Shown here in pieces: positions 1 through 64,000 of a stretch of 64,000 nucleotides of DNA. A program made the position numbers and the translations under genes. The notes under the pieces are model-generated. The model saw only the letters and a program-made list of their open reading frames with translations, searched no databases and was not told the DNA's origin. The DNA comes from an uncultured Acidobacteriota bacterium (GTDB lineage Bacteria > Acidobacteriota > Thermoanaerobaculia > UBA5066), in the NCBI GenBank assembly GCA_963779415.1, contig CAVZYA010000001.1, positions 288,001 to 352,000 of the forward strand, written 5' to 3'. Numbering within the stretch: the first letter of the stretch is position 1; the number at the start of each line of letters is the position of its first letter.

Positions 1-306
1 CAGGCCGAATGTCTCGCCGAAGCCGACGGGAGCCATGGTGTAGTTGACGCCGACGGATGAGAAGCGGACGGCGCTGACGAAGAACCGCGGCTGCTTCGGG
101 TCGGCGATGAGCGGCTGGAACACGTCGCCGGTCGGAAAAGCTCCCGATTTGGCGGTGGAGTCGGTGCTTTCGCTCCCGGATGGCGGACTTCCGGGTCCCT
201 GATGCTCGACATCGCCTGCTCGGTCCGCGGCGACGGCTGCAAGCGGTGCCAGGAGAAGAATGAGACAGAGAGAGGCGGCGCGCGCAGACCTCGGAAGGCT
301 ATTCAT
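1..306 (-). CDS. DUF1207-like secreted/outer-membrane protein, N-terminal part (runs off window start)
   Basis: Manually translated, absent from the ORF track: MNSLPRSARAASLCLILLLAPLAAVAA (signal peptide)...FPTGDVFQPLIADPKQPRFF...VGFGETFGL. Start overlaps the ATPase stop. Confidence 0.7.
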   Translation of the reverse strand, partial: MNSLPRSARAASLCLILLLAPLAAVAADRAGDVEHQGPGSPPSGSESTDSTAKSGAFPTGDVFQPLIADPKQPRFFVSAVRFSSVGVNYTMAPVGFGETFGL

Positions 307-2911
307 CATGCTCCGCTCTCCGAATCTCTCCCTCCGCCCGTTTCCAGTCCTGAGCGGCTCGACCGTCCTTCCGGCCGCCCTGCTCGTAGAGTTCATAGGC
401 TCGCGTGGCGATCTGCGGCGTCAAGTCGGACGGGGGACCGGCTTTGACGGGGTCGAGTATCCGGTACGCGAGCAGTTTCACGCGGTCGTTCAGCAGGAAC
501 CAGAGCAGCGCATAACCCCATACGAAGAGGGCCCACCCCCACCCGAGGGGAGTCATGAACAGTCCGTAGACCGCGATCAACGTCGCCACAATCTGCGTCC
601 CGACGACCGCCACCCACAGGATCCTCGCCGGCCGGATGGACCAGAACGGGCCGCGCGTCCGCGTGAGGAAGATCGTCAGGTGTCCCGCCACGGACAGCTT
701 CAGATACATCAGCGTCTGAATGTGCGAGCGGTCCAGATGAAAGACGCGCTCCCCGAGATAGAACAAACCGAAGGCGGAGACGACCCCGATGACGCCGAGC
801 ACCGTGGCGATCCCCAGCACCAGACGCATGTTCCAGGCCTCTGGCTGGTCCTTGTAATGGACGTTGTCGTACGCGATGGAGAGTATGGCGCCGTCGTTGA
901 GCAGCGCCAGCATCACGATCATCACGGCCGTCAGGGGATAGAAATTGAACACCAGGATCGCCAGCGTCATGAAGAACAGCACGCGCAGCGTCTCGGCGAT
1001 GCGATAGATCGCGTAGCTGTTCATCCGCTGGAAGATGCGGCGGCTCTCCTTGATCGCGTCGATGATCACCGACAGGCCGGAGGCCATCAGCACGATCGAA
1101 GCCGCAGCCCGCGCCGCGTCCGTCGCCCCAGAAACGGCGATCCCGCAGTCGGCCTTCTTCAGCGCCGGGGCGTCGTTCACCCCGTCGCCGGTCATCCCGA
1201 CGATGTGACCACGCTTCTGAAGGACATCCACGATGTGGAACTTGTGTTCCGGGAAGACCTGCGCGAAACCGTCCGCCTTCTCGATGGACTCGACGGTCGC
1301 GCTGGACTCCTCATGCCTGGAGTCACCCAGGCCGGCCGCATCGAGAATATTTGAGCCCATGTCCAATTTCCTGGCGGTCTCCCTGGCGATCGCCAGAGCA
1401 TCGCCCGTGACCATCTTGACTTTCACGCCCATGTTTCGCGCCGTCGCGATGGTGGCCTTGGCATCGTCCCGCGGAGGATCGAACAGGGGAAAGACGCCGA
1501 GGAACTGCCAGGGGCCGTCTCCCTCGGCTCGCGCCACGCCCAGCGAACGAAAGCCGCGCGCCGCGAACTCGTCTACCGCCCTTTCCACGGCGGCTTTCAC
1601 CTGTCCCGCGTTGCCAGACAGCTCCAGAATCACCTGCGGCGCACCCTTGGTCGCCTTGAACGTCTTCCCGTCCGCGGCCTTCACGGAGGCCTCGGTGCGC
1701 TTATGGACCGGGTCGAATGGCTGGAAATGGATGACCTGGTAGCCCTTCAAGGCGTCCTTGTCGGTCAGACCGGCGAGAACCGCCAGATCGATGGTGTCGT
1801 CATTGTCCGGACGCGACGCGAGGGCGGCATTGAGGATCACCTGCCGGGCCGGGACGCCGGCCACGCCGAACGGATCGCCGAGCGTCAGCTTGTTCTGGGT
1901 CAGGGTGCCGGTCTTGTCCGCGCACAGCACGTCGACGCCGGCCAGTTCCTCGATCGCGACCAAACGGCTTACAATCGCTTCCTTCCTGGCGAGCAAACGC
2001 GCGCCGACGGCCATCGTTACCGAGAGGACGGTCGGCATGGCCACGGGAATTGCGGCCACCGTCAGCACCAGGGCGAATTGCAGCGTCGTGAGGACGCGGT
2101 CGCCGCGCAGGATCGCAACCGCGATGATCGCCGCCACGAGAGCCACGGCGAGGATGATCAGATAGTTGCCGATCTTCAACACGGCGCGCTGAAAGTGACT
2201 GACGGTGTGCGCCTCCTGCACGAGCTGCGCCGTCTTTCCGAAGTATGTCTTCGCCCCCGTGGCGTAAACGAGGGCGCCGATCTCGCCCTGACGAATGATC
2301 GATCCCGAAAAGACCGCGTCGCCCGCCTTGCGCACGGCAGGCAGGGATTCTCCCGTCAGCGCGGACTGGTCCACCTCCACGGAGTCGCCGGCCAGCAGGC
2401 GGGCATCGGCCGGCACGATGTCGCCGAGGCGCACGCGGATGACGTCTCCGGGCACCAGGTCCCGTGCCGCCGGGGTGATCCACTGTCCATCCCGTTTCAC
2501 GCGGGCCTTGATGGCCAGCTTCGCTTTCAGCGCCGTGATGGCGTTTCCGGCTTCGCGCTCCTCCCAGAATCCCACGAGGCCGTTGGCGAGAAGCAGGACG
2601 AGGATGATCCCGAAGTCGGGCCAATGGCGCGCCACGGCCGAAAGGACCACGGCCGCCTCGATCATCCACGGGATGGGACCCCAGAAATAGGAGAGAAAGT
2701 TCAAAATCGGATTGGTCTTCTTCTCTTCAATCTCGTTGGGTCCGTATTGAATCAGCCGTTTCCCGGCTTCGGCCTGGCTGAGCCCCTCCGCGGACGACCC
2801 CAGGGCCGCCTCCAGCTCCGGCATGGGAAGAGATTTCAGATCGACCTTCATCTCGGGCTTTGGTCCCGCGGCCGGTTCGGGAGGCCCGGGCCGGCCGGCG
2901 TTTCGTGTCAT
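299..2911 (-). CDS. Plasma-membrane proton-efflux P-type ATPase (type IIIA) with C-terminal DUF2934-like tail
   Basis: TGES, IPVAMP, DKTGTLT phosphorylation site, KGAPQ, MTGDGVNDAPALK, ALLNDG (TM6 Asp). The tail IATRAYELYEQGGRKDGRAAQDWKRAE resembles DUF2934. Confidence 0.92.
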   Translation of the reverse strand: MTRNAGRPGPPEPAAGPKPEMKVDLKSLPMPELEAALGSSAEGLSQAEAGKRLIQYGPNEIEEKKTNPILNFLSYFWGPIPWMIEAAVVLSAVARHWPDFGIILVLLLANGLVGFWEEREAGNAITALKAKLAIKARVKRDGQWITPAARDLVPGDVIRVRLGDIVPADARLLAGDSVEVDQSALTGESLPAVRKAGDAVFSGSIIRQGEIGALVYATGAKTYFGKTAQLVQEAHTVSHFQRAVLKIGNYLIILAVALVAAIIAVAILRGDRVLTTLQFALVLTVAAIPVAMPTVLSVTMAVGARLLARKEAIVSRLVAIEELAGVDVLCADKTGTLTQNKLTLGDPFGVAGVPARQVILNAALASRPDNDDTIDLAVLAGLTDKDALKGYQVIHFQPFDPVHKRTEASVKAADGKTFKATKGAPQVILELSGNAGQVKAAVERAVDEFAARGFRSLGVARAEGDGPWQFLGVFPLFDPPRDDAKATIATARNMGVKVKMVTGDALAIARETARKLDMGSNILDAAGLGDSRHEESSATVESIEKADGFAQVFPEHKFHIVDVLQKRGHIVGMTGDGVNDAPALKKADCGIAVSGATDAARAAASIVLMASGLSVIIDAIKESRRIFQRMNSYAIYRIAETLRVLFFMTLAILVFNFYPLTAVMIVMLALLNDGAILSIAYDNVHYKDQPEAWNMRLVLGIATVLGVIGVVSAFGLFYLGERVFHLDRSHIQTLMYLKLSVAGHLTIFLTRTRGPFWSIRPARILWVAVVGTQIVATLIAVYGLFMTPLGWGWALFVWGYALLWFLLNDRVKLLAYRILDPVKAGPPSDLTPQIATRAYELYEQGGRKDGRAAQDWKRAEGEIRRAEHDE

Positions 2912-2992
2912 GAGGACATTCTCCCTGCCGTCTCTAGGCTCGCGATGCCGGGGGCCGTTGGAGACGACTCGTTTCGTTCGAGCCGGAATCCG

Positions 2993-3355
2993 CTACGGTT
3001 CGCCCAGCCACTTCCGGGCCTCCGCGGCGTCCGCGTGATCGAAGTACCGGACCTTCGCTTTCGTGAACGGCTTGCAGAACGTCGCCATGCCGTGCTGCCA
3101 CCGTGTTTCCCCGATCATGGCGATCCGTTCGATGTCGGAGAAGTGTTTGACGGCGAACCGGGTGTCCTCCCAGAGCGCCCCGGCCGTCCAGCCGTGGAAG
3201 CCGGTCATGTCGAAGAGCATCCGTACCGTTCCGTGCGTCCGGAGAAGTCGCTCGAACTCGGGCACCAACAGGTCGTAATCCGCCCTCACGAGCGTTCGGG
3301 TTACGTGGACGACGAGAATCTTCCCGCCGTCTTCTTCCGTGAGTTGAATGGACAT
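2993..3355 (-). CDS. STAS/SEC14 (SpoIIAA-like) domain protein
   Basis: 120 aa with the LFDMTGFHGWTAGALWED...ERIAMIGE..W pattern typical of SpoIIAA-like proteins; SD (AAGGGAG) upstream. Confidence 0.85.
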   Translation of the reverse strand: MSIQLTEEDGGKILVVHVTRTLVRADYDLLVPEFERLLRTHGTVRMLFDMTGFHGWTAGALWEDTRFAVKHFSDIERIAMIGETRWQHGMATFCKPFTKAKVRYFDHADAAEARKWLGEP

Positions 3356-3467
3356 ATTGAGCTCCCTTGGTTGGTGTCAGCGGACGTGGCGTTTCAGGTG
3401 CGGGAAACCGGACCAACGGTCGAGAAGAGCAGGCACGGACGCCCTCTTCCGGCGCGGGTCATTCTCC

Positions 3468-5840
3468 TTACGATACATTCCGCCTCCACTTCCAGTTCCG
3501 GATTTCCGGCATGTCCTCGCCGTACTTGTCGATGTACTGCTTGTGCTCGATGAGCTTGTCCTTGAGCTGCTGCTTCAGGTAGACGCCCCTGTCGCCGGTC
3601 TGCGGCAGGCGGTCGATGACGTCCATCACGAGGTGGAAGCGGTCCAGATCGTTCAGCACCGTCATGTCGAAGGGCGTCGTGATCGTCCCTTCCTCCTTGT
3701 AGCCGCGGACGTGGATGTTGTCGTGGTTGGTGCGGCGGTAGGTCAGCCGATGGATCAGCCACGGGTAGGCATGGAAGGCAAAGATTACCGGCTTGTCCCT
3801 GGTGAAGAGATCGTCGAAATCCATGTCGGAGAGCCCGTGCGGGTGCTCGGTTTGCGGCTGCAGCTTCATGAGGTCGACGACGTTGACCACCCGGATCTTC
3901 AGGTCGGGCAGGTGCTCGCGCAGGATGGAGACGGCTGCGAGCGTCTCCAGCGTGGGGACGTCGCCACAGCAGGCCATCACGACGTCGGGCGACACGGACT
4001 GGTCGTTACTGGCCCATTGCCAGATGCCGAGGCCCTGGCTGCAGTGCTTGACGGCGGCGTCCATCGTCAGCCACTGCGGCGCCGGGTGTTTGCCCGCGAT
4101 CACGACGTTGACGTAGTGCCGGCTACGGAGGCAGTGGTCCATCACCGAGAGCAGGCAGTTCGCATCCGGCGGAAGGTAGACACGCACAACCTCGGCCTTC
4201 TTGTTCACGACGTGGTCGATGAAGCCGGGGTCCTGATGCGTGAAGCCGTTATGGTCCTGGCGCCAGACATGCGAGGCCAACAGGTAGTTCAGTGAAGCAA
4301 TCTTCCGCCGCCACGGCAGGTGCGCCGTGACCTTCAGCCACTTGGCGTGCTGGTTGAACATCGAATCGACGATGTGGATGAAAGCCTCGTAGCAGTTGAA
4401 CAGGCCATGCCGCCCGGTGAGAAGGTAGCCCTCGAGCCACCCCTCGCACTGGTGCTCGCTGAGCATTTCCATCACGCGCCCGGAGGGCGCCAGAAACTCG
4501 TCGTTCGGCACGGTCGCGGCGTTCCACTGGCGTGTCGTCGCCTCAAAGAGGGCTTCGAGGCCGTTGGAAAGCGTCTCGTCGGGGCCGAAGACCCGGAAGT
4601 TCCGCTGCTCCTGGTTCCGCTTCGCCACATCGCGCAGGAATGAGCCGAGCACATGCGTGTCGCCGATGCCAGGCGCCCCCGGCACGGGGACGTCTGCGGC
4701 GTAGTCTCGGAAGTCCGGCATCCGCAGGTCGCGCAGCAGGATGCCGCCGTTGGCGTGTGGATTCGCGCCCATGCGACGCTCGCCTTGGGGCGCCAGTTCG
4801 GCCAGCTCCGGTTTCAGGCGACCCTGCTCGTCGAAGAGCTCCTCCGGCCTGTAGCTCTGGAGCCACTCTTCCAGAAGCTTGAGGTGAGCGGGATGCGCGG
4901 CATCTACCGAAAGCGGTACCTGATGCGCCCGGAACGTCCCCTCGATCTGGTGGCCATCCACGATCTTCGGCCCCGTCCAGCCCTTCGGTGAATTGAGGAC
5001 GATCATCGGCCAGCGCGGGCGTGTGAGGTTTCCGTGGGCGCGGGCGTCCTGCTGGATCCGCTTGATCTGCTCCACCGCCGTGTCGAGCGCAGCAGCCATC
5101 GCCTCGTGCATCGGCCCGGCCTCGTGACCCTCGACGAAACAGGGGGTCCACCCGTAGCCGCGTAGCAACTGTTCCAGTTCTTCATGCTCGATGCGGGCCA
5201 GCACGGTAGGGTTGGAGATCTTGTAACCGTTCAGATGCAGAATCGGGAGCACGGCGCCGTCGGTTGCGGGATCGAGGAACTTGTTGGAATGCCACGCCGT
5301 GGCCAGAGGTCCGGTTTCCGCCTCGCCGTCGCCGACGACGCAGGCGACGATGAGATCGGGATTATCGAATACCGCCCCGAACGAATGGCTGAGTGAATAG
5401 CCCAGCTCGCCCCCCTCGTGGATCGATCCGGGGCACTCCGGCGACGCATGGCTCGGGATGCCTCCGGGGAACGAAAACTGAAGGAAGAGCTTTCGCAGTC
5501 CAGCCTCGTCCTGGCTGATGTCGGGATAGATCTCGCTATAGGTGCCTTCGAGGTACGTGTTCCCCACGACGGCCGGTCCACCATGTCCGGGGCCGGAGAC
5601 ATAGATCATGTCGAGGTCGTATTTCTTGATGACGCGATTCAGGTGGACGTAGATGAAGTTCTGCCCGGGAGTCGTCCCCCAGTGGCCGAGCAGCATCTGT
5701 TTCACGTCCGCGAGCGTCAGCGGCCGCTTCAGCAGGGGGTTGTCGTAAAGATAGATCTGGCCGACGGAGAGATAGTTCGCGGCTCGCCAGTAGGCATTCA
5801 TCTTGTGGAGCAGCTCCGAAGAAAGAGTGTTTGTCTTCAT
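3468..5840 (-). CDS. xfp: Phosphoketolase (xylulose-5-P/fructose-6-P)
   Basis: [48 protein letters not shown] motifs. Confidence 0.97.
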
Positions 5841-5843
5841 GGA

Positions 5844-5973
5844 TCAAGCCTCCTCTTCCGAGCCAGGCCCGAGAACGCGGCACACCGTCCGGGCGATCAT
5901 GATTTCCTCGTCGGTCCGGATGACGCGGACGGCCTCCCGGCCGCCCGCATTGGAAATGACGCCCTCATTTTCA
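5844..5973 (-). pseudogene. ackA: C-terminal remnant (~40 codons) of acetate kinase
   Basis: Reads NEGVISNAGGREAVRVIRTDEEIMIARTVCRVLG, matching the AckA C-terminal V.VI.TDEE.MIAR motif. The rest of the gene is missing. The remnant carries the SD for xfp. Confidence 0.75.
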
Positions 5974-6678
5974 TCGGGGCCCTCGTGGCAGTTGCCGGGC
6001 CGCGGTCGGGCCGAGCAGGGCTGCTGCATCGAAGGTGACCAGCTCGCCGATCCGCTCGACCGTGAGATCGGCCGCCGGGTAGGCGGCGACGTTCGCGAGA
6101 TCGAGCGCGTAGTGGCCTTGGCGCGGGAACACCGTCGTCACACCCTCACGCCAGATCTCCTTCATCATGGCCAGAATGCGCAGCTTGTCGTCGATCATGA
6201 CGTAGTGCCGGGCCGGGAAACGCTCGGCCACGGCTTCCAGCATCCCTTCCTTGTGGATGTAGATCAGCACGCGACCTTCGACCGCCGCCCAGAGGCCGGA
6301 GCGCTGGATCTTGCGCGGCTGGAACACGACATCACCATCCGACAGAATGACCGTCAATCCCAGGGTCCGCAGATGTCGGATGGTCTCGAGGGCACCGGGA
6401 TACAACCGGCTCGCGAAAGGATAGTCGACCAGAAACGACGACATCAGGAGCAACCGGGGGTCGCTCATGTCTCCCAGCCGGTAACGCTGCAGCGCCCCGA
6501 GGTAGTCGGCGTACCCGAGCTCCCGGCGCAGCTCTTCGAGGATGGCCCAGTACCGGTCCCGGTTGGCGGATCCGAACTCGCGCGCGAGGTGATCGCGAAG
6601 ATCCTCCTCCACGAGGTCGTTATCGAGCAGCGTGTTGTCGCAGTCGAGGAGAAAGACGACGTCGTCCGGCGACGTCAT
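5971..6678 (-). CDS. HAD-superfamily hydrolase
   Basis: Motif I LDCDNTL, motif II LSDG, motif IV MIDDK; ATGA overlap with zwf. Confidence 0.88.
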   Translation of the reverse strand: MTSPDDVVFLLDCDNTLLDNDLVEEDLRDHLAREFGSANRDRYWAILEELRRELGYADYLGALQRYRLGDMSDPRLLLMSSFLVDYPFASRLYPGALETIRHLRTLGLTVILSDGDVVFQPRKIQRSGLWAAVEGRVLIYIHKEGMLEAVAERFPARHYVMIDDKLRILAMMKEIWREGVTTVFPRQGHYALDLANVAAYPAADLTVERIGELVTFDAAALLGPTAARQLPRGPR

Positions 6679-8072
6679 GCCGTCTCCTCGCCGAGCATGG
6701 GATTGTGCCAGCCACCGTCAGCCGCGATGAGCGCGTCCGCTTCCTTGGGCCCCCAGCTCCCCGGCCTGTAGGGACGTACGCGACGATGGGTCTTCAGGAC
6801 TCGGTCGACCGCGGCCCATGCCGCCTCGACTGCGTCCTCCCGGGTGAAGAGTGCTCCATCGCCGGCCATCGCATCCGTCAGAAGCCGCTCGTAAGGTGTC
6901 TCCTCTCCCGGCTGATGATCGACGAGGTAGAGCTCCCGCTGGTCGCCGACGAACTCCTTGCCGACGCGCTTGACTCGAGCGGCGAGGGCAACGGCGGAGT
7001 TGGGGGAGAGCCGGAACCGCAAATAGTTGGCTGGGCCGGCGGCCGGCGATGAGTCGGCGAAGAGCCGTTGCGGCGGCGGTTTGAGCTGGACGAATACCTC
7101 GGCGGCCGTCTCGGGCAGGAGCTTGCCGGAGCGCAGGTACCACGGCACCCCCTCCCAGCGCCAGGAGTCGATGAAGAGCCGGACAGCGCAGAAGGTCTCG
7201 ACGTCGGAGTCCCGTGCCACGTCCGGTTCCTTGCGGTAGCCAGCATACTGGCCGCGGACCACGTCGGCGGTCTTCAGCGGCCGCATGGCCTGGAAAACCG
7301 CCGCCTTCTCACTGTGCACGGCTCCAAAGCCCCGGCAGGCCGGCGGCTCCATGGCCATGAGGGCGACGATCTGGAAGAGGTGATTCTGGATGACGTCGCG
7401 CAGACAGCCCGCCGTCTCGTAGAATGCGCCGCGCCCGTTCACGCCGATATCCTCGGAGAGGGTCAGCTGGACGCTGGCCACGTAGTTGCGGTTCCAGATC
7501 GGCTCGAGGAACGAATTGGCGAACCGGAAATAGAGGATGTTCATGATCGCTTCCTTTCCGAGGAAGTGATCGATGCGGAAGATCGCATCTTCCGGAAACA
7601 GCGACCGCGCGACGCGGTTGAGCTTGCGCGCGGAGGCCAGGTCACGGCCGAAGGGCTTTTCGACGATGACGCGCGCCTGGTGCGCCAGGCCCGCGGCGCC
7701 GAGCCCCGTGATCACCGTCTGGAAGAGAGACGGCGGAATGGCGAGGTAGTGCGCCGGGCGCCGGGCATCTCCCAGCGCCTGCCGGAGCGCCTTGAAGGTC
7801 CCCGCGTCGTTGTAGTCGCCGTTCACGTACCGGAGCAATGAGAGCAGATGGCGAAGCGCCCGCGCATCGTCGATCGGGCCCGCCTTTCGTATTCCGTCCG
7901 CGGCGCGCTTGCGCAGTCGCTCTAGACTCCATGGCGGGAAAGCGACGCCGACCACGGGGACGTCGAGGACGCCGCGCTTCGCCATGGAGTAGAGCGCCGG
8001 GAAGATCATCTTGTGGGCGAGGTCGCCCGTCACGCCGAACAGCACCAGGGCATCCGAACGAGGCGGGGTCAC
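6675..8072 (-). CDS. zwf: Glucose-6-phosphate dehydrogenase
   Basis: FGVTGDLA, EKPFG, RIDHFLGKE, RDVIQNH. Start reassigned to GTG 8072 behind SD GAAGGGAG; the track ORF is over-extended. Confidence 0.95.
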   Translation of the reverse strand: MTPPRSDALVLFGVTGDLAHKMIFPALYSMAKRGVLDVPVVGVAFPPWSLERLRKRAADGIRKAGPIDDARALRHLLSLLRYVNGDYNDAGTFKALRQALGDARRPAHYLAIPPSLFQTVITGLGAAGLAHQARVIVEKPFGRDLASARKLNRVARSLFPEDAIFRIDHFLGKEAIMNILYFRFANSFLEPIWNRNYVASVQLTLSEDIGVNGRGAFYETAGCLRDVIQNHLFQIVALMAMEPPACRGFGAVHSEKAAVFQAMRPLKTADVVRGQYAGYRKEPDVARDSDVETFCAVRLFIDSWRWEGVPWYLRSGKLLPETAAEVFVQLKPPPQRLFADSSPAAGPANYLRFRLSPNSAVALAARVKRVGKEFVGDQRELYLVDHQPGEETPYERLLTDAMAGDGALFTREDAVEAAWAAVDRVLKTHRRVRPYRPGSWGPKEADALIAADGGWHNPMLGEETA

Positions 8073-8193
8073 CGGACGTCTCCCTTCAAGGCGACTTGCA
8101 TCCTGAACCTCCTTGCCCGGGAGAGGACGGATCGTCTTTCGCCTCAGCGCCATCAGAACGTGGCGATAACCGATGGACGCCGGATGAAGAGGA

Positions 8194-9021
8194 TCATCCC
8201 GTGGTTCTTCCCTCATGCCGATGGTTTCCGGAGTGGCGCGCGGGTCTCGCCTCTTCCGGATGTGCGCCACTGGCCCAGTACATCGGCCGTCCGTAATAGT
8301 CGTAAAGGCGAGCTTCATACTCGCGATTGATGGCCACCGTCGCGTCCCACGCGGGGCTGTTCTTGATCTTTTGTCGAGACAAGTCCACGAAGACCTTACT
8401 TTCGTCGTAACTGACGCGGCTCGCCCAGTGCGGCGCAACTAGCACCTTCTTGCCGAACCACCAGTTGCTGGTGTCGACCACCAGATAGCGGACCTGCCAG
8501 GTTTCATCGTCGACGACGAAGTCGGCGACGTGGCCGATCGCGTCGTCGCTTCCCTGAATGTGGTATCCGCGGATTTCCCCAACGCTTCGCAGGTGGACAT
8601 CGCCGGAAACCTTCTCGGAAGGCGGCGGAGGCGGCTCGGTCCTCCTGCCGGCCCCGAGCAGGCCCGGGAACGCACCCATGCCCCAGATTCCCGAGTACCC
8701 CCAGTAGGGCGTATAGCCATAGTAGCGGTAGAAGTTCTGCTCATGCTGGCGCGAGACGGGCTTGTCCGCGTCGACGCTCGGGCTGTTTTTGACCTTCTCC
8801 TTCGTCAGCGCCAGATGGAAGCGGTGGGTCGACCAGTCAGCCTGGCGGAAGGAGATGGGCGAGATGAGGACTCTATGCCCCTCGAGGAAGCTGCCGGTGT
8901 CGACGACCAGATAGCGGACTGTCCAGTGCTTATCGTCGAGAATGAAATTCACCACGCTTCCGATGTCGCCATCGGTGGCGCTCACCGTATAGCGTTCGAG
9001 ATCTTTCAGACTTCTGAGCAT
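8194..9021 (-). CDS. PRC-barrel domain protein (two PRC barrels)
   Basis: Tandem ATDGDIG..D..WTVRYLVVDTG and GSDDAIGHV.DF.VDDETWQVRYLVVDT repeats; ATG 9021 with SD AAGGAGG. Confidence 0.9.
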   Translation of the reverse strand: MLRSLKDLERYTVSATDGDIGSVVNFILDDKHWTVRYLVVDTGSFLEGHRVLISPISFRQADWSTHRFHLALTKEKVKNSPSVDADKPVSRQHEQNFYRYYGYTPYWGYSGIWGMGAFPGLLGAGRRTEPPPPPSEKVSGDVHLRSVGEIRGYHIQGSDDAIGHVADFVVDDETWQVRYLVVDTSNWWFGKKVLVAPHWASRVSYDESKVFVDLSRQKIKNSPAWDATVAINREYEARLYDYYGRPMYWASGAHPEEARPARHSGNHRHEGRTTG

Positions 9022-9085
9022 GGATTCCTCCTTGCCCCGCGGCCCCGTCATTTCAGGCGCGGAGTCGATTGCAACCAAAGGTAAC

Positions 9086-9100
9086 GCACGGGTTGTGCCA
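9086..9100 (-). promoter_or_regulatory. sigma54 -24/-12 promoter of PRC-barrel gene
   Basis: TGGCACA-ACCC-GTGC on the minus strand, 65 nt upstream of the ATG. Confidence 0.7.
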
Positions 9101-9640
9101 CGGGGCGGGACCGGTGGCTTCGACGACGAAGGCCGGCGGCTCGCCGCCGAAGTTGCGACGGCGTCTTCGACAATGCTCGAGGGATGTCGTAAAGGCGGGA
9201 GATGCACCCCCGTGAGGGGGTGCATCCGGGGCGAAAGGACGGGGTCAGAGGAGGGCGACCTCGCGTGCGCGAGGTGCGAGGGCGGTGGGAGTTCCGGCGG
9301 GGACGCGGGTCGGGGAGAACTCCACCGGCAACGCCAATGCCTTTTCTGTCGGTCTCGCTCGCCCGACTCGCATCGAACTCCCGTAGATGCATCGCTCATA
9401 CCAGGGACATGGTTTGCCCCGGGGGAACGGGTCTCGTGCCGAAGGGCGGCAGAAAGAGGAGACGCTTCAGTACCCTGGAGCCCCTGTTTCGGTCCCGGTC
9501 TCCCGATGACCGCATCGGCCCATCCAGCTGAGATGTAGATCTTTCAACCGGGACAGAAGGGGCTGCAACCGGGGCAGGCCGATGGACGCCAGTCATCGGA
9601 GCCGGCGCGTCCGAAGCCCTGGCCGGGCCCCTTCACGCCG

Positions 9641-9655
9641 TGGCAGGGGAATTGC
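9641..9655 (+). promoter_or_regulatory. sigma54 -24/-12 promoter of DUF6600-YihY unit
   Basis: TGGCAGG-GGAA-TTGC, 23 nt upstream of ATG 9679. Confidence 0.75.
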
Positions 9656-9678
9656 GCTGGCGGTTCTGGAGGACGACC

Positions 9679-10914
9679 ATGAAGAGAGTCGCGGCGGCAA
9701 TCATTTTTCTGGGAGCGCTCGGGATGGTCATTTCCGCGCCGCAGGCGTGGGCGCAGGTGAGCGTCGGCGTCAGCATCGGAGGTTTCTACGACGAGCTCTC
9801 CCCGTACGGAGAGTGGGTCGACTGCAGCTACGGGGGATGCTGGGTTCCGCGCGGCGTCGGCGCAGGCTGGCAGCCGTATACGAACGGTCAGTGGATCTAC
9901 ACGAGGTACGGGTGGACCTGGGTGTCGAATGACCCCTGGGGCGGCGATCCCTACCACTACGGCACGTGGGCCTTCGTCGACAGGTACGGCTGGGCGTGGG
10001 TTCCCGGAACGGTCTGGGCGCCGGCATGGGTGACCTGGAGTTACAGCGACAGTTACATAGGATGGGCGCCCATGCCACCTACGGTGGCTTTCGGCAGCTC
10101 CGGCTACTCCGGAAGACCCGTTGTCCTGAACGAGGCACGGTATGTCTTCGTCCCGACCAACCAATTCGTCGGCACGAACGTCACGTCGGTTCGAGTGGAA
10201 TCGCGGCGCAACGCGGAGATCTTCCGGCAGGCGAAGCCGATGACCCGATTCGGGGTCTCCGGTGGCATCGTCACGAACGAGGCCCTTCCCATGGCGACCG
10301 TCCAAAGGGCAATGGGCGGCAGGAAGATCGAGACGCGCGAGATCAGCACCGCCCATACCACGCCCCGGACGTTCTCGTCGGGCGGTACCGCCAAGAGCGG
10401 GCACGTGGCCATCGTCGCGCCGGCGCCCGAGTTGAAGGCGGCGCGCGCCTCCCGGCAGGGGGCGGCACCCCACGCGGCGACGCAAGAGCCGCAGCACCAG
10501 CAGAAGGCGAAGCCGCAGCAACAGCAGGTGCACGCGAAAACACCACCGCAAAATGCGAAGCCACAGCAGGAGCAGGCGAAGCCGCAGCAACACGCCAAGG
10601 CGCCGCCGCAGCAGCAGGAGCAGGCGAAGTCGCCGCAGCACGACGCGAAGACGCCGCAGCAGCACCAGGTGAAGACCCCGCAACAGAATGCGAAGCCACA
10701 GCAGCAGCAGGAGCAGGCGAAGCCGCCGCAACACGCCAAGGCGCCGCCGCCGCAGGAGCAGGCGAAGCCGCCGCAGCACGACGCGAAGACGCCGCCGCCG
10801 CACGAGGTGAAGACGCCGGCGCAGCAGGCGAAGCCAGTCGGCGAGGAGAAGGGTAAAGACCAGAACAAGGAGCCGAAGAAGGAGCAGCCGGGCAAGGAAG
10901 AGCCGCACGGATAG
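9679..10914 (+). CDS. Secreted DUF6600-like protein with Pro/Gln-rich repeat tail
   Basis: Signal peptide; FYDELSPYGEW, WQPYTNGQW, YGWTWVS, PYHYGTW, WVPGTVWAPAWV, IGWAPMPP; SD GGAGG before ATG 9679. Confidence 0.8.
   Translation: MKRVAAAIIFLGALGMVISAPQAWAQVSVGVSIGGFYDELSPYGEWVDCSYGGCWVPRGVGAGWQPYTNGQWIYTRYGWTWVSNDPWGGDPYHYGTWAFVDRYGWAWVPGTVWAPAWVTWSYSDSYIGWAPMPPTVAFGSSGYSGRPVVLNEARYVFVPTNQFVGTNVTSVRVESRRNAEIFRQAKPMTRFGVSGGIVTNEALPMATVQRAMGGRKIETREISTAHTTPRTFSSGGTAKSGHVAIVAPAPELKAARASRQGAAPHAATQEPQHQQKAKPQQQQVHAKTPPQNAKPQQEQAKPQQHAKAPPQQQEQAKSPQHDAKTPQQHQVKTPQQNAKPQQQQEQAKPPQHAKAPPPQEQAKPPQHDAKTPPPHEVKTPAQQAKPVGEEKGKDQNKEPKKEQPGKEEPHG
10490..10830 (+). repeat. Coding tandem repeats (QAKP/HAKA/KTP units) including an ~135-bp duplication
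   Basis: aatgcgaagccacagcag...gtgaagac occurs at ~10553-10677 and again at ~10687-10815; gagcaggcgaag recurs several times. Confidence 0.8.
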
Positions 10915-10960
10915 CTCGATCACCCCCCGGCGTGAGGCGATCTGAACGTCGCCGTGCCGT

Positions 10961-11845
10961 ATGACCGAAAGGCGAGGGATGCGACGGGTTGCTCGCGGGA
11001 TTCTGGAGTTTCTCGGCGAGACCCTCCATCGCTGTGTCCGGCACTCGGTCGATACTCAAAGCGCGGCGCTCGCGTTTTACACGCTCTTTTCGCTGGCTCC
11101 CGTACTCCTCGTCGTGGCCTCGATCGCGAGACGTCTGTTCGGCGAAGGGCGCGTTCACAGCGGGATCGCGCGTCTGTTCCAGGGTGTCATGGGCCCGGAC
11201 GCCGGCCTTGCGGTCGCCGCAGTCCTCGAGAAGGCGACAGGTCCCGGTATCGGAGCCGTTCCCGGAGGAATCGCCGGGATCGTGGCGTTCGTTCTGGGCG
11301 CGACCGCCGTCTTCCTTCAGCTCCAGGAGGCCCTGAACCGGGTATGGGAGGTCGCACCGCCGCCGGGGCCCATGTTCCGCGCGCTCTTGAAGAGGCGGTT
11401 CGTGTCGTTCGCCCTCCTGCTCGCGGTCGGCTTTCTGCTGCTCGTCTCGCTGACGTTGAGCACCGGCCTGACGGCCCTCACCAATTTCGTCGTCGCGCGC
11501 GTCCCACTCTCCGTGTCGCTCATCTCTCTGGGAAACGAGGCCCTCTTCTTTCTCGTTTTCACCGTTCTCATCGCGCTGATCTATCGAGTCCTGCCGGACG
11601 CGAATCTCAAATGGCGGGACGTCGGCATCGGTGCCGTCGTGACGTCCGTACTTTTTTCGATCGGGAAGTGGCTGGTCGGCTTTTATCTCGGGCAGACGGC
11701 GGTCGCGTCGCGGCTCGGGATCGCGGGTTCTTTCGTCGTCATCCTCCTGTGGATCTACTACGCCTCGTACGTGGTGCTCTTCGGCGCCGAGCTGACGGCC
11801 GTCTACTCGAGCCGACACGGCGTTACGGGCCGCCCGGAATCGTGA
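10961..11845 (+). CDS. YihY/virulence factor BrkB family membrane protein
   Basis: AALAFYTLFSLAP, LQEALNRVW, IYRVLPD, LLWIYYAS.VVLFGAE. Confidence 0.92.
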   Translation: MTERRGMRRVARGILEFLGETLHRCVRHSVDTQSAALAFYTLFSLAPVLLVVASIARRLFGEGRVHSGIARLFQGVMGPDAGLAVAAVLEKATGPGIGAVPGGIAGIVAFVLGATAVFLQLQEALNRVWEVAPPPGPMFRALLKRRFVSFALLLAVGFLLLVSLTLSTGLTALTNFVVARVPLSVSLISLGNEALFFLVFTVLIALIYRVLPDANLKWRDVGIGAVVTSVLFSIGKWLVGFYLGQTAVASRLGIAGSFVVILLWIYYASYVVLFGAELTAVYSSRHGVTGRPES

Positions 11846-13211
11846 ATCGGATCGACGCCGGACCCATCTTCGCGCGGAACTCTCCGTGCCGCCGGCCGGC
11901 GTTCGACCGATAGTCGCCCTCCATCGAGAAGTCGCCCGCCGAAAGTCGCAGCGACGTCAATGCGAGCCGCGACGGCCCGGCCGCGAGACGCCCCGTCACA
12001 TGGAGATCCTTGAGATCGAGAAGAATCGCGACCCACTTCGCAAGGCCGGAAGGGAGGAGCGCGACGACAGGCCTGGCGTCGCGAAGCGTTCCGGCGAGCT
12101 CTGCGTCGAACGAGCCGTCCGCGAAGAAGAGCCGCGCCGCTGGTGCGGAGAAGGTCGCGGCCCAGGGACGGGACGGGGCGTCTCCAACCGCCACGTCGGA
12201 AAGAACGACCTCTGTTCCGGCAAGCGACGCCTCGCCCCGGCGAAAGTCGACGTCGGTCGCGTGGATTTCGACCCGCGCCGAGCCTCTGATCGTGCGCTCC
12301 ACCTCGCGGACGGTCACGTCGCTCGTCCTGGCCTCCAGGCGAACCTTTCCGACACCATTCTTGAGCCCGACCCGCTCCCGAATCGAACCCGCGCCGCCGG
12401 AAAGATGAAAACCGCCCGTGTCCGGTGAAAGGAACGCGAGGCCTGCGAGATCGCCTCTCAGCTCGGATCCGCCCGACATGATCTTCCAGACGTCGTTTCC
12501 CCGATAGGCGCGCGTGTCGAAGCGCGGAAGCTCGCACCAAACGGCTCCGAAAGTCCGCTCTGCCACCTTCGAGTCGCCATGCAGCAGGTCACCCGCGGTC
12601 ACCTCCAGCCGGGCGGGGCCGACGCGTGCTTCCCGGCCCGGCAGGAGCTCGAAGCCCCCCGCGACCCTCCCGTTGCCGGTCCACTTCCATGCGTCGATCC
12701 AGATCTCCTCGACGCGCGCCACCGAGAGATCGTCGATCACGACCCGCCAGGGGCTTCCCGTGGGCTCCGCCGGAGAAGGCGTCGCCTGCAGGAGCGGCGG
12801 GTCGGCAAACCCCCCGATCCGCGGGTATCGAGCGAGACGCGCCGGGGTTGCCTCTTCCCGACGGAGCAGCTCGCGCAGCCGGAATTCGAGCTTTTGGGCC
12901 CGAACGCGAGTCGCGTGAAACCGACGTCGCAGAAGGTCCGCGAGCGACACACGAAGCTCCACGCCCTGGAGCGCGGCCTCGAATTCGGCGTTGTCGTCGT
13001 TGCTCCGGAGCGTCAGCGAGTCGAACGAGAGGTGACCAGGAAACCAGGACCTCGCGCCCCGATATTCCACGACGAGTGAGCCCGGGTCCCCGTTGACGAG
13101 ACTTCGAAGGAGGCCGGTTCGAAGGAAGACGTTCGTCGCGAGAACCACCAGTACCGCGAGGCCGAGGAGGCCCACGAGCCCCCACCCGGCCACGCGAAAT
13201 CCGCGCTTCAT
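11823..13211 (-). CDS. Hypothetical membrane-anchored beta-rich protein (possibly AsmA-like)
   Basis: N-terminal TM anchor followed by alternating hydrophobic beta-strands; starts 4 nt after the sortase stop. Confidence 0.6.
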   Translation of the reverse strand: MKRGFRVAGWGLVGLLGLAVLVVLATNVFLRTGLLRSLVNGDPGSLVVEYRGARSWFPGHLSFDSLTLRSNDDNAEFEAALQGVELRVSLADLLRRRFHATRVRAQKLEFRLRELLRREEATPARLARYPRIGGFADPPLLQATPSPAEPTGSPWRVVIDDLSVARVEEIWIDAWKWTGNGRVAGGFELLPGREARVGPARLEVTAGDLLHGDSKVAERTFGAVWCELPRFDTRAYRGNDVWKIMSGGSELRGDLAGLAFLSPDTGGFHLSGGAGSIRERVGLKNGVGKVRLEARTSDVTVREVERTIRGSARVEIHATDVDFRRGEASLAGTEVVLSDVAVGDAPSRPWAATFSAPAARLFFADGSFDAELAGTLRDARPVVALLPSGLAKWVAILLDLKDLHVTGRLAAGPSRLALTSLRLSAGDFSMEGDYRSNAGRRHGEFRAKMGPASIRFTIPGGP

Positions 13212-13215
13212 GAGT

Positions 13216-13908
13216 TCATCGGGAGACGCGCGCGACGGGCGCGCTCCTCAGGGCGCCCGACGAGCGGGTCGAGACGCCCTCCAACGAACGCGGAGAGGCG
13301 CGCACGATGAATCGGTCCGGCGCGTGCCCCACGTACCCGAACGGATAGCACGTCACGAGCGTGAGGACGGCGTCGCCGGTCGGGTCGAGAACCCGCGTCT
13401 CCTGCGCCCGGACCACCTCGGTCGAGTCCACGAGATAGTCGTAACGGCAGCCGGCCGTGCGAATCTGGATCGTGTCGTGGAGCCGGATGTGCCGAAGCGC
13501 GCGGAAAAAGGAGTCCCGGTGCCCCGCGAGGACCATGTTGCCCCGCTCACCGGGCCGCGCCGTCCCGGGGACGTGGCCCACCGCGACGCCGAGCGTCGTG
13601 TCATCGTCCCCCTCCCGCACGATCGCCGAGACGCCGATCCGCGGGATCTCGATCCGGCCGAGGACGAGCGGATCGGCATCGGGAGCCCGCGCGAACGGTC
13701 CGGTGGACGCCGACGCCGGAGGAGAGTCCGGGCCGTACGTCGGCGTCGCGGCCCGTCGCTCCATATCGGAAAAGGCGCGCCCCTGGCGCGCCTGGTAGAT
13801 TCGTGTGTTGACGATCGCCGCGAGGGCCCCGCCGAGGAGCGAGACGCCCAGGACCGAGAGGACGAGCTCGGCCCGGCGGAGCCACCGCGCGATGCTCGAC
13901 CTTGTCAC
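13216..13908 (-). CDS. Class D sortase
   Basis: N-terminal TM, GN.VLAGHRD, TLVTCYPF (catalytic Cys), DRFIVRA (Arg); GTGA overlap with the upstream gene. Confidence 0.93.
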   Translation of the reverse strand: MTRSSIARWLRRAELVLSVLGVSLLGGALAAIVNTRIYQARQGRAFSDMERRAATPTYGPDSPPASASTGPFARAPDADPLVLGRIEIPRIGVSAIVREGDDDTTLGVAVGHVPGTARPGERGNMVLAGHRDSFFRALRHIRLHDTIQIRTAGCRYDYLVDSTEVVRAQETRVLDPTGDAVLTLVTCYPFGYVGHAPDRFIVRASPRSLEGVSTRSSGALRSAPVARVSR

Positions 13909-14600
13909 GCCGCCCGGTTCGCGAACGTGCGAAGCCCGAAGGCCACGCCAAGCGACAGCACCCCGAGCGCCCCGAAAAGCGGAACGTTGCTCGCCGTCTT
14001 CGGCAGCTGCTTCGGGGGACGGGCCTCTGCCACGACGGGGGGAGCCGGCTCCGGCGCCTTCTGAACCACCGGCGCCTGGTATGGCTTCACCTGCCGCTCC
14101 GGCGTCACGACTGCGAGAGGCACGGACTTGTACTCCGCTTCCTTCGCCTTGTCCGGAATCGCGATCACGGGCTGCTTGGCGACTACCGCAAGCTCCATGG
14201 CGCGCCCCTCGGGATAGACGATGTCCTCACCGTTCTCCGCGTTGCCGGCGAACCAGGTGCGAAGAGCCTTGGTCTGACCCGCGGCGGTCGGGTAATAGAC
14301 GAAGCGGCTCTCCGGGATCATCTCGTCCCTCTGGAGCAGGTGCGGAACGGCGAGGACGGTGGCGAAGACCGTCGTCCCCTCCACGTTCGAGACCTGAACG
14401 ATGTGCCGGCTTGGTTCCTGCAGCGTCAGTCTGATGAGGTACGTTCCCGGCTGCAGGGTGACGCTCCCCACCTCGAGCGGCTCCGTTATGGTGAAGGTCG
14501 AGTGCTCGATAGCGCTTTGTGCAGATGCCACGGGCGCCATTGCGACCCCGAGGAACGTCGCGAACGTTCCCAGGGCCAGACAGGTCATCAGCTTCTTCAT
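13905..14600 (-). CDS. Secreted protein with LPXTG-type sorting signal (LPKTA), cognate sortase substrate
   Basis: Signal peptide; C-terminal LPKTAS + hydrophobic helix + basic tail (LRTFANRAA). Confidence 0.85.
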   Translation of the reverse strand: MKKLMTCLALGTFATFLGVAMAPVASAQSAIEHSTFTITEPLEVGSVTLQPGTYLIRLTLQEPSRHIVQVSNVEGTTVFATVLAVPHLLQRDEMIPESRFVYYPTAAGQTKALRTWFAGNAENGEDIVYPEGRAMELAVVAKQPVIAIPDKAKEAEYKSVPLAVVTPERQVKPYQAPVVQKAPEPAPPVVAEARPPKQLPKTASNVPLFGALGVLSLGVAFGLRTFANRAA

Positions 14601-14692
14601 TTCGGGACCTCTTTCTCTTTCTGGTTGTCGTTGCCGTTGGCCAGGTTGAGCTGTCGGAGACAGTTGAGTAACCGATGCGTCCTTCAGGTCCG

Positions 14693-14842
14693 TCAGATCG
14701 CCCTTCGTCCCTGGAAGAGGTTGAACAGGAGGACTACGACGGCGACGACGAGCAGGACATGGATGACGCCGCCCATGGTGTAGGACGTGACCATTCCGAG
14801 AGCCCAGAGGACCAGGAGGATCACGAAGAGTGTCCAGAGCAT
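14693..14842 (-). CDS. lmo0937 family (DUF5670) small membrane protein
   Basis: MLWTLFVILLVLWALGMVTSYTMGGVIHVLLVVAVVVLLFNLFQGRRAI; SD AAAGGAG. Confidence 0.9.
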   Translation of the reverse strand: MLWTLFVILLVLWALGMVTSYTMGGVIHVLLVVAVVVLLFNLFQGRRAI

Positions 14843-15032
14843 GATGTCTCCTTTCTTCCGTCTTTCATTCCGGGCCGGGAGCGGCGGGGACGGACTCCCG
14901 CCGTGCCCGAAGTGGAACCGTTGGCTCTGCTGAGGAGGCCGACGCCGAGAGGAGCCCTGTGAGGAAGAGGGCTGCTGCGAGGATCGGGACTGAGTTCTTG
15001 TTGATGGTCTGAAGTCTCCGGCTGGGACGACC

Positions 15033-15047
15033 GCAATGCCCCTGCCA
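15033..15047 (-). promoter_or_regulatory. sigma54 -24/-12 promoter of lmo0937/LPKTA/sortase unit
   Basis: TGGCAGG-GGCA-TTGC, differing by one base from the 9641 site. Confidence 0.72.
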
Positions 15048-15309
15048 GCGTTGGCGGGCTGTCTCGAGATCGTTGGCCCCGCGGGGAAGCTTTTTCGCGC
15101 CCGCGGCTTGAAAATAGTTCCGTCACACTTGAAAGAGGTGCTGGCCGGGCATTCCCGCCGGCGACACGGCCGCTCTACACGGACGTTGCCGTACGAGATC
15201 GTCATCCTTGGCGTCTACACGAATCGACGTCGGGGCCCGGCAAGGTCGCCCGGGCCACGACTTTGACTCAACTTCCGACCGGAGAGATGCTTCCGTCGTG
15301 GCCCCCCGA

Positions 15310-16971
15310 ATGCCGAGCGCGCCCGGAGCCCCGTTCCTGCGGGTTCTTTTCGTCGCGACTGACGAGGAGGACGACCTCCTGATCCGCGACCTCGTCGCGC
15401 GAATGCCGGTCCGCGTCGAGGTCGACTGGGCGCGTTCGTTCGACGCCGGATTCAGCCAGATGACCTCGCGCCGGTACGACGCCCTCCTCTTCGACGCGGA
15501 GCTGGGCGCGAGGAGCGGCATCGACCTCTTGCGCGCCTATCGCGAGGCGGGGGGCGAGGCGCCTGTCCTTCTGCTGGGTGACGTTCAAGACCGGGCGCTG
15601 GATCTCGCCGCGATGGAGAACGGAGCCGCCGGCTTTCTCGCGAAGGGCCGCCTCGACGCGGAGCTTCTCGAGCGTTCGATCCGCTACGCCGCCGAGGCGC
15701 GGCGCCATGAAATTTCACTCCGGCAGGCCCGGGAGGAGCTGCAGGAGCGGGTCGAGGAGCGCTCCGCCAGCCTCGAGACGATGAACGCCGCCCTCGAGGC
15801 GGAGGTGGCCGAGCGGCGGCGGGCCGAGCAGAAGCTCCGCGACGTCGATCGCCGGAAGAACGAGTTCCTCGCCACCCTCGCGCACGAGCTGCGCAATCCC
15901 CTCGCCCCGATCTGGCACGCGACGGAGATCCTCTCCCGCGTGGGCGACGGCGAGAAGGACCGGGGCCGCGCCGCCGAGGCGCGGAAAGTGATCGAGCGGC
16001 AGGTGACCCACCTCGTCCGCCTCATCGACGACCTTCTCGACGTCTCCCGGATCAAGCACGGGAAGGTCGGCCTCAAGCCCGAACGGGTCTCCCTCGCCTC
16101 GGTCGTGGAGAGCGCGCTCGAGGCCACGCGGCCGCTCTTTCTCAGCCGGGGCCACGCGATCGACATCGCCCTGCCCGAGGCTCCCGTCGTCCTGCACGGC
16201 GATCCGGTCCGCCTCGCGCAGATCCTCACGAACCTCCTCTCGAACGCGGCGCGGTACACCGAGCCGGGCGGCACCGTTCGCGTCGAGGCGGCCCGCGAGA
16301 GCGAAGCCGTCCTCGTTCGTGTCGTCGACTCCGGCATCGGGATCCCTGCTGCAAAGCTGGCGGACATCTTCGAGATGTTCGGCCAGGCTGCGACAGCGGA
16401 GACGGTGGGCCGCGGCGGGCTCGGGATCGGCCTGACGCTCGCGAAACAGCTCGCCGAGCTGCACGGTGGCTCCCTGAGCGCAGCGAGCGAAGGGCCGGGC
16501 CGAGGGAGCGTCTTCACGCTTCGCCTCCCGCTCGCGGCCGGCGCCGTGGCCCCGACAGAGGTCCGCCCGGCGGTGCGCCCGGCGCCCGCGGCGCCTCGGC
16601 AGATCCTGATCGTGGACGACAACGCCGACGCGGCCCGGACGCTTGCCGAACTCCTCGCTCTCGACGGTCACGAGACGCACGTGGTGTACGACGGCCCGGC
16701 GTCCGTCGAGGCGGCCCTGCGCCTGAAACCCGATGCCGCCATCGTCGACATCGGGCTTCCGGGCTTCAGCGGGCTCGAGGTCGCGCGGCGCCTCCGGCAG
16801 GAGCCGACCCTCGCCGGCCTCCTCCTGGTGGCACTGTCCGGCTGGGCGCAGATGGAAGACCGCGCCCGATCCCGGGAGGCCGGGTTCGACCACCACCTCG
16901 CCAAACCGGTGAACGTCACGACGCTCGAGCGGCTTCTCGCGCGGGAAGACGCAAAGCCCGGGACGAACTGA
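15310..16971 (+). CDS. Cytoplasmic hybrid histidine kinase (REC-HisKA-HATPase-REC)
   Basis: LAHELRNPLAP H-box, NLLSNAARY, DSGIGI, GLGIGL, C-terminal REC (IVDDN, VDIGLP, LAKPV). No TM. Start uncertain (15208-15310). Confidence 0.9.
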   Translation: MPSAPGAPFLRVLFVATDEEDDLLIRDLVARMPVRVEVDWARSFDAGFSQMTSRRYDALLFDAELGARSGIDLLRAYREAGGEAPVLLLGDVQDRALDLAAMENGAAGFLAKGRLDAELLERSIRYAAEARRHEISLRQAREELQERVEERSASLETMNAALEAEVAERRRAEQKLRDVDRRKNEFLATLAHELRNPLAPIWHATEILSRVGDGEKDRGRAAEARKVIERQVTHLVRLIDDLLDVSRIKHGKVGLKPERVSLASVVESALEATRPLFLSRGHAIDIALPEAPVVLHGDPVRLAQILTNLLSNAARYTEPGGTVRVEAARESEAVLVRVVDSGIGIPAAKLADIFEMFGQAATAETVGRGGLGIGLTLAKQLAELHGGSLSAASEGPGRGSVFTLRLPLAAGAVAPTEVRPAVRPAPAAPRQILIVDDNADAARTLAELLALDGHETHVVYDGPASVEAALRLKPDAAIVDIGLPGFSGLEVARRLRQEPTLAGLLLVALSGWAQMEDRARSREAGFDHHLAKPVNVTTLERLLAREDAKPGTN

Positions 16972-16996
16972 TTAGGGAAGGGGCGCCCAGCCCGTC

Positions 16997-17425
16997 TCAA
17001 GCCGAGGCGAGATCGTCGAGAAGCTTCGAAAGCGTGGCGACATGCTGCCGCTGACGTGGCACCAGCTCGTGCTCCACGAGATCGTGCGCCTCGCCGTCGA
17101 GCGATGGCAGCGCGGCTTCGTACTCGGCGAGGCCGCGCTCCTCGGCCTCGAGAAGCTGCCGAACGGAGACGGCGTCGCGAAGGATGGCGAAAGAGCCCCA
17201 GGTGCCCGCCTCGGCGGCCGCGACCCCTCCGAGGGCCCGAATGCAGACCTGCAAAGCCGCCACAGTCCGCTGGTGCCCGGCAGCGAACCCGAGGACTTGG
17301 ACGGAGTCGTCTCCAAGCCTGCCGTTCAGCGAACGGACGGCGTGTTGGTAGGCGCGGACCGCGGCAATCTCCGCCCGGAGAAATGCGTTGAGGCGCTCGG
17401 TCGATCGCGCGTCCGGGGGGATCAT
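16997..17425 (-). CDS. DUF2383/ferritin-like four-helix-bundle protein (paralogue 1)
   Basis: LNAFLRAEIAAVRAY...H...EAEERGLAEY...QRQH; start coupled (TGATG) to the GlsB stop. Confidence 0.75.
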   Translation of the reverse strand: MIPPDARSTERLNAFLRAEIAAVRAYQHAVRSLNGRLGDDSVQVLGFAAGHQRTVAALQVCIRALGGVAAAEAGTWGSFAILRDAVSVRQLLEAEERGLAEYEAALPSLDGEAHDLVEHELVPRQRQHVATLSKLLDDLASA

Positions 17426-17697
17426 CAGCGGCGCCTGAACAGGTGGACGACCGCGACGAAGAGGGCGGACCCGATGACCGACCAGAGAACCGGGAAGGCC
17501 TGCCCCGCGACATGGAGCACGATCGGCTCCGGGAGCTTCATCTGGCGTGCGATCCAGGAGCCGAGGAGCGCGCCGATGAACCCGAGGACGATCGAGACGA
17601 GGCACCCGCCTCGAGTGCCGCCCGCAATGGAGCTCCCGATGGCGCCGCAGATCGCGGCGATGATGATCAGAAGAAGGATTTGAGGTATGGAAATCAT
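17425..17697 (-). CDS. GlsB/YeaQ/YmgE (transglycosylase-associated) stress membrane protein
   Basis: 90 aa; SIVLGFIGALLGSWIA, WSVIGSALFV. Confidence 0.88.
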   Translation of the reverse strand: MISIPQILLLIIIAAICGAIGSSIAGGTRGGCLVSIVLGFIGALLGSWIARQMKLPEPIVLHVAGQAFPVLWSVIGSALFVAVVHLFRRR

Positions 17698-17710
17698 GCC
17701 CCCGGGACAA

Positions 17711-17725
17711 GCATTTCGGATGCCA
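17711..17725 (-). promoter_or_regulatory. sigma54 -24/-12 promoter of glsB-like/DUF2383 unit
   Basis: TGGCATC-CGAA-ATGC, 13 nt upstream of the ATG (near-leaderless). Confidence 0.65.
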
Positions 17726-17833
17726 GTGACCCCCCGGGCGCTCCCCGCCGGAAAGCCCGGTCGAGGGACGCACGAATTGTAGAAAGCGCTTGCCTCGAAT
17801 GGACGCTTTTCAGGGCCGCCACGGGCTGGCCTT

Positions 17834-18535
17834 TCATTTCTCGTCGACGGGCCTGCGCGACGAGATCAGGTTCGGGTAGGCGCTGCCGAAGAATTTGAAG
17901 AGTTCCTCGACCTTCGCGTCCTCCCCCTGCCGCCATCCGACGTCGCGGAAGCGGTACTCCTCGCTCTTCGTCTTCACGACCCACTCGAAGCACTCGTTTC
18001 CTCCGGACTTTTTGAGGCAGGTGAGCTGCTGCTCGGTCATCTGCACAGCCGGAATGAGGAGGTTCTTCCCCGCATCCCTGGAGTCCATCCAGCGAAGCGA
18101 CGCATCCTTGAACTCGAGGACCCCGGCGTCCCACCGGCCCTTGAACATGACGAGCCCGGAGTTCCTGCGCGTAAGGCCGTCCCATCGGCGGGAGGCACCG
18201 GGGCCGGGAGTCGTTTGCGCCAAGGTCGCGGCCGCTTCGGTTTCCGCTCGCCGATGGGTAATCGACGTGATGAGGGTCTCGGGGACGCCGGCGTTCCGGA
18301 GTCGCACGACGTCTGCGGCCGTCAGGTCCCGGGCGAGATCCGAGCGGGAGACGTACTTGTCGATGAACTCCTCGGAGAGGTTGGCTCTCCAGAGCTTGAT
18401 GATGTCCTCGACCAGGACGGAGTTCGCCGAGGGCGCCACCGCCGTGGTGGGGGGGTCCTCCGGTTCCGCCGCGATCCGGACGGCTACTTCTGACGTCGCC
18501 GCCACGAGAGCGAGGGCTACAACGAGCATCTTCAT
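17834..18535 (-). CDS. Hypothetical secreted protein
   Basis: Signal-like N-terminus, LTAADVVRLRNAGVPE.LI helical motif, SD GGGAGG. Confidence 0.7.
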   Translation of the reverse strand: MKMLVVALALVAATSEVAVRIAAEPEDPPTTAVAPSANSVLVEDIIKLWRANLSEEFIDKYVSRSDLARDLTAADVVRLRNAGVPETLITSITHRRAETEAAATLAQTTPGPGASRRWDGLTRRNSGLVMFKGRWDAGVLEFKDASLRWMDSRDAGKNLLIPAVQMTEQQLTCLKKSGGNECFEWVVKTKSEEYRFRDVGWRQGEDAKVEELFKFFGSAYPNLISSRRPVDEK

Positions 18536-18568
18536 GGGGGGACCTCCCGTTTTCTCACGTCAGGTACC

Positions 18569-18583
18569 GCAAGGATCGGGCCC
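18569..18583 (-). promoter_or_regulatory. Putative sigma54 promoter of 17834-18535 gene
   Basis: GGGCCCG-ATCC-TTGC with correct GG-N10-GC spacing, 33 nt upstream of the ATG. Confidence 0.5.
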
Positions 18584-18649
18584 GCGCCGACCGGGTTCGC
18601 GGGCCCACGAACAAGATGACTTCCAGGACACGGCCTCTCGGGAGCCGGG

Positions 18650-18853
18650 CTACTTGCTGATGGCCTTACCGATATTCGTAAAGACCTTGCCGACTTTGTC
18701 GTACGCCTTGCTGAGCCCCTCCTCGACCGCACCCTGGGCGCGTTGAAGGGAACCCTCATGCTCCATCTTCTTGTTGCCGGAGAGGATCCCGACGGCCTCT
18801 TTCACCTTCCCCTTGGCTTTCTTCACTTTTCCGCTGACTTCCTGCTTTCTCAT
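18650..18853 (-). CDS. csbD: CsbD family stress protein
   Basis: GKVKKAKGKVKEAVG..SGN..MEHEG..QRAQG; SD AAAGGAG. Confidence 0.88.
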   Translation of the reverse strand: MRKQEVSGKVKKAKGKVKEAVGILSGNKKMEHEGSLQRAQGAVEEGLSKAYDKVGKVFTNIGKAISK

Positions 18854-18885
18854 GGGTTCTCCTTTCCGTTCCGCCAGAGAGAACT

Positions 18886-18900
18886 GCACGTGGCATGCCA
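18886..18900 (-). promoter_or_regulatory. sigma54 -24/-12 promoter of csbD
   Basis: TGGCATG-CCAC-GTGC(A). Confidence 0.7.
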
Positions 18901-18922
18901 TGCGTAGCACTCTTTCCCTCAC

Positions 18923-18937
18923 CGGCACGGGAGTTGC
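18923..18937 (+). promoter_or_regulatory. sigma54 -24/-12 promoter of DUF883-like gene (back-to-back with csbD promoter)
   Basis: CGGCACG-GGAG-TTGC. Confidence 0.72.
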
Positions 18938-18964
18938 GTGGCCTCACCCGCACAAGGAGGCACC

Positions 18965-19249
18965 ATGGACAGCACCAGAACCCAGACCCCGCCTCGCGCA
19001 CGAGAAGCCGACATCGCCGGAGCGAAGGCTCACCTGAAGGAAAGCTGGGAACACGGGAGGGAGGCGGCTCACGGTGCTCAGCGGATTGCGCGGGAGAGCT
19101 GGAACGACCTCTACCGGAATGTCGATGAGTACGTCGAGTCCCGTCCGAAGACGGTCGCGCTCTGGGCGCTCGGCGCAGGCCTGGCGGTGGGTTTCCTCAC
19201 CGGCCTCCTCGTGAGCCGCGGCGTTCGCTCTCCATCCGAAGCGGCCTGA
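18965..19249 (+). CDS. DUF883/ElaB-YqjD-like tail-anchored protein
   Basis: DEYVESRP.TVALWALGAGLAVGFL.GLL.SR C-terminus; SD AAGGAGG. Confidence 0.75.
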   Translation: MDSTRTQTPPRAREADIAGAKAHLKESWEHGREAAHGAQRIARESWNDLYRNVDEYVESRPKTVALWALGAGLAVGFLTGLLVSRGVRSPSEAA

Positions 19250-19271
19250 TCCGCGGGGACCGCAGAGCGGC

Positions 19272-19286
19272 TGGCACGGCTCCTGC
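19272..19286 (+). promoter_or_regulatory. sigma54 -24/-12 promoter of lipoprotein gene
   Basis: TGGCACG-GCTC-CTGC. Confidence 0.7.
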
Positions 19287-19302
19287 GGGCACGAAACAGG
19301 AG

Positions 19303-19746
19303 ATGACCGACATGATTAATCGCAAACTCGCCGTACTGTCCTCCGCCGGGTTCCTCGCGATAGCGACGGCCTGTGGCCCATCGCCCGACACCACCGTGAA
19401 GAAGTCGGAGTCGACGACTCAGACATCGGAGGGAACCGTCAAGACCGCCACAGAGAGCAAGCAGGTCGGGACGACTCTCGAAGCGAAGAAAGAGACGACG
19501 GCCGAAACGACGGCCGGCACCGTCAAGGCGACGACCGAGACGACCGTCGGAACGGTCACCGCTTTCACGGCCGGCAAGAAGATCGAAGTGATGACCGGCG
19601 AGAAGAAGATGCACTCGTTCAGCCTCGACGACAAGAACATCGTCTATTCCATCGACCACGCGGTGGCCGTGGGCCAGCGCGTCACGGTGACCGACGAGAC
19701 CGGTACCGACAAGGTCCGTCACATTACCGTGAAGCCGTCGGCGTAA
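19303..19746 (+). CDS. Thr-rich hypothetical lipoprotein
   Basis: Lipobox-like ATAC after a hydrophobic stretch; repeated GTVK.T.E units. Confidence 0.7.
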   Translation: MTDMINRKLAVLSSAGFLAIATACGPSPDTTVKKSESTTQTSEGTVKTATESKQVGTTLEAKKETTAETTAGTVKATTETTVGTVTAFTAGKKIEVMTGEKKMHSFSLDDKNIVYSIDHAVAVGQRVTVTDETGTDKVRHITVKPSA

Positions 19747-19904
19747 TCGACCGGTACCGCGCGCGTCCGCGCTTGCCGGGGTCCCGGCGAGCGCCGGCGT
19801 CCGGGCGTGGTGATGGGTTTCCTTGCCAGCGTCCTCGCGAGCCGTGCCGTCCGCCTCGAGACTTGAAAAACCTGCGATCAGTCGTGAAGAAGTTTCAAGG
19901 GCGC

Positions 19905-21287
19905 CTACGGCTCGAGCTGGTAATCCCTGAGCTTGTTGTAGATCGTCTTCAGGCTGACGCCGAGAATCTCGGCCGCCACGCGCTTGTCCCCCTTGACGGC
20001 GAGAAGTGTCGCCGTGAGGACTTTCTTCTCGACGGCCTGCAGGGTGTCGCCGACGCGGACGGGGACCGCGGGCCAGGCCTCCTCGTCCCCCGCGACCGGG
20101 CGGATCTCGGCGGAGCCCGAGTCCGTGAGGACCGCCTCCGCCGCCTCGGCCTGGATGGCGGGCGGGTCGCTCAGGACGTACGCGCGATGAACGGCGTTCT
20201 TCAGCTCGCGCACGTTCCCGGGCCAATCGTGACCGGTGAGCGCCCCGAGCGCCGCCCCTTCGAAGGAATTGAAGCCACGCCGCTCCTTCTCCTCGATCTG
20301 CGAGAGGAAGTGAGACGCCAGCAGGGGAATGTCCTCTTTCCGCTCCCGGAGGGGCGGGAGGCGAAGAGGAAAGACGTTGAGCCGATAGAAGAGATCGGCC
20401 CGGAACGTCTCTTTGCGTACCGCTTCGGCGAGGTCCCGGTTGGAGCTCGCCACGAGCCGGATGTCCATGTCCAGCTCTTCGCTCCCGCCCACGCGCCGGA
20501 AGGTGCGGGTCTCGAGAACGCGGAGGAACTTCACCTGGAGGTCCGGCGGCATCTCCGTCACCTCGTCGAGGAAGAGCGTCCCCCCGTGGGCCATCTCGAA
20601 GGTCCCGGCGCGGCGCCGGTCGGCACCGGTGAACGCCCCCTTCTCGTGTCCGAAAAGCTCGCTCTCGACGAGAGTCGGCGAGATCGCCCCGCAGTTGACG
20701 GCGATGAACGGCTGTTTCGCGCGACGAGACAGGAGATGGACGGTCGAGGCCGCGACTTCTTTCCCGGACCCGCTCTCCCCGGTGATCATCACGGGCGCAT
20801 TCGAACGGGCCACCCGGGTCAGGAGACGGAAGACCTCCAGCATCGGGGCGGAGCGGCCGACCATCCCGGCAAGGCCTCCGGCCACGGCGGGATCGGGGAG
20901 CGGGGCAGGGAGGAGAGCGCGCGCCTCGTCGTGCCGTTCCGAGAGCTGTGAGAGCGCTGTCGCGAGCTGGGCTGTCTTGAGAGGCTTCAGGAGGAAGTCG
21001 TGGGCGCCCGCCTTCATCGCTTCGACGGCCGACCGGATCGAGCCCTTGCCGGTCAGGACGAGGACGTCGCATTCGCGCCCTGCGGCCTTCGCGGCGCGGA
21101 CGACGTCGAGGCCGTCCCCGTCCGGGAGCCCGAGATCGGTGATGCAGACGTCCGGCACGCTCCGGGCGATTGCCGCTCCGGCCTCGGCGACGGAGTCCGC
21201 GGAGGAGGCTTCGTACCCCAGCTCTTTGACCAGCTCGACGAGCGCCTCGCGCGAGCCGGGCTCGTCTTCGACGACGAGGACGTTCAT
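19905..21287 (-). CDS. sigma54-dependent response regulator (NtrC/AtoC family, REC-AAA+-Fis HTH)
   Basis: VVEDE, TDLGLP, GESGSGKE, GAFTGA, LFLDEV, WPGNVREL, AAEILGVSLKTIYNKL. Confidence 0.95.
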   Translation of the reverse strand: MNVLVVEDEPGSREALVELVKELGYEASSADSVAEAGAAIARSVPDVCITDLGLPDGDGLDVVRAAKAAGRECDVLVLTGKGSIRSAVEAMKAGAHDFLLKPLKTAQLATALSQLSERHDEARALLPAPLPDPAVAGGLAGMVGRSAPMLEVFRLLTRVARSNAPVMITGESGSGKEVAASTVHLLSRRAKQPFIAVNCGAISPTLVESELFGHEKGAFTGADRRRAGTFEMAHGGTLFLDEVTEMPPDLQVKFLRVLETRTFRRVGGSEELDMDIRLVASSNRDLAEAVRKETFRADLFYRLNVFPLRLPPLRERKEDIPLLASHFLSQIEEKERRGFNSFEGAALGALTGHDWPGNVRELKNAVHRAYVLSDPPAIQAEAAEAVLTDSGSAEIRPVAGDEEAWPAVPVRVGDTLQAVEKKVLTATLLAVKGDKRVAAEILGVSLKTIYNKLRDYQLEP

Positions 21288-21949
21288 CCCGATGCTCCTG
21301 TCTCGGCCGCAGGCACCGGCCGCGGCCAGGAGAGAAGCGCGACGATTCCCCCCTCCGGCCCGGCGAGCTGGAGGCATCCCCCGTCGGATTCGATGCACGC
21401 GCGGGCTACGAAGAGATCCTCGGCGCGCTCGTCGCCGCGCGGCAGTTGGAAGAGCCGCTCGGGATTCGCCGTGACGCTCCCGCCGAGGGCCTCCATCCGG
21501 AGGGAGACCCTTCCGGGGGCGGCTCCCGCGCTTGCCCGCGGCAGCGTCCCCGAAGATTCGGGTGACCGGAGGAACGACACCACGATCCGCAGGGCGTCGA
21601 TGGTCGCGAGACGCTTGAGGAGAAGGGGTTTACGGGACGCCGAATCCTCCTCGAGGGAGATCCCTGCGGCTCGGCAGAGATCGCCGATCGACGTCTCCGA
21701 GGGCGCCTCTCCGACAATGCTCGCGAGACGCGGCAGGAGGTCGATGAGCCGGCCGGCGGCGGCGAGGTCGCCCTTCGCGCCGCGGAGGCGGTCCGCCAGC
21801 GGCGTTCCTTCGGATGGAATCGCCGCGAGGCGACGCTCGAGGAGTTCCAGCTTCAGCCCCGCTGCCGACAGAGGGTCGGCAAGGGCATGACGGAGCGTTC
21901 CGAGCGCAGCCGCCAGTCCGCCCGGCAGGTCAGGCGCAAGCACTTCCAT
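21284..21949 (-). CDS. Degenerate histidine kinase-like (ChpT-like phosphotransferase) protein
   Basis: H-box-like LRHALADPLS; HATPase remnants (PERLFQL, LFVARACIESDGGCL) without N/G1/G2 boxes; ATGA-coupled to the NtrC gene. Confidence 0.6.
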   Translation of the reverse strand: MEVLAPDLPGGLAAALGTLRHALADPLSAAGLKLELLERRLAAIPSEGTPLADRLRGAKGDLAAAGRLIDLLPRLASIVGEAPSETSIGDLCRAAGISLEEDSASRKPLLLKRLATIDALRIVVSFLRSPESSGTLPRASAGAAPGRVSLRMEALGGSVTANPERLFQLPRGDERAEDLFVARACIESDGGCLQLAGPEGGIVALLSWPRPVPAAETGASG

Positions 21950-22013
21950 CACTTTTTCTCGAAACGAAGCATCGACCCTTCGAAGGCGATCGTCAACAGA
22001 GGGGTTCTCGAGG

Positions 22014-22028
22014 TGGCACGCCTCGTGC
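22014..22028 (+). promoter_or_regulatory. sigma54 -24/-12 promoter of DUF2383 paralogue 2
   Basis: TGGCACG-CCTC-GTGC. Confidence 0.72.
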
Positions 22029-22097
22029 GTTCGAATGGCTCGAGAGGGACCCCTTGAGAGCTTCATCGATTCAACCGCAGAACTCGGGAGAGAGGGG

Positions 22098-22538
22098 ATG
22101 AACGACCACCTGGACGTGCGCCCCCCTGTGGACGGGACCCACGGTCTCAACGCACTCCTCAGGGGCGAGCTCGCCGCGGTCAACGCCTACCAACGCGCGC
22201 TCCGGACGGCCGAGGGCCGCATCCCCGTGGACGCCGCGGAGATTCTCCGTTTCGCCTCGGAGCACCAGAGGACGGTGGCGGCGCTGCAGGTTGCCGTCCG
22301 GGAGATGGGCGGCGTACCGGCGAGCGAGAAGGGAACGTGGGGAGCCTTCGCGCTCCTCCGCGACACGGCTTCGGTCCGCGAGCTTCTCGAAGGAGAGGAA
22401 GCGGGCCTCCTGATGTACGAGGCGGCGAACGGGATCCTCGAGGGCGACGCCCGCGATCTGGTGACGCTCGAGCTGATCCCGCGGCAACGCAAGCACATCG
22501 CCGAGCTCTCGGCGATCATCTCGCGGCTCTCGGCGTGA
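22098..22538 (+). CDS. DUF2383/ferritin-like four-helix-bundle protein (paralogue 2)
   Basis: LNALLRGELAAVNAYQRAL...HQRTVAALQV...EGEEAGL..Y; clear paralogue of 16997-17425. Confidence 0.78.
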   Translation: MNDHLDVRPPVDGTHGLNALLRGELAAVNAYQRALRTAEGRIPVDAAEILRFASEHQRTVAALQVAVREMGGVPASEKGTWGAFALLRDTASVRELLEGEEAGLLMYEAANGILEGDARDLVTLELIPRQRKHIAELSAIISRLSA

Positions 22539-22550
22539 ATACCCGGAGGA

Positions 22551-24452
22551 TCAGAGTTCCGTCTGGACGCCCAGCTCCACGACCCGACCCGGAGGCAGCC
22601 TGAAGAAACTGCTGGCGCTGGTCGCGTTCTTCATCATCGACGCGAAGACCCTCTGCCGCCACAACGCCATGCCGCGCGCGCGCCGGGTGAAGATCAGACG
22701 GTGGACGCCGATGATGTACGTCGTATCCATGGGATCGAGCCGCTTCAACTTCTCGTCCGTGATGCGCTCGAGCAGTGCCGGTATGTCCACGTGCTCCATG
22801 TAGCCATAACGGCCGACGACGCGGAACAGCCCCTCGCCGAGCGGTTCGACGCTCACGCGTCCGTGCTCACCGACCCGCGAGATCTCGTCCGCCACCACGG
22901 TCAGGATCAGGACCTGCTCGTGGAGCACCTTGTAGTGCTTCAGGCTGTGGAGCAGCGAGTTGGGGACGTGCCCGCTCAGGTGGCTCAGGAAGACCGCGGT
23001 GCCGGGAACGCGGACCGGCGCGTGCCTCTCCAGGGACTCCACGAAGCGTTTCGACGTCAGTGACCCCTCCCGCAATTTCTGGTACAGGATCTGACGGCCG
23101 CGGCGCCACGTCGTCATCAGCGTGAAGACGATGGCGGCGATCGCGAGCGGGAACCATCCGCCGTCGGCGACCTTGAACATGTTCGCGCCGAAGAAGGCGA
23201 GGTCGACGACGAGGAAGGCCGCGGTCACCACTCCGGCGGTGAGCCCGCTCCAGCCGAGGAGATCGCGCGAGACGAAGTACGCGAGGATCGTCGTGATCAC
23301 CATCGTCGTCGAGACGGCGACCCCGTACGCCGCCGCGAGGTTCGTGGACGTGCGGAAGCCGAGCACGAGCGCGATCGTCGCGACCATGACGGCACGGTTC
23401 ACCGCCGGCAGGTAGATCTGTCCCATCGAGGTGCGCGATGTGTGGACGACCTCCATCCGGGGCAGGTACCCGAGCTGAATGGCCTGCCACGTGAGAGAGA
23501 AGACCCCCGAGATGATGGCCTGGGAGGCGATGACGGTCGCCATCGCGGCAAGTGCGACGAGCGGCAGGAGAGCCCAGCCCGGCGCGAGGAGATAGAAGGG
23601 GTGAAGCGCCGCTTCGGGATTCCGGATCAGGAGGGCCCCCTGCCCGAAGTAGTTGAGCAGAAGGGAAGGCCCGACGACGAAGAACCAGTCGATCTGGATC
23701 GGACGCTCCCCGAAGTGGCCGAGGTCCGCGTAGAGAGCCTCGCCTCCGGTAGTCGCCAGGAACACGGCGCCGAGGACGAGAAACGCATGGGAACCGTTCC
23801 TCGTGAAGAACCGGATCGCGTGCTGCGGGTTCATCGCCGAGAGGACGGAGGGCTCCCAGAGGATCCCGCGGACTCCGAGCACGGCGATCGTGGCGAACCA
23901 GACGAGGACGACGGGCCCGAACACCGAGCCGACGCCCGCCGTCCCCCGGCGCTGGAACAGGAACAGCAGGATGAGGATCGCGATCGTGATCGGCAGGATG
24001 TATGGCTTGAAGAACGGGGTCGCGACCTCGAGGCCCTCGATCGCGCTCAGAACCGAGATCGCGGGCGTGATCATGCCGTCGCCGTAGAGCAGCGCGGCCC
24101 CGAAGACGCCGAGCACGACGAGCGTCGCGCGAAGGCCGGGCCGCTGCGCCCGAATGCCCCGGGCCAGGCCCATCAGGGCCAGAATCCCGCCCTCGCCCCG
24201 GTTGTGGAAGCCGAGGATGTAGACGTGGTACTTGAGCGTGACGACGATGATCAGGGACCAGAAGATCAGGGAGAGGATCCCGAGCACGTTGGCGTGGCTG
24301 GGCGCCACGCGGTGCAAGCCGTGGAAGCATTCGCGAAGCGCATACAGCGGGCTCGTGCCGATGTCGCCGTAGACGATCCCGATCGCGAGCAGGACCAGCG
24401 AGACGAGGTGCCGGCCCCCGGGTGGTTTGGGCTTCGCCGGGTGGGTCTTCAT
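22551..24452 (-). CDS. kup: Potassium uptake transporter Kup
   Basis: GIVYGDIGTSPLY, GEGGILAL, YGDGMITPAISVLSAIEG, GEALYADLGHF, SQAIISG. Confidence 0.97.
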   Translation of the reverse strand: MKTHPAKPKPPGGRHLVSLVLLAIGIVYGDIGTSPLYALRECFHGLHRVAPSHANVLGILSLIFWSLIIVVTLKYHVYILGFHNRGEGGILALMGLARGIRAQRPGLRATLVVLGVFGAALLYGDGMITPAISVLSAIEGLEVATPFFKPYILPITIAILILLFLFQRRGTAGVGSVFGPVVLVWFATIAVLGVRGILWEPSVLSAMNPQHAIRFFTRNGSHAFLVLGAVFLATTGGEALYADLGHFGERPIQIDWFFVVGPSLLLNYFGQGALLIRNPEAALHPFYLLAPGWALLPLVALAAMATVIASQAIISGVFSLTWQAIQLGYLPRMEVVHTSRTSMGQIYLPAVNRAVMVATIALVLGFRTSTNLAAAYGVAVSTTMVITTILAYFVSRDLLGWSGLTAGVVTAAFLVVDLAFFGANMFKVADGGWFPLAIAAIVFTLMTTWRRGRQILYQKLREGSLTSKRFVESLERHAPVRVPGTAVFLSHLSGHVPNSLLHSLKHYKVLHEQVLILTVVADEISRVGEHGRVSVEPLGEGLFRVVGRYGYMEHVDIPALLERITDEKLKRLDPMDTTYIIGVHRLIFTRRARGMALWRQRVFASMMKNATSASSFFRLPPGRVVELGVQTEL

Positions 24453-24604
24453 CTGCGCGAGATCGCCTCTTCCTGCGGCCGAAAAAGGTTATCACCCGCG
24501 CGCCACGTGCCCCGCGGCCTCCCGACGGCGACGTGACGCCGGTCGAAATGAACCGGCGGATGGCGGAGAATCGACGCCGGAACGGGGGGCGAGGAGGGAA
24601 GGCG

Positions 24605-25876
24605 ATGTCGTTTTCCGGGAGGCTCGAGAAGGTCCTTTCCCTGCGGGACGCTCTTCGGGAAAGGCGGGCCGCGATGGTCTTCCACGCGGCCCGGAGCCTG
24701 GCGTTCACCGTGAAGGACAGCGAGCGGGAGGTCGACGTCACGATCGACCGGCTCGGGATGTTCCCGGAAGCGGCGACGCTCCTTTCGGCCCGCGTCCCGC
24801 TGCGAGGCCCGGAGAGCCGCGTGGCCCTGATGCTCGCCTACAACGGGAGCTCGTGGCTCTCGACGGCGATCACCTCGATCTACCTCGTCGGAAACCACGT
24901 CGACGTGAAGTTCTCCTCGAAGGGGACCGACGTCATGCGCCTCACGGAGGAGATGTACCGTCCGGTCTTCGGGGACGCGATCTCCTTCTACGGGGGGAGC
25001 GGACGGAGCTTCCTCGAGTACGCCCTCCGGGACCCGCGCGTCTCCGCGGCCGTCGTCTTCGGGTTCGACGAGAACATCCTTCCGTACGAGGAGGAGTTCC
25101 GGGCGGCGGGGAAGACCCTCGTCTTCGAGGGACCGGGGCAGGACCCGTTCATCGTCTTTCCGGACGCCGACCTCTCCCTGGCCCTCTCCGACCTCTCCGC
25201 CGCGAAGTTCATGTACGCGGGGCAGACCTGCACGGCGCCGAAGAGGATCTTCGTCCACCGCGCGATCTACGACGAGTTCCTCGACCGGTTCGAGGAGAGG
25301 GTCCGTCGCCTCGTCGTGGGCGACCCGTCGGACCCGCGAACCGACATCGGCCCGGTGGCGAGCGACCTCGCGGTCCGTCGCATCGCGGCGCAGCTCGAGG
25401 ACGCGAGGGAACGCGGAGCGAGGATCACCGTCGGGGGCCGGATCGAGGGGAACCTCGTCCTTCCCACCGTCGTCCGCGGAGCGACCGACGACTTTCTCGG
25501 GATGCGCGAGGAGGTCTTCGGCCCCGTCGCGTTCACGACCCCGTTCGACACCGAGGAGGAGGTCGTCCGCCGGGCGCGAAACCACAAGTACGGCCTGCGC
25601 GCCTCGGTCTTCGGCGGCGAGGCCGCCACCCGCACCGCCGCCGCCCTGAAGGGCGAGGACTATTGCCACCCGGTTCCCGGCTTCACGTTCGGCCGGTTCG
25701 GGACCGTGGGCCTCAACCAGAGCCGCGCCGAGACCTGGCGCGGGGCGTTCGTGACGAAGGCGGTCGGCGGCTACGGCTACTCGGGCTGGATCTGGGAGAC
25801 GGCCGACGGCCGGTTCCGCCTCAAGCAGGGCCCGAAGCTCCTCAGCCTCGAGACGTCCCGCCCGGCCGGCGCCTGA
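24605..25876 (+). CDS. Aldehyde dehydrogenase family protein (short N-terminus)
   Basis: FEGPGQDP (catalytic Glu), GQTCTAP (catalytic Cys), EEVFGPV, YGLRASVF. Confidence 0.85.
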   Translation: MSFSGRLEKVLSLRDALRERRAAMVFHAARSLAFTVKDSEREVDVTIDRLGMFPEAATLLSARVPLRGPESRVALMLAYNGSSWLSTAITSIYLVGNHVDVKFSSKGTDVMRLTEEMYRPVFGDAISFYGGSGRSFLEYALRDPRVSAAVVFGFDENILPYEEEFRAAGKTLVFEGPGQDPFIVFPDADLSLALSDLSAAKFMYAGQTCTAPKRIFVHRAIYDEFLDRFEERVRRLVVGDPSDPRTDIGPVASDLAVRRIAAQLEDARERGARITVGGRIEGNLVLPTVVRGATDDFLGMREEVFGPVAFTTPFDTEEEVVRRARNHKYGLRASVFGGEAATRTAAALKGEDYCHPVPGFTFGRFGTVGLNQSRAETWRGAFVTKAVGGYGYSGWIWETADGRFRLKQGPKLLSLETSRPAGA

Positions 25877-26060
25877 CCCGCGCCTCCGGCGGAAATACGC
25901 TCCTCGCCGGCGGGAGCCTCGGGGAATCCTTCGTCCCCTTCCGCGAAACCTTCTTCAGGATGCGGCATCTGAGAAGTTGTCGCAAGTTGACGCCGGGACC
26001 GGATGGTTCGGGCCGGCCGAAAGAAAGAGACAGGTCAGACCTGTCAAAGAAGGAGACGAA

Positions 26061-26436
26061 ATGAAGAAGAACCGCCCGCCAAACGCCTACCTCTCCGCCG
26101 CCGTCGCCGGCTTGATCGCAGGATCGGCCCTCGCGGCGAGCGCCGCGCCGACCCCGCAGGGGAGCCCCGAGCCGACGAAGACGCCTGCCGCGTCGCAGAC
26201 GGACAAGAACTCCTGCAGCGGGCCCAACGGCTGCAGCGGCAAGAAGACGTCCGACAAGAAGGCCGGGACGTCCGACGCCGACAAGCACGCCTGCAAGGGC
26301 CAGAACTCCTGCAAGGGGAAGGGGGGCTGCAAGACCGACAAGAACGCCTGCAAGGGCCAGAACGCCTGCAAGGGACAGGGGCGGCTGCGCCACCGACGGG
26401 AAGGCTCACCCCAAGCCGACCGAGAAGGCTGGCTGA
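26061..26436 (+). CDS. BufA2-type Cys-rich periplasmic bufferin (RiPP) precursor; +1 frameshift at 26378-26381
   Basis: Signal peptide then DKNSCSGPNGC, DKHACKGQNSCKGKGGC, DKNACKGQNACKGQG. Removing one G from GGGG restores GCATDGKAHPKPTEKAG*. Confidence 0.8.
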
Positions 26437-26506
26437 CGCTCCGAGACCGGACGGCCCCGGCCGCGCTGCGGCCGGGGCTGCCTCATCTGAAGGGAGGAAG
26501 TCGCCC

Positions 26507-27364
26507 ATGGCCAACCGCTGGAACCTGCCGACGCTCGGCTACGGAATCGGCCTCCGGACGGTTCACTTCGGGGAGATCCTCGAGCGCCGTCCCCGTATCG
26601 ACTTCTTCGAGGCGATCACCGAGAACTTTCTCGACACCGGGGGGCGGCCGCTCCACGTTCTCGACCGCGTTGCCGAGCGGACACCTGTCGTCCTGCACGG
26701 TGTATCGCTGAACATCGGAAGCAGCGACCCGCTCGACCTCGACTACCTCCGGAAGGTCAAGGAGCTGGCGCGGCGCACCGACGCGCCCTGGGTGACCGAC
26801 CATCTCTGCTGGACGGGTGTGGCCGGACGAAACGTCCACGACCTCCTCCCCCTGCCGATGAACGAAGAGACCCTCGCGCACGTTGCGAAGCGGGTCCGGA
26901 CCGTCCAGGACGTTCTGGAGCGCCCGATTCACCTGGAGAACCCCTCGACGTACCTGGAGTTCGCGACGTCGACGATGGGCGAGGCCGAGTTTCTCCGTCG
27001 CCTCACCGAGCAGGCCGACTGCGGCCTTCTTCTCGACGTGAACAACGTCTTCGTCTCCGCGTTCAACCACGGGTGGGACGCCGAGGCATACATCGACGCC
27101 ATTCCCGCCGACCGGATCGTCCAGATTCACCTCGCGGGTCATACCGACAAGGGGACTCATCTCCTCGACACCCATTCCGACCACGTGCGTGACGAGGTCT
27201 GGGCCCTCTATGGACGGCTCATCGCGCGTACGGGGCCGGTCACGACGCTCGTCGAGTGGGACGAGGAGATTCCCGCTCTCGACGTCGTTCACACCGAAGC
27301 TCTGAAGGCTCGAGACGTGGCCTCGCGGGCGCTCCGGCCGGTGGACGTAAGGGAGGCGGCATGA
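26507..27364 (+). CDS. DUF692 multinuclear non-heme iron oxidase (MNIO; BufB/MbnB family)
   Basis: GIGLR..H, EAITENF, HGVSLNIG, TDHLCW, LENPS.Y, LLDVNN, QIHLAGH, DTH, EWD. Confidence 0.95.
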   Translation: MANRWNLPTLGYGIGLRTVHFGEILERRPRIDFFEAITENFLDTGGRPLHVLDRVAERTPVVLHGVSLNIGSSDPLDLDYLRKVKELARRTDAPWVTDHLCWTGVAGRNVHDLLPLPMNEETLAHVAKRVRTVQDVLERPIHLENPSTYLEFATSTMGEAEFLRRLTEQADCGLLLDVNNVFVSAFNHGWDAEAYIDAIPADRIVQIHLAGHTDKGTHLLDTHSDHVRDEVWALYGRLIARTGPVTTLVEWDEEIPALDVVHTEALKARDVASRALRPVDVREAA

Positions 27365-28203
27365 GCGATCCCGTCCTCTCCCTCGCGGCGACCCAAACCT
27401 GGATGCAGGCCGTTCTGGTCCATCCAGAGGGGGCGGAGCACGGGCTATCGGCGCCCGAGGCGCGACGGCATCTCGCGCCCGAAGACACCCCGCGGGTCGT
27501 TCGGGAGCAGGGGGAGCTGACCGGTGTCGAAAGGCTCCAGATCTACGCGGGGATGTATCCCCTCCGGATGGTCGAGGCGCTTCGGAGCGATTACCCGGCC
27601 CTGGCCCATCTTCTCGGCACGCGGAGGTTCGAGCGGCTGGTACGCGACTTCGTGGCGGCCCACCCCTCGCGGAGCTTTACGCTGGCGCGCCTCGGCGACC
27701 GCTTTCCGGAGTTCGTGGCGGGATGGGGGAGCCCTCGCCGCCGGGGGCTTCTCGCCGACGTCGCCCGGCTGGAGCTGGCCGCGACGCAGGTCATCGACGC
27801 TGGGGTGACGGCGCCCATCGATCCCTCGGCGCTTTCGGCCGTACCGGCCGGCGAGTGGGCACGAACGAAGCTCGTCCCGGCGGCGGCATTCCGCATCGTC
27901 AAGGTCCGCCCGGGCGCGGTCGACGTTCTGGACGCCGTCCTCGAGGAGACGCCCATCCCTCGAAATGCCGGCCGACGGCGGGTCTGGGTCGCCTACTACC
28001 GGCAGGACTATGTCGTCCGGCGGCGGACGCTGGGGCCCCTCGAAGGAGACCTCCTCGACTCCCTGATCAACGGCGAGACGCTCCGAGCCGCTCTCGAGAC
28101 CGCCGCAAAGACGTCCGCACGCCGAAACCTCGCAGGGGAGAAGCTCTCCCGATGGTTCGCCGAATGGACTCGTCTCGGCTTCTTCGCCGGGATCAGGTCA
28201 TAG
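27361..28203 (+). CDS. DUF2063 (BufC/HvfC) MNIO partner protein
   Basis: ERLQIYAGMY..R..EAL..DYP.L..LLG, HPS.S.TL..LG..FP.F, LADVARLE; ATGA-coupled to DUF692. Confidence 0.88.
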   Translation: MSDPVLSLAATQTWMQAVLVHPEGAEHGLSAPEARRHLAPEDTPRVVREQGELTGVERLQIYAGMYPLRMVEALRSDYPALAHLLGTRRFERLVRDFVAAHPSRSFTLARLGDRFPEFVAGWGSPRRRGLLADVARLELAATQVIDAGVTAPIDPSALSAVPAGEWARTKLVPAAAFRIVKVRPGAVDVLDAVLEETPIPRNAGRRRVWVAYYRQDYVVRRRTLGPLEGDLLDSLINGETLRAALETAAKTSARRNLAGEKLSRWFAEWTRLGFFAGIRS

Positions 28204-28704
28204 CCCGGCGCGGCGCGCGGCGAGATTTTCCCGGTTCCGCTCCTCGGGAAGATCGCCCGGCGTGAATCGGCGGACCAGGATCCGGTCGAGAGAGAGCGTC
28301 CCCGCGCCGAAGGCGGCGAGATAGCCGAGGACGAGAAGGTAGAGGAACTCGACCGTCCCGTAGAGATCGGAGGCGCTCGAGATGTCACCCCTTTTCGCCG
28401 TCAGGAGGGCGACGACCATCGACACCGAGAGAGGCACGGAGACGACCCGCGTGAAGAGCCCCGCGAGGAGGAAGAGGCCGCCCACGAACTCCAGGCTCGC
28501 CACGAACGGAGCCTGAAGCTGCGGTGCGGGGATGCCGAGGCTGCCGAAGTAGTCGATCACCCGCGGGAGGTTGTGGAGCTTTCCCCAGCCGGTCTGGACG
28601 AAGACCGATCCGAGCGCGAGGCGGGCAAGGGTCTGGGGAAGCCACGAGAGGGCTCCGGCCACCCTGAGAACGAACGCGCGGGCGGTTTGAGCGGTCCGGA
28701 TCAT
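28198..28704 (-). CDS. DoxX family membrane protein (BufD-like)
   Basis: RLALG.VF..TGWGKL, EFVGGL.LL.GLFTR, GAG.LSLD; SD AGGAGG. Confidence 0.9.
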   Translation of the reverse strand: MIRTAQTARAFVLRVAGALSWLPQTLARLALGSVFVQTGWGKLHNLPRVIDYFGSLGIPAPQLQAPFVASLEFVGGLFLLAGLFTRVVSVPLSVSMVVALLTAKRGDISSASDLYGTVEFLYLLVLGYLAAFGAGTLSLDRILVRRFTPGDLPEERNRENLAARRAGL

Positions 28705-28952
28705 CGGTCCTCCTGCACTTCTCTGATGCCGTCGAGCGCCCGGAAGTTCCGCAGAAGCCGGGGAATCCGTCACCGCGGCAAACAGACGGGCCGGATCCAA
28801 TTGAGCTTGCGTTTCATTCGCGTCTTTCGCTATCCTTCTTCCATTCGGGGCGGTTTCGTGAGCGAGCATCGGAAGAGGTGAGAAGTCATGGCAGAGCGGC
28901 GCCGTGCGGGCCGCCCTCCGTTTTCAGCCAACCGACCAGGTGTGGAGGAGTC

Positions 28953-30131
28953 ATGAAAACCGTTCGAAGCATCTCGATCGCCGCTTCTCTTCTCGTTATG
29001 GCCTTTCCGCTTCTGGGCCAACCGGGGCCGGGGCAGGGGACGGCGCACGCCGCTGTCCTGGTTCCGGACTCAACTCTTGAGCACGCCGAGGACGTGGGCG
29101 TGCGTGCTCACACGAACCATCTGATCAAGGTCGGCCCGCAGTTCGTCGGGACGTCCCCCGCCGGAGAGACGCCGGCCTCGATCCGGACCGTCTACAACCT
29201 CCCCTCGACCGGCGGCACCAACGTGATCGCGATCGTGGATGCCTTCGATTACGCGACGGCCGAGAACGACCTCGGCGTCTTCTCGAATACGTTCGGACTT
29301 CCTCCGTGCACGAAAGCGAATGGCTGTTTTCAGGTCGTCTATGCCTCGGGAAGGAAGCCGCGGAGCAACTGCGGCTGGGCGCAGGAAGCGGCGCTGGACA
29401 TCGAGTGGGCCCACGCCATGGCGCCGTACGCCAAAATCATCCTCGTGGAAGCCGCCAGCAGCAGTTTCGCCGATCTCTTCAAGGCCGTGGACGTCGCCCG
29501 GAAACTGACGGGAGTCACACAGGTCTCCATGAGCTGGGGCGGGAGCGAGTTCTCGAGCGAGGCCGGCGACGATTCCCACATGCTGCAGACGGGCGTCGTC
29601 TTCTTCGCCTCGAGCGGCGACACCGGCGGAGCGACGATCTATCCCGGGGTTTCGCCGAACGTGGTCTCGGCGGGGGGCACGACGATCCACCGCGACGCGA
29701 GCGGCAACTTCACCGGCGAGACGGGCTGGAGCGGAAGCGGCGGCGGCCCGAGCAAGTACGAGGCGAGGCCTTCGTATCAGGACGGCATCAAGGCCATCGT
29801 CGGGAGCGCGCGCGGCGTGCCGGACTTCTCTTTCGACGCCGATCCGAACAGCGGCGTCTCCGTCTACGACAGCACTCCGTGCCAGGGCCTCAGCGGATGG
29901 CTCGTCTTCGGCGGCACCAGCGTCTCTGCTCCCTCCCTCGCCGGCGTCGTCAACCTGGCCGGCGGCTTTCAGTCCAGCAGCGCGCTCGAGATGGGCCTGA
30001 TCTACGGCAATCTCGGCAACTCGACGGACTTTCGCGACATCACCTCCGGAACCGCCGGCAAGTTCAGCTGTGCCGTCGGCTGGGACTTCGTGACCGGCGT
30101 GGGGAGCGACCAGGGCCTGAGCGGCAAGTAG
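28953..30131 (+). CDS. S53 (sedolisin-like) peptidase, secreted
   Basis: EAALD (Glu-x3-Asp), SSGDTG, GGTSVSAP (Ser), GWDFVTG.G; signal peptide; SD GGAGGAG. Confidence 0.9.
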   Translation: MKTVRSISIAASLLVMAFPLLGQPGPGQGTAHAAVLVPDSTLEHAEDVGVRAHTNHLIKVGPQFVGTSPAGETPASIRTVYNLPSTGGTNVIAIVDAFDYATAENDLGVFSNTFGLPPCTKANGCFQVVYASGRKPRSNCGWAQEAALDIEWAHAMAPYAKIILVEAASSSFADLFKAVDVARKLTGVTQVSMSWGGSEFSSEAGDDSHMLQTGVVFFASSGDTGGATIYPGVSPNVVSAGGTTIHRDASGNFTGETGWSGSGGGPSKYEARPSYQDGIKAIVGSARGVPDFSFDADPNSGVSVYDSTPCQGLSGWLVFGGTSVSAPSLAGVVNLAGGFQSSSALEMGLIYGNLGNSTDFRDITSGTAGKFSCAVGWDFVTGVGSDQGLSGK

Positions 30132-30353
30132 GCTTCGGCTCTCCCCTTCACCGGCCACGGGATCTGCGGGCGGCCATACCCCGGTCTCCCGAGTCGAGGG
30201 CTCGGTCCGAAGAGCGCGGCAGGTTCGCGACCTTGCCGAAGGCTCACGCACGACGAGCCTTGCGGGCGCCATGGAAACTCCATATCCTCCGCCGCGCAAG
30301 TCCGGCCGGTGAACCGTGATTCCCTCATTCCGAGACCTTCCAGGGGGTAGTCC

Positions 30354-31727
30354 ATGACCGAAACGATCGCGTTGTCCGACGGGGCCATCAAGACGCTCGG
30401 CAAGAAGTCGACGATCACCGTCATCGCCGGGAAAGCCCGGGCGCTCGCGGCGAAGAACCCCGATTTCGTCCGGGCCGACACGGGGGAAGTCTGTGCGCCG
30501 GGGCTTTTTCCTCCCGGCTACCGGGAGAGCCTCGAGAAGACGGCCCGCGAGGTGCTGCGCGAAGGACGGATCGGATACTCCGCCCCTGACGGCGACCCGA
30601 AGCTGAAGAAGCTCGTCTTCAAGTATTCCATCGAGGACGACCTGCGCGCCCTGATCCTCGAGCGGCTCCGCGACGAGGCAAAGGCGAGCGGCGCGGACGT
30701 CGCGAAGTACACGGAGGAGAGCCTTCCGAAGTTCGTCTCGATCACCCCGGGGGGCGCAGGGGCGCTCGGCGCGGCCATCGCGGTCTTTTTGACGGAGAAG
30801 AAGAGGTTCTTCGTCGTGAACCAGAGGACATGGCAGAACCACAACCTGATCGTCGACATGCACGGCGGGATGCTCTTCCCCGTTCCGCTCGTCGACGAGC
30901 AGGGGCGCGTCGCCGATCCCGACACGATCCTGAAGCTCTGTCATCCCGTCAGGGAACGGATCGCGGCCTTCCTCTTCACCGAAATCAACAATCCGGACGG
31001 CTCCGTCGTGACGGAAGCCTCCGAGCAGAAGAAGCTCGAGGCTATCGTCCGGGGGCTGGACGTCCCGCTGATCCTCGACGCCGCGTACCACGGGATGGTC
31101 TTCGACGGAAAGAAGACGCAGCCCTTCTCGCCCGACGTTCTCAATAAAACCGTCATCTGCGGCAGCTACTCCAAGTCGCTTCAGATCCCCGGCGAACGGC
31201 TCGGTTACCTCGCCAGCTACGACACACGCGTCGTGAGATACGTCTACTTCTACAACCGCTCCCACAGCGGCTGCCCCTCCGTGACGCCCCAGAACGCGCT
31301 CATGGGGCACCTCTCCCTCAACGAGTCGGCCCCCGGAGTGGTGACGACTTACAACAAGGCTCTCCTTTCGGAGCTGGAGACGCGGAGGAACATCCTCGTC
31401 GAGACGGTGAGGAAAGAGCTCGGCTGGAAGATGAACGCCCCGGGGGGCGCCATCTACGCCGTCATCCCGGTCCCGGGCGACGTCGTGAAGGCGTTCGGCG
31501 ACATCGACGCCTTCTCGATCGGCCTCGTCGAGAGGGGGGGCGTCAGCGCCATTTCCGGGAGCGACTTCGAGTTCCGCCTCCGCGGGCCGGTGGGGCACGA
31601 GGAGATCTACACGCCCCCGCCGACGGATCCGTCCATGCACTACCTCCGGTTCTGCTTCGGTTTCACCCCGACCGACCGCGTCGCGCTGGCCGTCCGGAAC
31701 ATCAAGGCTTTCGTCGCGAGCCGATAG
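30354..31727 (+). CDS. PLP-dependent class I/II aminotransferase (divergent)
   Basis: GYSAPDG, ITPGG, NNPDG, ILDAAY, SYSK(PLP)SLQIPGERLGY, YLRFCF. Confidence 0.88.
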   Translation: MTETIALSDGAIKTLGKKSTITVIAGKARALAAKNPDFVRADTGEVCAPGLFPPGYRESLEKTAREVLREGRIGYSAPDGDPKLKKLVFKYSIEDDLRALILERLRDEAKASGADVAKYTEESLPKFVSITPGGAGALGAAIAVFLTEKKRFFVVNQRTWQNHNLIVDMHGGMLFPVPLVDEQGRVADPDTILKLCHPVRERIAAFLFTEINNPDGSVVTEASEQKKLEAIVRGLDVPLILDAAYHGMVFDGKKTQPFSPDVLNKTVICGSYSKSLQIPGERLGYLASYDTRVVRYVYFYNRSHSGCPSVTPQNALMGHLSLNESAPGVVTTYNKALLSELETRRNILVETVRKELGWKMNAPGGAIYAVIPVPGDVVKAFGDIDAFSIGLVERGGVSAISGSDFEFRLRGPVGHEEIYTPPPTDPSMHYLRFCFGFTPTDRVALAVRNIKAFVASR

Positions 31728-31744
31728 CGAGAGGAGCGGAAGTC

Positions 31745-32854
31745 ATGGAGGTCGACGGCGGAAGGCTCGTCCGGTGGCTCCAGGAGCTGATCCGGATCCC
31801 GAGTGTCACGGGAGACGAAGGGGCGGCCGCGCGTTACGTCGAGGAGGAGCTTCGGCAGCTCGGCTATCGCCCGAGCGTCGAGGCGAACAACGTCTACTTC
31901 GAGACGGGCGAAGGCCCCACCTCCCTTCTCCTCAACTCGCACCTCGACACCGTCGAGCTGGGGAAGGGATGGAAGCGCGACCCGTTCGCCGGACTCCTCG
32001 AGAACGGTAAGGTCTACGGCCGCGGAGCGAGCGACGACAAGGGGAACGTCGCGGCGATGCTGGAGATCGCCCGCCTCGCGAAGGGGCGCAACCTCGGCAA
32101 GCGGCTCCTTTTCACCTTCACCACGGGAGAGGAATTCGGCACGAAACTGGAGGAGAAGGGGAGCTTTCTCCTTTCGAAGCACCTCCGGGCCGACAAGGCA
32201 CTCGTCCTCGAGCCGCAGTTCGACGTGAAGGAGCGGCGCCTCAACATCATCCACGGCTGTCGCGGGATCGAGAACATCAAGGTGCAGATCATGGGGAAGG
32301 GGGCCCACACCGGTTATCCGGAGCGCGGCGTCAACGCCGTCTCGCGCGCCGTCCGGATCCTTTCGAAGATCGAACAGATGGAGTTCCACTCGGTCACGGT
32401 CCCGGGGCAGAAAGTCACGACCGTCTGCATGCCGATCCGGATCGAAGGGGGCGCCGACATGTTCCTCGTCCCGGCCACCTGCGAGATCCTCATCCACGCC
32501 CGGACCGCTCCCGGGGACGGGAGGCTCGTCGTGGACGTCGAGCGTATCTGCCGGGAGGTCTGCGGCTCCGACTTCACGATGACGACCCCTTACAGCGCTC
32601 CCGGGTACGTCGAGAGCCACGAGGACCCCCTCATCGACCTGATCCGGAAAGAATCGTCCGCAGCGGGCTGGGTCACCGAGACCCGGTTCGCCGGCGGCCG
32701 GATCGACGCCGCGATCTTCAGGAACGTCGCCGGGATCCCGTCCTTCTGCACGGGGGTCGGCGACCGCGACCAGATGCACCTGATCGACGAGTTCATCACG
32801 GTAGAAGACTTCGTCACCGGATCCGAGATCCTTAAGAAGATCGTCTTCGCCTGA
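31745..32854 (+). CDS. M20 metallopeptidase (ArgE/DapE family deacylase)
   Basis: NSHLDTV, GRGASDDKG, GEE, LEP, C-terminal MH..DE. Confidence 0.92.
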   Translation: MEVDGGRLVRWLQELIRIPSVTGDEGAAARYVEEELRQLGYRPSVEANNVYFETGEGPTSLLLNSHLDTVELGKGWKRDPFAGLLENGKVYGRGASDDKGNVAAMLEIARLAKGRNLGKRLLFTFTTGEEFGTKLEEKGSFLLSKHLRADKALVLEPQFDVKERRLNIIHGCRGIENIKVQIMGKGAHTGYPERGVNAVSRAVRILSKIEQMEFHSVTVPGQKVTTVCMPIRIEGGADMFLVPATCEILIHARTAPGDGRLVVDVERICREVCGSDFTMTTPYSAPGYVESHEDPLIDLIRKESSAAGWVTETRFAGGRIDAAIFRNVAGIPSFCTGVGDRDQMHLIDEFITVEDFVTGSEILKKIVFA

Positions 32855-32877
32855 GACGATCCGAAGCCGAGGTACGC

Positions 32878-34302
32878 ATGTTCCATGACGTCGACGAAGC
32901 GCTCCGTTACATCAGGGACCGGAAGGTCGCCATGGTGGATCTGAAGACGGCCGACCTCCTCGGCCGCTGGCGGCACATGGTCTACAAGACGGGCCACGAC
33001 GACGAGAAAATCTTCACGAAGGGGACCGGGACGAGTCTCAGCTCCTATCCGGGGTTCAAGACGATCGAGGCCGGCGACATGACGATCAAGCCGGATCCGA
33101 CGACCGGCTTCATGGATCCCTTCGCCGAAGTACCGACCCTCTGCTTCATCTGCGATATCTACAACAACGACGGGTCGCCGTTCGAGCTGGACCCGCGCTA
33201 CGTGGCGCGGAAGGCGGAGAAGTACCTCGGGAAGGTGATGCCCGGAGGCTCCACGCTCTGGGGGCCGGAGCTGGAGTTCTACCTCTTCGACGAGGTCCGG
33301 TACCAGAGCGACATCCAGCAGGCGTTCTACCGCGTCGATTCCGCCGAGTCCTACTGGAACGCCGGAAAGGAAGGGAGCCAGGGCTACAACCTCCCCTTCA
33401 CGAAAGGGAGCCAGGCCGACCTCCCGCGCGACCGGTTCTGCAACCTCCGGTCGCGGATGGTTCAGTACCTCGAAGAGGCCGGCGTCCCGATCAAGTACCA
33501 CCACCACGAGTCGGGCTCGCCCGGCCAGATGGAGATCGAGACTTACTTCACGCCCCTTCTTCAGGCCGGGGACAACGTCTTCAAGATGAAATACATCATC
33601 AAGAACGCCGCCGTTCAGGCCGGGAAGACCGCGACGTTCATGCCGATGCCGCTCTATGCCGAGTCGACGAACGGCATGCACTACCACCAGTACGTCACCG
33701 ACGGGAAGAAGTCGCTCTTCTGGGACGCCAAGGGGTACGGCGGGATGAACAGAGCGGGGCTCTCGTACATCGCCGGCATCCTGTCGCACGTCCAGGCGGT
33801 CCTCTCGCTCACGAACGGCAGCACGAACTCCTACCGCCGCCTGGGGGGCTATCGCGCGGCGCCGAACTACGTCTTCTTCTCCGTCGGAAACCGGACGGCG
33901 GCCATCCGGATCCCGGCATACGCCATCAACGAAAGGGAAGCCCGGGTGGAGTTCCGGATGCCGGACGCCACCGGGAACCCCTATCTCTCCCTCGCCGCGA
34001 TGCTGATGGCGGGGCTGGACGGCGTCGAGAAGGGCCTCGACCCGACGAAGGAGGGCTTCGGCCCCTTCGAGGAGAACTTCAACCTGCAGGAGGTCGTCGA
34101 CAAGCACAAGCTGTCGCGCGCTCCCGACAGCCTTCAGGAAGCGCTCCTCGCCCTCGAGAAGGACCACGCCTTCCTGACGAAGGAGAACGTCTTCCCGGAG
34201 GCGCTCGTCAAGGGATGGATCAATGTGAAGGAGACGCTCGAGATCGCGCCTCTCCTCAAGCGACCCCATCCGTACGAGTACGACCTCTACTACGACCTGT
34301 GA
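32878..34302 (+). CDS. Glutamine synthetase type I-like protein (probable gamma-glutamyl-amine ligase)
   Basis: GPELEFY, HHHE..PGQ.EI, GMHYH, NRTAAIRIP, RVEFRMPD are retained, but FDGSS, KGGY and GYEAP are replaced by TSLSS, KGSQ and GYRAAP. Confidence 0.88.
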   Translation: MFHDVDEALRYIRDRKVAMVDLKTADLLGRWRHMVYKTGHDDEKIFTKGTGTSLSSYPGFKTIEAGDMTIKPDPTTGFMDPFAEVPTLCFICDIYNNDGSPFELDPRYVARKAEKYLGKVMPGGSTLWGPELEFYLFDEVRYQSDIQQAFYRVDSAESYWNAGKEGSQGYNLPFTKGSQADLPRDRFCNLRSRMVQYLEEAGVPIKYHHHESGSPGQMEIETYFTPLLQAGDNVFKMKYIIKNAAVQAGKTATFMPMPLYAESTNGMHYHQYVTDGKKSLFWDAKGYGGMNRAGLSYIAGILSHVQAVLSLTNGSTNSYRRLGGYRAAPNYVFFSVGNRTAAIRIPAYAINEREARVEFRMPDATGNPYLSLAAMLMAGLDGVEKGLDPTKEGFGPFEENFNLQEVVDKHKLSRAPDSLQEALLALEKDHAFLTKENVFPEALVKGWINVKETLEIAPLLKRPHPYEYDLYYDL

Positions 34303-34339
34303 GGCGCCAGGTCGGCCTCGATAAGTGTATGATCAGTGC

Positions 34340-34573
34340 ATGGCCGTCAAGACCATCACGATCGACGTTGAGGCCTACGAGATCCTGGCGCGCAGAAAGC
34401 GGCCCGGTCAGTCGTTCTCCGAGCTCGTCAAGATGGAGTTCGGACGAATCCGGACAGGCCGCGACCTCGCGGCGGCCCTGAACGGCATCCGCCTTTCAGA
34501 AGGGACGCTGGATGCCACGGACCGCCAGATCCGTCGGCGATCTCGGAGTCTCGCCAGAGCGCCGAAACGGTGA
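34340..34573 (+). CDS. vapB: VapB-type antitoxin (DUF217-like)
   Basis: MAVKTITIDVEAYEILARRKRPGQSFSELV; GTGA overlap with the PIN toxin. Confidence 0.85.
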   Translation: MAVKTITIDVEAYEILARRKRPGQSFSELVKMEFGRIRTGRDLAAALNGIRLSEGTLDATDRQIRRRSRSLARAPKR

Positions 34574-34974
34574 TCCACCTCGACACGTCCTTTCTCGTGG
34601 ACCTGATGAGGGAGGCCTCGCGCGGCCGCGTCGGGCCGGCAACGTCCCTCCTCCGGACGCTTCAGAACGAGGAACTGGCAATCAGCATCCACGTCGCGTG
34701 TGAACTCCGTGCGGGAGCCGAGCTTTCGAGCAACCCCGCGGAGGAGCACCTCAAGGTCGAGGCCCTCTGCCGGGGACTGGAGGTCGTCACCCCGGCCGAG
34801 ACGTTCCCGGGGATCTATGGGACTCTCCTCGCGCGTCTCGAACGGCGCGGGGAGAGGATCGCGACGATGGATCTCCTGATCGCCACGGCAGCGGTCGCTT
34901 CGGGAGCATCCCTCGTGACGCGCAATGCTCGGCACTTCGGGAGGATCTCCGAGCTTCGCCTGGCCGCTTACTGA
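34570..34974 (+). CDS. vapC: VapC PIN-domain toxin
   Basis: HLDTSFLVD, EL..G, MDLLIA..A, LVTRNARHF. Confidence 0.92.
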   Translation: MIHLDTSFLVDLMREASRGRVGPATSLLRTLQNEELAISIHVACELRAGAELSSNPAEEHLKVEALCRGLEVVTPAETFPGIYGTLLARLERRGERIATMDLLIATAAVASGASLVTRNARHFGRISELRLAAY

Positions 34975-34992
34975 CTCGTACGGGGGACATGC

Positions 34993-36024
34993 TCAGCGGA
35001 TGACGGCCGAAGGATCGATGGCGACGTTGAAGAGGGCGGGGTCGTACTTGTAGCTGTTCAGGGCATCGGCGGTCTGGGGCGAGACGGTCCGGAGGAGCTT
35101 TCCGAGCGAAGCCTGGACGTCGGCGCCGATCTTCACCTTCGAGACGACCTCGACGGTGACCGACGTCGCGTTGGCGCGCCTCGGTCCTCCTTCGCGTAGG
35201 ACGAGGCTGGCCATGAGCGGATTCGGGTCGATGACGGTGACGCCCGGATAGCCGAGCCCCGCGAAGGTCTTCTTCCAGAGGTCGAGAACGTAGCCGTAGT
35301 GCGTGCAGTTGAGGCTGACGACGAGCGGGCCGGGGTTCGAAGGGAGGCGCCGGATCGCCTCGGCGACGAACGCCCGGACGTACGTCGACGTCTCCTCGCT
35401 GTCGGCCCCGCGCTCGATCGACCCCGCGAGGCGGGGGCACGACTCGCCGACGATGTGGTCGGCCGGAATCCCTTTCTCGACGAGGAGCTTCGGATAGGCG
35501 CCCGATTCGATCGTCGTCTTCGTTCCGAAGATGACGGCGGTTCCCCCCGGATTCTCTTTCATCTTCTCGCCGATCAGGTCGGCGCCCATCCCGACGATCG
35601 GGACGACTTCCGTGCCGCCCGCTTTCGCGTGCTCCGTCTTGTCGTAGAGGACCGAGAGCGTGTTGCAGGCGATGAGGAGGATGTCGGGCCTGTAGCGGCT
35701 CTCCATGGCGTCGAGGGCCGCGTCGAAGACGCGCAGCTTGTCCTTCTCGAGCTTCATGTCGTTGTAGCCGATCGCGTCGTCGAGGAGAGCGTTCACGAAG
35801 ACGATCCGGGCCGACTTCGCGATCCCGCTCGCCGGCAGCTGCGCCGCGAGCTGGGCCACGACGGAGAGCCCGCCGAGCCCCGAGTCGGTCACGACGATGG
35901 TGACGTCGGGACGCTCGCGGACGGCCTCGGCGAAGGTGGCCGGCTTCTTCCCGGCGGTCTGGCATCCGGCAAGGACGAGTGCGGCTGCCGCAAGGAGTGA
36001 ACGGGACCTCGAAAGCCTTCTCAT
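34993..36024 (-). CDS. Asp/Glu racemase family lipoprotein
   Basis: DSGLGGLSV, IACNT, NCTHY (both catalytic Cys) preceded by lipobox LAGC. Confidence 0.85.
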   Translation of the reverse strand: MRRLSRSRSLLAAAALVLAGCQTAGKKPATFAEAVRERPDVTIVVTDSGLGGLSVVAQLAAQLPASGIAKSARIVFVNALLDDAIGYNDMKLEKDKLRVFDAALDAMESRYRPDILLIACNTLSVLYDKTEHAKAGGTEVVPIVGMGADLIGEKMKENPGGTAVIFGTKTTIESGAYPKLLVEKGIPADHIVGESCPRLAGSIERGADSEETSTYVRAFVAEAIRRLPSNPGPLVVSLNCTHYGYVLDLWKKTFAGLGYPGVTVIDPNPLMASLVLREGGPRRANATSVTVEVVSKVKIGADVQASLGKLLRTVSPQTADALNSYKYDPALFNVAIDPSAVIR

Positions 36025-36172
36025 CTCGCTCTCCGGAACGAAAGGATAGAGGATGGCAGAACGGGCCGCCCGACTGATACAGATAGACTAAGGTCGCTCG
36101 AGAAGGATGTATTGCTGATACCGTCGGATCCTCGAAACCGATGGGACCACGCACCCCACAGGGAGAGACCAG

Positions 36173-37939
36173 ATGATCCGTTCGAGGAATCGCATGGGCG
36201 GAAGCCTCGTCGGCCTGCCGGCAGGCGTATCCCTCGCCGTTCTCGTCCTGGCCGCATGGCCGGTCACGGTCTCGGCGCACGCCACGAACTCGAAGCTCCC
36301 GGCAAGCGTCCGTTTCCTGATCGGCGCTGCCGCGCCGCCGAGGTGGGTCGTGTCGGGCCTCGCCTATGCCGCAGGCGTACTGCCGGGATCGTTCTACGTC
36401 TCGGACGTCGTGATCGAGAACCCGAGCACGACGCAGCCGATGAGCCTTTCGCTCGCGCTCGCCGACGGGACGGCCCCCGCCTCCATGGCATGGAAGCCGA
36501 TCCAGCTCTCGCCGATGGAGAGCCGCAGCTTCTCGAACATCCTCCAGAGCTTCTTCGGAAAGGCCGCGGGAGGGCCGGCCACGACGCTCATCGTCAGGGG
36601 CGACTCCCTCCCGACGAACGCGACGCCGGTGATCTGGGCGTCGACGTACAACAACAACGGCGGCGACCCGACGAAGGGAACCTACGGGGTCGCGATTGCG
36701 GCCGTTCCCCTCTCGGCGGCCGTCTCGACCGCTTCGTCCAGGGCTCTCACGGAGATCCCGGGTCTGCGTGACGTTCCGGACTATTCCAGCCGGAGCTCGC
36801 TCGTCGCGTATCCGAACGTCTCCCCGGCCTACACGAACGTCGGGTTCGTGAACCCCGGCAGCGTCCCGGCGACTCTGAAAGTCGACTTCACCTCCTCCAG
36901 CCTCGCGACGATCTCCAAAGAGCTCGGCTCGGAGGTGACCCTGACGCTCAGCCCGAACGAGACGAGGCAGATCACGAAGGCGCTCACGAGACCCGTTCCG
37001 ACCGGAGCGGCGTGGAACGTCATCAGCCAACCGGAGGCAAACTACCTGATGACGGTGAGCGTGGCGGCCGGCGGTATGGTCGTTCCCTACGCTTCGGTCA
37101 AGGACATCGGCTCGTCCGACTCGGTCTTCATGACGAGCGACGGTGCGGTCTCGACGACCTACCGGGTCCCGGCCGTCGTCCGTGCGAACGGCCAGCACGG
37201 GACGGTCTTCCGGAGCCGTCTCGTCCTCTTCAACCCTTCGGGAGCGACGCGCGCCGTGCAGCTCTCCTTCTCATACCTGAAGTGCGTGCGCGGTACCTCC
37301 ACATGCGATCCGCGGAAGGTCGTCGCGGGAAACCTCACGCTCCTCTCCGGGCAGGCGGTCATCTTCGAGGACTTCGTGGGGGAGTGGCTGACCCAAAACG
37401 GCCTCGCCGTCGACGATGGAAGCGACTACACGACGTCGTTCATCGACATCTCGGGCGCCGACCCGAACACCGACCCTCTCCTCGTCCGGGCCGAGACTTA
37501 CAACGCCACGCCGACCGGAAACTTCGGGACGCAGATTCCGGGGTTCGTCGCGTCGATCCACGGGGCCTCGGCGGCGGCCGGAGGACCCGGCAGCCGTCTT
37601 CTGATCCCGCGCGCGGTTCCGAACGGCGGGACCAGCGGCTTCCGGACGAACGTGGCCCTCGTCCTCCTTGCCGGGGCGACCGGTACCGCGAAGGTGCGGC
37701 TCTACCCGAGCGCTGGCGGACTTCCTGCTCTGCCGGACGTCTCTCTCACCGTCACAGCTGCAGAGCCCTTTCTCCAGCGGTCGCTCGAAAACCTCTTTCC
37801 GGCGATCACGTCGTCAGGAGCTGGAAAGAAGTATTCCATCGAGATCGTGGTCACGAGCGGGACGATCGGCGGGTACACGTCGATCAACGACAACGTCACC
37901 GGCGACTCGTCGGTGATCGTGGCCCGCCCGCAGCAATAG
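36173..37939 (+). CDS. Secreted protein with tandem Thermoanaerobaculia-type beta-domains
   Basis: Signal peptide; two repeated modules (YVSDVVIENPS..YTNVGFVN..YASVKD.GSSD and FRSRLVLFNPS..FRTNVALV..YTSINDNVTGD). Confidence 0.7.
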   Translation: MIRSRNRMGGSLVGLPAGVSLAVLVLAAWPVTVSAHATNSKLPASVRFLIGAAAPPRWVVSGLAYAAGVLPGSFYVSDVVIENPSTTQPMSLSLALADGTAPASMAWKPIQLSPMESRSFSNILQSFFGKAAGGPATTLIVRGDSLPTNATPVIWASTYNNNGGDPTKGTYGVAIAAVPLSAAVSTASSRALTEIPGLRDVPDYSSRSSLVAYPNVSPAYTNVGFVNPGSVPATLKVDFTSSSLATISKELGSEVTLTLSPNETRQITKALTRPVPTGAAWNVISQPEANYLMTVSVAAGGMVVPYASVKDIGSSDSVFMTSDGAVSTTYRVPAVVRANGQHGTVFRSRLVLFNPSGATRAVQLSFSYLKCVRGTSTCDPRKVVAGNLTLLSGQAVIFEDFVGEWLTQNGLAVDDGSDYTTSFIDISGADPNTDPLLVRAETYNATPTGNFGTQIPGFVASIHGASAAAGGPGSRLLIPRAVPNGGTSGFRTNVALVLLAGATGTAKVRLYPSAGGLPALPDVSLTVTAAEPFLQRSLENLFPAITSSGAGKKYSIEIVVTSGTIGGYTSINDNVTGDSSVIVARPQQ

Positions 37940-37979
37940 TCGCTCATCCTCGCCAGGAGACCCGGCCCCGTATCGCGGG

Positions 37980-38490
37980 TCAGCGCCCCGGTGCCCGCGC
38001 CTCGGCCCGGGAAAGACGAGACTCCAGCTCCGACAGCCTTGCTCTCACGTCTTCGCTCTCTCGCACCCGGGTTTTGGGGGCATTGATCTCGGCTCGCTGT
38101 GCCTCGATGTCCTGCGCCACGAACCCCATGTCGATCCGTCCGTTGCCATCCCGAAGCCGGTACTCCACGGGCCGCAGCGCGAGGACGAAGTCGAGGCCGA
38201 GAAGGACGTCGCGCCGGTTCTGCGGCCAACGAACGCGTTGTAGGACGCCGTGTACTGCAGCGCCTCGAAGGCGAGGAGCGTGTAGTCCTTCTGTCCGAGC
38301 GTCATCCCGGAGTGGTCCTTGAGGGCGACGTGGACGGTGGCCGGACCGCCCACGATGTTGACCATCCCGAAGTGGTGGCGGAAGTTCTCGTTCGATCCCT
38401 GGGTGATCCCCTGAAGCTGGGAGGTCTCGCCGGGGCCGATGGCGAACGTGGCCGCCCTGCGCACGCGAGACGGCCCGCTTCCGAGGAGGA
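37980..38490 (-). pseudogene. Collapsed remnant of a secreted protein with peptidase S74 (tail-fibre chaperone) domain
   Basis: One frame gives FAIGPGETSQLQGI..ENFRHHFGMVN..VALKD..G.TLG.K.Y. After a frame change: LGLDFVLALRPVEY..MGFVAQDIE plus a coiled-coil end. No start or signal peptide. Confidence 0.6.
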
Positions 38491-38540
38491 AAAGGATCTC
38501 CGCGGGTAAGATGCCGCGCGCGAAGGATGAGACCGGCACC

Positions 38541-41500
38541 ATGAAAAACAGCTCTGCCGGCACTACCGCCCCCCGACGAACCTTCCTCGACCCCCATGGT
38601 CTCTCGGCGCGCGCTCTTTCCACGCCCGAGCCGCTCGTCCGCGCCTTCGCGCGGCGGGTCCAGCAGGAAGGGGCGCTGGACCTGACCCAGGGGGACTACA
38701 AGAACGCCGACTTCGCGCCGCACCCGGAAGTCGTCCGCGCGGCCCAGCGGATCACCCGGAACACCGTCCACAGCTACGGGCCGGCCGTCGGCCGGATGGA
38801 CGTGCGGGGGGAGATCGCCGACTTCTTCAACCGCGACGGGCTTCTCGACTACCCCTCCTCGAACGTCCGGTTCCTCCCGGACGAGGTTCTCTTCACCCCC
38901 GGGACGCGCTCGGGCCTCGCGATGGCGCTCGAGGTGCTCGGGGCGGACGGATCGGGCGTGGTGGTCCCGCGCCCGAGCTGGGAATACGACTGGTTCGTCG
39001 AGCGCGCCGGGAAGCGCCTCGTCGAGCTGCCGACGAGCTCTCCCGAGTTCCTTCCCGATCCGGACGAGCTGGAGCGGCTCCTCGAAAAGGGCGACATCTC
39101 GTCCGTCATCATCAACAACCCGCACAATCCGACGGGACGGGTCTACCCGCGGTCGCTCGTCGAGGCGCTCGTCCGGGTCGCGGTGAAGCACCGCGTCTTC
39201 GTCCTCTACGACTCCGTCTACCAGCGCCTCGACTATGTCGGCTCGTTCGTGAATCCCGCCTTTGCCGACCCCGAGTGGCGCGACTGGGTCGTCACCCTCT
39301 CGGGGCTTTCCAAGATGGACATGTTCGGCGCCTCGACGGGGGCCCGGGCATGCTGGCTCGTCCTCTCGGACCAGATCCGTTCGGGCGGGGTGCGCGCGAG
39401 GGAGATTCTCGCGAACCTCTCGGCATGGCTCGTTGCGACCCCCTCGACACTGGCGCAGGACTGGGCGCTCGCGGCGCTCCAGAGCCCCCTGGCGGCGCTC
39501 CGCCGGCCGTCTCCATACATGCGGGAACGGCGCGACTTCATGGCCGAAGGGGCGGACGCGCTCGCGCCTCTCGGGGTTACGCGGACCGACTTCGGCGGGA
39601 CGTTCTACGCCCCTCTCGCCTTCCCGGGCCTCGTCGGCGAGCCGTTCGACCGGCTTCGCAACGGCATCCACGAGCGGGCCGTCGTCCGGACGTCGGTCGA
39701 GGCCTTCGAGTTCCTTCTCGCGGGGGCCGTGGGAGGGATCCCGTTCGCTGCCTTCGCCGGCTCCGACCCGGACCGGTACGGGACGTGGCAGCGCCTTTCG
39801 TACGGCTCGAAGGACGTGAAGGAGCTGGCCGTCTTCATGGAGCGCGTCCGCGCCCGGATCGAGCGGCAGGGGCGCCTCGGGTCGAGCGCGAAGGCCGAAA
39901 CCGCCGTCCGGACCGTGGAGGACGAGGTCTGGGAGAGCACCTGCACCGACGCGGGATACCCGGCTCTCGACGGGCTCGACCCGATCGCGTTTGCCGAGGC
40001 GCACCGAAAATTCCGGGAGGGCTCCGCGCCGGAGACGCTCCGGTCGCTTCGTCTCACGGGGACGAAGCATCCGGATTCCACGGCGCATCGGGCCGAGCAG
40101 CTCGCGCGGGCGATCCGCTCGGTCGAAGCCGGAACGCCGAACCGCGCCGAGCGGGCGCTGACTCATCTCGAATGGAATCCGCTCGTCGAGGCCCGGCAGG
40201 AATACGAGGAGTCGATCGCCGACCTCCTCGGCCCCTGCACCGAAGTGCTCCTCGACTACGAGGGGCGCCAGATCAGCCCGGAGTGGCTGGACGTCCCGGA
40301 GAAGGTCGTCCTCGCCCTTCTCCGCCACGGAATCCTCCCGGGGGAGGACCGGCATCTCCTCTTCCGAGTCCCGAATCCCTGGCTCGAGCAGGACGAGGAG
40401 AAGGTCTCGAAGATCCTCGCCGCGGTCGCGCGGACGAACTTTCTCTTCCTCCTCGCCTGCGAGCGGCTCGGGATCGAGCCCGCGCGCAACGCCATCAACG
40501 AGCTGACCGTTCCCCAGGTGAACTCCGGGGCGGAGCTGGGGGCGGTGGTGAAGATCGGGACGCTCTACCTGCAGGCGGCCGAGGGGCTCTTTTCGGGCGC
40601 CCCGGAGCGCGTCGACGACTTCCTCCGGAGCCGCATTCCCGAATCGCGCCGTGCGGCCCTCACGGCGAAGGTCTCCCGCGTCCGGCTCGTCCCGCTCGTC
40701 GAGAACGTCGGCGCGCTCGCGCACCTTCCCGAGTTCCTCGAGATCTTCTACGAGACTCTGGAGCGGAACCGGGGGGCGGAAGGGCTCCCGACGCCGGCCT
40801 CGTTCCGGACGCGATTCGACGGCTCCGACGCCGTCGTCCGGATCTTCGTCGCGATGTCCGACACGGCCGAGCAGAGCGGGAAGATCGCCACCGACGCGGC
40901 CTTCACTCTCGCGGTGGCCGGGCGGGAGGAGGCGGAGAGACGTCTCGCCGGACACGCCCGGAAGGCGGGGGAGCCGCCGCCGCGCGTGACGTACCTGATC
41001 GGAGCGGGGGGCGCGGGCTTCCGCGGCGGCTTCGATCCGTCGCACGAAGGAGTCATCGCCCAGTTCGCCCGGGCCGACGGCGTCACGATGCAGGGGATCC
41101 GGGCCGACGCTCCCGAGAAAGCCGCTCGGCTCGCCGAGGCCTTCCGCCGCGTGGCGGAGGCCGGAAGCCCGGTGCCGCCGGTCTCCGCCGGGGACCGGGA
41201 GTCGCTCCTCAGGCTCCTCGAAACGGGAGTGAAGGCCCACACGGAGACGCTCCTCCGGATCGCACCGCTCATCGCCCCCTTCAGCGGCCTCGTGCCGCAG
41301 ACGCGCGTCCGGATCCGGGCGACCGGCTCGGTCAACTACGGCCGGTCGATCCCGACCTATCCGGAGGAATGGGGGGGCGGGAAAGACCTCCCCGACAACC
41401 GGGATCTCCGCGACGCGTGGCCGGAGGGGGTGACTCTGCCCCGTGCCATCAACTACAACCTCGGCTGCACGACGCTGGGCCTCCCCGCCGTGACGAGCGA

Positions 41501-42137
41501 CCTTCTGGCGCTCGACAAACGGGCCGCCGTCCTTTTCGGGCGGCAGGTCCCGGGGTACCGGGAGATCCTCGCGAGCGAGCTGCCTTACTTCGTCCGCGAG
41601 TCGGTCGCGCTCGTCTTCGGACGAAAGCTCGCGGAGGCGACGGCGCGGCGGTGCCTCCGGGCGACGGCGGCGCTCTGGATCGACGCGCGCGTCCGCGAGG
41701 AGATCGTCGCGCCGACCTGCCTCTTTTCGATGCTCTACCTCCGGTACGTCGCCGAGGAGTCGGAGAGCTGGGACGAGACGAAGGAGCACGAGAGCCGGAC
41801 GACCCGCGAGGAGGAGCTTCTGCGCGAGACGGCGAGCGGCGCTTTCGGCGCTCTCTCCGCGGAGCGCCCCGGTGACCGGTGGACGCTCCTCCAGTCGCTG
41901 ATCGACGTGGAGGAGGCCTCGCGCCTCCTTCTCGCGCGGGAGCTGACGATCGAGGAGAAGCGGGAGTTCGTCGATCTCCGGATCGAAGGGTGGCTCCGGA
42001 CGCTCCCCGAGAGCCTCTCGCGGGATCTGCGGCGCGACTGGTCCCCGCTTCGGGAGCTTCCGAAGGCCGACCTGACGCTGCGCACCATCGAGCAGATGAT
42101 CGAGCTCGAGAAGCTCCGCGGGAGCCGTGGCGCATGA
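38541..42137 (+). CDS. Fusion: class I (aspartate-like) aminotransferase + archaeal-type phosphoenolpyruvate carboxylase (PpcA-like)
   Basis: N-half: NNPHNPTG, YDSVY, GLSK..TGAR, RLSY. C-half: TKHPD, DYEG, RVPNP, VPLVE, MSD, GFRGG, TMQ, YGRS, LPRAI in PpcA order. Start 38541 supported by an upstream TAAGAT and a purine-rich SD. Confidence 0.82.
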   Translation: MKNSSAGTTAPRRTFLDPHGLSARALSTPEPLVRAFARRVQQEGALDLTQGDYKNADFAPHPEVVRAAQRITRNTVHSYGPAVGRMDVRGEIADFFNRDGLLDYPSSNVRFLPDEVLFTPGTRSGLAMALEVLGADGSGVVVPRPSWEYDWFVERAGKRLVELPTSSPEFLPDPDELERLLEKGDISSVIINNPHNPTGRVYPRSLVEALVRVAVKHRVFVLYDSVYQRLDYVGSFVNPAFADPEWRDWVVTLSGLSKMDMFGASTGARACWLVLSDQIRSGGVRAREILANLSAWLVATPSTLAQDWALAALQSPLAALRRPSPYMRERRDFMAEGADALAPLGVTRTDFGGTFYAPLAFPGLVGEPFDRLRNGIHERAVVRTSVEAFEFLLAGAVGGIPFAAFAGSDPDRYGTWQRLSYGSKDVKELAVFMERVRARIERQGRLGSSAKAETAVRTVEDEVWESTCTDAGYPALDGLDPIAFAEAHRKFREGSAPETLRSLRLTGTKHPDSTAHRAEQLARAIRSVEAGTPNRAERALTHLEWNPLVEARQEYEESIADLLGPCTEVLLDYEGRQISPEWLDVPEKVVLALLRHGILPGEDRHLLFRVPNPWLEQDEEKVSKILAAVARTNFLFLLACERLGIEPARNAINELTVPQVNSGAELGAVVKIGTLYLQAAEGLFSGAPERVDDFLRSRIPESRRAALTAKVSRVRLVPLVENVGALAHLPEFLEIFYETLERNRGAEGLPTPASFRTRFDGSDAVVRIFVAMSDTAEQSGKIATDAAFTLAVAGREEAERRLAGHARKAGEPPPRVTYLIGAGGAGFRGGFDPSHEGVIAQFARADGVTMQGIRADAPEKAARLAEAFRRVAEAGSPVPPVSAGDRESLLRLLETGVKAHTETLLRIAPLIAPFSGLVPQTRVRIRATGSVNYGRSIPTYPEEWGGGKDLPDNRDLRDAWPEGVTLPRAINYNLGCTTLGLPAVTSDLLALDKRAAVLFGRQVPGYREILASELPYFVRESVALVFGRKLAEATARRCLRATAALWIDARVREEIVAPTCLFSMLYLRYVAEESESWDETKEHESRTTREEELLRETASGAFGALSAERPGDRWTLLQSLIDVEEASRLLLARELTIEEKREFVDLRIEGWLRTLPESLSRDLRRDWSPLRELPKADLTLRTIEQMIELEKLRGSRGA

Positions 42138-42553
42138 ACCTCCCCGAGCCGCATCCGCACGAGGTCTTCGAGGCGCTTCGCCGGCGCGGGCCCGGGACGC
42201 GCATCGCCGTGGTCGGCGCGAGCAACAATCCGGCCAAGTACGGGAACATCATCGTCCGGAACCTCGCCGGAAAGGGGTACACGGTCCTCCCCGTGAACCT
42301 CCACGAGAAGGAGATTGCCGGGATCCCGGCGTGGCCGAGCCTCACGGCCGTCCCGAAGCCGATCGACATCGTCGACGTCGTCACGCCGCCGGCCGTCACG
42401 AAGGGGATCCTCGAAGAGGCCGCGCGGCTCGGCCTCCCGGCCGTCTGGCTGCAGGACGGAAGCTGGGACGCCGCGGCGCTCGCCCTCGCCGCGAAGGCCC
42501 CGTTCAAGACCGTCTACGAGGCCTGCATCATGGTCGCGTCGAACTTCGGCTGA
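42134..42553 (+). CDS. CoA-binding protein (YccU-like)
   Basis: IAVVGASNNP.KYG, PVN, DIVDVV.PP, WLQ.G, CIMV; ATGA-coupled to the fusion gene. Confidence 0.9.
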   Translation: MNLPEPHPHEVFEALRRRGPGTRIAVVGASNNPAKYGNIIVRNLAGKGYTVLPVNLHEKEIAGIPAWPSLTAVPKPIDIVDVVTPPAVTKGILEEAARLGLPAVWLQDGSWDAAALALAAKAPFKTVYEACIMVASNFG

Positions 42554-42663
42554 CGGGCGGTGCGTTCCGCGCCGCCGCACCGGTCGGTCGCCCGATTACC
42601 GCCCCGCGCGCAATTCTGGCCGGCAGACGTCTTGCAGGTCCTTCCGGTGAGGGAGGGCACGCG

Positions 42664-44169
42664 ATGCGCCTCAACTGCAAGGAGTCCCGATTTTTCCGCC
42701 CGGTGCGGCCCCTGTTCCGGTCCGCCTTCGCCGTTCCGGTCGTCGCCGTCTTACTCGTCGTCATGGCGGCGTGGTCCAGGCCGGGGAACGCGGTCGAGCC
42801 CGAGAAGGGGCTCGAGGGGGACGACGTCGCACTTCTCTCCCGCGAGAACGCCGCCGTCGAGAAGATCGCCCGGAACGTCACGCCGGCGATCGTCAACATC
42901 CAGACGACCCAGGTCGTCCGGCTCCAGCAGTCCCCCTACTACCAGGACCCGTTCTTCCGGCAGTTCTTCGGTGGCCCGTTCAACATTCCGCGCGAGCAGC
43001 GCGAACACGCGCTCGGCAGCGGCGTGATCGTCGCCCCCGACGGCCTCATCGTGACGAACAGCCACGTTGCGGCCCGGGCGACCGACGTCAGGGTGATGCT
43101 GGCCGACAAGAGGGTCTTCAAGGGAAAGGTGGTCGGCACCGACCCTGACACGGACGTGGCCGTCATCCGGATCGAGGCGAAGGGGCTTCCGACCGTCCCG
43201 TGGGGCGACTCCTCGGCGCTCCGGGTTGGCCACATGGTCCTCGCGTTCGGAAACCCGTTCGGCCTCAACCAGACGGTCACCCGTGGCATCGTGAGCGCGA
43301 TAGGCCGGGCCGGCCTCGGGATCGAGAGCTTCGAGGACTTCATCCAGACGGACGCGGCGATCAACCCCGGCAACTCGGGAGGCGCCCTCGTCGACGTGCA
43401 CGGGCGCCTCGTCGGCATCAACACGGCGATCGTCTCGAACACCTCCGGCATGGGGGGCGAAGGCGGGTCCGTCGGGATCGGGTTCGCCATCCCCTCCAAC
43501 ATCGTCCGGCACGTCGTCGAGAGCCTCCTCCGGACGGGGAAAGTCGAGCGGGGTTACCTCGGCGTGTCGGTCGGCGACCTCGAGGAGGGGCTCGCGAGGA
43601 AGTTCGGCGTCCCGGACACGGCGGGAGCCGTCGTCGAGGACGTGACGCCCGGCTCGCCCGCAGCGAAGGCCGGCCTCAAGGCGGGGGACGTGATCCGGAC
43701 GGTCGACGAGAAGGCGATCGGCTCGAAGGACCAGCTGACCTTCGCGGTCGCGACGGACGATCCCGGCACGGTCGTCCAGCTCGGCATCCTGAGGGATGGA
43801 AGGCCGCAGACGGTGTCCGTCACGCTCGGGTCCCGGCCGGCGAATCTCGGCGTGGCGGAAGGGACGGCGAAGGCGCCCGTGGGGAGCACGCTTCGGGGGA
43901 TCACCGTGCAGAGCCTCGACCCGAAGCTCCGGGAGCATTTCGGCCTCGGCCGGGAGACCTCGGGCGTCGTCATCTCTCGCCTCGATCCGGCGAGCCCGGC
44001 CGCGCAGGGGGGCCTCGCCCCGGGAGACGTCATCCAGGAGATTGACCGGCATCCGGTCCGGACTGTCGCCGACTTCGAGAGGCTGGCGGCCGCGACGACG
44101 GGCGAGGTGCTCCTCCGGATCGTCCGGCAGGGGGCCGGTCTCTTCATCGTGATCTCGCCGGCCGAGTGA
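42664..44169 (+). CDS. Do/DegQ family serine endoprotease (trypsin + 2 PDZ)
   Basis: GSGVI, TNSHV, DPDTDVA, QTDAAINPGNSGG, two PDZ domains. Confidence 0.95.
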   Translation: MRLNCKESRFFRPVRPLFRSAFAVPVVAVLLVVMAAWSRPGNAVEPEKGLEGDDVALLSRENAAVEKIARNVTPAIVNIQTTQVVRLQQSPYYQDPFFRQFFGGPFNIPREQREHALGSGVIVAPDGLIVTNSHVAARATDVRVMLADKRVFKGKVVGTDPDTDVAVIRIEAKGLPTVPWGDSSALRVGHMVLAFGNPFGLNQTVTRGIVSAIGRAGLGIESFEDFIQTDAAINPGNSGGALVDVHGRLVGINTAIVSNTSGMGGEGGSVGIGFAIPSNIVRHVVESLLRTGKVERGYLGVSVGDLEEGLARKFGVPDTAGAVVEDVTPGSPAAKAGLKAGDVIRTVDEKAIGSKDQLTFAVATDDPGTVVQLGILRDGRPQTVSVTLGSRPANLGVAEGTAKAPVGSTLRGITVQSLDPKLREHFGLGRETSGVVISRLDPASPAAQGGLAPGDVIQEIDRHPVRTVADFERLAAATTGEVLLRIVRQGAGLFIVISPAE

Positions 44170-44208
44170 CGGCCCGGTGCGGGGCCGCGCCGGATCGCCG
44201 TCCGGGAG

Positions 44209-45561
44209 CTACTTCACCCGCACCCCGTTCTTCACGACGACGTCGACGTGCTGGAGGAGCCCGATGTTCGCGAGGACGTCGCCGCGGACGGCGACGACGT
44301 CGGCGTAGCGTCCCGGGGCGAGCGTCCCGAGGTCGTTCTCCATCTTCAGAAAGCGGGCGGGCCAGCGGGTCGCCGCGGCGATCGCCTGCATCGGCGGGAC
44401 GCCGAGGCGCACCCACATCTCCAGCTCGCGCCACGTGGAGTCCGTGTGGAAGTTCCCCGGGATGCCGCTGTCGGTCCCGACGAGCATCGTGACGCCGGTG
44501 TCGCGCAGCTGCTGGAACTTGCGCGCGAGAGTGGGGAGCCGGCGGAACGTCAGGGTGAAGTAGTCGAGGTGCGTGATGTCCCGCAGGGAGGCGCGGATGT
44601 CCGCGGCCATTTCCTCCGGCATGTCGCGCTGCCACGTCGGATCGTCGAGCCGGTCGGGGAAGGTGCGTGCCGTGTAATCGGCGAGGAAGAGCCCTTCGAT
44701 CGTGGGGCACCAATAGAGCGTGCTGTTGCGCTTCCGGATCATCTCGAGGATGTCCTCCGGGTAGCCCGGCTCGGTCGCGAGGCCGGTGTGCTCGAAGGAG
44801 TCGATGCCGTACTTCAGGCCGATGCGGATCTCCTCCTCCCGGTGCGCGTGGGCGACGACCGGTTTCCCCCCCTTGTGGGCCGTCTCGACGACCGCTTTCA
44901 CCTCGTCGCCCGTGAGCTGGTCCTGGTCGATCAGCTTGATGAAGTCGACCCCGGCGTCCACGAGCTTCTGGACTTTCGCCCGCGCGTCTTCTGGTCCGTT
45001 CACGCCCCAGCGATACGACGCTTCCTGGGGCGCGTAGGGGGCCCGCTGGATGAACGGTCCCGAGACGAAGAGGCGCGGCCCGGGGATCTCTCCCGAGGCG
45101 ATCCTCTTCCGGACGTCGAGGCTGTCCTCCAGCGGGGCTCCGAGGTCCCGCACGGTCGTGATGCCGCTCATCAGAAGCTGGCGGGCCGCGATCGGCATGA
45201 TCTCGTCGCGGAATCGCCCGAGGTACTTCTTGTCCCAGTACTCATAGTCGCTGTGCCCGAGGATCATCAGGTGGACGTGCATGTCCATCAGGCCGGGCAT
45301 CACGCTCATCCCGCGGGTGTCGATGACGGTCACGCCGGCCGGAATCGGGATTTCGCCGCGGCGTCCGACGGCGACGATCCGCTCGCCGGCGACCAGAACG
45401 ACGCCGTCGTGGATCGGGGGCCCTTCGTATCCGTCGATCACCTGCCCGCCGACCAGGGCGAGCGTCGCCTTCGGCGGGGCCGGAGACTTTTCGGCGGCAA
45501 GGCACGCCGCCGGGAAAGAGATCGATCCTGCGAAAAGAAGAATCAGAAGGAGCCTTCTCAT
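44209..45561 (-). CDS. Secreted amidohydrolase family protein
   Basis: PGLMDMHVH, FIK, VAHAH, FEH, GTDSG, GTLAPGRYAD; signal peptide from ATG 45561. Confidence 0.9.
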   Translation of the reverse strand: MRRLLLILLFAGSISFPAACLAAEKSPAPPKATLALVGGQVIDGYEGPPIHDGVVLVAGERIVAVGRRGEIPIPAGVTVIDTRGMSVMPGLMDMHVHLMILGHSDYEYWDKKYLGRFRDEIMPIAARQLLMSGITTVRDLGAPLEDSLDVRKRIASGEIPGPRLFVSGPFIQRAPYAPQEASYRWGVNGPEDARAKVQKLVDAGVDFIKLIDQDQLTGDEVKAVVETAHKGGKPVVAHAHREEEIRIGLKYGIDSFEHTGLATEPGYPEDILEMIRKRNSTLYWCPTIEGLFLADYTARTFPDRLDDPTWQRDMPEEMAADIRASLRDITHLDYFTLTFRRLPTLARKFQQLRDTGVTMLVGTDSGIPGNFHTDSTWRELEMWVRLGVPPMQAIAAATRWPARFLKMENDLGTLAPGRYADVVAVRGDVLANIGLLQHVDVVVKNGVRVK

Positions 45562-45681
45562 GGGATGCGAGCCTCCTCGGGTCACGCGGCGTCTTCCGGA
45601 AACGACGCGGCGAGTATAGAGCGCCCGCTTCGGGACGGACCGGCTCAGGCGCCGATAGACTCCGGGCCGAAAGGAGCGCCG

Positions 45682-48096
45682 ATGAAACGCGCTCGCGTCG
45701 CCGTCTCCGTCGCCTCGCTCGGCCTCGTCTTCGTCTCCTCCTACGCTCTCGCCCTCGACGAGAGGGGCTACCGGCTCCCGCCGAAGGAGATCGTCGAGAT
45801 CGTGGATGCTCCCGCGCCGCCGCAGACGGTCCCGAGCCCGGCCGGCGACGTCGTCCTCCTCGTCGGCGTCGAGACGTATCCGCCCGTCTCCCTTCTCGCG
45901 CAGCCGATTCACCGGCTCGCGGGAGTCCGGATCTCCGCCGCCCTCGGCGCCCGGCAGCGGACGACGCGGTACACCGGGATCCGGATCCAGCCGATCGAGG
46001 GCGGCCCGGCCCGAACGGTCAAGCTCCCGGCCGGCTCGCGGATCGGCCTGCCTTCCTTCTCGGACGACGGAACGAGGTTCGCCTTCACGTGCGACCTTCC
46101 GGACGGCGTCGAGCTCTGGGTGGGGGACGCGAAGACGGGCGAAGCCCGCGCCGTCCCGCATGTCCGGCTGAACGACGTCCTCGGCTCGCCGTTCGAGTGG
46201 GGGAAGGGAAGCGGCACCCTCCTCGTCCGCGCGGTCCCCGCGGGCCGGGGAGGGCCCCCCGCCGCTCCGGAGGTCCCGGATGGGCCGGTCGTCCAGGAGA
46301 CCGCTGGCAAGACGTCGCAGATGGCGACGTTCCAGGACCTCCTGGCGAGCCCCCGGGACGAGGCTCTCTTCGCGTACTACGCGAGGACGCAAATCGTCCG
46401 CGTGGACGCTTCCTCGCTTCGTGCCGGGAGCGTGGGCATACCGGACTTCTGGCTCGGCGTCGAGCCTTCGCCCGACGGACGCTTCCTGCTTGCGACCCGT
46501 CTGAAGGCCCCCTTCTCATGGCGCGTCCCGTACCCGCTCTTCGCGCGCGACATCGAGGTGAGGGATGCATCGGGAAAGCTCGTCGCCACGGTGGCGGAGC
46601 TCCCCGTCTCCGACGAGGTGCCCCGTCAGGGCGTTCCGACGGGACCGCGCTCCGTGGGGTGGCAGCCCCTCGAGCCGGCTACGCTGATCTGGGCCGAAGC
46701 GCTCGACGGCGGGAACCCGGTGACGAGGGTGCCTCATCGCGACCGGTTGATGGCGCTCGCGGCTCCGTTCACGTCGCCCGCGCGAGAGCTCCTGAAGCTC
46801 AAGCAGCGCCTTTCAGGAGTCTGGTGGGGCGGAAAGCCGGACATGGCTCTTCTTCGCGAGTACGACCGGGACCGCCGGTGGACGTCGACGTGGCTCGTGA
46901 GCCTGGCGGCGCCGGAAGGGGCGAAGGTCCTCTTCGAACGATCGGTCAACGACGCTTACAAGGACCCGGGCGAACCCGTCCTCGAAGACCGCGCCGGGGG
47001 CGAGCGGGTGATGAGGATGGACGGCGACGCGATCTTCCTCGCGGGGGCCGGCGCCGGCGCCGAGGGAGACCGGCCTTTCCTGGACCGTTTCGACCTCGCG
47101 ACAGGGAAGTCGGAACGGCTCTTCCGGTCGGCGCCCGATGCCTTCGAGCGATTCGTCGCGTTCGCGGGGGGCGGGACCCATGAGGCCATCGTCCGGCGGG
47201 AGTCGCCGTCCGAGCCGCCGAACCTCTGGGTCGTCGACCTCTCGACGGGGAAAGGGAGAAAGCTGACCGACGAGAAGAACCCCCACCCGCAGCTCTCCGG
47301 GGTCCGCCGGGAGCGGCTCTCCTACAAGCGTGCCGACGGCGTCACGCTGACCGGTACTCTCTACCTTCCTCCCGGAGTCGCTCCCCGAGCGCCGGGGCCC
47401 GTCCTGATCTGGGCCTACCCGCTCGAGTTCTCCGACGCCGATACCGCGGGGCAGGTGCGCGGCTCGACGCAGACCTTCCTCCGGCTCGTCGCGCCGTCCC
47501 CGCTGTTTCTCGTTCTCGAGGGGTACGCCGTCCTGATGGATGCCACGATGCCGGTCCTCGGCGATCCGGAGACCGTCAACAACACCTACGTCGAGCAGGT
47601 CACCGCCTCGGCGAAGGCGGCCGTCGACGAGCTGGTCCGCCGCGGCGTGGCGGACCCCGCGAGGATCGTCGTGGGAGGACACAGCTACGGAGCGTTCATG
47701 ACGGCGAACCTCCTCGCCCATACGAGCCTCTTCGCGGCCGGGATCGCCCGGAGCGGCGCCTACAACCGGACGCTCACGCCGTTCGGGTTCCAGTCCGAGA
47801 GGCGCACCTACTGGGAGGCTCCGGAACTCTACGCGAGAGTGTCGCCGTTCACCTACGCGGACAGGATCAGGAAGCCGCTCCTCCTGATCCACGGGATGGC
47901 GGACAACAACAGCGGTACCTTCCCGGTCCAGTCCGAGCGGCTCTTCGAGGCGATCCGGGGGAACGGCGGCACGGCGCGCCTCGTGATGCTCCCGTTCGAG
48001 GCGCACGGCTACCGTGCCCGCGAATCGGTCCTCGATACCCTCGCCGAGATGATCGACTGGGCCGACCGGTGGACGAAGACCCCTCCGATCAGATGA
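45682..48096 (+). CDS. S9 prolyl oligopeptidase family (glutamyl peptidase-like)
   Basis: WAYPLEF, GGHSYGAFMTANLL, HGMADNNSGTFP, EAHGY; SD AAAGGAG. Confidence 0.93.
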   Translation: MKRARVAVSVASLGLVFVSSYALALDERGYRLPPKEIVEIVDAPAPPQTVPSPAGDVVLLVGVETYPPVSLLAQPIHRLAGVRISAALGARQRTTRYTGIRIQPIEGGPARTVKLPAGSRIGLPSFSDDGTRFAFTCDLPDGVELWVGDAKTGEARAVPHVRLNDVLGSPFEWGKGSGTLLVRAVPAGRGGPPAAPEVPDGPVVQETAGKTSQMATFQDLLASPRDEALFAYYARTQIVRVDASSLRAGSVGIPDFWLGVEPSPDGRFLLATRLKAPFSWRVPYPLFARDIEVRDASGKLVATVAELPVSDEVPRQGVPTGPRSVGWQPLEPATLIWAEALDGGNPVTRVPHRDRLMALAAPFTSPARELLKLKQRLSGVWWGGKPDMALLREYDRDRRWTSTWLVSLAAPEGAKVLFERSVNDAYKDPGEPVLEDRAGGERVMRMDGDAIFLAGAGAGAEGDRPFLDRFDLATGKSERLFRSAPDAFERFVAFAGGGTHEAIVRRESPSEPPNLWVVDLSTGKGRKLTDEKNPHPQLSGVRRERLSYKRADGVTLTGTLYLPPGVAPRAPGPVLIWAYPLEFSDADTAGQVRGSTQTFLRLVAPSPLFLVLEGYAVLMDATMPVLGDPETVNNTYVEQVTASAKAAVDELVRRGVADPARIVVGGHSYGAFMTANLLAHTSLFAAGIARSGAYNRTLTPFGFQSERRTYWEAPELYARVSPFTYADRIRKPLLLIHGMADNNSGTFPVQSERLFEAIRGNGGTARLVMLPFEAHGYRARESVLDTLAEMIDWADRWTKTPPIR

Positions 48097-48170
48097 TCCC
48101 TCTGACTCATGGACACTCCCCGCCGCCGGGGAGAGCCTGAAGGAGGCCCGTTCGGGCGTGAGGAGGGGCG

Positions 48171-50006
48171 ATGTCCGAATTCCGCTTTGATCTTCGCGAC
48201 GTGGAGTTCGTCCTTTTCGAGCAGATGAAGATCGGCGATCTCTGCGGCCTCGGGGCTTACAAGGACCAGGACGCCGAGAGCTACGCGAGCATTCTGGGGG
48301 CCGCCTACGACCTGACGAAGGAGCGGCTCTGGCCGATCAACGCCGAGTCCGACCGGATCGGCGCCCGGTTCGAGGCGGGGAAGGTCACCGTCCCCGAGTG
48401 CCAGAAGGAATTCCGGAAGACATTCGTCGAGAACGGCTTCTCGGCGATGTCGAACAGCGCCGAGTGGGGCGGGATGGGACTGCCGAACCTCCTCTCCGCG
48501 GCCTGCGGCGAGGTCTTCATCGCGGGCTGCCTCTCCTTCACCCTCACGCCGATGCTGACTCGCGGCGCCGCGCACATCATCGAGGTCCACGGCGCCGAGG
48601 AGATGAAGAAGCTCTACCTCGAGAAGATGTACTCGGGCGAGTGGAGTGGCACGATGTGCCTGACCGAGCCGCAGGCGGGCTCGGACCTCGCCGCCGTCAA
48701 GACGAAGGCGAAGCGGGACGGGGAGAGCTTTCTCATCGAGGGGACGAAGATCTTCATCTCCTCGGGCGACCACGACTTCACGAAGCAGATCGTCCACCCG
48801 GTCCTCGCCCGGATCGAGGGGGCGCCGGCCGGCATCAAGGGGATCTCGCTCTTCCTCGTCCCGAAGTACCTTCCGAACCCGGACGGAAGCCTCGGCGCTT
48901 TCAACGACGTCTCCACCGGGAACATCGAGCACAAGATGGGGATCAAGGCGAGCCCCACCTGCACGCTCAACTTCGGCGAGAACGGAAAGTGCCGCGGCTG
49001 GCTGATCGGCCAGGAGAACAGCGGCATCGTCTACATGTTCCAGCTGATGAACGAAGCCCGCCTCGAGGTGGGCCTTCAGGGGCTCGGGCAGGCCTCGAGC
49101 GCCTACGGGCAGGCCCTGGCGTTCTCCCAGGAGCGCGTTCAGGGGGTGAGCCTGAAAGGGGCGCGCGATCCGGGAGCGAAGGCGCAGCCCATCATTCACC
49201 ACCCGGACGTCCGAAGGATGCTCCTCGGGATGAAGGCGCAGGTGGAAGGGATCCGCGCCCTCATCTACGAGACGGCGCGGAACGAGGACCTCGCCCAGGT
49301 CCATCCGGACGAAGCCGTCCGGAAGCGCGCCGAGGGGATCGTCCAGCTCCTGACGCCGGTCTGCAAGGCATACGGCACCGACATGGCCTTCCGCGTCACC
49401 GAGGACGCCATGCAGGTGCACGGAGGGTACGGCTACTGCCAGGAGTACCCGATCGAGCAGCTCTGCCGCGACGTGAAGATCACGTCGATCTACGAGGGGA
49501 CGAACGGCATCCAGGCGCTCGACCTCGTCGGGCGGAAGCTGACGATGAACGGCGGGGTGCTCTTCAAGGAGTACGCCGCGGGCCTCAAGTCCTTCATCGA
49601 GGCGAACATCGGCCACGCCGTCGCCGGCCCGTGGGTCAAGGCGCTCGCGGCCGCGTCCGACCGGCTCGTCGCCTGCACGATGAGGATCGGGAAGGCGTAC
49701 GCGGACCAGGACCCGTACTTCGCCTTCCTCGTCGCGGTGCCGTACCTCCGGATGTTCGGCGACGTCGCTTCCGCGGCCCTTCTTCTCCAGCAGGCACTCA
49801 TCGCCGCCGAAAAGCTCGGGCCGGGCGACATGGCGGCGTACAAGGCGAAGGCCGGCGCCGACGAGTCGTCGCGCTTCTACTACGACAAGCTCTGCACGGC
49901 GCAGTTCTTCGTCTACAACCTCCTCCCGCGCGCCACGGCGTATGCCGAGACGATCCTCTCGGGCGACCGGAGCGCGCTGGAGGCGTCGCTCGCCGCGGAG
50001 GGCTGA
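48171..50006 (+). CDS. Acyl-CoA dehydrogenase (long, AidB/FadE-like)
   Basis: MCLTEPQAGSD, GTKIFISSG, IEHKMGI, MQVHGGYGY, IYEGTNGIQALDL. Confidence 0.95.
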   Translation: MSEFRFDLRDVEFVLFEQMKIGDLCGLGAYKDQDAESYASILGAAYDLTKERLWPINAESDRIGARFEAGKVTVPECQKEFRKTFVENGFSAMSNSAEWGGMGLPNLLSAACGEVFIAGCLSFTLTPMLTRGAAHIIEVHGAEEMKKLYLEKMYSGEWSGTMCLTEPQAGSDLAAVKTKAKRDGESFLIEGTKIFISSGDHDFTKQIVHPVLARIEGAPAGIKGISLFLVPKYLPNPDGSLGAFNDVSTGNIEHKMGIKASPTCTLNFGENGKCRGWLIGQENSGIVYMFQLMNEARLEVGLQGLGQASSAYGQALAFSQERVQGVSLKGARDPGAKAQPIIHHPDVRRMLLGMKAQVEGIRALIYETARNEDLAQVHPDEAVRKRAEGIVQLLTPVCKAYGTDMAFRVTEDAMQVHGGYGYCQEYPIEQLCRDVKITSIYEGTNGIQALDLVGRKLTMNGGVLFKEYAAGLKSFIEANIGHAVAGPWVKALAAASDRLVACTMRIGKAYADQDPYFAFLVAVPYLRMFGDVASAALLLQQALIAAEKLGPGDMAAYKAKAGADESSRFYYDKLCTAQFFVYNLLPRATAYAETILSGDRSALEASLAAEG

Positions 50007-50076
50007 ACGGGGGCGCGCACCGCGTAATTGAGAATCAATCGCGTCTCTGGTCAAATCGGCCCCGATAGGAGGGCCG

Positions 50077-50640
50077 ATGAAACACAAAGGAGCGCTTCTT
50101 CTCGCCCTGGCGTCGCTCGGGGCGTGGTCTGCGATCGGCGCATCGCCCGATCCGAAGGGGGACGTCGCGCGCGGCGCCTACCTCGTCCGGACGATGGGGT
50201 GCAACGACTGCCACACGCCCTTGAAGATGGGGCCGAAGGGTCCCGAGCCGGACATGACGCGGATGCTGACGGGGCATCCCGCCGACCTGAAGATGCCGCC
50301 GGCGCCGGACCTCGGGAAGGGGCCGTGGATGATGTCCGCCGCGGCCACCATGACGGCCTTCGCGGGACCGTGGGGCGTGAGCTACGCGGCCAACCTCACG
50401 CCCGATCCCGAGACCGGCATCGGAAACTGGACCGAGAAGACGTTCGTCGACGCGTTGCGGACCGGGAAGCACATGGGGAAGGGGCGGCCCATCCTTCCCC
50501 CGATGCCCTTTGCGGGCATCGCCGGCGCGTCCGACAAGGACCTCCACGCGATCTTCGTCTACCTGAAGTCGCTCGCGCCGGTGAAGAACGCCGTTCCGCA
50601 GCCGGTCGAGTCGGCGGAGTCCCCCGCGCCCCCGCGCTGA
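50077..50640 (+). CDS. c-type cytochrome
   Basis: Signal peptide, CNDCH, AANLTPD.ETGIG.W, ILPPMP. Confidence 0.88.
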   Translation: MKHKGALLLALASLGAWSAIGASPDPKGDVARGAYLVRTMGCNDCHTPLKMGPKGPEPDMTRMLTGHPADLKMPPAPDLGKGPWMMSAAATMTAFAGPWGVSYAANLTPDPETGIGNWTEKTFVDALRTGKHMGKGRPILPPMPFAGIAGASDKDLHAIFVYLKSLAPVKNAVPQPVESAESPAPPR

Positions 50641-50656
50641 CGGGCAGACGCATCGA

Positions 50657-51694
50657 ATGCGATCGGCGGGAGCGCTTCTTCTCGCAGGGCTGAGTCTCCT
50701 CTCTGCGGGGGCGGCGGCCCCGGGGAGCGCTCCGAAGCCGCCGCGGCTCCTCTCGGAGACCGGGCTTTTCCGGGACCAGGCCCGGGAAGTCGATCCGCGC
50801 TTCCTCGCTTACTCGCCGCAATATCCGCTCTGGTCCGACGGGGCGGGGAAGAGCCGCTGGGTCTCGCTCCCCGCGGGAGCCCGGATCGACTCGCGGAGGA
50901 GCGACCGGTGGGTCTTCCCGGTCGGAACGAAGTTCTGGAAGGAGTTCGACTTCGCGGGAAAGAAGGTGGAGACCCGCCTCATCTGGAGGGCGACCTTGAA
51001 GAGCTGGGTCTTCGCGACGTACCTCTGGAACGAGGAGCAGACCGATGCCGAGCTGGCGCCCCGGGAGGGGGTGGCGAACTACGTCGAGATCGCTCCGGGG
51101 AAGCGGCACACGATCCCGGGGGTGTCGGACTGCAGGAACTGCCACGAGGACGCGCGGGCCCCGATACTGGGGTTCAACGCGCTGCAGCTCTCCGCCGACC
51201 GGGACCCCCTCGCCCCGCACGCCGAACCGCTGAAGCCGGGAATGGTGACCCTCACGGACCTCGTCCGGCGCGGACTTCTCGCGCCGGCCCGGCAGGAGTA
51301 CGTGACGAGCCCGCCGCGGATCCCGGCCGCCAGCCCCCGTGCCCGCGCCCTCCTCGGCTATTTCACGGCGAACTGCGGAAGCTGCCACCGGGCCGGCGGG
51401 TCGCTCGCCCCCCTCGGGCTCGACTTCGGGCACTCCGCGGCGGCGCGGAACGAGGCCTCGGAGCCGGGCTGGGCCACGACCGTGGGACGGCGCGGAAAGT
51501 GGGCGCTCCCCGGGCGAAACGCGGGCGAGTCAGAGCGGATCGAGCCCGGAAATCCGGCGGGGAGCACCGTTCTCTACCGGATGGCGTCGAGGCGCGCGCT
51601 CTCGCAGATGCCTCCTCTCGGAACCGTTGTCGTGGACGAAGAGGCCGTGAGGCTTCTCGAGAGGTTCATCGCCGAGGATCTTCCCCCGCGCTAG
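50657..51694 (+). CDS. SO2930-like diheme c-type cytochrome
   Basis: LSETGLF, PLWSDGA.K.RW, FPVGT, VETRL, CRNCH, CGSCH, QMPPLG. Confidence 0.8.
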   Translation: MRSAGALLLAGLSLLSAGAAAPGSAPKPPRLLSETGLFRDQAREVDPRFLAYSPQYPLWSDGAGKSRWVSLPAGARIDSRRSDRWVFPVGTKFWKEFDFAGKKVETRLIWRATLKSWVFATYLWNEEQTDAELAPREGVANYVEIAPGKRHTIPGVSDCRNCHEDARAPILGFNALQLSADRDPLAPHAEPLKPGMVTLTDLVRRGLLAPARQEYVTSPPRIPAASPRARALLGYFTANCGSCHRAGGSLAPLGLDFGHSAAARNEASEPGWATTVGRRGKWALPGRNAGESERIEPGNPAGSTVLYRMASRRALSQMPPLGTVVVDEEAVRLLERFIAEDLPPR

Positions 51695-51714
51695 ACTCGG
51701 CTCCCGATCAATCC

Positions 51715-54102
51715 ATGAGTCTCGGCGCCGGCACCCGGCTGGGACCGTATGAAATCCTGTCGCCCCTGGGCGCGGGCGGGATGGGAGAGGTCTATCGGGC
51801 GCGGGACACGCGGCTGGAGCGGGAGGTGGCTCTCAAGATCCTCGGGCGCGAGCTCCTCTCGGACGAAGGCGCGCGTAAACGCTTCCGGAAGGAGGCGCAG
51901 TCCCTCGCGAAGCTGAACCACTCCCACATTGCGCAGATTCACGACTTCGCGACCGAGGGAGGGGTGGACTTTCTCGTCATGGAGCTGGTCCCCGGCGAGA
52001 CGCTGAGCGAGCGGCTCGGGCGCGGGCCTCTTGCGGAGGCCGACGTCCTGAAGGTCGGAAGGGAACTGGCGGAAGGGCTCTCCGCGGCGCACGCGGAAGG
52101 GGTTGTTCACTGCGACCTGAAGCCGGCCAACCTCCGCCTCTCGAGAGACGGCACTCTGAAGATCCTCGACTTCGGCCTCGCGAGGCTGAAACGGCCGATC
52201 GTCACGGGCGACGCGACGGCTTCGATGACGGCGTCCGAGATCGCGATCTCCGGAACTCTTCCGTATATGGCTCCGGAGCAGCTGCGGGCTGAGACGCTCG
52301 AAGCCCGGACGGACATCTGGGGCGCGGGAGCCGTCCTCTACGAGCTGGCCACAGGGACCCGCCCCTTCCGCGAAACGGTTCCCGCGAAGCTGACCGACGC
52401 CATCCTTCACGCCGATCCCGAGCCGCCGGCGTCGCGGAGGCCCGGAATCTCACCGGAGCTTTCGAAGGTCATCCTGAGGTGTCTGGAGAAGAACCCAGAC
52501 CGCCGATTCCAATCGGCTACCGAGCTGAAGCTCGACTTGGAGCGATCGGCAAGCCCGTCCATCCCAACGGCGACGATGGGACCCCCGAAGACGCTGTCTC
52601 GCGTGCTGCCGGCAGTCGCTGCGGTCGTTGTTGTCGCGGTCGCAGGAATCCTTCTCTATCTGAAGCCTTGGCGAGGGCCGGGACGGATCCTCTCTCCGGG
52701 CGGACCGATCGCCTCATTGGCCGTCCTGCCGCTCGACAACATGACGGGCGACCCGGGGCAGGAGTACTTCGCCGACGGGATGACCGAGGCGCTCATCACG
52801 GAGCTGGCGAAGATCCGATCGTTGAAGGTCATTTCGCGGACCTCCGTGATGCGGTTCAAGAAGACGGACAAGGCTCTTCCGGAGATCGCGAAGCAGCTGG
52901 GCGTCGAAGGAATCGTCGAGGGCTCCGTGGCGCGTGGAAGCGGGAGGGTGAAGATCACCGCGCAGCTGATCCAGGCGGCCAGCGATGTGCACCTCTGGGC
53001 CGACAGCTTCGAGCGCCCGGAGGCGGACGTTCTCGCTCTGCAGAGCGACGTGGCCCGGGCGATCGCCGGGCAGGTCCGCGCGGCGGTGACGCCGGACGAG
53101 CAGCAGAACCTCAAGCAGACCCGGAAGGTGAATCCCGAGGCGTACGACCTCGCGCTCCGCTCCCGGCACCTCTTCGACAACGCCTCCGGTCCCGAGGACG
53201 TTTCGCGAGCTCGCGAGCTGGCAGAGCGCGCCGTCAAGATCGACCCGGGCTCCGCCGAGGCGCAGGCGGCCCTCGCGAACGTTCTGACGGGCTTCTTCAA
53301 CCGGGAGCCGGGTCAGGTGCTCCAGCCTCTGATCTGTTCGGCGGCAGACCGCGCCCTCGAACTCGACCCGAAGCTGGCGAACGCGCACCTCGCGCGAGGG
53401 TGGGCTTCCACCCTGGCTTTCGACTGGGAGCGGGCAGGCCGGGAGTTCCGGACGGCAACGGAAGTCGCCCCCAGTGATGGCGGGGCCTTCGGCTGCTACG
53501 GCTACTGGCTGGCCATGATGGGGCAATTCGACGAGGGATTGAAGGCGATCCGGAAGGGGATCGAGCTGGAGCCGTTCAATCTGGCGAGCCGCTGCAACCT
53601 GACCAACATCCTCTACGCCGCACGTCGGGATGACGAGGCCGTCGTCGCGGCACATGCAATTCTCGAGATAGCGCCGAGCTGGTTCTGGGCCCACAACAAT
53701 CTCTCGAGCCTCGAATTCCTGAAAGGCCGTCGGGACGAGGCCCTCGCCCAGGCTGTCGCTTCCTGGAAAATTGCATGGGGCGACTTCCAGCTTCCTGCCG
53801 GGACGAGGTGGGACGCCTACGTCCGGTGGATTCCCGAGGAGCTGAAACGGCGGAATGAGAAGCCCTGGCTCGTCAACGGCTTCATCGCGGCCTCGTACGC
53901 GATGTACGGCCAGCCGGAGAAGGCCTTCCCCTATCTCGAGCGCTCCAGCGAGGTTCGGGACGCCTGGTACGTTCAGCTCTTCTGGCCCGAGTTCGATTCC
54001 CTGCGCCGCGACCCGCGCTTTCTCGCCCTGATTGAGCGGATGAACCTGCCGGTCCACGTCTACGACCGGCCGTATCGCGACGTGGTCGCCGCGGCACGCT
54101 GA
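51715..54102 (+). CDS. Ser/Thr protein kinase with TM, TolB-N-like and TPR domains
   Basis: LGAGGMGEVY, VALK, HCDLKPAN, DFGLA, GTLPYMAPE, SLAVLPL.N...YFADGMTE. Confidence 0.93.
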   Translation: MSLGAGTRLGPYEILSPLGAGGMGEVYRARDTRLEREVALKILGRELLSDEGARKRFRKEAQSLAKLNHSHIAQIHDFATEGGVDFLVMELVPGETLSERLGRGPLAEADVLKVGRELAEGLSAAHAEGVVHCDLKPANLRLSRDGTLKILDFGLARLKRPIVTGDATASMTASEIAISGTLPYMAPEQLRAETLEARTDIWGAGAVLYELATGTRPFRETVPAKLTDAILHADPEPPASRRPGISPELSKVILRCLEKNPDRRFQSATELKLDLERSASPSIPTATMGPPKTLSRVLPAVAAVVVVAVAGILLYLKPWRGPGRILSPGGPIASLAVLPLDNMTGDPGQEYFADGMTEALITELAKIRSLKVISRTSVMRFKKTDKALPEIAKQLGVEGIVEGSVARGSGRVKITAQLIQAASDVHLWADSFERPEADVLALQSDVARAIAGQVRAAVTPDEQQNLKQTRKVNPEAYDLALRSRHLFDNASGPEDVSRARELAERAVKIDPGSAEAQAALANVLTGFFNREPGQVLQPLICSAADRALELDPKLANAHLARGWASTLAFDWERAGREFRTATEVAPSDGGAFGCYGYWLAMMGQFDEGLKAIRKGIELEPFNLASRCNLTNILYAARRDDEAVVAAHAILEIAPSWFWAHNNLSSLEFLKGRRDEALAQAVASWKIAWGDFQLPAGTRWDAYVRWIPEELKRRNEKPWLVNGFIAASYAMYGQPEKAFPYLERSSEVRDAWYVQLFWPEFDSLRRDPRFLALIERMNLPVHVYDRPYRDVVAAAR

Positions 54103-54198
54103 CCAGAGCCGCGGCGGTCCGCGGGCCGTCTCGTCACTATGGGCTGCTCTAAGATGTCGGACGTCTCCCGCGATGCCCGCGGAAGAAAAGGGGGAGCC

Positions 54199-54693
54199 AT
54201 GATCAGCAAGAAGATGAAGGCCGCGCTCGACGGACATATCGGCGCGGAGCTGGAGTCGGCCTACCTCTACCTCGCCATGTCGGCCTGGTGCGAGGCGAAT
54301 GCATTCAAGGGATTCGGCCGTTGGATGCGCGTCCAGTTCGAGGAGGAGCTCGCCCACGCCACGAAGATGCTCGACTACCTCCTGTCGCGCGGCAGCGCCG
54401 TGTCGTTCGGTCCCCTGGGAAAGCCGCCCGCCGAGTTCGGGTCGATTCTCGACGTGTTCGAGAAGACGCTCGATCACGAGCGGCAGGTCACCGGGAGGGT
54501 CCACCGCCTCCACGATCTGGCCGGCGCGGAAAAGGACACGGCGACGCAGATTTTCCTCCAATGGTTCGTCTCCGAGCAGGTCGAGGAGGAAGCGAGGGTC
54601 TCCGAGATCGTCGACAAGCTGCGGATGGTCTCCGACCGGCCGGGTGGGGCGCTCTATCTCGACAAGGAGTACGGCAAGCGGGCCAAAGCCTGA
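54199..54693 (+). CDS. ftnA: Non-heme ferritin
   Basis: ELESAYLYLAMS, EE..HA, HE..VT, FLQWFV.EQVEEE. Confidence 0.92.
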   Translation: MISKKMKAALDGHIGAELESAYLYLAMSAWCEANAFKGFGRWMRVQFEEELAHATKMLDYLLSRGSAVSFGPLGKPPAEFGSILDVFEKTLDHERQVTGRVHRLHDLAGAEKDTATQIFLQWFVSEQVEEEARVSEIVDKLRMVSDRPGGALYLDKEYGKRAKA

Positions 54694-54726
54694 CCGCAAA
54701 GCAGGGTCGCTACCGTACTGATGTCG

Positions 54727-55662
54727 TCATGGACGTCGCCTTCGGACGTCGAGACGGTTGAGCCCGAAGCTCTCCGCAAGGTAGAGGGCTTCCTTCCATT
54801 CCTCGCGCGTGATCCGGCGGGATAGCCTCTCGATGCCGCTCGCCCTGTAGTCGGGGTGGTACTGGTCCATCAGGTTCAGGTAGGTGTTCGTCGAGATCTC
54901 GCGGGCGAGGAACTCGAGGACCTTCTCCGTCCCCGCGAGGTCTCCGGGCATCACGAGGTGGCGGACGAGGAGACCCCGAACGGCGATTCCGCTCCCGTCG
55001 AGGAGGAGATCGCCCACCTGCCGGTGCATCTCCTTCACGACCACCTGGTTCACTTCCGGGTAGTCGGGAACGTGCGAATGACTGCGGGCGACGTCGGAGT
55101 CGGCGTACTTCATGTCGGGCATGTAGATGTCGACGACGCCGTCGAGAAGCCGGAGGGCTTCGATGCTGTCGTACCCGCCGGTGTTCCAGACGATCGGGAG
55201 CGCGAGGCCGCGTCCCGCCGCGATCTCCAGGGCGGCGAGGAACTGGGCCACGACGTGGCTCGGGGAGACGAGGTTCACGTTGTGGCAGCCGGCATCCTGA
55301 AGCTCCAGCATCTGGTCAGCCAGCTCTTCGGGCGTCACCTCGACCCCGTCCCCCCGCTGGCTGATCGTCCAGTTCTGACAGAAGTCGCACCGGAGGTTGC
55401 ACCACGAGAAGAAGATGGTTCCCGACCCGCGCGTCCCCCGGAGCGGATCTTCCTCTCCGAAGTGCGGAGCGAAGCCGTGGACGCGGGCCTTCTCGCCGGT
55501 CCGGCAGACGGCCCCGGAGATTCCGAGGAGCCGGTTGCAGTGGCAGTACCGGGCGCAGAGGTCGCAGTCGGAAAGACGCTCCCGGGCGCGGGCGGCGCGA
55601 GACCTCAACTCGCCGGCGCGATGGAGATCGAAATACGAGGGCTCCCGGAAGGCCGTGGCCAT
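54727..55662 (-). CDS. Radical SAM protein, PflX-like
   Basis: CDLCAR.C, HFGEE, GSGTIFFSWCNLRCDFCQN, VRHLVMP. Confidence 0.9.
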   Translation of the reverse strand: MATAFREPSYFDLHRAGELRSRAARARERLSDCDLCARYCHCNRLLGISGAVCRTGEKARVHGFAPHFGEEDPLRGTRGSGTIFFSWCNLRCDFCQNWTISQRGDGVEVTPEELADQMLELQDAGCHNVNLVSPSHVVAQFLAALEIAAGRGLALPIVWNTGGYDSIEALRLLDGVVDIYMPDMKYADSDVARSHSHVPDYPEVNQVVVKEMHRQVGDLLLDGSGIAVRGLLVRHLVMPGDLAGTEKVLEFLAREISTNTYLNLMDQYHPDYRASGIERLSRRITREEWKEALYLAESFGLNRLDVRRRRP

Positions 55663-55781
55663 CGGAGAGGAAATCTTAGTCCCCGACGCCTCCCGTGACT
55701 GGCCCTCGCGAGCCTCGCCGACAAGCTCCGTCTTCTTCCGCGAGCCTACCGGATGGACGCGCCGCCGGGTAGCATTCGGCG

Positions 55782-57053
55782 ATGCTCGGGGAGCTGCTTT
55801 CGATCGTGCCTCGTGACGCGCTCAACATCGCGCTCGTCCTCGCTCTGGCTTTCTTCATCGGCCTCGAGCGCGAGGAGCACAAGCAGCACGAGGCGAAGTA
55901 CGGGTTCGGAGGCGTCCGGACCTTTCCGCTGATCGGGCTCCTGAGCTACGCGCTCGCGCTCCTCTCGGGCACGGGGATTCTGCCGTGGGTGATCGGATTC
56001 GCCGTCGTCGGCGGTTTCATGCTGCTCTCCTATTACCACAAGCTCACCGAGGAGCCGCCGGCGGGGCTGACGACCGAGATTTCCGCCCTCTCCACGTATG
56101 CCGTGGGCGGGCTCATTCAGCGCGAGAACTACTGGATGGCTTTGGCCATCGGCGTCCTCAGCGTTCTCCTTCTCGAGCTGAAGAAAGGCCTCGAAGGCCT
56201 TACGAAATACGTCGCGTCGGGGGAGATCGTCACCGTCGCGAAGTTTCTCCTCCTGACGGTGGTCATCCTCCCCCTCGTCCCGGACGAGCAGCTGACCCGT
56301 TTTCAGATCAATCCGTTCAAGACGTGGCTCGTCGTCGTCGCGGTGAGCGGGGTCTCTTTCGCGAGCTACGTCCTGCAACGGCTCTTCAAGGAGCGCGGGG
56401 GCGTGATGCTCTCGGCCGTCCTCGGCGGCGCGTACTCCTCGACCATGACCACCGTGGTGCTGGCTCGGGAGGCCAGGGGGGCCCCGGAGCCGCGTCCGAA
56501 CCTGTTCGCCGGGAGCATCCTCACCGCCTCGGGCGTGATGTACGTGAGGCTCGTGGTTCTGGTGGCGTTCTTCAACGCGACGCTGGCGGCCCGGCTCGCG
56601 CCTGCGTTCGGCGCTCTTGCGTTCGTCGCCTGCCTCGCGGGATTCGTCGTCTCCCGCCGGTCTCCGGGGGCCGCGGCGAGCCCGAGGCCCGCACGCCCAT
56701 CCCGGAACCCGCTCGAGCTCGGAGCGGCGCTGCTCTTCGCCATCGCCTTCGTTCTGATCCTGGTCCTGACGACCCTCGCCCGGGAGTTTCTGGGACGGTC
56801 CGGACTCTACTCGCTGGCGGCGATCATGGGCATCACCGACATCGATCCCTTCATCCTCGGGCTCGCGCAGAGCGGCCCCGCGGCAACGCCCGTCGCGGTC
56901 GCCGCCCCGGCGATCGTGATCGCCGCCGCGAGCAACAGCCTCATCAAGGCAATCTACGCGTACGCGTTCGCCGACGGGGCGACCGGGCGGAGGAGCCTCG
57001 TTCTCCTTCTCGCGCTCGCACTGCTCGGGATCATTCCCCTCGCCTGGCTGTGA
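55782..57053 (+). CDS. MgtC/SapB-DUF4010 membrane protein
   Basis: IGLERE, GGVRTFPLI, GLTTE, LGGAYSST, GITDID. Confidence 0.9.
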   Translation: MLGELLSIVPRDALNIALVLALAFFIGLEREEHKQHEAKYGFGGVRTFPLIGLLSYALALLSGTGILPWVIGFAVVGGFMLLSYYHKLTEEPPAGLTTEISALSTYAVGGLIQRENYWMALAIGVLSVLLLELKKGLEGLTKYVASGEIVTVAKFLLLTVVILPLVPDEQLTRFQINPFKTWLVVVAVSGVSFASYVLQRLFKERGGVMLSAVLGGAYSSTMTTVVLAREARGAPEPRPNLFAGSILTASGVMYVRLVVLVAFFNATLAARLAPAFGALAFVACLAGFVVSRRSPGAAASPRPARPSRNPLELGAALLFAIAFVLILVLTTLAREFLGRSGLYSLAAIMGITDIDPFILGLAQSGPAATPVAVAAPAIVIAAASNSLIKAIYAYAFADGATGRRSLVLLLALALLGIIPLAWL

Positions 57054-57133
57054 GTCCTCCCACCCGGTCTTCCGCGCTCCCGGCTTGGCGGGAGGGCGCC
57101 GCCGGCTCTAAAGTCGAGGCAAAGGAGACGACG

Positions 57134-57415
57134 ATGGCGACGAAGAAGGAGAAACCGCGGGGAGAGGCGTTCAAGGAGGCGGTATCTCGCGTGGAGAAGC
57201 TGTCGAAGAGGCCGTCGAACGAGCAGCTCCTCGACCTGTATGGCCTCTACAAACAGGCTACGGAAGGGGACGTCTCGGGCTCTCGCCCGGGGATGTTCGA
57301 CCTGAAGGGGCGGGCGAAGTTCGACGCCTGGTCGGGCCGGAAGGGAACGTCGAAGGACGACGCGATGAAGAGGTACGTCGCCCTCGTCGACAGGCTCGCC
57401 GCCGAGCTGGCCTGA
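57134..57415 (+). CDS. Acyl-CoA-binding protein
   Basis: LLDLYGLYKQATEGD...PG.FD..GRAKFDAW; SD AAAGGAG. Confidence 0.92.
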   Translation: MATKKEKPRGEAFKEAVSRVEKLSKRPSNEQLLDLYGLYKQATEGDVSGSRPGMFDLKGRAKFDAWSGRKGTSKDDAMKRYVALVDRLAAELA

Positions 57416-57444
57416 CGCGGACCCCTGTTTGATAATCTTTCGCA

Positions 57445-57981
57445 ATGAAGAAGCGGCACCCGGCCCCCCTCCTCATCCTCCTCGCGAGCGTTCTCTCGCT
57501 GCCGACTCTCGCGGCGGACCCTCCGGCCGTCGGGGAGAAGGCGCCCGCCGTCTCCCTGCCGAGCCAGGACGGCTCGACGGTCACGCTCGGGCAGTTCCAC
57601 GGGAAATGGGTCGTCCTCTACTTCTACCCGAAGGACTTCACGTCGGGATGCACGCTGGAGGCACATAACTTCCAGCGCGACATCGCGAAGTACGAGAAGG
57701 CGGATGCCGTCATCCTCGGCGTGAGCCTCGACCCGGTCGGCTCTCACAAGGACTTCTGCACGAAGGAAGGGCTGAGCTTCAAGCTCCTCTCCGATCCCGA
57801 GACGGCCGTCACGAAGAGCTACGGCTCGCTGACGAAGTACCAGGACAAGGATTACGCCGCGCGAAATACGTTCCTCATCGGCCCGGACGGGGTCATCCGG
57901 AAGGTCTTCCTGAAGGTGAACCCCTCGGTCCACAGCGAAGAGGTACTGGCCGCGCTCGCCCAGCTTCAAGCCGCGAAATGA
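57445..57981 (+). CDS. Exported peroxiredoxin (BCP/PrxQ family)
   Basis: Signal peptide, YFYPKDFTSGCTLEA, ARNTFLIG.DG.I. Confidence 0.9.
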   Translation: MKKRHPAPLLILLASVLSLPTLAADPPAVGEKAPAVSLPSQDGSTVTLGQFHGKWVVLYFYPKDFTSGCTLEAHNFQRDIAKYEKADAVILGVSLDPVGSHKDFCTKEGLSFKLLSDPETAVTKSYGSLTKYQDKDYAARNTFLIGPDGVIRKVFLKVNPSVHSEEVLAALAQLQAAK

Positions 57982-58000
57982 AGCCGGAGGCCGGAATCCG

Positions 58001-58660
58001 GTGCGCCTGATCGACGACCTCCGGGCCGAGCACGAGGTCATCGAGCGGGTTCTCGGATCGCTCGGGACCTACGTGGATCGGCGTGCCCGCGACGAAGCGG
58101 CGCCGGGCGACGGCGAGGCGTTCGTCCGCTTCTTCCGGATCTTCGCCGGGACGTGGCACCACGCCCGGGAGGAAGACACGCTCTTCCCGGCGCTGGAGAA
58201 GCATCTCGAGCTGCCGCCCGACTCCGGGCCGATCTTCTCCATCGTCGACCAGCACCACCGGATGGCGGCGGTCTTCGACGAGATGGCGCCTCTCCTTTCG
58301 GCCGGCGGAACGACCCCGGCGGAGACGGAGAAGCTCCGTGAGCTCTGGACGAAGTACGCCCGGGACCTCCTCGCCCACATCGACGCCGAGAACTCGGTCC
58401 TCCTGCCGGAGAGCGACGAGCGACTCCGGCAGGCGGGGGTCCACGAGCTCGCGATGCGCGAGGCGACGGCGGAGGAGCTTTCCGCGAGAGCCGGCGGGGA
58501 GCGCCTCGCCGGGCTCTACACCCCTCCGCTCGACCCGGGCGCGGTCCGCGGCGAAGGGTGCGTCATCTGTCCCTCGTACGGCATCACGTGCGGCGGCCTC
58601 GAGCGCGAATGGTGGACGGACGACGAGTGGGAGGAGTTCGGACGAATCTCGGAACGGTAG
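58001..58660 (+). CDS. Hemerythrin (HHE) domain protein with Cys-rich C-terminus
   Basis: EH, HHAREEDTLFP, QH, HIDAENSVLLP, then CVICPSYGITCGG. Confidence 0.85.
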   Translation: MRLIDDLRAEHEVIERVLGSLGTYVDRRARDEAAPGDGEAFVRFFRIFAGTWHHAREEDTLFPALEKHLELPPDSGPIFSIVDQHHRMAAVFDEMAPLLSAGGTTPAETEKLRELWTKYARDLLAHIDAENSVLLPESDERLRQAGVHELAMREATAEELSARAGGERLAGLYTPPLDPGAVRGEGCVICPSYGITCGGLEREWWTDDEWEEFGRISER

Positions 58661-58673
58661 GCGAGCCGGTCCG

Positions 58674-59834
58674 TCAGCCCCAGACCTCGGAGAAAAGCCG
58701 CGCGAAGTTGCCGCCGAGGATCTTCTCGAGGCGGGAGGCGGAATGCCCGCGCTTCTCGAGAAGAACGGCGAGCGTTTCGAGCCGCCGCGGCGAGTTGAGG
58801 TCGGGGACGAAGGTGGTGACCTCCTCGATCTCTCCGGGGGCCCCGATGCCGGCCTTCTTCCGCGCCGCGAGCTGCTTTCGGAACTCCTCGAGGTACTTCG
58901 GCGTCAGCTCCACGCCGGAGATCGTCCCGTCCGTCCCGATCCCGACGTGGTCCTCTCCGGCGACGTCGAGGGCGTGCTCGAGGTGGCGGATCACGTCCGC
59001 CGCCATCGGTTGGCCGTTCGTCCGGAGGTAGGGCATGAAGTAGATGCCGGCGACCCCACCCCTGGCGGCCAGCGCTCTCAGTTCCTCGTCCGTCTTGTTC
59101 CGCGGGTGGTCCGCGACGGCCGCGCAGCCGGTGTGCGTGAAGGCGACCGGGCGCTTCGACGCCGTCAGGGCGTCCCGCGTCGTGGCTCGGCCGCAGTGCG
59201 AGAGGTCGATCAGGATCCGAAGGGAGTCCATCCGCTCGACGGCCTCGTGCCCCCGCTTCGAGAGGCCCGCGTTGCCCGGCTCGAGGCAGCCGTCGCCGAT
59301 GAGGTTCCGGAGGTTGTACGTCGGCTGGATGATCCGGACCCCGAGGGCGTGGAGCGTCTCGAGGCGGGAGAAATCTTCCTCGAAAGCGACGCCGTCCTGC
59401 AGGCCGTACGCGAGGCCGAGGCGGCCGTTCCCCTTGGCCGCCCTGAGGTCGCTCGTCGTCTTCACCTTCATGAAGACGTCGGGGTGCGCTTCGATCTCGC
59501 GCTCCCAGTAGCCGATCTCCCGGACGATCCCCTCGAAGGCCTCGGCCGCCGGTCGGCTGCCGACCGGGCCGACCGTGACGTTCACGCTGGTGACGCCGGA
59601 GGCTTTCGAGTCCGCGACGGCGCGGGGGGTGAGCCGGGCGCCCTTCTCGGCGTCGCTGTCGTTGTCCCCGGGCCCGCCGCAGCCGTCGAAGACGATGGCG
59701 CGCCCGTAAGGGTCCGCGGCCGGTCCCGGCGTCGCGGCCTTTGCGTCCGGCTCCGGACCGGCAATGAGACGTGATTCGAGGGCGATCCCCGAGAGCGCCC
59801 CGAGGACGAGAAGCTCTCTTCGGTCGAGGGACAT
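58674..59834 (-). CDS. Membrane dipeptidase (M19) with Tat-like signal
   Basis: DRRELL, QPTYN.RN.IGDG, IDLSH, FTHT, HPRNK.D, HVGIGTD. Confidence 0.88.
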   Translation of the reverse strand: MSLDRRELLVLGALSGIALESRLIAGPEPDAKAATPGPAADPYGRAIVFDGCGGPGDNDSDAEKGARLTPRAVADSKASGVTSVNVTVGPVGSRPAAEAFEGIVREIGYWEREIEAHPDVFMKVKTTSDLRAAKGNGRLGLAYGLQDGVAFEEDFSRLETLHALGVRIIQPTYNLRNLIGDGCLEPGNAGLSKRGHEAVERMDSLRILIDLSHCGRATTRDALTASKRPVAFTHTGCAAVADHPRNKTDEELRALAARGGVAGIYFMPYLRTNGQPMAADVIRHLEHALDVAGEDHVGIGTDGTISGVELTPKYLEEFRKQLAARKKAGIGAPGEIEEVTTFVPDLNSPRRLETLAVLLEKRGHSASRLEKILGGNFARLFSEVWG

Positions 59835-59932
59835 GGCAATACCTCCTCTGGGGGACGGACACGTGATCCTACGTCTCTGGCCCGAGACGTGATGCGAAGG
59901 GACCATGACAGCGCCGTTTCGGAAGCCGAAAT

Positions 59933-59948
59933 TACCTACCGGTAGGTA
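59933..59948. promoter_or_regulatory. Perfect 16-bp palindrome, probable TetR operator
   Basis: TACCTACCGGTAGGTA, 10 nt upstream of the tetR GTG. Confidence 0.8.
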
Positions 59949-59958
59949 GGAAAGCGCC

Positions 59959-60603
59959 GTGCGGACGGAAACTGAAAGCAGAGCCGGTCGGAGCCTCCGG
60001 CATCACGACCCGAACATCCGCGAGCATCTCGTCGACGTCGCGATCGAACTCTTCGCGAGCCGCGGCTACGCCGCGACGTCGGTCCGCGAGATCGTCGAAC
60101 GCGCGAGGGTCTCCAAGCCGGTCCTCTACTACCACTTCGGAAGCAAGGAAGGGCTCTACCTCGAGATCATGCGCCGCCTCGAACGGACCCTCGAGGAGAC
60201 GGTCGCGAGCCGCGACGCGGGAGGCGGGACGGCGCGGCACCGGATCCGCCGCCTTTGCCTCGACATCTACGACGCCTTCTCGGAGAACACCGCGGCCGTC
60301 CGTTTCCTGAACGCGGTCTTCTGGGGCCCGCCGCAGGGAACGCCGGACTTCGACGTGGACTCCCTGTACGAGCCGCTCGTCGCCGCGTTCCGGACGCTCG
60401 TCGACGAAGGGGTCGCGCGGGGCGAATTCCGTCAGGGGGCCGCTCCGGACCTCTCGTTCGCCCTTCTCGGCGCCCTCAGCTTCGCGATGGACTTTCACCT
60501 CGCGCATCCCGACCAGTCCCCGGCCCGCGACGGCCTCGCGCGGGTTCTCGACCTGATCCTGTCCGGGGCCTCGGCGCCCCGCCGCGGAGGAACCTCCCGA
60601 TGA
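59959..60603 (+). CDS. TetR/AcrR family regulator
   Basis: ELFASRGYAATSVREIV..ARVSKPVLYYHFGSKEGLY. Confidence 0.93.
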   Translation: MRTETESRAGRSLRHHDPNIREHLVDVAIELFASRGYAATSVREIVERARVSKPVLYYHFGSKEGLYLEIMRRLERTLEETVASRDAGGGTARHRIRRLCLDIYDAFSENTAAVRFLNAVFWGPPQGTPDFDVDSLYEPLVAAFRTLVDEGVARGEFRQGAAPDLSFALLGALSFAMDFHLAHPDQSPARDGLARVLDLILSGASAPRRGGTSR

Positions 60604-61722
60604 AACGGACCGTCCGGCATCCGATCCTCGTCGCTCTCGTCCTCCTTCTCCCGGCCGCCGGCTGCTCGCGGGCGAACGGGAAGGAAGGGGCGGCCGCGCG
60701 CCCGGCCGTCGCGGTCGAGGTCGCCCCGGCCGTATCGGGCGATCTCAAGGAGTCGATCGAGGTCGTCGGGACGCTTGCCCCGAAGTTCCAGGCCGAGGTG
60801 AAGACGGAGTACAGCGGGACGGTGACCGAGGTCCTCGTCACCGAATGGGTGCGCGTCTCGAAAGGAACGATCCTCCTCCGCTTCGACGCCCGCGAGGCGG
60901 AGGCGGCCGCCGCGGCCGCACGGGCGAGCCTCCTCTCGGCCGAGGTCGGGATGAACCGGGCGCGGCGCGAGCTGGACCGGACGATGAAGCTCAAGGAGGC
61001 CGGCCTCGCCACGCCGCAGAACCTCGACGACGCGAAGACCTCCTCCGAGGCCGCCGAGGCGCAGATGGCCGCCGCGAAGGCGCAGAAGCAGATGGCGGAG
61101 ACGAAGCTCGAAAAGACGGTGATCCGGTCGCCCCTGGACGGCGTCGTCGCGAGCCGGACCGTCAACCCGGGCGACTTCATCGAGAACATGGGGTCGCCAA
61201 AGCCGATGTTCCGGATCGTCGACAACCGCCGGCTCGAGCTGACGGCGACGGTCCCCTCGTCGCGGATCTCGGGCGTACGCCTCGGACAGCCCCTCTCCTT
61301 CACGACGGACGCGGTCCCGGGCCGGACCTTCGTCGGGAAGGTCGCCTTCATCAATCCCGCGGCCGACGAGTCGAGCCGGACCGTCAAAGTCGTGGCCCTC
61401 GTCGACAACCGGGACGAGAGCGCTGAAGTCCGGTCTCTTCGCGAAAGGCGAGATCGTGACCGGCGAACGGAAGAACGTCCTCCGGGTCCCCCGGAGCGCC
61501 TTCGTGACGTGGGACCTCGCGGCCCGGTCGGCGGTCGTCTTCGTCGTGGAGGGGGAGAAGGCGGTCCGGAGGAGCGTCGAGACGGGAGCCAACGCCGGGG
61601 ACGAGGTCGAGGTGACGAAAGGCCTCTCGCCCGGCGAGAAGGTCGTGACGCGAGGCGGCTTCAATCTCTCGGACGGGGACCGGGTCACCGTCGTCTCGCC
61701 GAAGAAGGCGAATAAGGCTTAG
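60600..61722 (+). CDS. RND efflux periplasmic adaptor (MFP) lipoprotein; +1 frameshift near 61416-61420
   Basis: Lipobox AAGC, IRSPLDGVV, FINPAAD..SRT. Dropping one base in gacgagagcg restores ..ALKSGLFAKGEIVTG..VPRSA..GLSPGEKVVTRG. Confidence 0.85.
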
Positions 61723-61727
61723 ATCCG

Positions 61728-64000
61728 ATGTTCCTCTCGAACCTCTCCATCAAGAAGCCGGTCTTCGCGACCGTCCTGATGCTCGCCCTCCTGACGCTCG
61801 GGCTCTTCTCGTACCGGCGGCTCGCCATCGAGCTGATGCCCGACGTCGAGCTGCCGATCCTGACGATCACGACGGAGTTCCCCGGCGCCTCGCCCGAGGC
61901 CGTGGAGCGCGAGCTGACGAAGAAGATCGAGGAAGCCGTGAACCCGATCTCCGGCGTGAGGCACGTCTACTCGACGTCGCGCGAGAGCCTCTCCTCGGTC
62001 ATGGTGGAGTTCCAGCTCCAGGTCCGGATCAACGAGGCCTCGCAGGAGGTCCGCGCCAAGATCAACGCGGTCCGGCGCGAGCTGCCCGAGCAGATCAAGG
62101 AGCCGGTCATCCAGAAGATGGACATCGGCGGGATGCCGGTCGTGGCGCTGGCGGTCCGCTCCGGAACATTGACGCCGCGCGATCTGACGACCCTCGTCGA
62201 CCGGAAGGTGAAGCGGCGCCTCGAGAACATTCCGGGCGTCGGGAAGGTCCGGCTCGTCGGAGCGTCCCGGCGGGAGGTGAACGTCCTCGTCGACCCGGCG
62301 CGGATCGAGGCGATGGGGCTCGGCGTCGACGAGGTGATCGCGGGCCTCGCCGCCGAGAACGTCAACACGCCGCTCGGGCGGCTGAACCGGCTGGGGAGCG
62401 AGATCCCGCTCCGGATCTCCGGGAAGCCGACGCTGGTGCCGGGCTTCGAGTCGATGGTCATCGGCCGCCGCGGCAGCCACCCGGTCACCCTCGGCGAGGT
62501 GGCGACGGTCGTGGACGGGATCGAGGAACTGCGCTCGCTCGCCCTCGTCAACGGGGTCCCCGCCGTGGCGCTCGAGGTCCTGAAGCAGTCGAAGGCGAAC
62601 ACCGTCGGCGTCGTCGACGCCGTCAAGCGCGAGGTCGACCGGCTGAAGCCGGAGCTTCCGCCCGGAACCCAGATCGAGATCGTCCGGGACGCCTCCGTGA
62701 TGATCCGCGAGTCCGTTTCCGACGTGCAGACGACGCTCGTCATCGGCGGCCTCCTGACGATCCTGATCGTCTTCTGCTTCCTCAACTCGTGGCGCTCGAC
62801 GGTCATCACGGGGCTGACGCTCCCGATCTCCGTCATCTCGTCGTTCATCGCCATGTACTTCTTCGGGATGACGCTGAACGTCATGACTCTGATGGCGCTT
62901 TCGCTCGCCATCGGTCTCCTGATCGACGACGCGATCGTCGTCCGCGAGAACATCGTCCGGCACCTCGAGCACGGCGAGGACCACATGGCCGCGGCCCGGA
63001 ACGGGACGGCCGAGATCGGCCTCGCCGTCCTCGCGACGTCCCTCTCGATCATGTCGGTCTTCGTCCCGGTCGCCTTCATGAAGGGGATCGTCGGGCGCTT
63101 CTTCTTCCAGTTCGGGATCACGGTGGCGTTCGCGGTCATGGTCTCCCTCTTCGTCTCCTTCACCCTCGACCCGATGCTCTCCTCTCGCTGGGTCGACCCG
63201 GACGTCGAGCGGAAGGGGAAGAGGCACGCCGTGGCGCGCGTCCTCGACCGGTTCAACTCCTGGTTCGACCGGACCGCGGACCGATACAAGACGCTCGTCG
63301 GCTGGGCGCTCGACCGGCGCAAGCTCGTCCTCGGCGTCGCCACGGCGGCCTTCGTCGCCGGCCTCGGCCTCTTCGCCTTCCTCGAGGCGGAGTTCTTCCC
63401 GGCGTTCGACCAGGGCGAGTTCATGGTCCGGTTCAAGACGGCGCCGGACGCCTCGATCGAGGAGACGAAAGGGCGTCTGAGCGTCGTCCTCGGCGAGCTG
63501 AAGGCGATTCCGGAGATCGAGCACACCTACGCGGCGATCGCCGCCGGCGAGTCGGACACCGTCCGGAACGCGACGGTCTACGTGAAGCTGAAGGAGACGT
63601 CGGAACGGAAAAGGAACCAGTACGCCGTGATGCGCGACGTCCGCTCCAGGCTCGCGGGAATCCCGGGGCTGATCCCCTCCGTGGAAGAGGATCCGGACAA
63701 CTTCCAGAAGCCGTTCATCGTCCTCGTCCGGGGCGAGGAGATCCCGAAGCTGAAGGAGTACGCGGCGGCCCTGAAGAAGTCTCTCTACGGCATCACGGGG
63801 ATCGTCGACCTCGAGGCGACGCTCGAGCAGGACCTTCCGGAGTACCGCCTCACCGTGGACCGCCAGCGGGCGCGGGACGCGGGCCTCGGCACCGACGCGC
63901 TCGTGAGGACCGTCGGCGCCCTCGTCGGAGGGCAGATCGTCTCGACGTACGAGGACGACGCCGGCGAAGCGGTCAACGTCCGGATCCGCCTTCCGGAAGG
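61728..64000 (+). CDS. RND efflux permease (AcrB/HAE1 family), truncated by window end
   Basis: Manually translated: MFLSNLSIKKPVFATV..., PGASPE.VE, IGLLIDDAIVVRENI, VSLFVSFTLDPML. Confidence 0.93.
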   Translation, partial: MFLSNLSIKKPVFATVLMLALLTLGLFSYRRLAIELMPDVELPILTITTEFPGASPEAVERELTKKIEEAVNPISGVRHVYSTSRESLSSVMVEFQLQVRINEASQEVRAKINAVRRELPEQIKEPVIQKMDIGGMPVVALAVRSGTLTPRDLTTLVDRKVKRRLENIPGVGKVRLVGASRREVNVLVDPARIEAMGLGVDEVIAGLAAENVNTPLGRLNRLGSEIPLRISGKPTLVPGFESMVIGRRGSHPVTLGEVATVVDGIEELRSLALVNGVPAVALEVLKQSKANTVGVVDAVKREVDRLKPELPPGTQIEIVRDASVMIRESVSDVQTTLVIGGLLTILIVFCFLNSWRSTVITGLTLPISVISSFIAMYFFGMTLNVMTLMALSLAIGLLIDDAIVVRENIVRHLEHGEDHMAAARNGTAEIGLAVLATSLSIMSVFVPVAFMKGIVGRFFFQFGITVAFAVMVSLFVSFTLDPMLSSRWVDPDVERKGKRHAVARVLDRFNSWFDRTADRYKTLVGWALDRRKLVLGVATAAFVAGLGLFAFLEAEFFPAFDQGEFMVRFKTAPDASIEETKGRLSVVLGELKAIPEIEHTYAAIAAGESDTVRNATVYVKLKETSERKRNQYAVMRDVRSRLAGIPGLIPSVEEDPDNFQKPFIVLVRGEEIPKLKEYAAALKKSLYGITGIVDLEATLEQDLPEYRLTVDRQRARDAGLGTDALVRTVGALVGGQIVSTYEDDAGEAVNVRIRLPE

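Follow-up and report, generated by a model that had tools for sequence, protein, structure and literature searches.

The three co-oriented genes for an aminotransferase, an M20 hydrolase and a glutamine synthetase-like ligase found in the window (the whole stretch of 64,000 nucleotides that was analysed) form a conserved operon, whose third product is, to judge from its sequence, most likely an ATP-dependent glutamate-amine ligase working together with the aminotransferase and the hydrolase on a single metabolite. Because the ligase has lost the residues with which glutamine synthetases (GS) bind ammonium, we propose that its probable role is to join glutamate to an organic amine, not to make glutamine. 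The reading that we prefer, with a probability of roughly 45%, is that a neofunctionalised type I GS (GSI), the aminotransferase and the M20 hydrolase work on the same small molecule, with capping, transamination and deglutamylation as the most economical order. In all three proteins the predicted catalytic residues are retained.

The class I/II aminotransferase gene (30354-31727, 457 aa), the ArgE/DapE-type M20 hydrolase gene (31745-32854, 369 aa) and the full-length GSI-type ligase gene (32878-34302, 474 aa) are the first, second and third genes of the operon; their ORFs all lie on the + strand, and the coordinates confirmed the initial annotation, which had described co-oriented genes with spacers of 17 and 23 nt. 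Their GC3 (0.89-0.91) matched that of the host genes. Conserved synteny, which had been suggested as a check, was found at all the informative loci among 13 related ones, always in the order aminotransferase-M20-ligase: the M20 gene was directly upstream of the ligase gene in all 13 (genome GC 43-68%), and the aminotransferase gene was upstream in 12, the contig of the thirteenth beginning inside the M20 gene. The flanking genes of these loci were unrelated. Across them the ligase was the most conserved protein (77-89% identity, compared with 62-86% for the aminotransferase and 59-88% for the M20 hydrolase), and the aminotransferase and the M20 hydrolase formed isolated clades that occurred exclusively together with this ligase clade. 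No transporter, regulator or riboswitch was conserved with the trio in the flanks of the related loci or in the Rfam search, which gave no match at gathering thresholds in the window and four loci. Close kin lacked the trio, and its occurrence was rare and patchy; it looks like a laterally spread module, and this rarity and apparently lateral spread argue against a core amino-acid pathway. A 417-aa ORF at 28878-30131 was considered as a further operon member and rejected, as it was conserved at none of the related loci and had no family match.

The full-length GSI scaffold assigned to the ligase was supported by the presence of the N-terminal beta-grasp domain and by a score of 425.0 bits against TIGR00653 (GlnA), compared with 192.1 bits (cut-off 650) against NF045547 (gamma-glutamylputrescine synthetase). 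The Pfam matches were Gln-synt_N (PF03951, 4e-17) and Gln-synt_C (PF00120, 2e-92). Residues 6-473 aligned collinearly and at full length with the best solved match, 3NG0 (Synechocystis GS, 2e-111), and with 4XYC (M. tuberculosis GS, 2e-101). Substitutions were read from HMMER alignments to these two structures, to which a MAFFT alignment was added; the enteric residue numbers are motif correspondences that we assume to hold, the alignment partners being 3NG0 and 4XYC. Both alignments bore out the retention of the metal, ATP and glutamate motifs (PELEF, HHHE, GQME, GMHYH, NSYRR, NRTAAIRIP and VEFRMPD), and the equivalents of Glu131, Arg321 and Arg359 were kept.

Three loops of the ammonium site were altered, all encoded on the + strand. 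At residue 52, TSLSS (33031..33045) replaces FDGSS of the Asp50 loop in the alignments, changing Asp to Ser; at residue 176, KGSQ (33403..33414) replaces GGY(H/F) of the Tyr179 loop, changing Tyr to Ser and His/Phe to Gln; and at residue 324, GYRAAP (33847..33864) replaces PG(Y/F)EAP of the Glu flap, with loss of the acid and gain of an adjacent Arg. The flap Glu is paired with Ala in the 3NG0 and MAFFT alignments and with Arg in the 4XYC alignment, where a gap was opened; the acid is gone under every alignment, and an insertion in GYRAAP is not strictly required. From the Arg gained by the flap we infer that the amine substrate may bear an acidic group. The replacement of the adenylylation site was likewise corroborated: in the 4XYC alignment EENFNL (34069..34086, + strand, residue 398) stands at the adenylylation-target Tyr site of GSI, where Asn402 of the ligase lies opposite the Tyr that is adenylylated in the 4XYC chain.

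The loss of the Asp50, Tyr179 and Glu327 equivalents, which the initial annotation had put forward, was thus seen in the alignments and extended without exception to all 23 close homologues of full length. Among the 51 nearest canonical GSI sequences, 177 columns reached a conservation of 90% or more; the clade showed fixed differences at only 15 of them, and the three named sites were among those 15. This invariance and the small number of differing columns indicate that the substitutions are not due to chance. In GS, the Asp50' loop binds ammonium and takes a proton from it, and the Glu flap screens the active site and deprotonates the intermediate (PMC10799026); the gamma-glutamylpolyamine synthetases GlnA2 and GlnA3 have substitutions at Ser53, Tyr179, Asn264 and Glu327 (PMC8998196).

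Compared with canonical GSI (3NG0 and 4XYC), the ligase keeps all the metal and nucleotide motifs but lacks the three ammonium-site residues and the adenylylation Tyr, falls below the curated cut-off and is accompanied by a true GS in every genome checked. A canonical glnA, whose presence elsewhere in the genome had been raised as a check, was found in the source genome (471 bits versus 311 for the ligase), so the ligase is not its sole GS; the canonical GS also outscored the GS-like copy in the four other genomes checked. It is therefore very improbable that the ligase is still a glutamine synthetase, that is, a second isoenzyme with unusual regulation: its TIGR00653 score is just under the cut-off of 429.15 and all the phosphoryl-transfer residues are kept, but the ammonium-binding and -deprotonating residue has been lost together with the flap glutamate, a loss fixed throughout the clade, and the strict linkage of the gene to those of two unrelated enzymes would serve no purpose in ammonium assimilation.

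In a tree built without characterised PuuA or GlnA3 sequences, the ligase clade (support 100) lay within a wider SLS/AAP clade (support 99), which was nested inside canonical full-length GSI. The ammonium-site changes are placed by the sequences as a single origin at the base of this wider clade. The known GS-like ligases that join glutamate to amines belong to a single branch, GSI-gamma, and the loss of the ammonium site found here is a second, separate one, inside full-length GSI. PuuA, GlnA2 and GlnA3 resemble the ligase in having intact ATP, metal and glutamate sites and a substituted ammonium pocket, and enzymes of this type ligate glutamate to organic amines (PMC8998196, PMC10799026). 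In contrast to the ligase, which keeps its N-terminal beta-grasp domain, GSI-gamma enzymes are said in PMC10799026 to be without it. The ligase further differs from them in branching inside full-length GSI, with 192 bits on NF045547, and in its partners, a class I aminotransferase and an M20 hydrolase, whereas those of GSI-gamma are an oxidase, a dehydrogenase and a PuuD-type hydrolase.

In the ligase clade only, the loop that binds the amino group of glutamate was changed from the canonical A-G, presumably enteric N264-G265, to S-T, and Lys257 was replaced by Met. On account of these clade-specific changes the acid substrate may not be L-glutamate, and D-glutamate, 2-oxoglutarate or alpha-aminoadipate could take its place, the aminotransferase then acting on the acyl part and not on the amine part of the product. 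The linkage of a glutamate-racemase-like gene in the window and at loci L004 and L005 would also fit such a substrate, but the ligase retains its counterparts of Glu131, Arg321 and Arg359 and the racemase-like gene is missing from L003 and from all nine low-GC loci, and we regard an acid other than L-glutamate as quite improbable. The distant racemase-like gene (34993..36024, - strand) lies outside the operon core and matched PF01177 (4e-11) and, below its cut-off of 146.65, TIGR00067 (48.5 bits); at L004 and L005 a gene 70% identical to it lay downstream of that for the ligase. It is possibly a lineage-specific accessory rather than a core gene.

The first gene product is, from its motifs, a class I/II PLP-dependent aminotransferase-fold enzyme, for which transamination is predicted. 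Its residues 130-407 matched Aminotran_1_2 (PF00155, 3e-28; 99.4 bits, cut-off 19.7), and the SYSK lysine, NNPDG and D..Y motifs were invariant in 26 of 26 family members, at S273-K274 (the PLP-binding lysine motif), N212-x-P-x-G and D242-x-x-Y245. Homologues were 62-92% identical and beyond them identity was at most 30%, so that the family is isolated. No equivalog model reached its cut-off; the best NCBIfam match was the cyclodehydratase GntC (94 bits, cut-off 415), the nearest solved structure was Thermus AspAT (54 bits), and a search of the ESM Atlas returned generic aminotransferase clusters only. The aminotransferase fold also houses lyases and cyclases. Another, weak match was 2O0R, a class I DapC that acts at the alpha-carbon, as class I (PF00155) enzymes usually do. 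The GntC model was also the top match for an unrelated aminotransferase domain within the window.

The second gene product matched Peptidase_M20 (PF01546, 2e-23) and M20_dimer (PF07687, 2e-9), both above the cut-offs. It scored 160.3 bits against TIGR01910 (cut-off 217.6), and all equivalog scores were below cut-off (dapE 136.6/304.2, ArgE 114/297.7, LysK 77.4/363). DapE and ArgE were its best named matches, and its next relatives beyond the orthologues were only 32-36% identical and unnamed. The motifs HLD, SDDKG, GEE, LEP and MHL..E (with the C-terminal His) were conserved in 13 orthologues, and we take them to hold the metal ligands and the general-base Glu. Models of the [LysW]-lysine hydrolase also matched (NF003367, 77 bits; 5XOY, 1e-12). 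This hydrolase, LysK, belongs to the ArgE/DapE family and cuts a gamma-glutamyl-amine bond. The view that an M20 enzyme, instead of a PuuD-type hydrolase, would be unusual on a gamma-glutamyl amide was therefore overstated, LysK being a precedent among the matches.

Under the preferred reading of capping, transamination and deglutamylation, the ligase would use ATP and two metals to convert the side-chain carboxylate of glutamate or a close analogue into an acyl-phosphate, and the acyl group would be transferred to an organic amine in place of ammonia. This step would cap the free amino group of an amino-oxo acid that would otherwise close to a cyclic imine; the class I aminotransferase would then turn the alpha-keto into an alpha-amino group, and the M20 hydrolase would cleave the gamma-glutamyl amide and return glutamate. 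The net result would be an ATP-driven transamination yielding a diamino acid or a similar product. We infer that the nucleophile is an organic amine, in which order the steps run and in which direction the pathway goes; three such enzymes could be wired in several ways, of which forming a bond and later hydrolysing it is but one.

A protect, transaminate and deprotect order is plausible by analogy. DapD/DapC/DapE, ArgA-J/ArgD/ArgE and LysX/LysJ/LysK are acyl-protected routes, each ending in an M20 enzyme of the ArgE/DapE family. The Dap and Arg routes resemble the trio in applying an aminotransferase and such a hydrolase to an N-acylated intermediate, but DapD/ArgA-type routes use a CoA-dependent acyltransferase, whereas the protecting group of the trio would come from an ATP-dependent GS-type ligase. 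In the Lys route a gamma-glutamyl amide protects the amino group, the intermediate is transaminated and the product is released by an M20 hydrolase. Unlike that system, the operon has neither a carrier protein nor an ATP-grasp ligase, for which the 17- and 23-nt gaps leave no room, and no ATP-grasp protein was found among the neighbours scanned; free glutamate and the GS-type ligase would replace these two, with no kinase or reductase steps. Somewhat doubtful, in our estimation, is a carrier-free counterpart of the LysW system, in which a cyclic imino acid, perhaps tetrahydrodipicolinate, piperideine-2-carboxylate or pyrroline-2-carboxylate, would be opened and capped by the GSI-derived ligase with the help of ATP and free glutamate, and the aminotransferase and M20 deglutamylase would yield a diamino acid. 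If true, this would add a fourth protect-transaminate-deprotect solution, evolved independently of the others, and give the wider GSI-derived clade lacking the ammonium site its first assigned function.

Substitution of the trio for DapD, DapC and DapE in diaminopimelate synthesis was considered and dropped, the presence patterns not being complementary. The source genome, G000, has its own dapD-like gene (175 bits) beside dapA, dapB, ask, asd and lysA, and G404 has another (172 bits), both below cut-off; no dapD or DapL match above cut-off was found in G402 and G403, which have the trio, or in G401, which does not, and dapF was present in all five genomes.

A catabolic or detoxifying role like that of PuuA and GlnA3, in which an imported di- or polyamine or diamino acid would be glutamylated, its other amino group removed by the aminotransferase and glutamate released from the oxidised product by the M20 hydrolase, seems unlikely. 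The rare and patchy occurrence of the trio suits a nutrient-use or detoxification module, but no transporter is linked, the known amine aminotransferases are, as we understand it, of class III whereas that of the trio is of class I, and the deprotected amino-oxo product would ring-close, direct transamination achieving the same without ATP. Characterised GS-like enzymes with altered ammonium sites do work in this way (PMC8998196, PMC10799026), but the known pathways also depend on an aldehyde dehydrogenase, and no gene for one is conserved around the trio. It is also improbable that a gamma-glutamyl amide is the end product (an osmolyte, nitrogen store or signal), with the aminotransferase making the amine, the ligase joining glutamate to it and the M20 hydrolase unmasking a precursor or recycling the product. 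This would agree with a self-contained trio that has no further tailoring genes and with the ligase being its most conserved protein; however, a co-operonic ArgE/DapE-type hydrolase most simply removes the group added by the ligase, and no exporter is linked.

No description of the trio or of the SLS/AAP clade was found in a search of the literature open without subscription. The clade is sizeable and uncharacterised and annotation pipelines label its members glutamine synthetase; such genes should not be counted as nitrogen-assimilation capacity in metagenome surveys. One of its sub-branches is locked to two dedicated partners, giving a compact three-enzyme system. If the protect, transaminate and deprotect reading is true, the trio would add to the known chemical routes to diamino acids and to the known uses of the GS fold; otherwise the operon still marks some metabolite handled by uncultured sediment and subsurface Acidobacteriota.

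A search for the wider clade in a further 400 Acidobacteriota genomes gave canonical sequences in all 22 of the matches examined, which were taken from among the best-scoring. A metagenome scan with the wider-clade alignment, for which the patterns were generic, showed the canonical PG(Y/F)EAP in 67 of 80 loci and SLS or AAP in none, and it yielded no neighbourhoods for that clade. The search for longer, fused forms gave one unrelated-looking fusion to an aldehyde:ferredoxin oxidoreductase (44% identity). A search of sequencing runs for the locus listed no RNA run, and the best DNA run contained 0.22 of the sampled words. A scan of positions 29800-35100 for sigma-70 promoters and terminators gave nothing exceeding shuffled expectation; at seven of the nine low-GC loci a common TTGAC-type -35 and a TG-extended -10 were found about 100 nt upstream of the aminotransferase gene.

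The three genes lie on the forward strand, separated by gaps of 17 and 23 nt exactly as the initial annotation had described, and encode an aminotransferase (30354-31727; 457 aa, Pfam class I/II aminotransferase fold), an M20 hydrolase (31745-32854; 369 aa, Pfam M20 peptidase and dimerisation domains) and a glutamine synthetase (GS)-like ligase (32878-34302; 474 aa, both Pfam glutamine synthetase domains). The third-position GC of this trio (0.89-0.91) equalled that of the neighbouring genes.

The ligase was collinear with solved GS chains over residues 6-473 (HMMER; 3NG0, 2e-111 and 4XYC, 2e-101), and its metal, nucleotide and glutamate motifs were retained when aligned to both. HMMER comparison with the solved GS also showed that the Asp of FDGSS was replaced by Ser and the Tyr of GGY by Ser, with Gln in the next position. 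The flap Glu was replaced by Ala with an Arg directly preceding it, an alternative gapped alignment pairing the Glu with that Arg, and the adenylylated Tyr of mycobacterial GS paired with Asn. The four altered motifs named in the initial annotation (TSLSS, KGSQ, GYRAAP and EENFNL) were each found where it had placed them; the enteric residue numbers used for these sites are correspondences that we presume to hold. With the type I GS (GSI) model the protein reached 425 bits, slightly below the cut-off of 429.15, whereas the models for gamma-glutamylputrescine synthetase (cut-off 650) and type III-like GS gave 192 and 159 bits, respectively. As judged from these scores, it is a full-length GSI derivative located outside the known amine-ligase branch.

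A canonical GS is encoded on a separate contig of the genome holding the window (G000, 92% complete); its Gln-synt_C score is 471 bits versus 311 for the trio ligase, to which it is 34% identical. The ligase is thus not the sole GS of its genome; had it been, the initial annotation would have counted that against its reading. A canonical GS outscored the GS-like copy in all four of the other genomes compared (G401-G404). From its sequence, the trio ligase is very probably not a glutamine synthetase.

The 120 best database relatives of the ligase were sorted by motif, using 118 full-length sequences and excluding two short fragments. The motifs of the trio ligase itself were present in 23 (query included; 77-88% identity to it), G(T/I)SLSP, GQxDxP and RRF....AAP motifs in 41 (47-54% identity) and canonical motifs (IDASS or FDGSS with PG(Y/F)EAP) in 51, while three fell outside the patterns used. 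Sixty rows chosen from these relatives, with no characterised PuuA or GlnA3 sequence among them, were used for a maximum likelihood tree (IQ-TREE short search, LG+G4) rooted on the GSI-alpha of G000. All 37 SLS/AAP-type rows, those with a changed ammonium site, formed one clade nested among canonical GSI (SH-aLRT 99), within which the trio-linked ligases were a single subclade on a long stem (length 0.51, support 100). This single clade indicates, on the tree obtained, that the ammonium site was lost once and that the trio-linked group is a subsequent specialisation. The trio-linked ligases carried extra fixed changes at Lys257 and in the loop binding the amino group of glutamate. In the one wider-clade context viewed (L016), the gene stood alone, with neither an aminotransferase nor an M20 gene within 10 kb.

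Conserved synteny, proposed as a check in the initial annotation, was observed when a genome collection was scanned with the ligase as query. Thirteen loci encoded a ligase of 77-89% identity; the M20 gene was directly upstream of it in all 13 and the aminotransferase gene upstream of M20 in 12, the contig of the other (L011) beginning within the M20 gene. The loci were titled Thermoanaerobaculia, Acidobacteriota, Aminicenantes, 'Eubacteriales' and Acidithiobacillales, the GC content of five measured loci ranged from 43% to 68%, and the flanking genes were unrelated from locus to locus. Seven of the nine low-GC loci (L006, L008, L010 and L012-L015) had in common a putative promoter, recognised by consensus match, that lies some 100 nt ahead of the aminotransferase gene and comprises a TTGAC-type -35 (TTGAC(T/A)...) and a TG-extended TATAAG -10 (TCTG(G/T)TA(T/A)A(A/T)G); the corresponding region of the high-GC window copy showed no such consensus. 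The unrelated flanks and this common putative promoter together suggest that the trio is its own transcription unit.

A racemase-like gene (glutamate-racemase model, 48.5 bits, below cut-off) was present downstream of the ligase in the window and in two related loci (L004 and L005); neither L003 nor the low-GC loci showed one. The window copy is inverted and separated from the ligase by a VapBC-like insertion (34341-34974, forward strand), in which a small antitoxin-like ORF precedes a VapC-like gene with a PIN domain (4e-12). The window also contains, at 26003-28869, a peptide-modifying enzyme of the MbnB/TglH/ChrH family (DUF692; 1e-106) with a DUF2063 partner and a DoxX gene on the opposite strand; the DUF692 cluster was missing from L004 and L005, where a sigma-54 regulator sits near the trio.

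The top models for the M20 protein were ArgE/DapE-family deacylases, [LysW]-lysine hydrolase among them, every score being below its cut-off, and its solved relatives were DapE, carboxypeptidase G2, ArgE and LysK (E-values 5e-18 to 1e-12). Its metal-ligand and general-base motifs were kept in 13 orthologues. In the aminotransferase, the cofactor motifs, including the PLP lysine, were retained; the protein was remote from all characterised enzymes (top solved match, Thermus AspAT, 54 bits). Identity within both families falls from at least 62% directly to 30-36%, and the two proteins look like dedicated partners of the ligase.

Two published papers (PMC10799026, PMC8998196) present the loss of the ammonium-binding/deprotonating residue and of the flap glutamate as marks of gamma-glutamyl-amine ligases. 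Since the trio ligase shows such losses and fully keeps the phosphoryl-transfer machinery, we read it, by analogy, as an ATP-dependent enzyme that would pass a glutamyl group to an organic amine in place of ammonia. Judging by the new flap Arg and the new Gln/Asp pair of the Tyr179 loop, the substrate may be charged and could be an amino acid. Since the aminotransferase belongs to class I, it probably acts at an alpha-keto acid centre, in which case the substrate would be an amino-oxo acid prone to cyclise when uncapped. To our knowledge, all known acyl-protected transamination routes (DapD/C/E, Arg and LysW) end in an ArgE/DapE-family M20 enzyme, and LysK cleaves a gamma-glutamyl amide; for these reasons, protection followed by transamination and deprotection would be the most economical wiring of the trio. 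We hold this full model tentatively, at a probability of about 0.45.

The chemistry proposed for the ligase is common to the GSI-gamma amine ligases (PuuA, GlnA2 and GlnA3), but their branch and partners differ, and the proposed logic is that of the DapD/C/E and LysX/J/K routes, although the ligase differs. A full-text literature search found no description of the trio or of the SLS/AAP clade. In our view the trio represents an apparent second origin of amine-ligase-like GS enzymes, accompanied by a new and fixed set of partners.

No match to the trio ligase exceeded 48% identity in 400 other Acidobacteriota genomes, a count that partly depends on three included genomes flagged as unpublished (G049, G152 and G024), and 22 examined matches, drawn from the best-scoring ones, were all canonical GS. 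When 151 genomes sampled from the class of G401 were searched with the G401 protein, hits of E <= 1e-150 came from G401 and G404 alone, and the aminotransferase was found only in G402 among 81 genomes sampled from its order. Within the genome samples searched, the module is rare. The trio proteins of G000 and G402 were 66%, 63% and 82% identical, whereas DapF and the canonical GS aligned only as tblastx pieces (~35-58% identity), which points to lateral spread of the trio followed by adaptation to host composition. A core role in biosynthesis is unlikely for a rare, mobile module. Five loci (L008, L009, L010, L012 and L015) are labelled 'uncultured Eubacteriales'; this label is probably wrong, because the L012 genome and the Aminicenantes genome of L006 encode canonical GS and DapF proteins that share 74.5% and 72% identity, respectively.

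The possibility that the trio fills a diaminopimelate gap was unsupported, as the dapD/DapL patterns and the presence of the trio do not match up. A dapD-like gene was present in G404 and in G000, there within a lysine gene cluster; neither dapD nor DapL was found above cut-off in G402 and G403, which have the trio, and the same was true of G401, which lacks it. Close relatives manage without the trio. The lysA gene of the G000 lysine cluster (L057 5889-7171, reverse strand; C1 about 1041888-1043170, outside the window) is split into two ORFs in different frames, of 250 aa (model positions 64-182) and 187 aa (positions 267-357), owing to a frameshift or to an error in the assembly.

Elsewhere in the window, a 1232-aa ORF (38439-42137, forward strand) carries two fused domains, one of the class I/II aminotransferase type (residues 80-374, 6e-33) and the other matching archaeal-type PEP carboxylase (PF14010, residues 582-1065, 4e-33; TIGR02751, 108.6 against a cut-off of 146), and could channel PEP through oxaloacetate to aspartate. 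A 588-aa ORF (36173-37939, forward strand) had no family match, and a 76%-identical copy of it lies inside a 1883-aa ORF at another site of the genome (C1:1679007-1684658).

Follow-up and report, generated by a model that had tools for sequence, protein, structure and literature searches.

The conversion of phosphoenolpyruvate (PEP) into oxaloacetate (OAA) and then aspartate by a separate PEP carboxylase (PEPC) and a separate aspartate aminotransferase (AspAT), whose keto-acid substrate is OAA, is established biochemistry. The same two-step chemistry, as in plants with an aspartate-forming C4 cycle or in ordinary bacterial anaplerosis combined with AspC, is proposed below for a fusion protein; the separate-enzyme route, in contrast, takes two proteins and a large bacterial/plant-type PEPC (PF00311), unrelated to the archaeal-type PEPC that forms one polypeptide with an aminotransferase in the fusion. 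The part of a 2020 review of the PEP-pyruvate-OAA node on which we draw distinguishes four types of PEPC, all of them unfused, and describes the reaction as irreversible, with OAA as its sole organic product (PMC8100219). According to the same source, known archaeal-type PEPCs (atPEPC, PpcA or PepcA; PF14010; structure 3ODM) are stand-alone proteins of 55–60 kDa, and aspartate inhibits one of them in competition with PEP (PMC8100219). Many malic enzymes, which also belong to this node, carry a second enzyme-like domain, related to phosphotransacetylases, which has lost its activity but is needed if aspartate, glutamate and acetyl-CoA are to exert allosteric control (PMC8100219). Conceptual precedents for handing on intermediates, OAA included, are the DHFR-TS fusion and the OAA channel between malate dehydrogenase (MDH) and citrate synthase, as described elsewhere (PMC5976638).

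The locus studied here lies in a stretch of 64,000 nucleotides from an uncultured Acidobacteriota bacterium (the window), and encodes a protein whose features are the following:

38541..42137, + strand: whole fusion coding sequence, 1198 aa plus stop (supported by homologue lengths and GC3)
38604..39875, + strand: class-I (subgroup Ib-like) PLP aminotransferase domain, residues ~22–445 (PF00155, 1bjw match, invariant residues, dN/dS)
39312..39314, + strand: codon of K258, predicted PLP Schiff-base lysine in the SGLSK motif (aligned to the 1bjw lysine; 102/102)
39876..40049, + strand: inter-domain linker, residues ~446–503, partly helical (low conservation, dN/dS, model)
40050..41687, + strand: divergent archaeal-type PEPC core, residues ~504–1049 (PF14010, 3odm match, fold, conserved columns)
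40068..40070, + strand: codon of H510, counterpart of the His in the canonical T-Q-H-P-D motif (invariant in all 131 sequences)
41688..42134, + strand: C-terminal helical region, residues 1050–1198 (beyond the Pfam match, which stops at residue 1031; model; conservation)

The initial annotation of this DNA had described one uninterrupted open reading frame of about 1200 codons that joins a class-I aminotransferase to a PpcA-type PEPC. Translation of 38541–42137 does give 1198 residues with zero internal stops, and both domain assignments are borne out by profile HMMs (Aminotran_1_2 in the N-half and PEPcase_2 in the C-half, each above its cut-off), PDB sequence matches, predicted fold and conserved motifs. 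The longest frame opens further upstream, at an ATG at 38439, but 38541 is the likelier start because fusion homologues mostly measure 1195–1202 aa, and because the N-terminal 21 residues are unconserved, with column conservation setting in near residue 22. GC content at the third codon position is 0.90, a usual value for real genes of the window (~67% GC). A ~690-aa PEPC domain behind an aminotransferase, 1198 aa in total, departs from the stand-alone 55–60 kDa subunit of the homotetramer that characterizes atPEPCs.

The reading that we favour, and consider probable, is that of a genuine two-domain enzyme with coupled PEP-to-aspartate synthesis. The C-terminal domain would convert PEP and bicarbonate into OAA and phosphate, and the N-terminal PLP-dependent domain would aminate that OAA with glutamate as the donor, yielding aspartate and 2-oxoglutarate (net: PEP + HCO3- + Glu -> Asp + 2-OG + Pi). 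The two domains are fused and conserved, with intact active-site residues and purifying selection in both halves. From the fusion and the conserved active sites, we infer PEPC activity of the C-half, specificity of the N-half for Asp/OAA, a coupling of both reactions, and possibly a direct transfer of OAA from one to the other. Since aspartate inhibits an archaeal-type PEPC, aspartate made beside that site could be self-limiting. A bolder version, which we advance only tentatively, would make the protein a single-polypeptide 'aspartate synthase' and a fifth architectural type of PEPC, in which OAA is handed directly to the enzyme's own aminotransferase without ever entering the free pool, carbon fixation and nitrogen assimilation take place in one step, and a one-gene module moves between phyla.

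In the aminotransferase half, PF00155 matches residues 46–340 (114.9 bits, gathering cut-off 19.7), and the best PDB sequence match is the AspAT of Thermus thermophilus (1bjw, E 3.2e-28), at an identity of ~25–30%. The motifs NNPHNPTG (residues 192–199), YDSVY (223–227), SK...GAR (257–269) and RLSY (418–421) are all present, the PLP and substrate residues align with their 1bjw counterparts, and nine positions (Y79, R123, W147, N196, D224, Y227, K258, R269 and R418) are invariant in 102/102 fused homologues. Among them are the PLP-binding Asp, Asn and Tyr and the Arg residues expected at the phosphate and at the alpha-carboxylate. K258 matches the 'NGAAK' lysine of 1bjw and is presumably the Schiff-base lysine, while R418 is taken by us to be a carboxylate-binding residue (both predicted roles). 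In the T. thermophilus enzyme, a lysine at the subgroup-Ib position binds the distal carboxylate of Asp/Glu. R123 aligns with this lysine (in 'VGGKQAL') and is, we assume, the basic residue of the fusion at that position; the charge is the same and the residue is different, and it could serve glutamate alone. This Arg and the C-terminal fused domain are among the features that set the fusion apart from subgroup-Ib AspATs. Constraint within the protein is strongest in this half, which has a dN/dS of 0.02–0.11 in 12 pairs and looks catalytically intact as far as its residues indicate.

Does the aminotransferase domain carry flux, or does it serve its neighbour? A PEPC with an aminotransferase-like domain acting mainly as a sensor or oligomerization scaffold, in which binding of PLP and an amino acid (Asp/Glu) would regulate PEPC with no flux through the N-half, seems unlikely to us. 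By analogy, the fused non-catalytic domain of malic enzyme is a precedent for such control, and the window's genome holds a separate AspAT-like gene (NF041091, 347.7 bits), so that bulk aspartate synthesis does not depend on the fused domain. This domain also falls far below every NCBIfam equivalog cut-off, including those of the curated AspATs (NF041091, the archaeal AspAT model, 79.5 bits vs 550; NF004769, 68.7 vs 617). The sensor or scaffold is, however, difficult to reconcile with the nine catalytic and substrate-binding positions invariant throughout the homologues and with the strong constraint on this half: every catalytic residue checked is kept, whereas the extra domain of malic enzyme is inactive. 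A mere scaffold would not need the Schiff-base Lys, the PLP-holding Asp/Tyr/Asn and both Arg, yet PLP-binding sensors can keep several of them.

Equally doubtful is the possibility that both halves are active but uncoupled, or that the aminotransferase uses another substrate pair (alanine, aromatic, prephenate or specialized), the fusion serving only co-expression or stoichiometry. The best NCBIfam matches are to GntC (110.4 bits vs a cut-off of 415) and alanine aminotransferase (97.5 vs 534) rather than to AspAT, all of them far below cut-off, and the Foldseek neighbours include prephenate aminotransferases and C-S lyases; the basic residue 123 could bind glutamate/2-OG alone. Against this, the solved structures closest to the domain are those of aspartate aminotransferases (T. 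thermophilus AspAT and class-Ib Asp/prephenate aminotransferases), PEPC yields OAA as its only organic product (PMC8100219), and enzyme fusions would, by the inferential 'Rosetta stone' logic, usually unite consecutive or tightly related steps. 1BJW itself is found among the Foldseek matches (E ~1e-11) with a TM of only 0.47–0.49, because the aminotransferase half is modelled at low confidence (pLDDT <50 over residues 29–86, 256–270, 296–324 and others), and the model is therefore uninformative on a domain interface or tunnel.

Turning to the PEPC half, PF14010 (PEPcase_2) matches residues 548–1031 at 115.4 bits (gathering cut-off 25), covering model positions 23–440 of 493. By sequence, the PDB yields a single match, 3odm, the archaeal-type PEPC of Clostridium perfringens (E 3.3e-13), and 3odm chains also occupy ranks 1–7 in a Foldseek search with the predicted model of the C-half (pLDDT mostly >90), with a probability of 1.00 and TM(target) of 0.72–0.77. 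Identity to 3ODM is 18–19% in the structural alignment, and identity to canonical sequences 21–28% in the sequence alignment. The core bears H510 (TKHPD), D572 and E574 (DYEG), R609, E721 (PLVE), S773–D774, R828 (FRG), Q851, R922, R924, R935 and R968 (PRAI), all of which, together with E554, E568, R767 and G1197, are among the 30 columns invariant over all 131 aligned sequences (fused, canonical and long PEPcase_2). H510 is the residue that we take to be the catalytic His of PEPC (predicted role). Of 62 columns conserved at >=88% in 26 canonical archaeal-type PEPCs, 45 are identical in the fused clade and 17 are altered, including Q->K beside the His, K->R in D-x-E-G-K, and Y900H, so that the fusion reads TKHPD and DYEGR where canonical enzymes read TQHPD and D-x-E-G-K. 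With a dN/dS of 0.09–0.21 (12 pairs) and its active site kept, this half likewise looks catalytically intact, judging from sequence conservation.

The initial annotation had equated a series of motifs with those of PpcA, and placed them correctly (TKHPD with H510 at 40068, DYEG at 40254, RVPNP at 40365, VPLVE at 40689, MSD at 40854, GFRGG at 41016 and LPRAI at 41436). Its correspondence stands for the His, acidic and Arg residues, but the half is far more divergent than such a list suggests: canonical archaeal-type PEPCs score 360–380 bits on PF14010 against 115 for the fusion, and the cut-off of the NCBIfam equivalog TIGR02751 is missed (108.7 bits vs 146.05). In sequence terms, the PEPC halves of the fusions group tightly in a divergent clade that shares about 25–30% identity with canonical enzymes. 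The next relatives outside the clade are proteins of 905–1037 aa (27–31% identity), followed by canonical PEPCs (25–34%, E 1e-10 to 6e-4), and a database clustered at 50% contains only one full-length fusion representative. This separate position, the score below TIGR02751, the changed family positions (among them Y900H and the Q->K beside the His) and some 100 extra C-terminal residues could all fit a half that catalyses another reaction of the PEP or carboxyphosphate type, or uses another enol-phosphate, and is no PEP carboxylase. We regard this as improbable, as the residues common to all PEPcase_2 proteins are kept (His, acidic metal-site residues, Arg cluster, FRG loop and C-terminal Gly) and the fold matches 3ODM.

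The fusion is encoded well beyond this one genome. A survey of species-representative genomes gave 129 stretches encoding a relative, 80 of which were kept as loci. Both halves lie in one frame in 78 of these (72 complete, 6 truncated at a contig end) and are both present but frameshifted in the remaining 2, and contig names indicate independent MAG assemblies, made in many studies with various assemblers. Both domains also occur together in over 100 database clusters of ~1195–1202 aa, and the top 120 clusters are 75–88% identical in the C-half, most of them with PF00155 and PF14010. An assembly or gene-calling artefact joining two adjacent genes, as the frame-broken genes elsewhere in the window's assembly (e.g. 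PEPCK_ATP in 4–5 frame pieces) and the two frameshifted loci might hint, is effectively refuted by these one-frame loci and clusters and by the selection on the linker as coding sequence (dN/dS 0.07–0.53, <1 in 12/12 pairs), and has a negligible chance of being right.

The fusion is thus a conserved natural architecture and no assembly error, and it is widespread in uncultured soil-type bacteria. Its occurrence is patchy, with 6 holders among 301 genomes sampled within its own phylum, and it is found under at least 5 phylum labels with 68–81% identity over the PEPC half, which indicates horizontal spread; the gene appears to have moved between phyla. No conserved genes flank the fusion, which acts as a self-contained unit. 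In the window's genome (92% complete), the fusion is the only PF14010 match, and there is no match to PF00311 PEPC, PYC_OADA or PEPCK_GTP. PF00311 and PF02436 are both missing from all 6 holders within the phylum sample, which is not striking because only 71 and 38 of the 301 genomes, respectively, have them and related genomes are not independent. The case for complementarity with other carboxylases is weak.

The initial annotation had expected automatic pipelines to see only an aminotransferase, which proved wrong: NCBI names full-length homologues 'phosphoenolpyruvate carboxylase', JGI names both functions, and databases thus already name both domains of the fusion. Our literature search found no paper describing an aminotransferase-PEPC fusion. 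An archaeal-type PEPC fused in this way would add a new PEPC architecture, and would offer a natural test case for the channelling of unstable OAA. It would also reveal a way in which aspartate is formed without classical PEPC or pyruvate carboxylase in certain uncultured Acidobacteriota, Steroidobacteraceae-labelled Gammaproteobacteria and Chloroflexota, and a compact PEP-to-aspartate enzyme could find use in the engineering of aspartate-family products or in C4-like CO2 capture. The finding is moderately, not fundamentally, surprising, since both domains come from well-known families.

The two regions outside the catalytic domains differ in their conservation. Within the protein, conservation is lowest in the linker (column mean 0.62–0.66), which is modelled as short helices with a pLDDT of 58–94. 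The C-terminal region, which exceeds its canonical counterpart by ~100 aa, has a conservation of 0.82–0.95 and a dN/dS of 0.03–0.19, and is all-helical in the model (pLDDT 69–96). It ends in a conserved R1193...G1197 tail, of which both R1193 and G1197 align with the C-terminus of canonical archaeal-type PEPCs.

The gene considered here is the following:

38541-42137, + strand: fusion CDS, a stop-free translation of 1198 residues

The same frame is open upstream as far as an ATG at 38439; 38541 is the likelier start, because homologues retrieved by database search are mostly 1195-1202 aa long and residues 1-21 of the fusion protein are not conserved in their alignment. Its third-position GC (0.90) is like that of the other real genes of this ~67% GC window. 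Pfam matches Aminotran_1_2 at residues 46-340 (114.9 bits) and PEPcase_2 (PF14010) at residues 548-1031 (115.4 bits). The initial annotation had described one uninterrupted ORF of ~1200 aa joining a class-I aminotransferase (N-half) to a PpcA-type PEP carboxylase (PEPC; C-half), an account that these matches bear out, while the positions at which it placed the motifs agree with arithmetic on the translation and with the alignments. It also expected automatic annotation to call only an aminotransferase, which is not the case: full-length homologues are named 'phosphoenolpyruvate carboxylase' by NCBI, and JGI names give both activities.

In the proposed reaction, the C-half would carboxylate PEP with HCO3- to give oxaloacetate (OAA), the keto acid of aspartate aminotransferase (AspAT), and the N-half would transaminate OAA with Glu to give Asp, the net reaction being PEP + HCO3- + Glu -> Asp + 2-OG + Pi. 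A bifunctional, coupled enzyme is the most economical reading of the gene and probably the right one, both activities, the OAA/Asp specificity and the coupling being what we infer from the sequence; true channelling of OAA is distinctly more doubtful. According to section 9 of a 2020 review (PMC8100219), PEPC irreversibly forms OAA from PEP and bicarbonate, and four types of the enzyme are recognized, with no fusion mentioned; archaeal-type PEPCs are described there as stand-alone tetramers of 55-60 kDa, whereas the present one is fused behind an aminotransferase. Both domains are already displayed in databases, and no published description of the fusion itself was found in the literature searched (main texts, mostly of open-access papers), in line with the initial annotation, which knew of none; the supplementary trees of PMC3521007 may list early bacterial PF14010 members.

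Among solved structures, the N-half is closest to the Thermus thermophilus AspAT (1bjw, E 3.2e-28) and to further Asp/prephenate aminotransferases of subgroup Ib. Nine residues (Y79, R123, W147, N196, D224, Y227, K258, R269 and R418) align to PLP- or substrate-binding residues of 1bjw, and all nine are invariant in 102/102 fused homologues; this site is intact. In the alignment, R123 occupies the position of the subgroup-Ib AspAT lysine that holds the distal carboxylate. NCBIfam matches of the N-half are all far under their cut-offs, with GntC and alanine aminotransferase at the top, and this half of the AlphaFold model has low confidence because of a shallow alignment. The N-half may be specific for OAA/Asp, as its kinship with AspAT suggests; a different substrate, or two activities that are not coupled, is an improbable alternative, in whose favour the NCBIfam matches speak. 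It is just as improbable that the aminotransferase domain serves as a sensor or scaffold, a role for which the PTA domain of malic enzymes, itself inactive, provides a precedent (PMC8100219), and which has to be weighed against the nine invariant positions and the following dN/dS ranges, computed for 12 pairs of homologues:

Aminotransferase: 0.02-0.11
Linker, residues 446-505: 0.07-0.53
PEPC core: 0.09-0.21
C-terminal helices: 0.03-0.19

These ranges indicate that both halves are functional, the aminotransferase half being the more constrained of the two, and that the joint between them behaves like a linker.

The C-half is more remote from known enzymes. Among 1.84 billion representatives (50% clustering), only 127 proteins match it, including one full-length fused representative (P0121, 65% identity), most of the others being fragments of the fused family; beyond these come three long members of PEPcase_2, 905-1037 aa in length and 27-31% identical, followed by canonical, stand-alone archaeal-type enzymes (~500-545 aa, 25-34% identity, E 1e-10 to 6e-4). 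The fusion protein scores 115 bits with PF14010, against 360-380 for canonical enzymes, and does not reach the TIGR02751 equivalog cut-off (108.7 vs 146.05). When 18 of the 102 available fused rows were compared at the 62 columns conserved at 88% or more in 26 canonical sequences, 45 columns were identical in the fused clade and 17 differed, including Q->K beside the His, K->R in D-x-E-G-K, and Y->H900. Thirty columns are invariant across all 131 aligned sequences (T508, H510, P511, E554, E568, D572, E574, G575, R609, P658, P718, L719, E721, R767, S773, D774, G780, G821, G823, F827, R828, G829, Q851, R922, R924, R935, R968, I970, P982 and G1197), and we take the roles of individual residues of this half to be those generally known for PEPC. 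The predicted C-half, with pLDDT mostly >90 in AlphaFold, has chains of 3ODM, the archaeal-type PEPC structure of Clostridium perfringens, as all of its first seven PDB matches (Foldseek, TM 0.72-0.77), and 3ODM is also its sole PDB sequence match (E 3.3e-13). The C-terminal helical region (1050-1198) accounts for about 100 additional residues; it is well conserved and closes with the canonical R...G tail. Judging from these alignments, the C-half keeps the conserved core of the archaeal-type PEPC family, active-site residues included, despite its divergence; that this divergence, visible in the low family scores and the 17 changed columns, reflects a different chemistry is quite unlikely in view of the invariant columns and the predicted fold.

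The three long proteins (P0162, P0167 and P0232) lack an aminotransferase domain and are candidates for the closest unfused relatives of the fusion's PEPC domain. All three share with the fused clade the R of D-x-E-G-R, and two of them the K of T-K-H-P-D; Pfam gives no match for the additional parts of the three proteins. Another relative, P0109, is a single 1070-aa gene call combining an outer-membrane beta-barrel piece (PF25183) with the same PEPC domain, and is probably a chimeric call or misassembly.

How general is the fused architecture? With the C-half as query and proteins limited to 658-2097 aa, 420 matches were obtained, the best 120 of which have 75-88% identity to the C-half, most with both Pfam domains. 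A relative is encoded in 129 stretches of species-representative genomes, and 80 loci, all from MAGs, were retained. Of these, 78 have both parts in a single open frame (72 in full, the other 6 truncated at a contig end), and 2 have them in different frames. Frame-broken genes do occur elsewhere in the window's own assembly, but the contig names of the 80 loci indicate many separate studies and assemblers, so an assembly artefact can in practice be discounted. A search among shorter proteins for close stand-alone kin of the aminotransferase half gave nothing but fragments and frame-broken parts of the fused family, all with at least 59% identity, and database searches for unfused close kin of the PEPC half gave the same kinds of pieces; no split form was evident in either search, the matches including a few short calls on long contigs (e.g. 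P0264, P0272).

Within the phylum, the fused type was found in 6/301 sampled genomes (the window's own, 3/3 others of its family, and a single genome from each of two further families), and a canonical-size relative in two further genomes of this sample. MAGs under several phylum labels also carry the gene, its PEPC half being 68-81% identical; these labels are the submitters' own, and MAG bins can be wrong. The 73 rows of a FastTree phylogeny are labelled Acidobacteriota (41), Gammaproteobacteria (18, mostly Steroidobacteraceae), Chloroflexota (6), Myxococcota (3), Eisenbacteria (3), Actinomycetes (1) and Riflebacteria (1, in no group). Labels make coherent clades, with Gammaproteobacteria nested within Acidobacteriota, and the tree needs 8 label changes vs a minimum of 5. 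A patchy gene so similar across phyla is best explained by a small number of horizontal transfers.

In the window's genome, which measures 4.36 Mb in 3 contigs, the fusion gene is the single PF14010 match, and neither PF00311 PEPC, PYC_OADA nor PEPCK_GTP was found, at 92% completeness. PEPCK_ATP is present in a region ~17-21 kb past the window's end (L112, G000:C1:367500-373500), which sets another OAA-node enzyme beside aminotransferases in three consecutive genes:

Gene 1: class-I aminotransferase, truncated at position 266 of the 361-position model
Gene 2: PEPCK_ATP, readable only as 4-5 pieces in different frames
Gene 3: separate intact AspAT-like gene just downstream of PEPCK (NF041091, 347.7 bits, under the 550 cut-off)

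The broken genes reflect either local assembly indel errors or decay. None of the 6 fusion holders has PF00311 or PF02436, a complementarity in the expected direction and too weak to count as evidence, since only 71/301 (including G049, a genome flagged unpublished) and 38/301 sampled phylum genomes, respectively, have them.

None of 14 neighbouring window genes tested was conserved beside the fusion gene in the 80 related loci (0/80 for 12 of them, single weak matches for ACAD and DUF2063), and no flanking gene family was common to more than 9/80; the fusion gene thus behaves as a self-contained unit. No sigma-70-like promoter was found in 37800-42400, where terminator-like sites number 2 vs 1.4 expected, and no Rfam family in 30000-50000. 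Pfam gives no credible match for the ORFs 38045-38623 (-), 36173-37939 (+), 28878-30131 (+) and 41735-42580 (-). A sequencing-run search listed no RNA run with the gene, and the best DNA runs contain only 0.05-0.16 of the sampled words. Three neighbouring groups can be described:

30354-34302, + strand, ~4 kb upstream: nitrogen-metabolism run of a second class-I aminotransferase, an M20 peptidase and a glutamine synthetase
42127-48096, + strand: HtrA-like protease (two PDZ domains), then a 1282-aa S9 peptidase
26003-28203, + strand: MbnB/TglH/ChrH-family gene (PF05114, 356 bits), with a DUF2063 gene directly after

The nitrogen-metabolism genes were rejected as a functional clue, because they are not conserved beside the fusion gene elsewhere. 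The HtrA-like protease starts 11 bases before the stop of the fusion gene, and neither it nor the S9 peptidase is conserved beside this gene in other genomes. The PF05114 and DUF2063 genes look like a peptide-modification (RiPP-type) pair.
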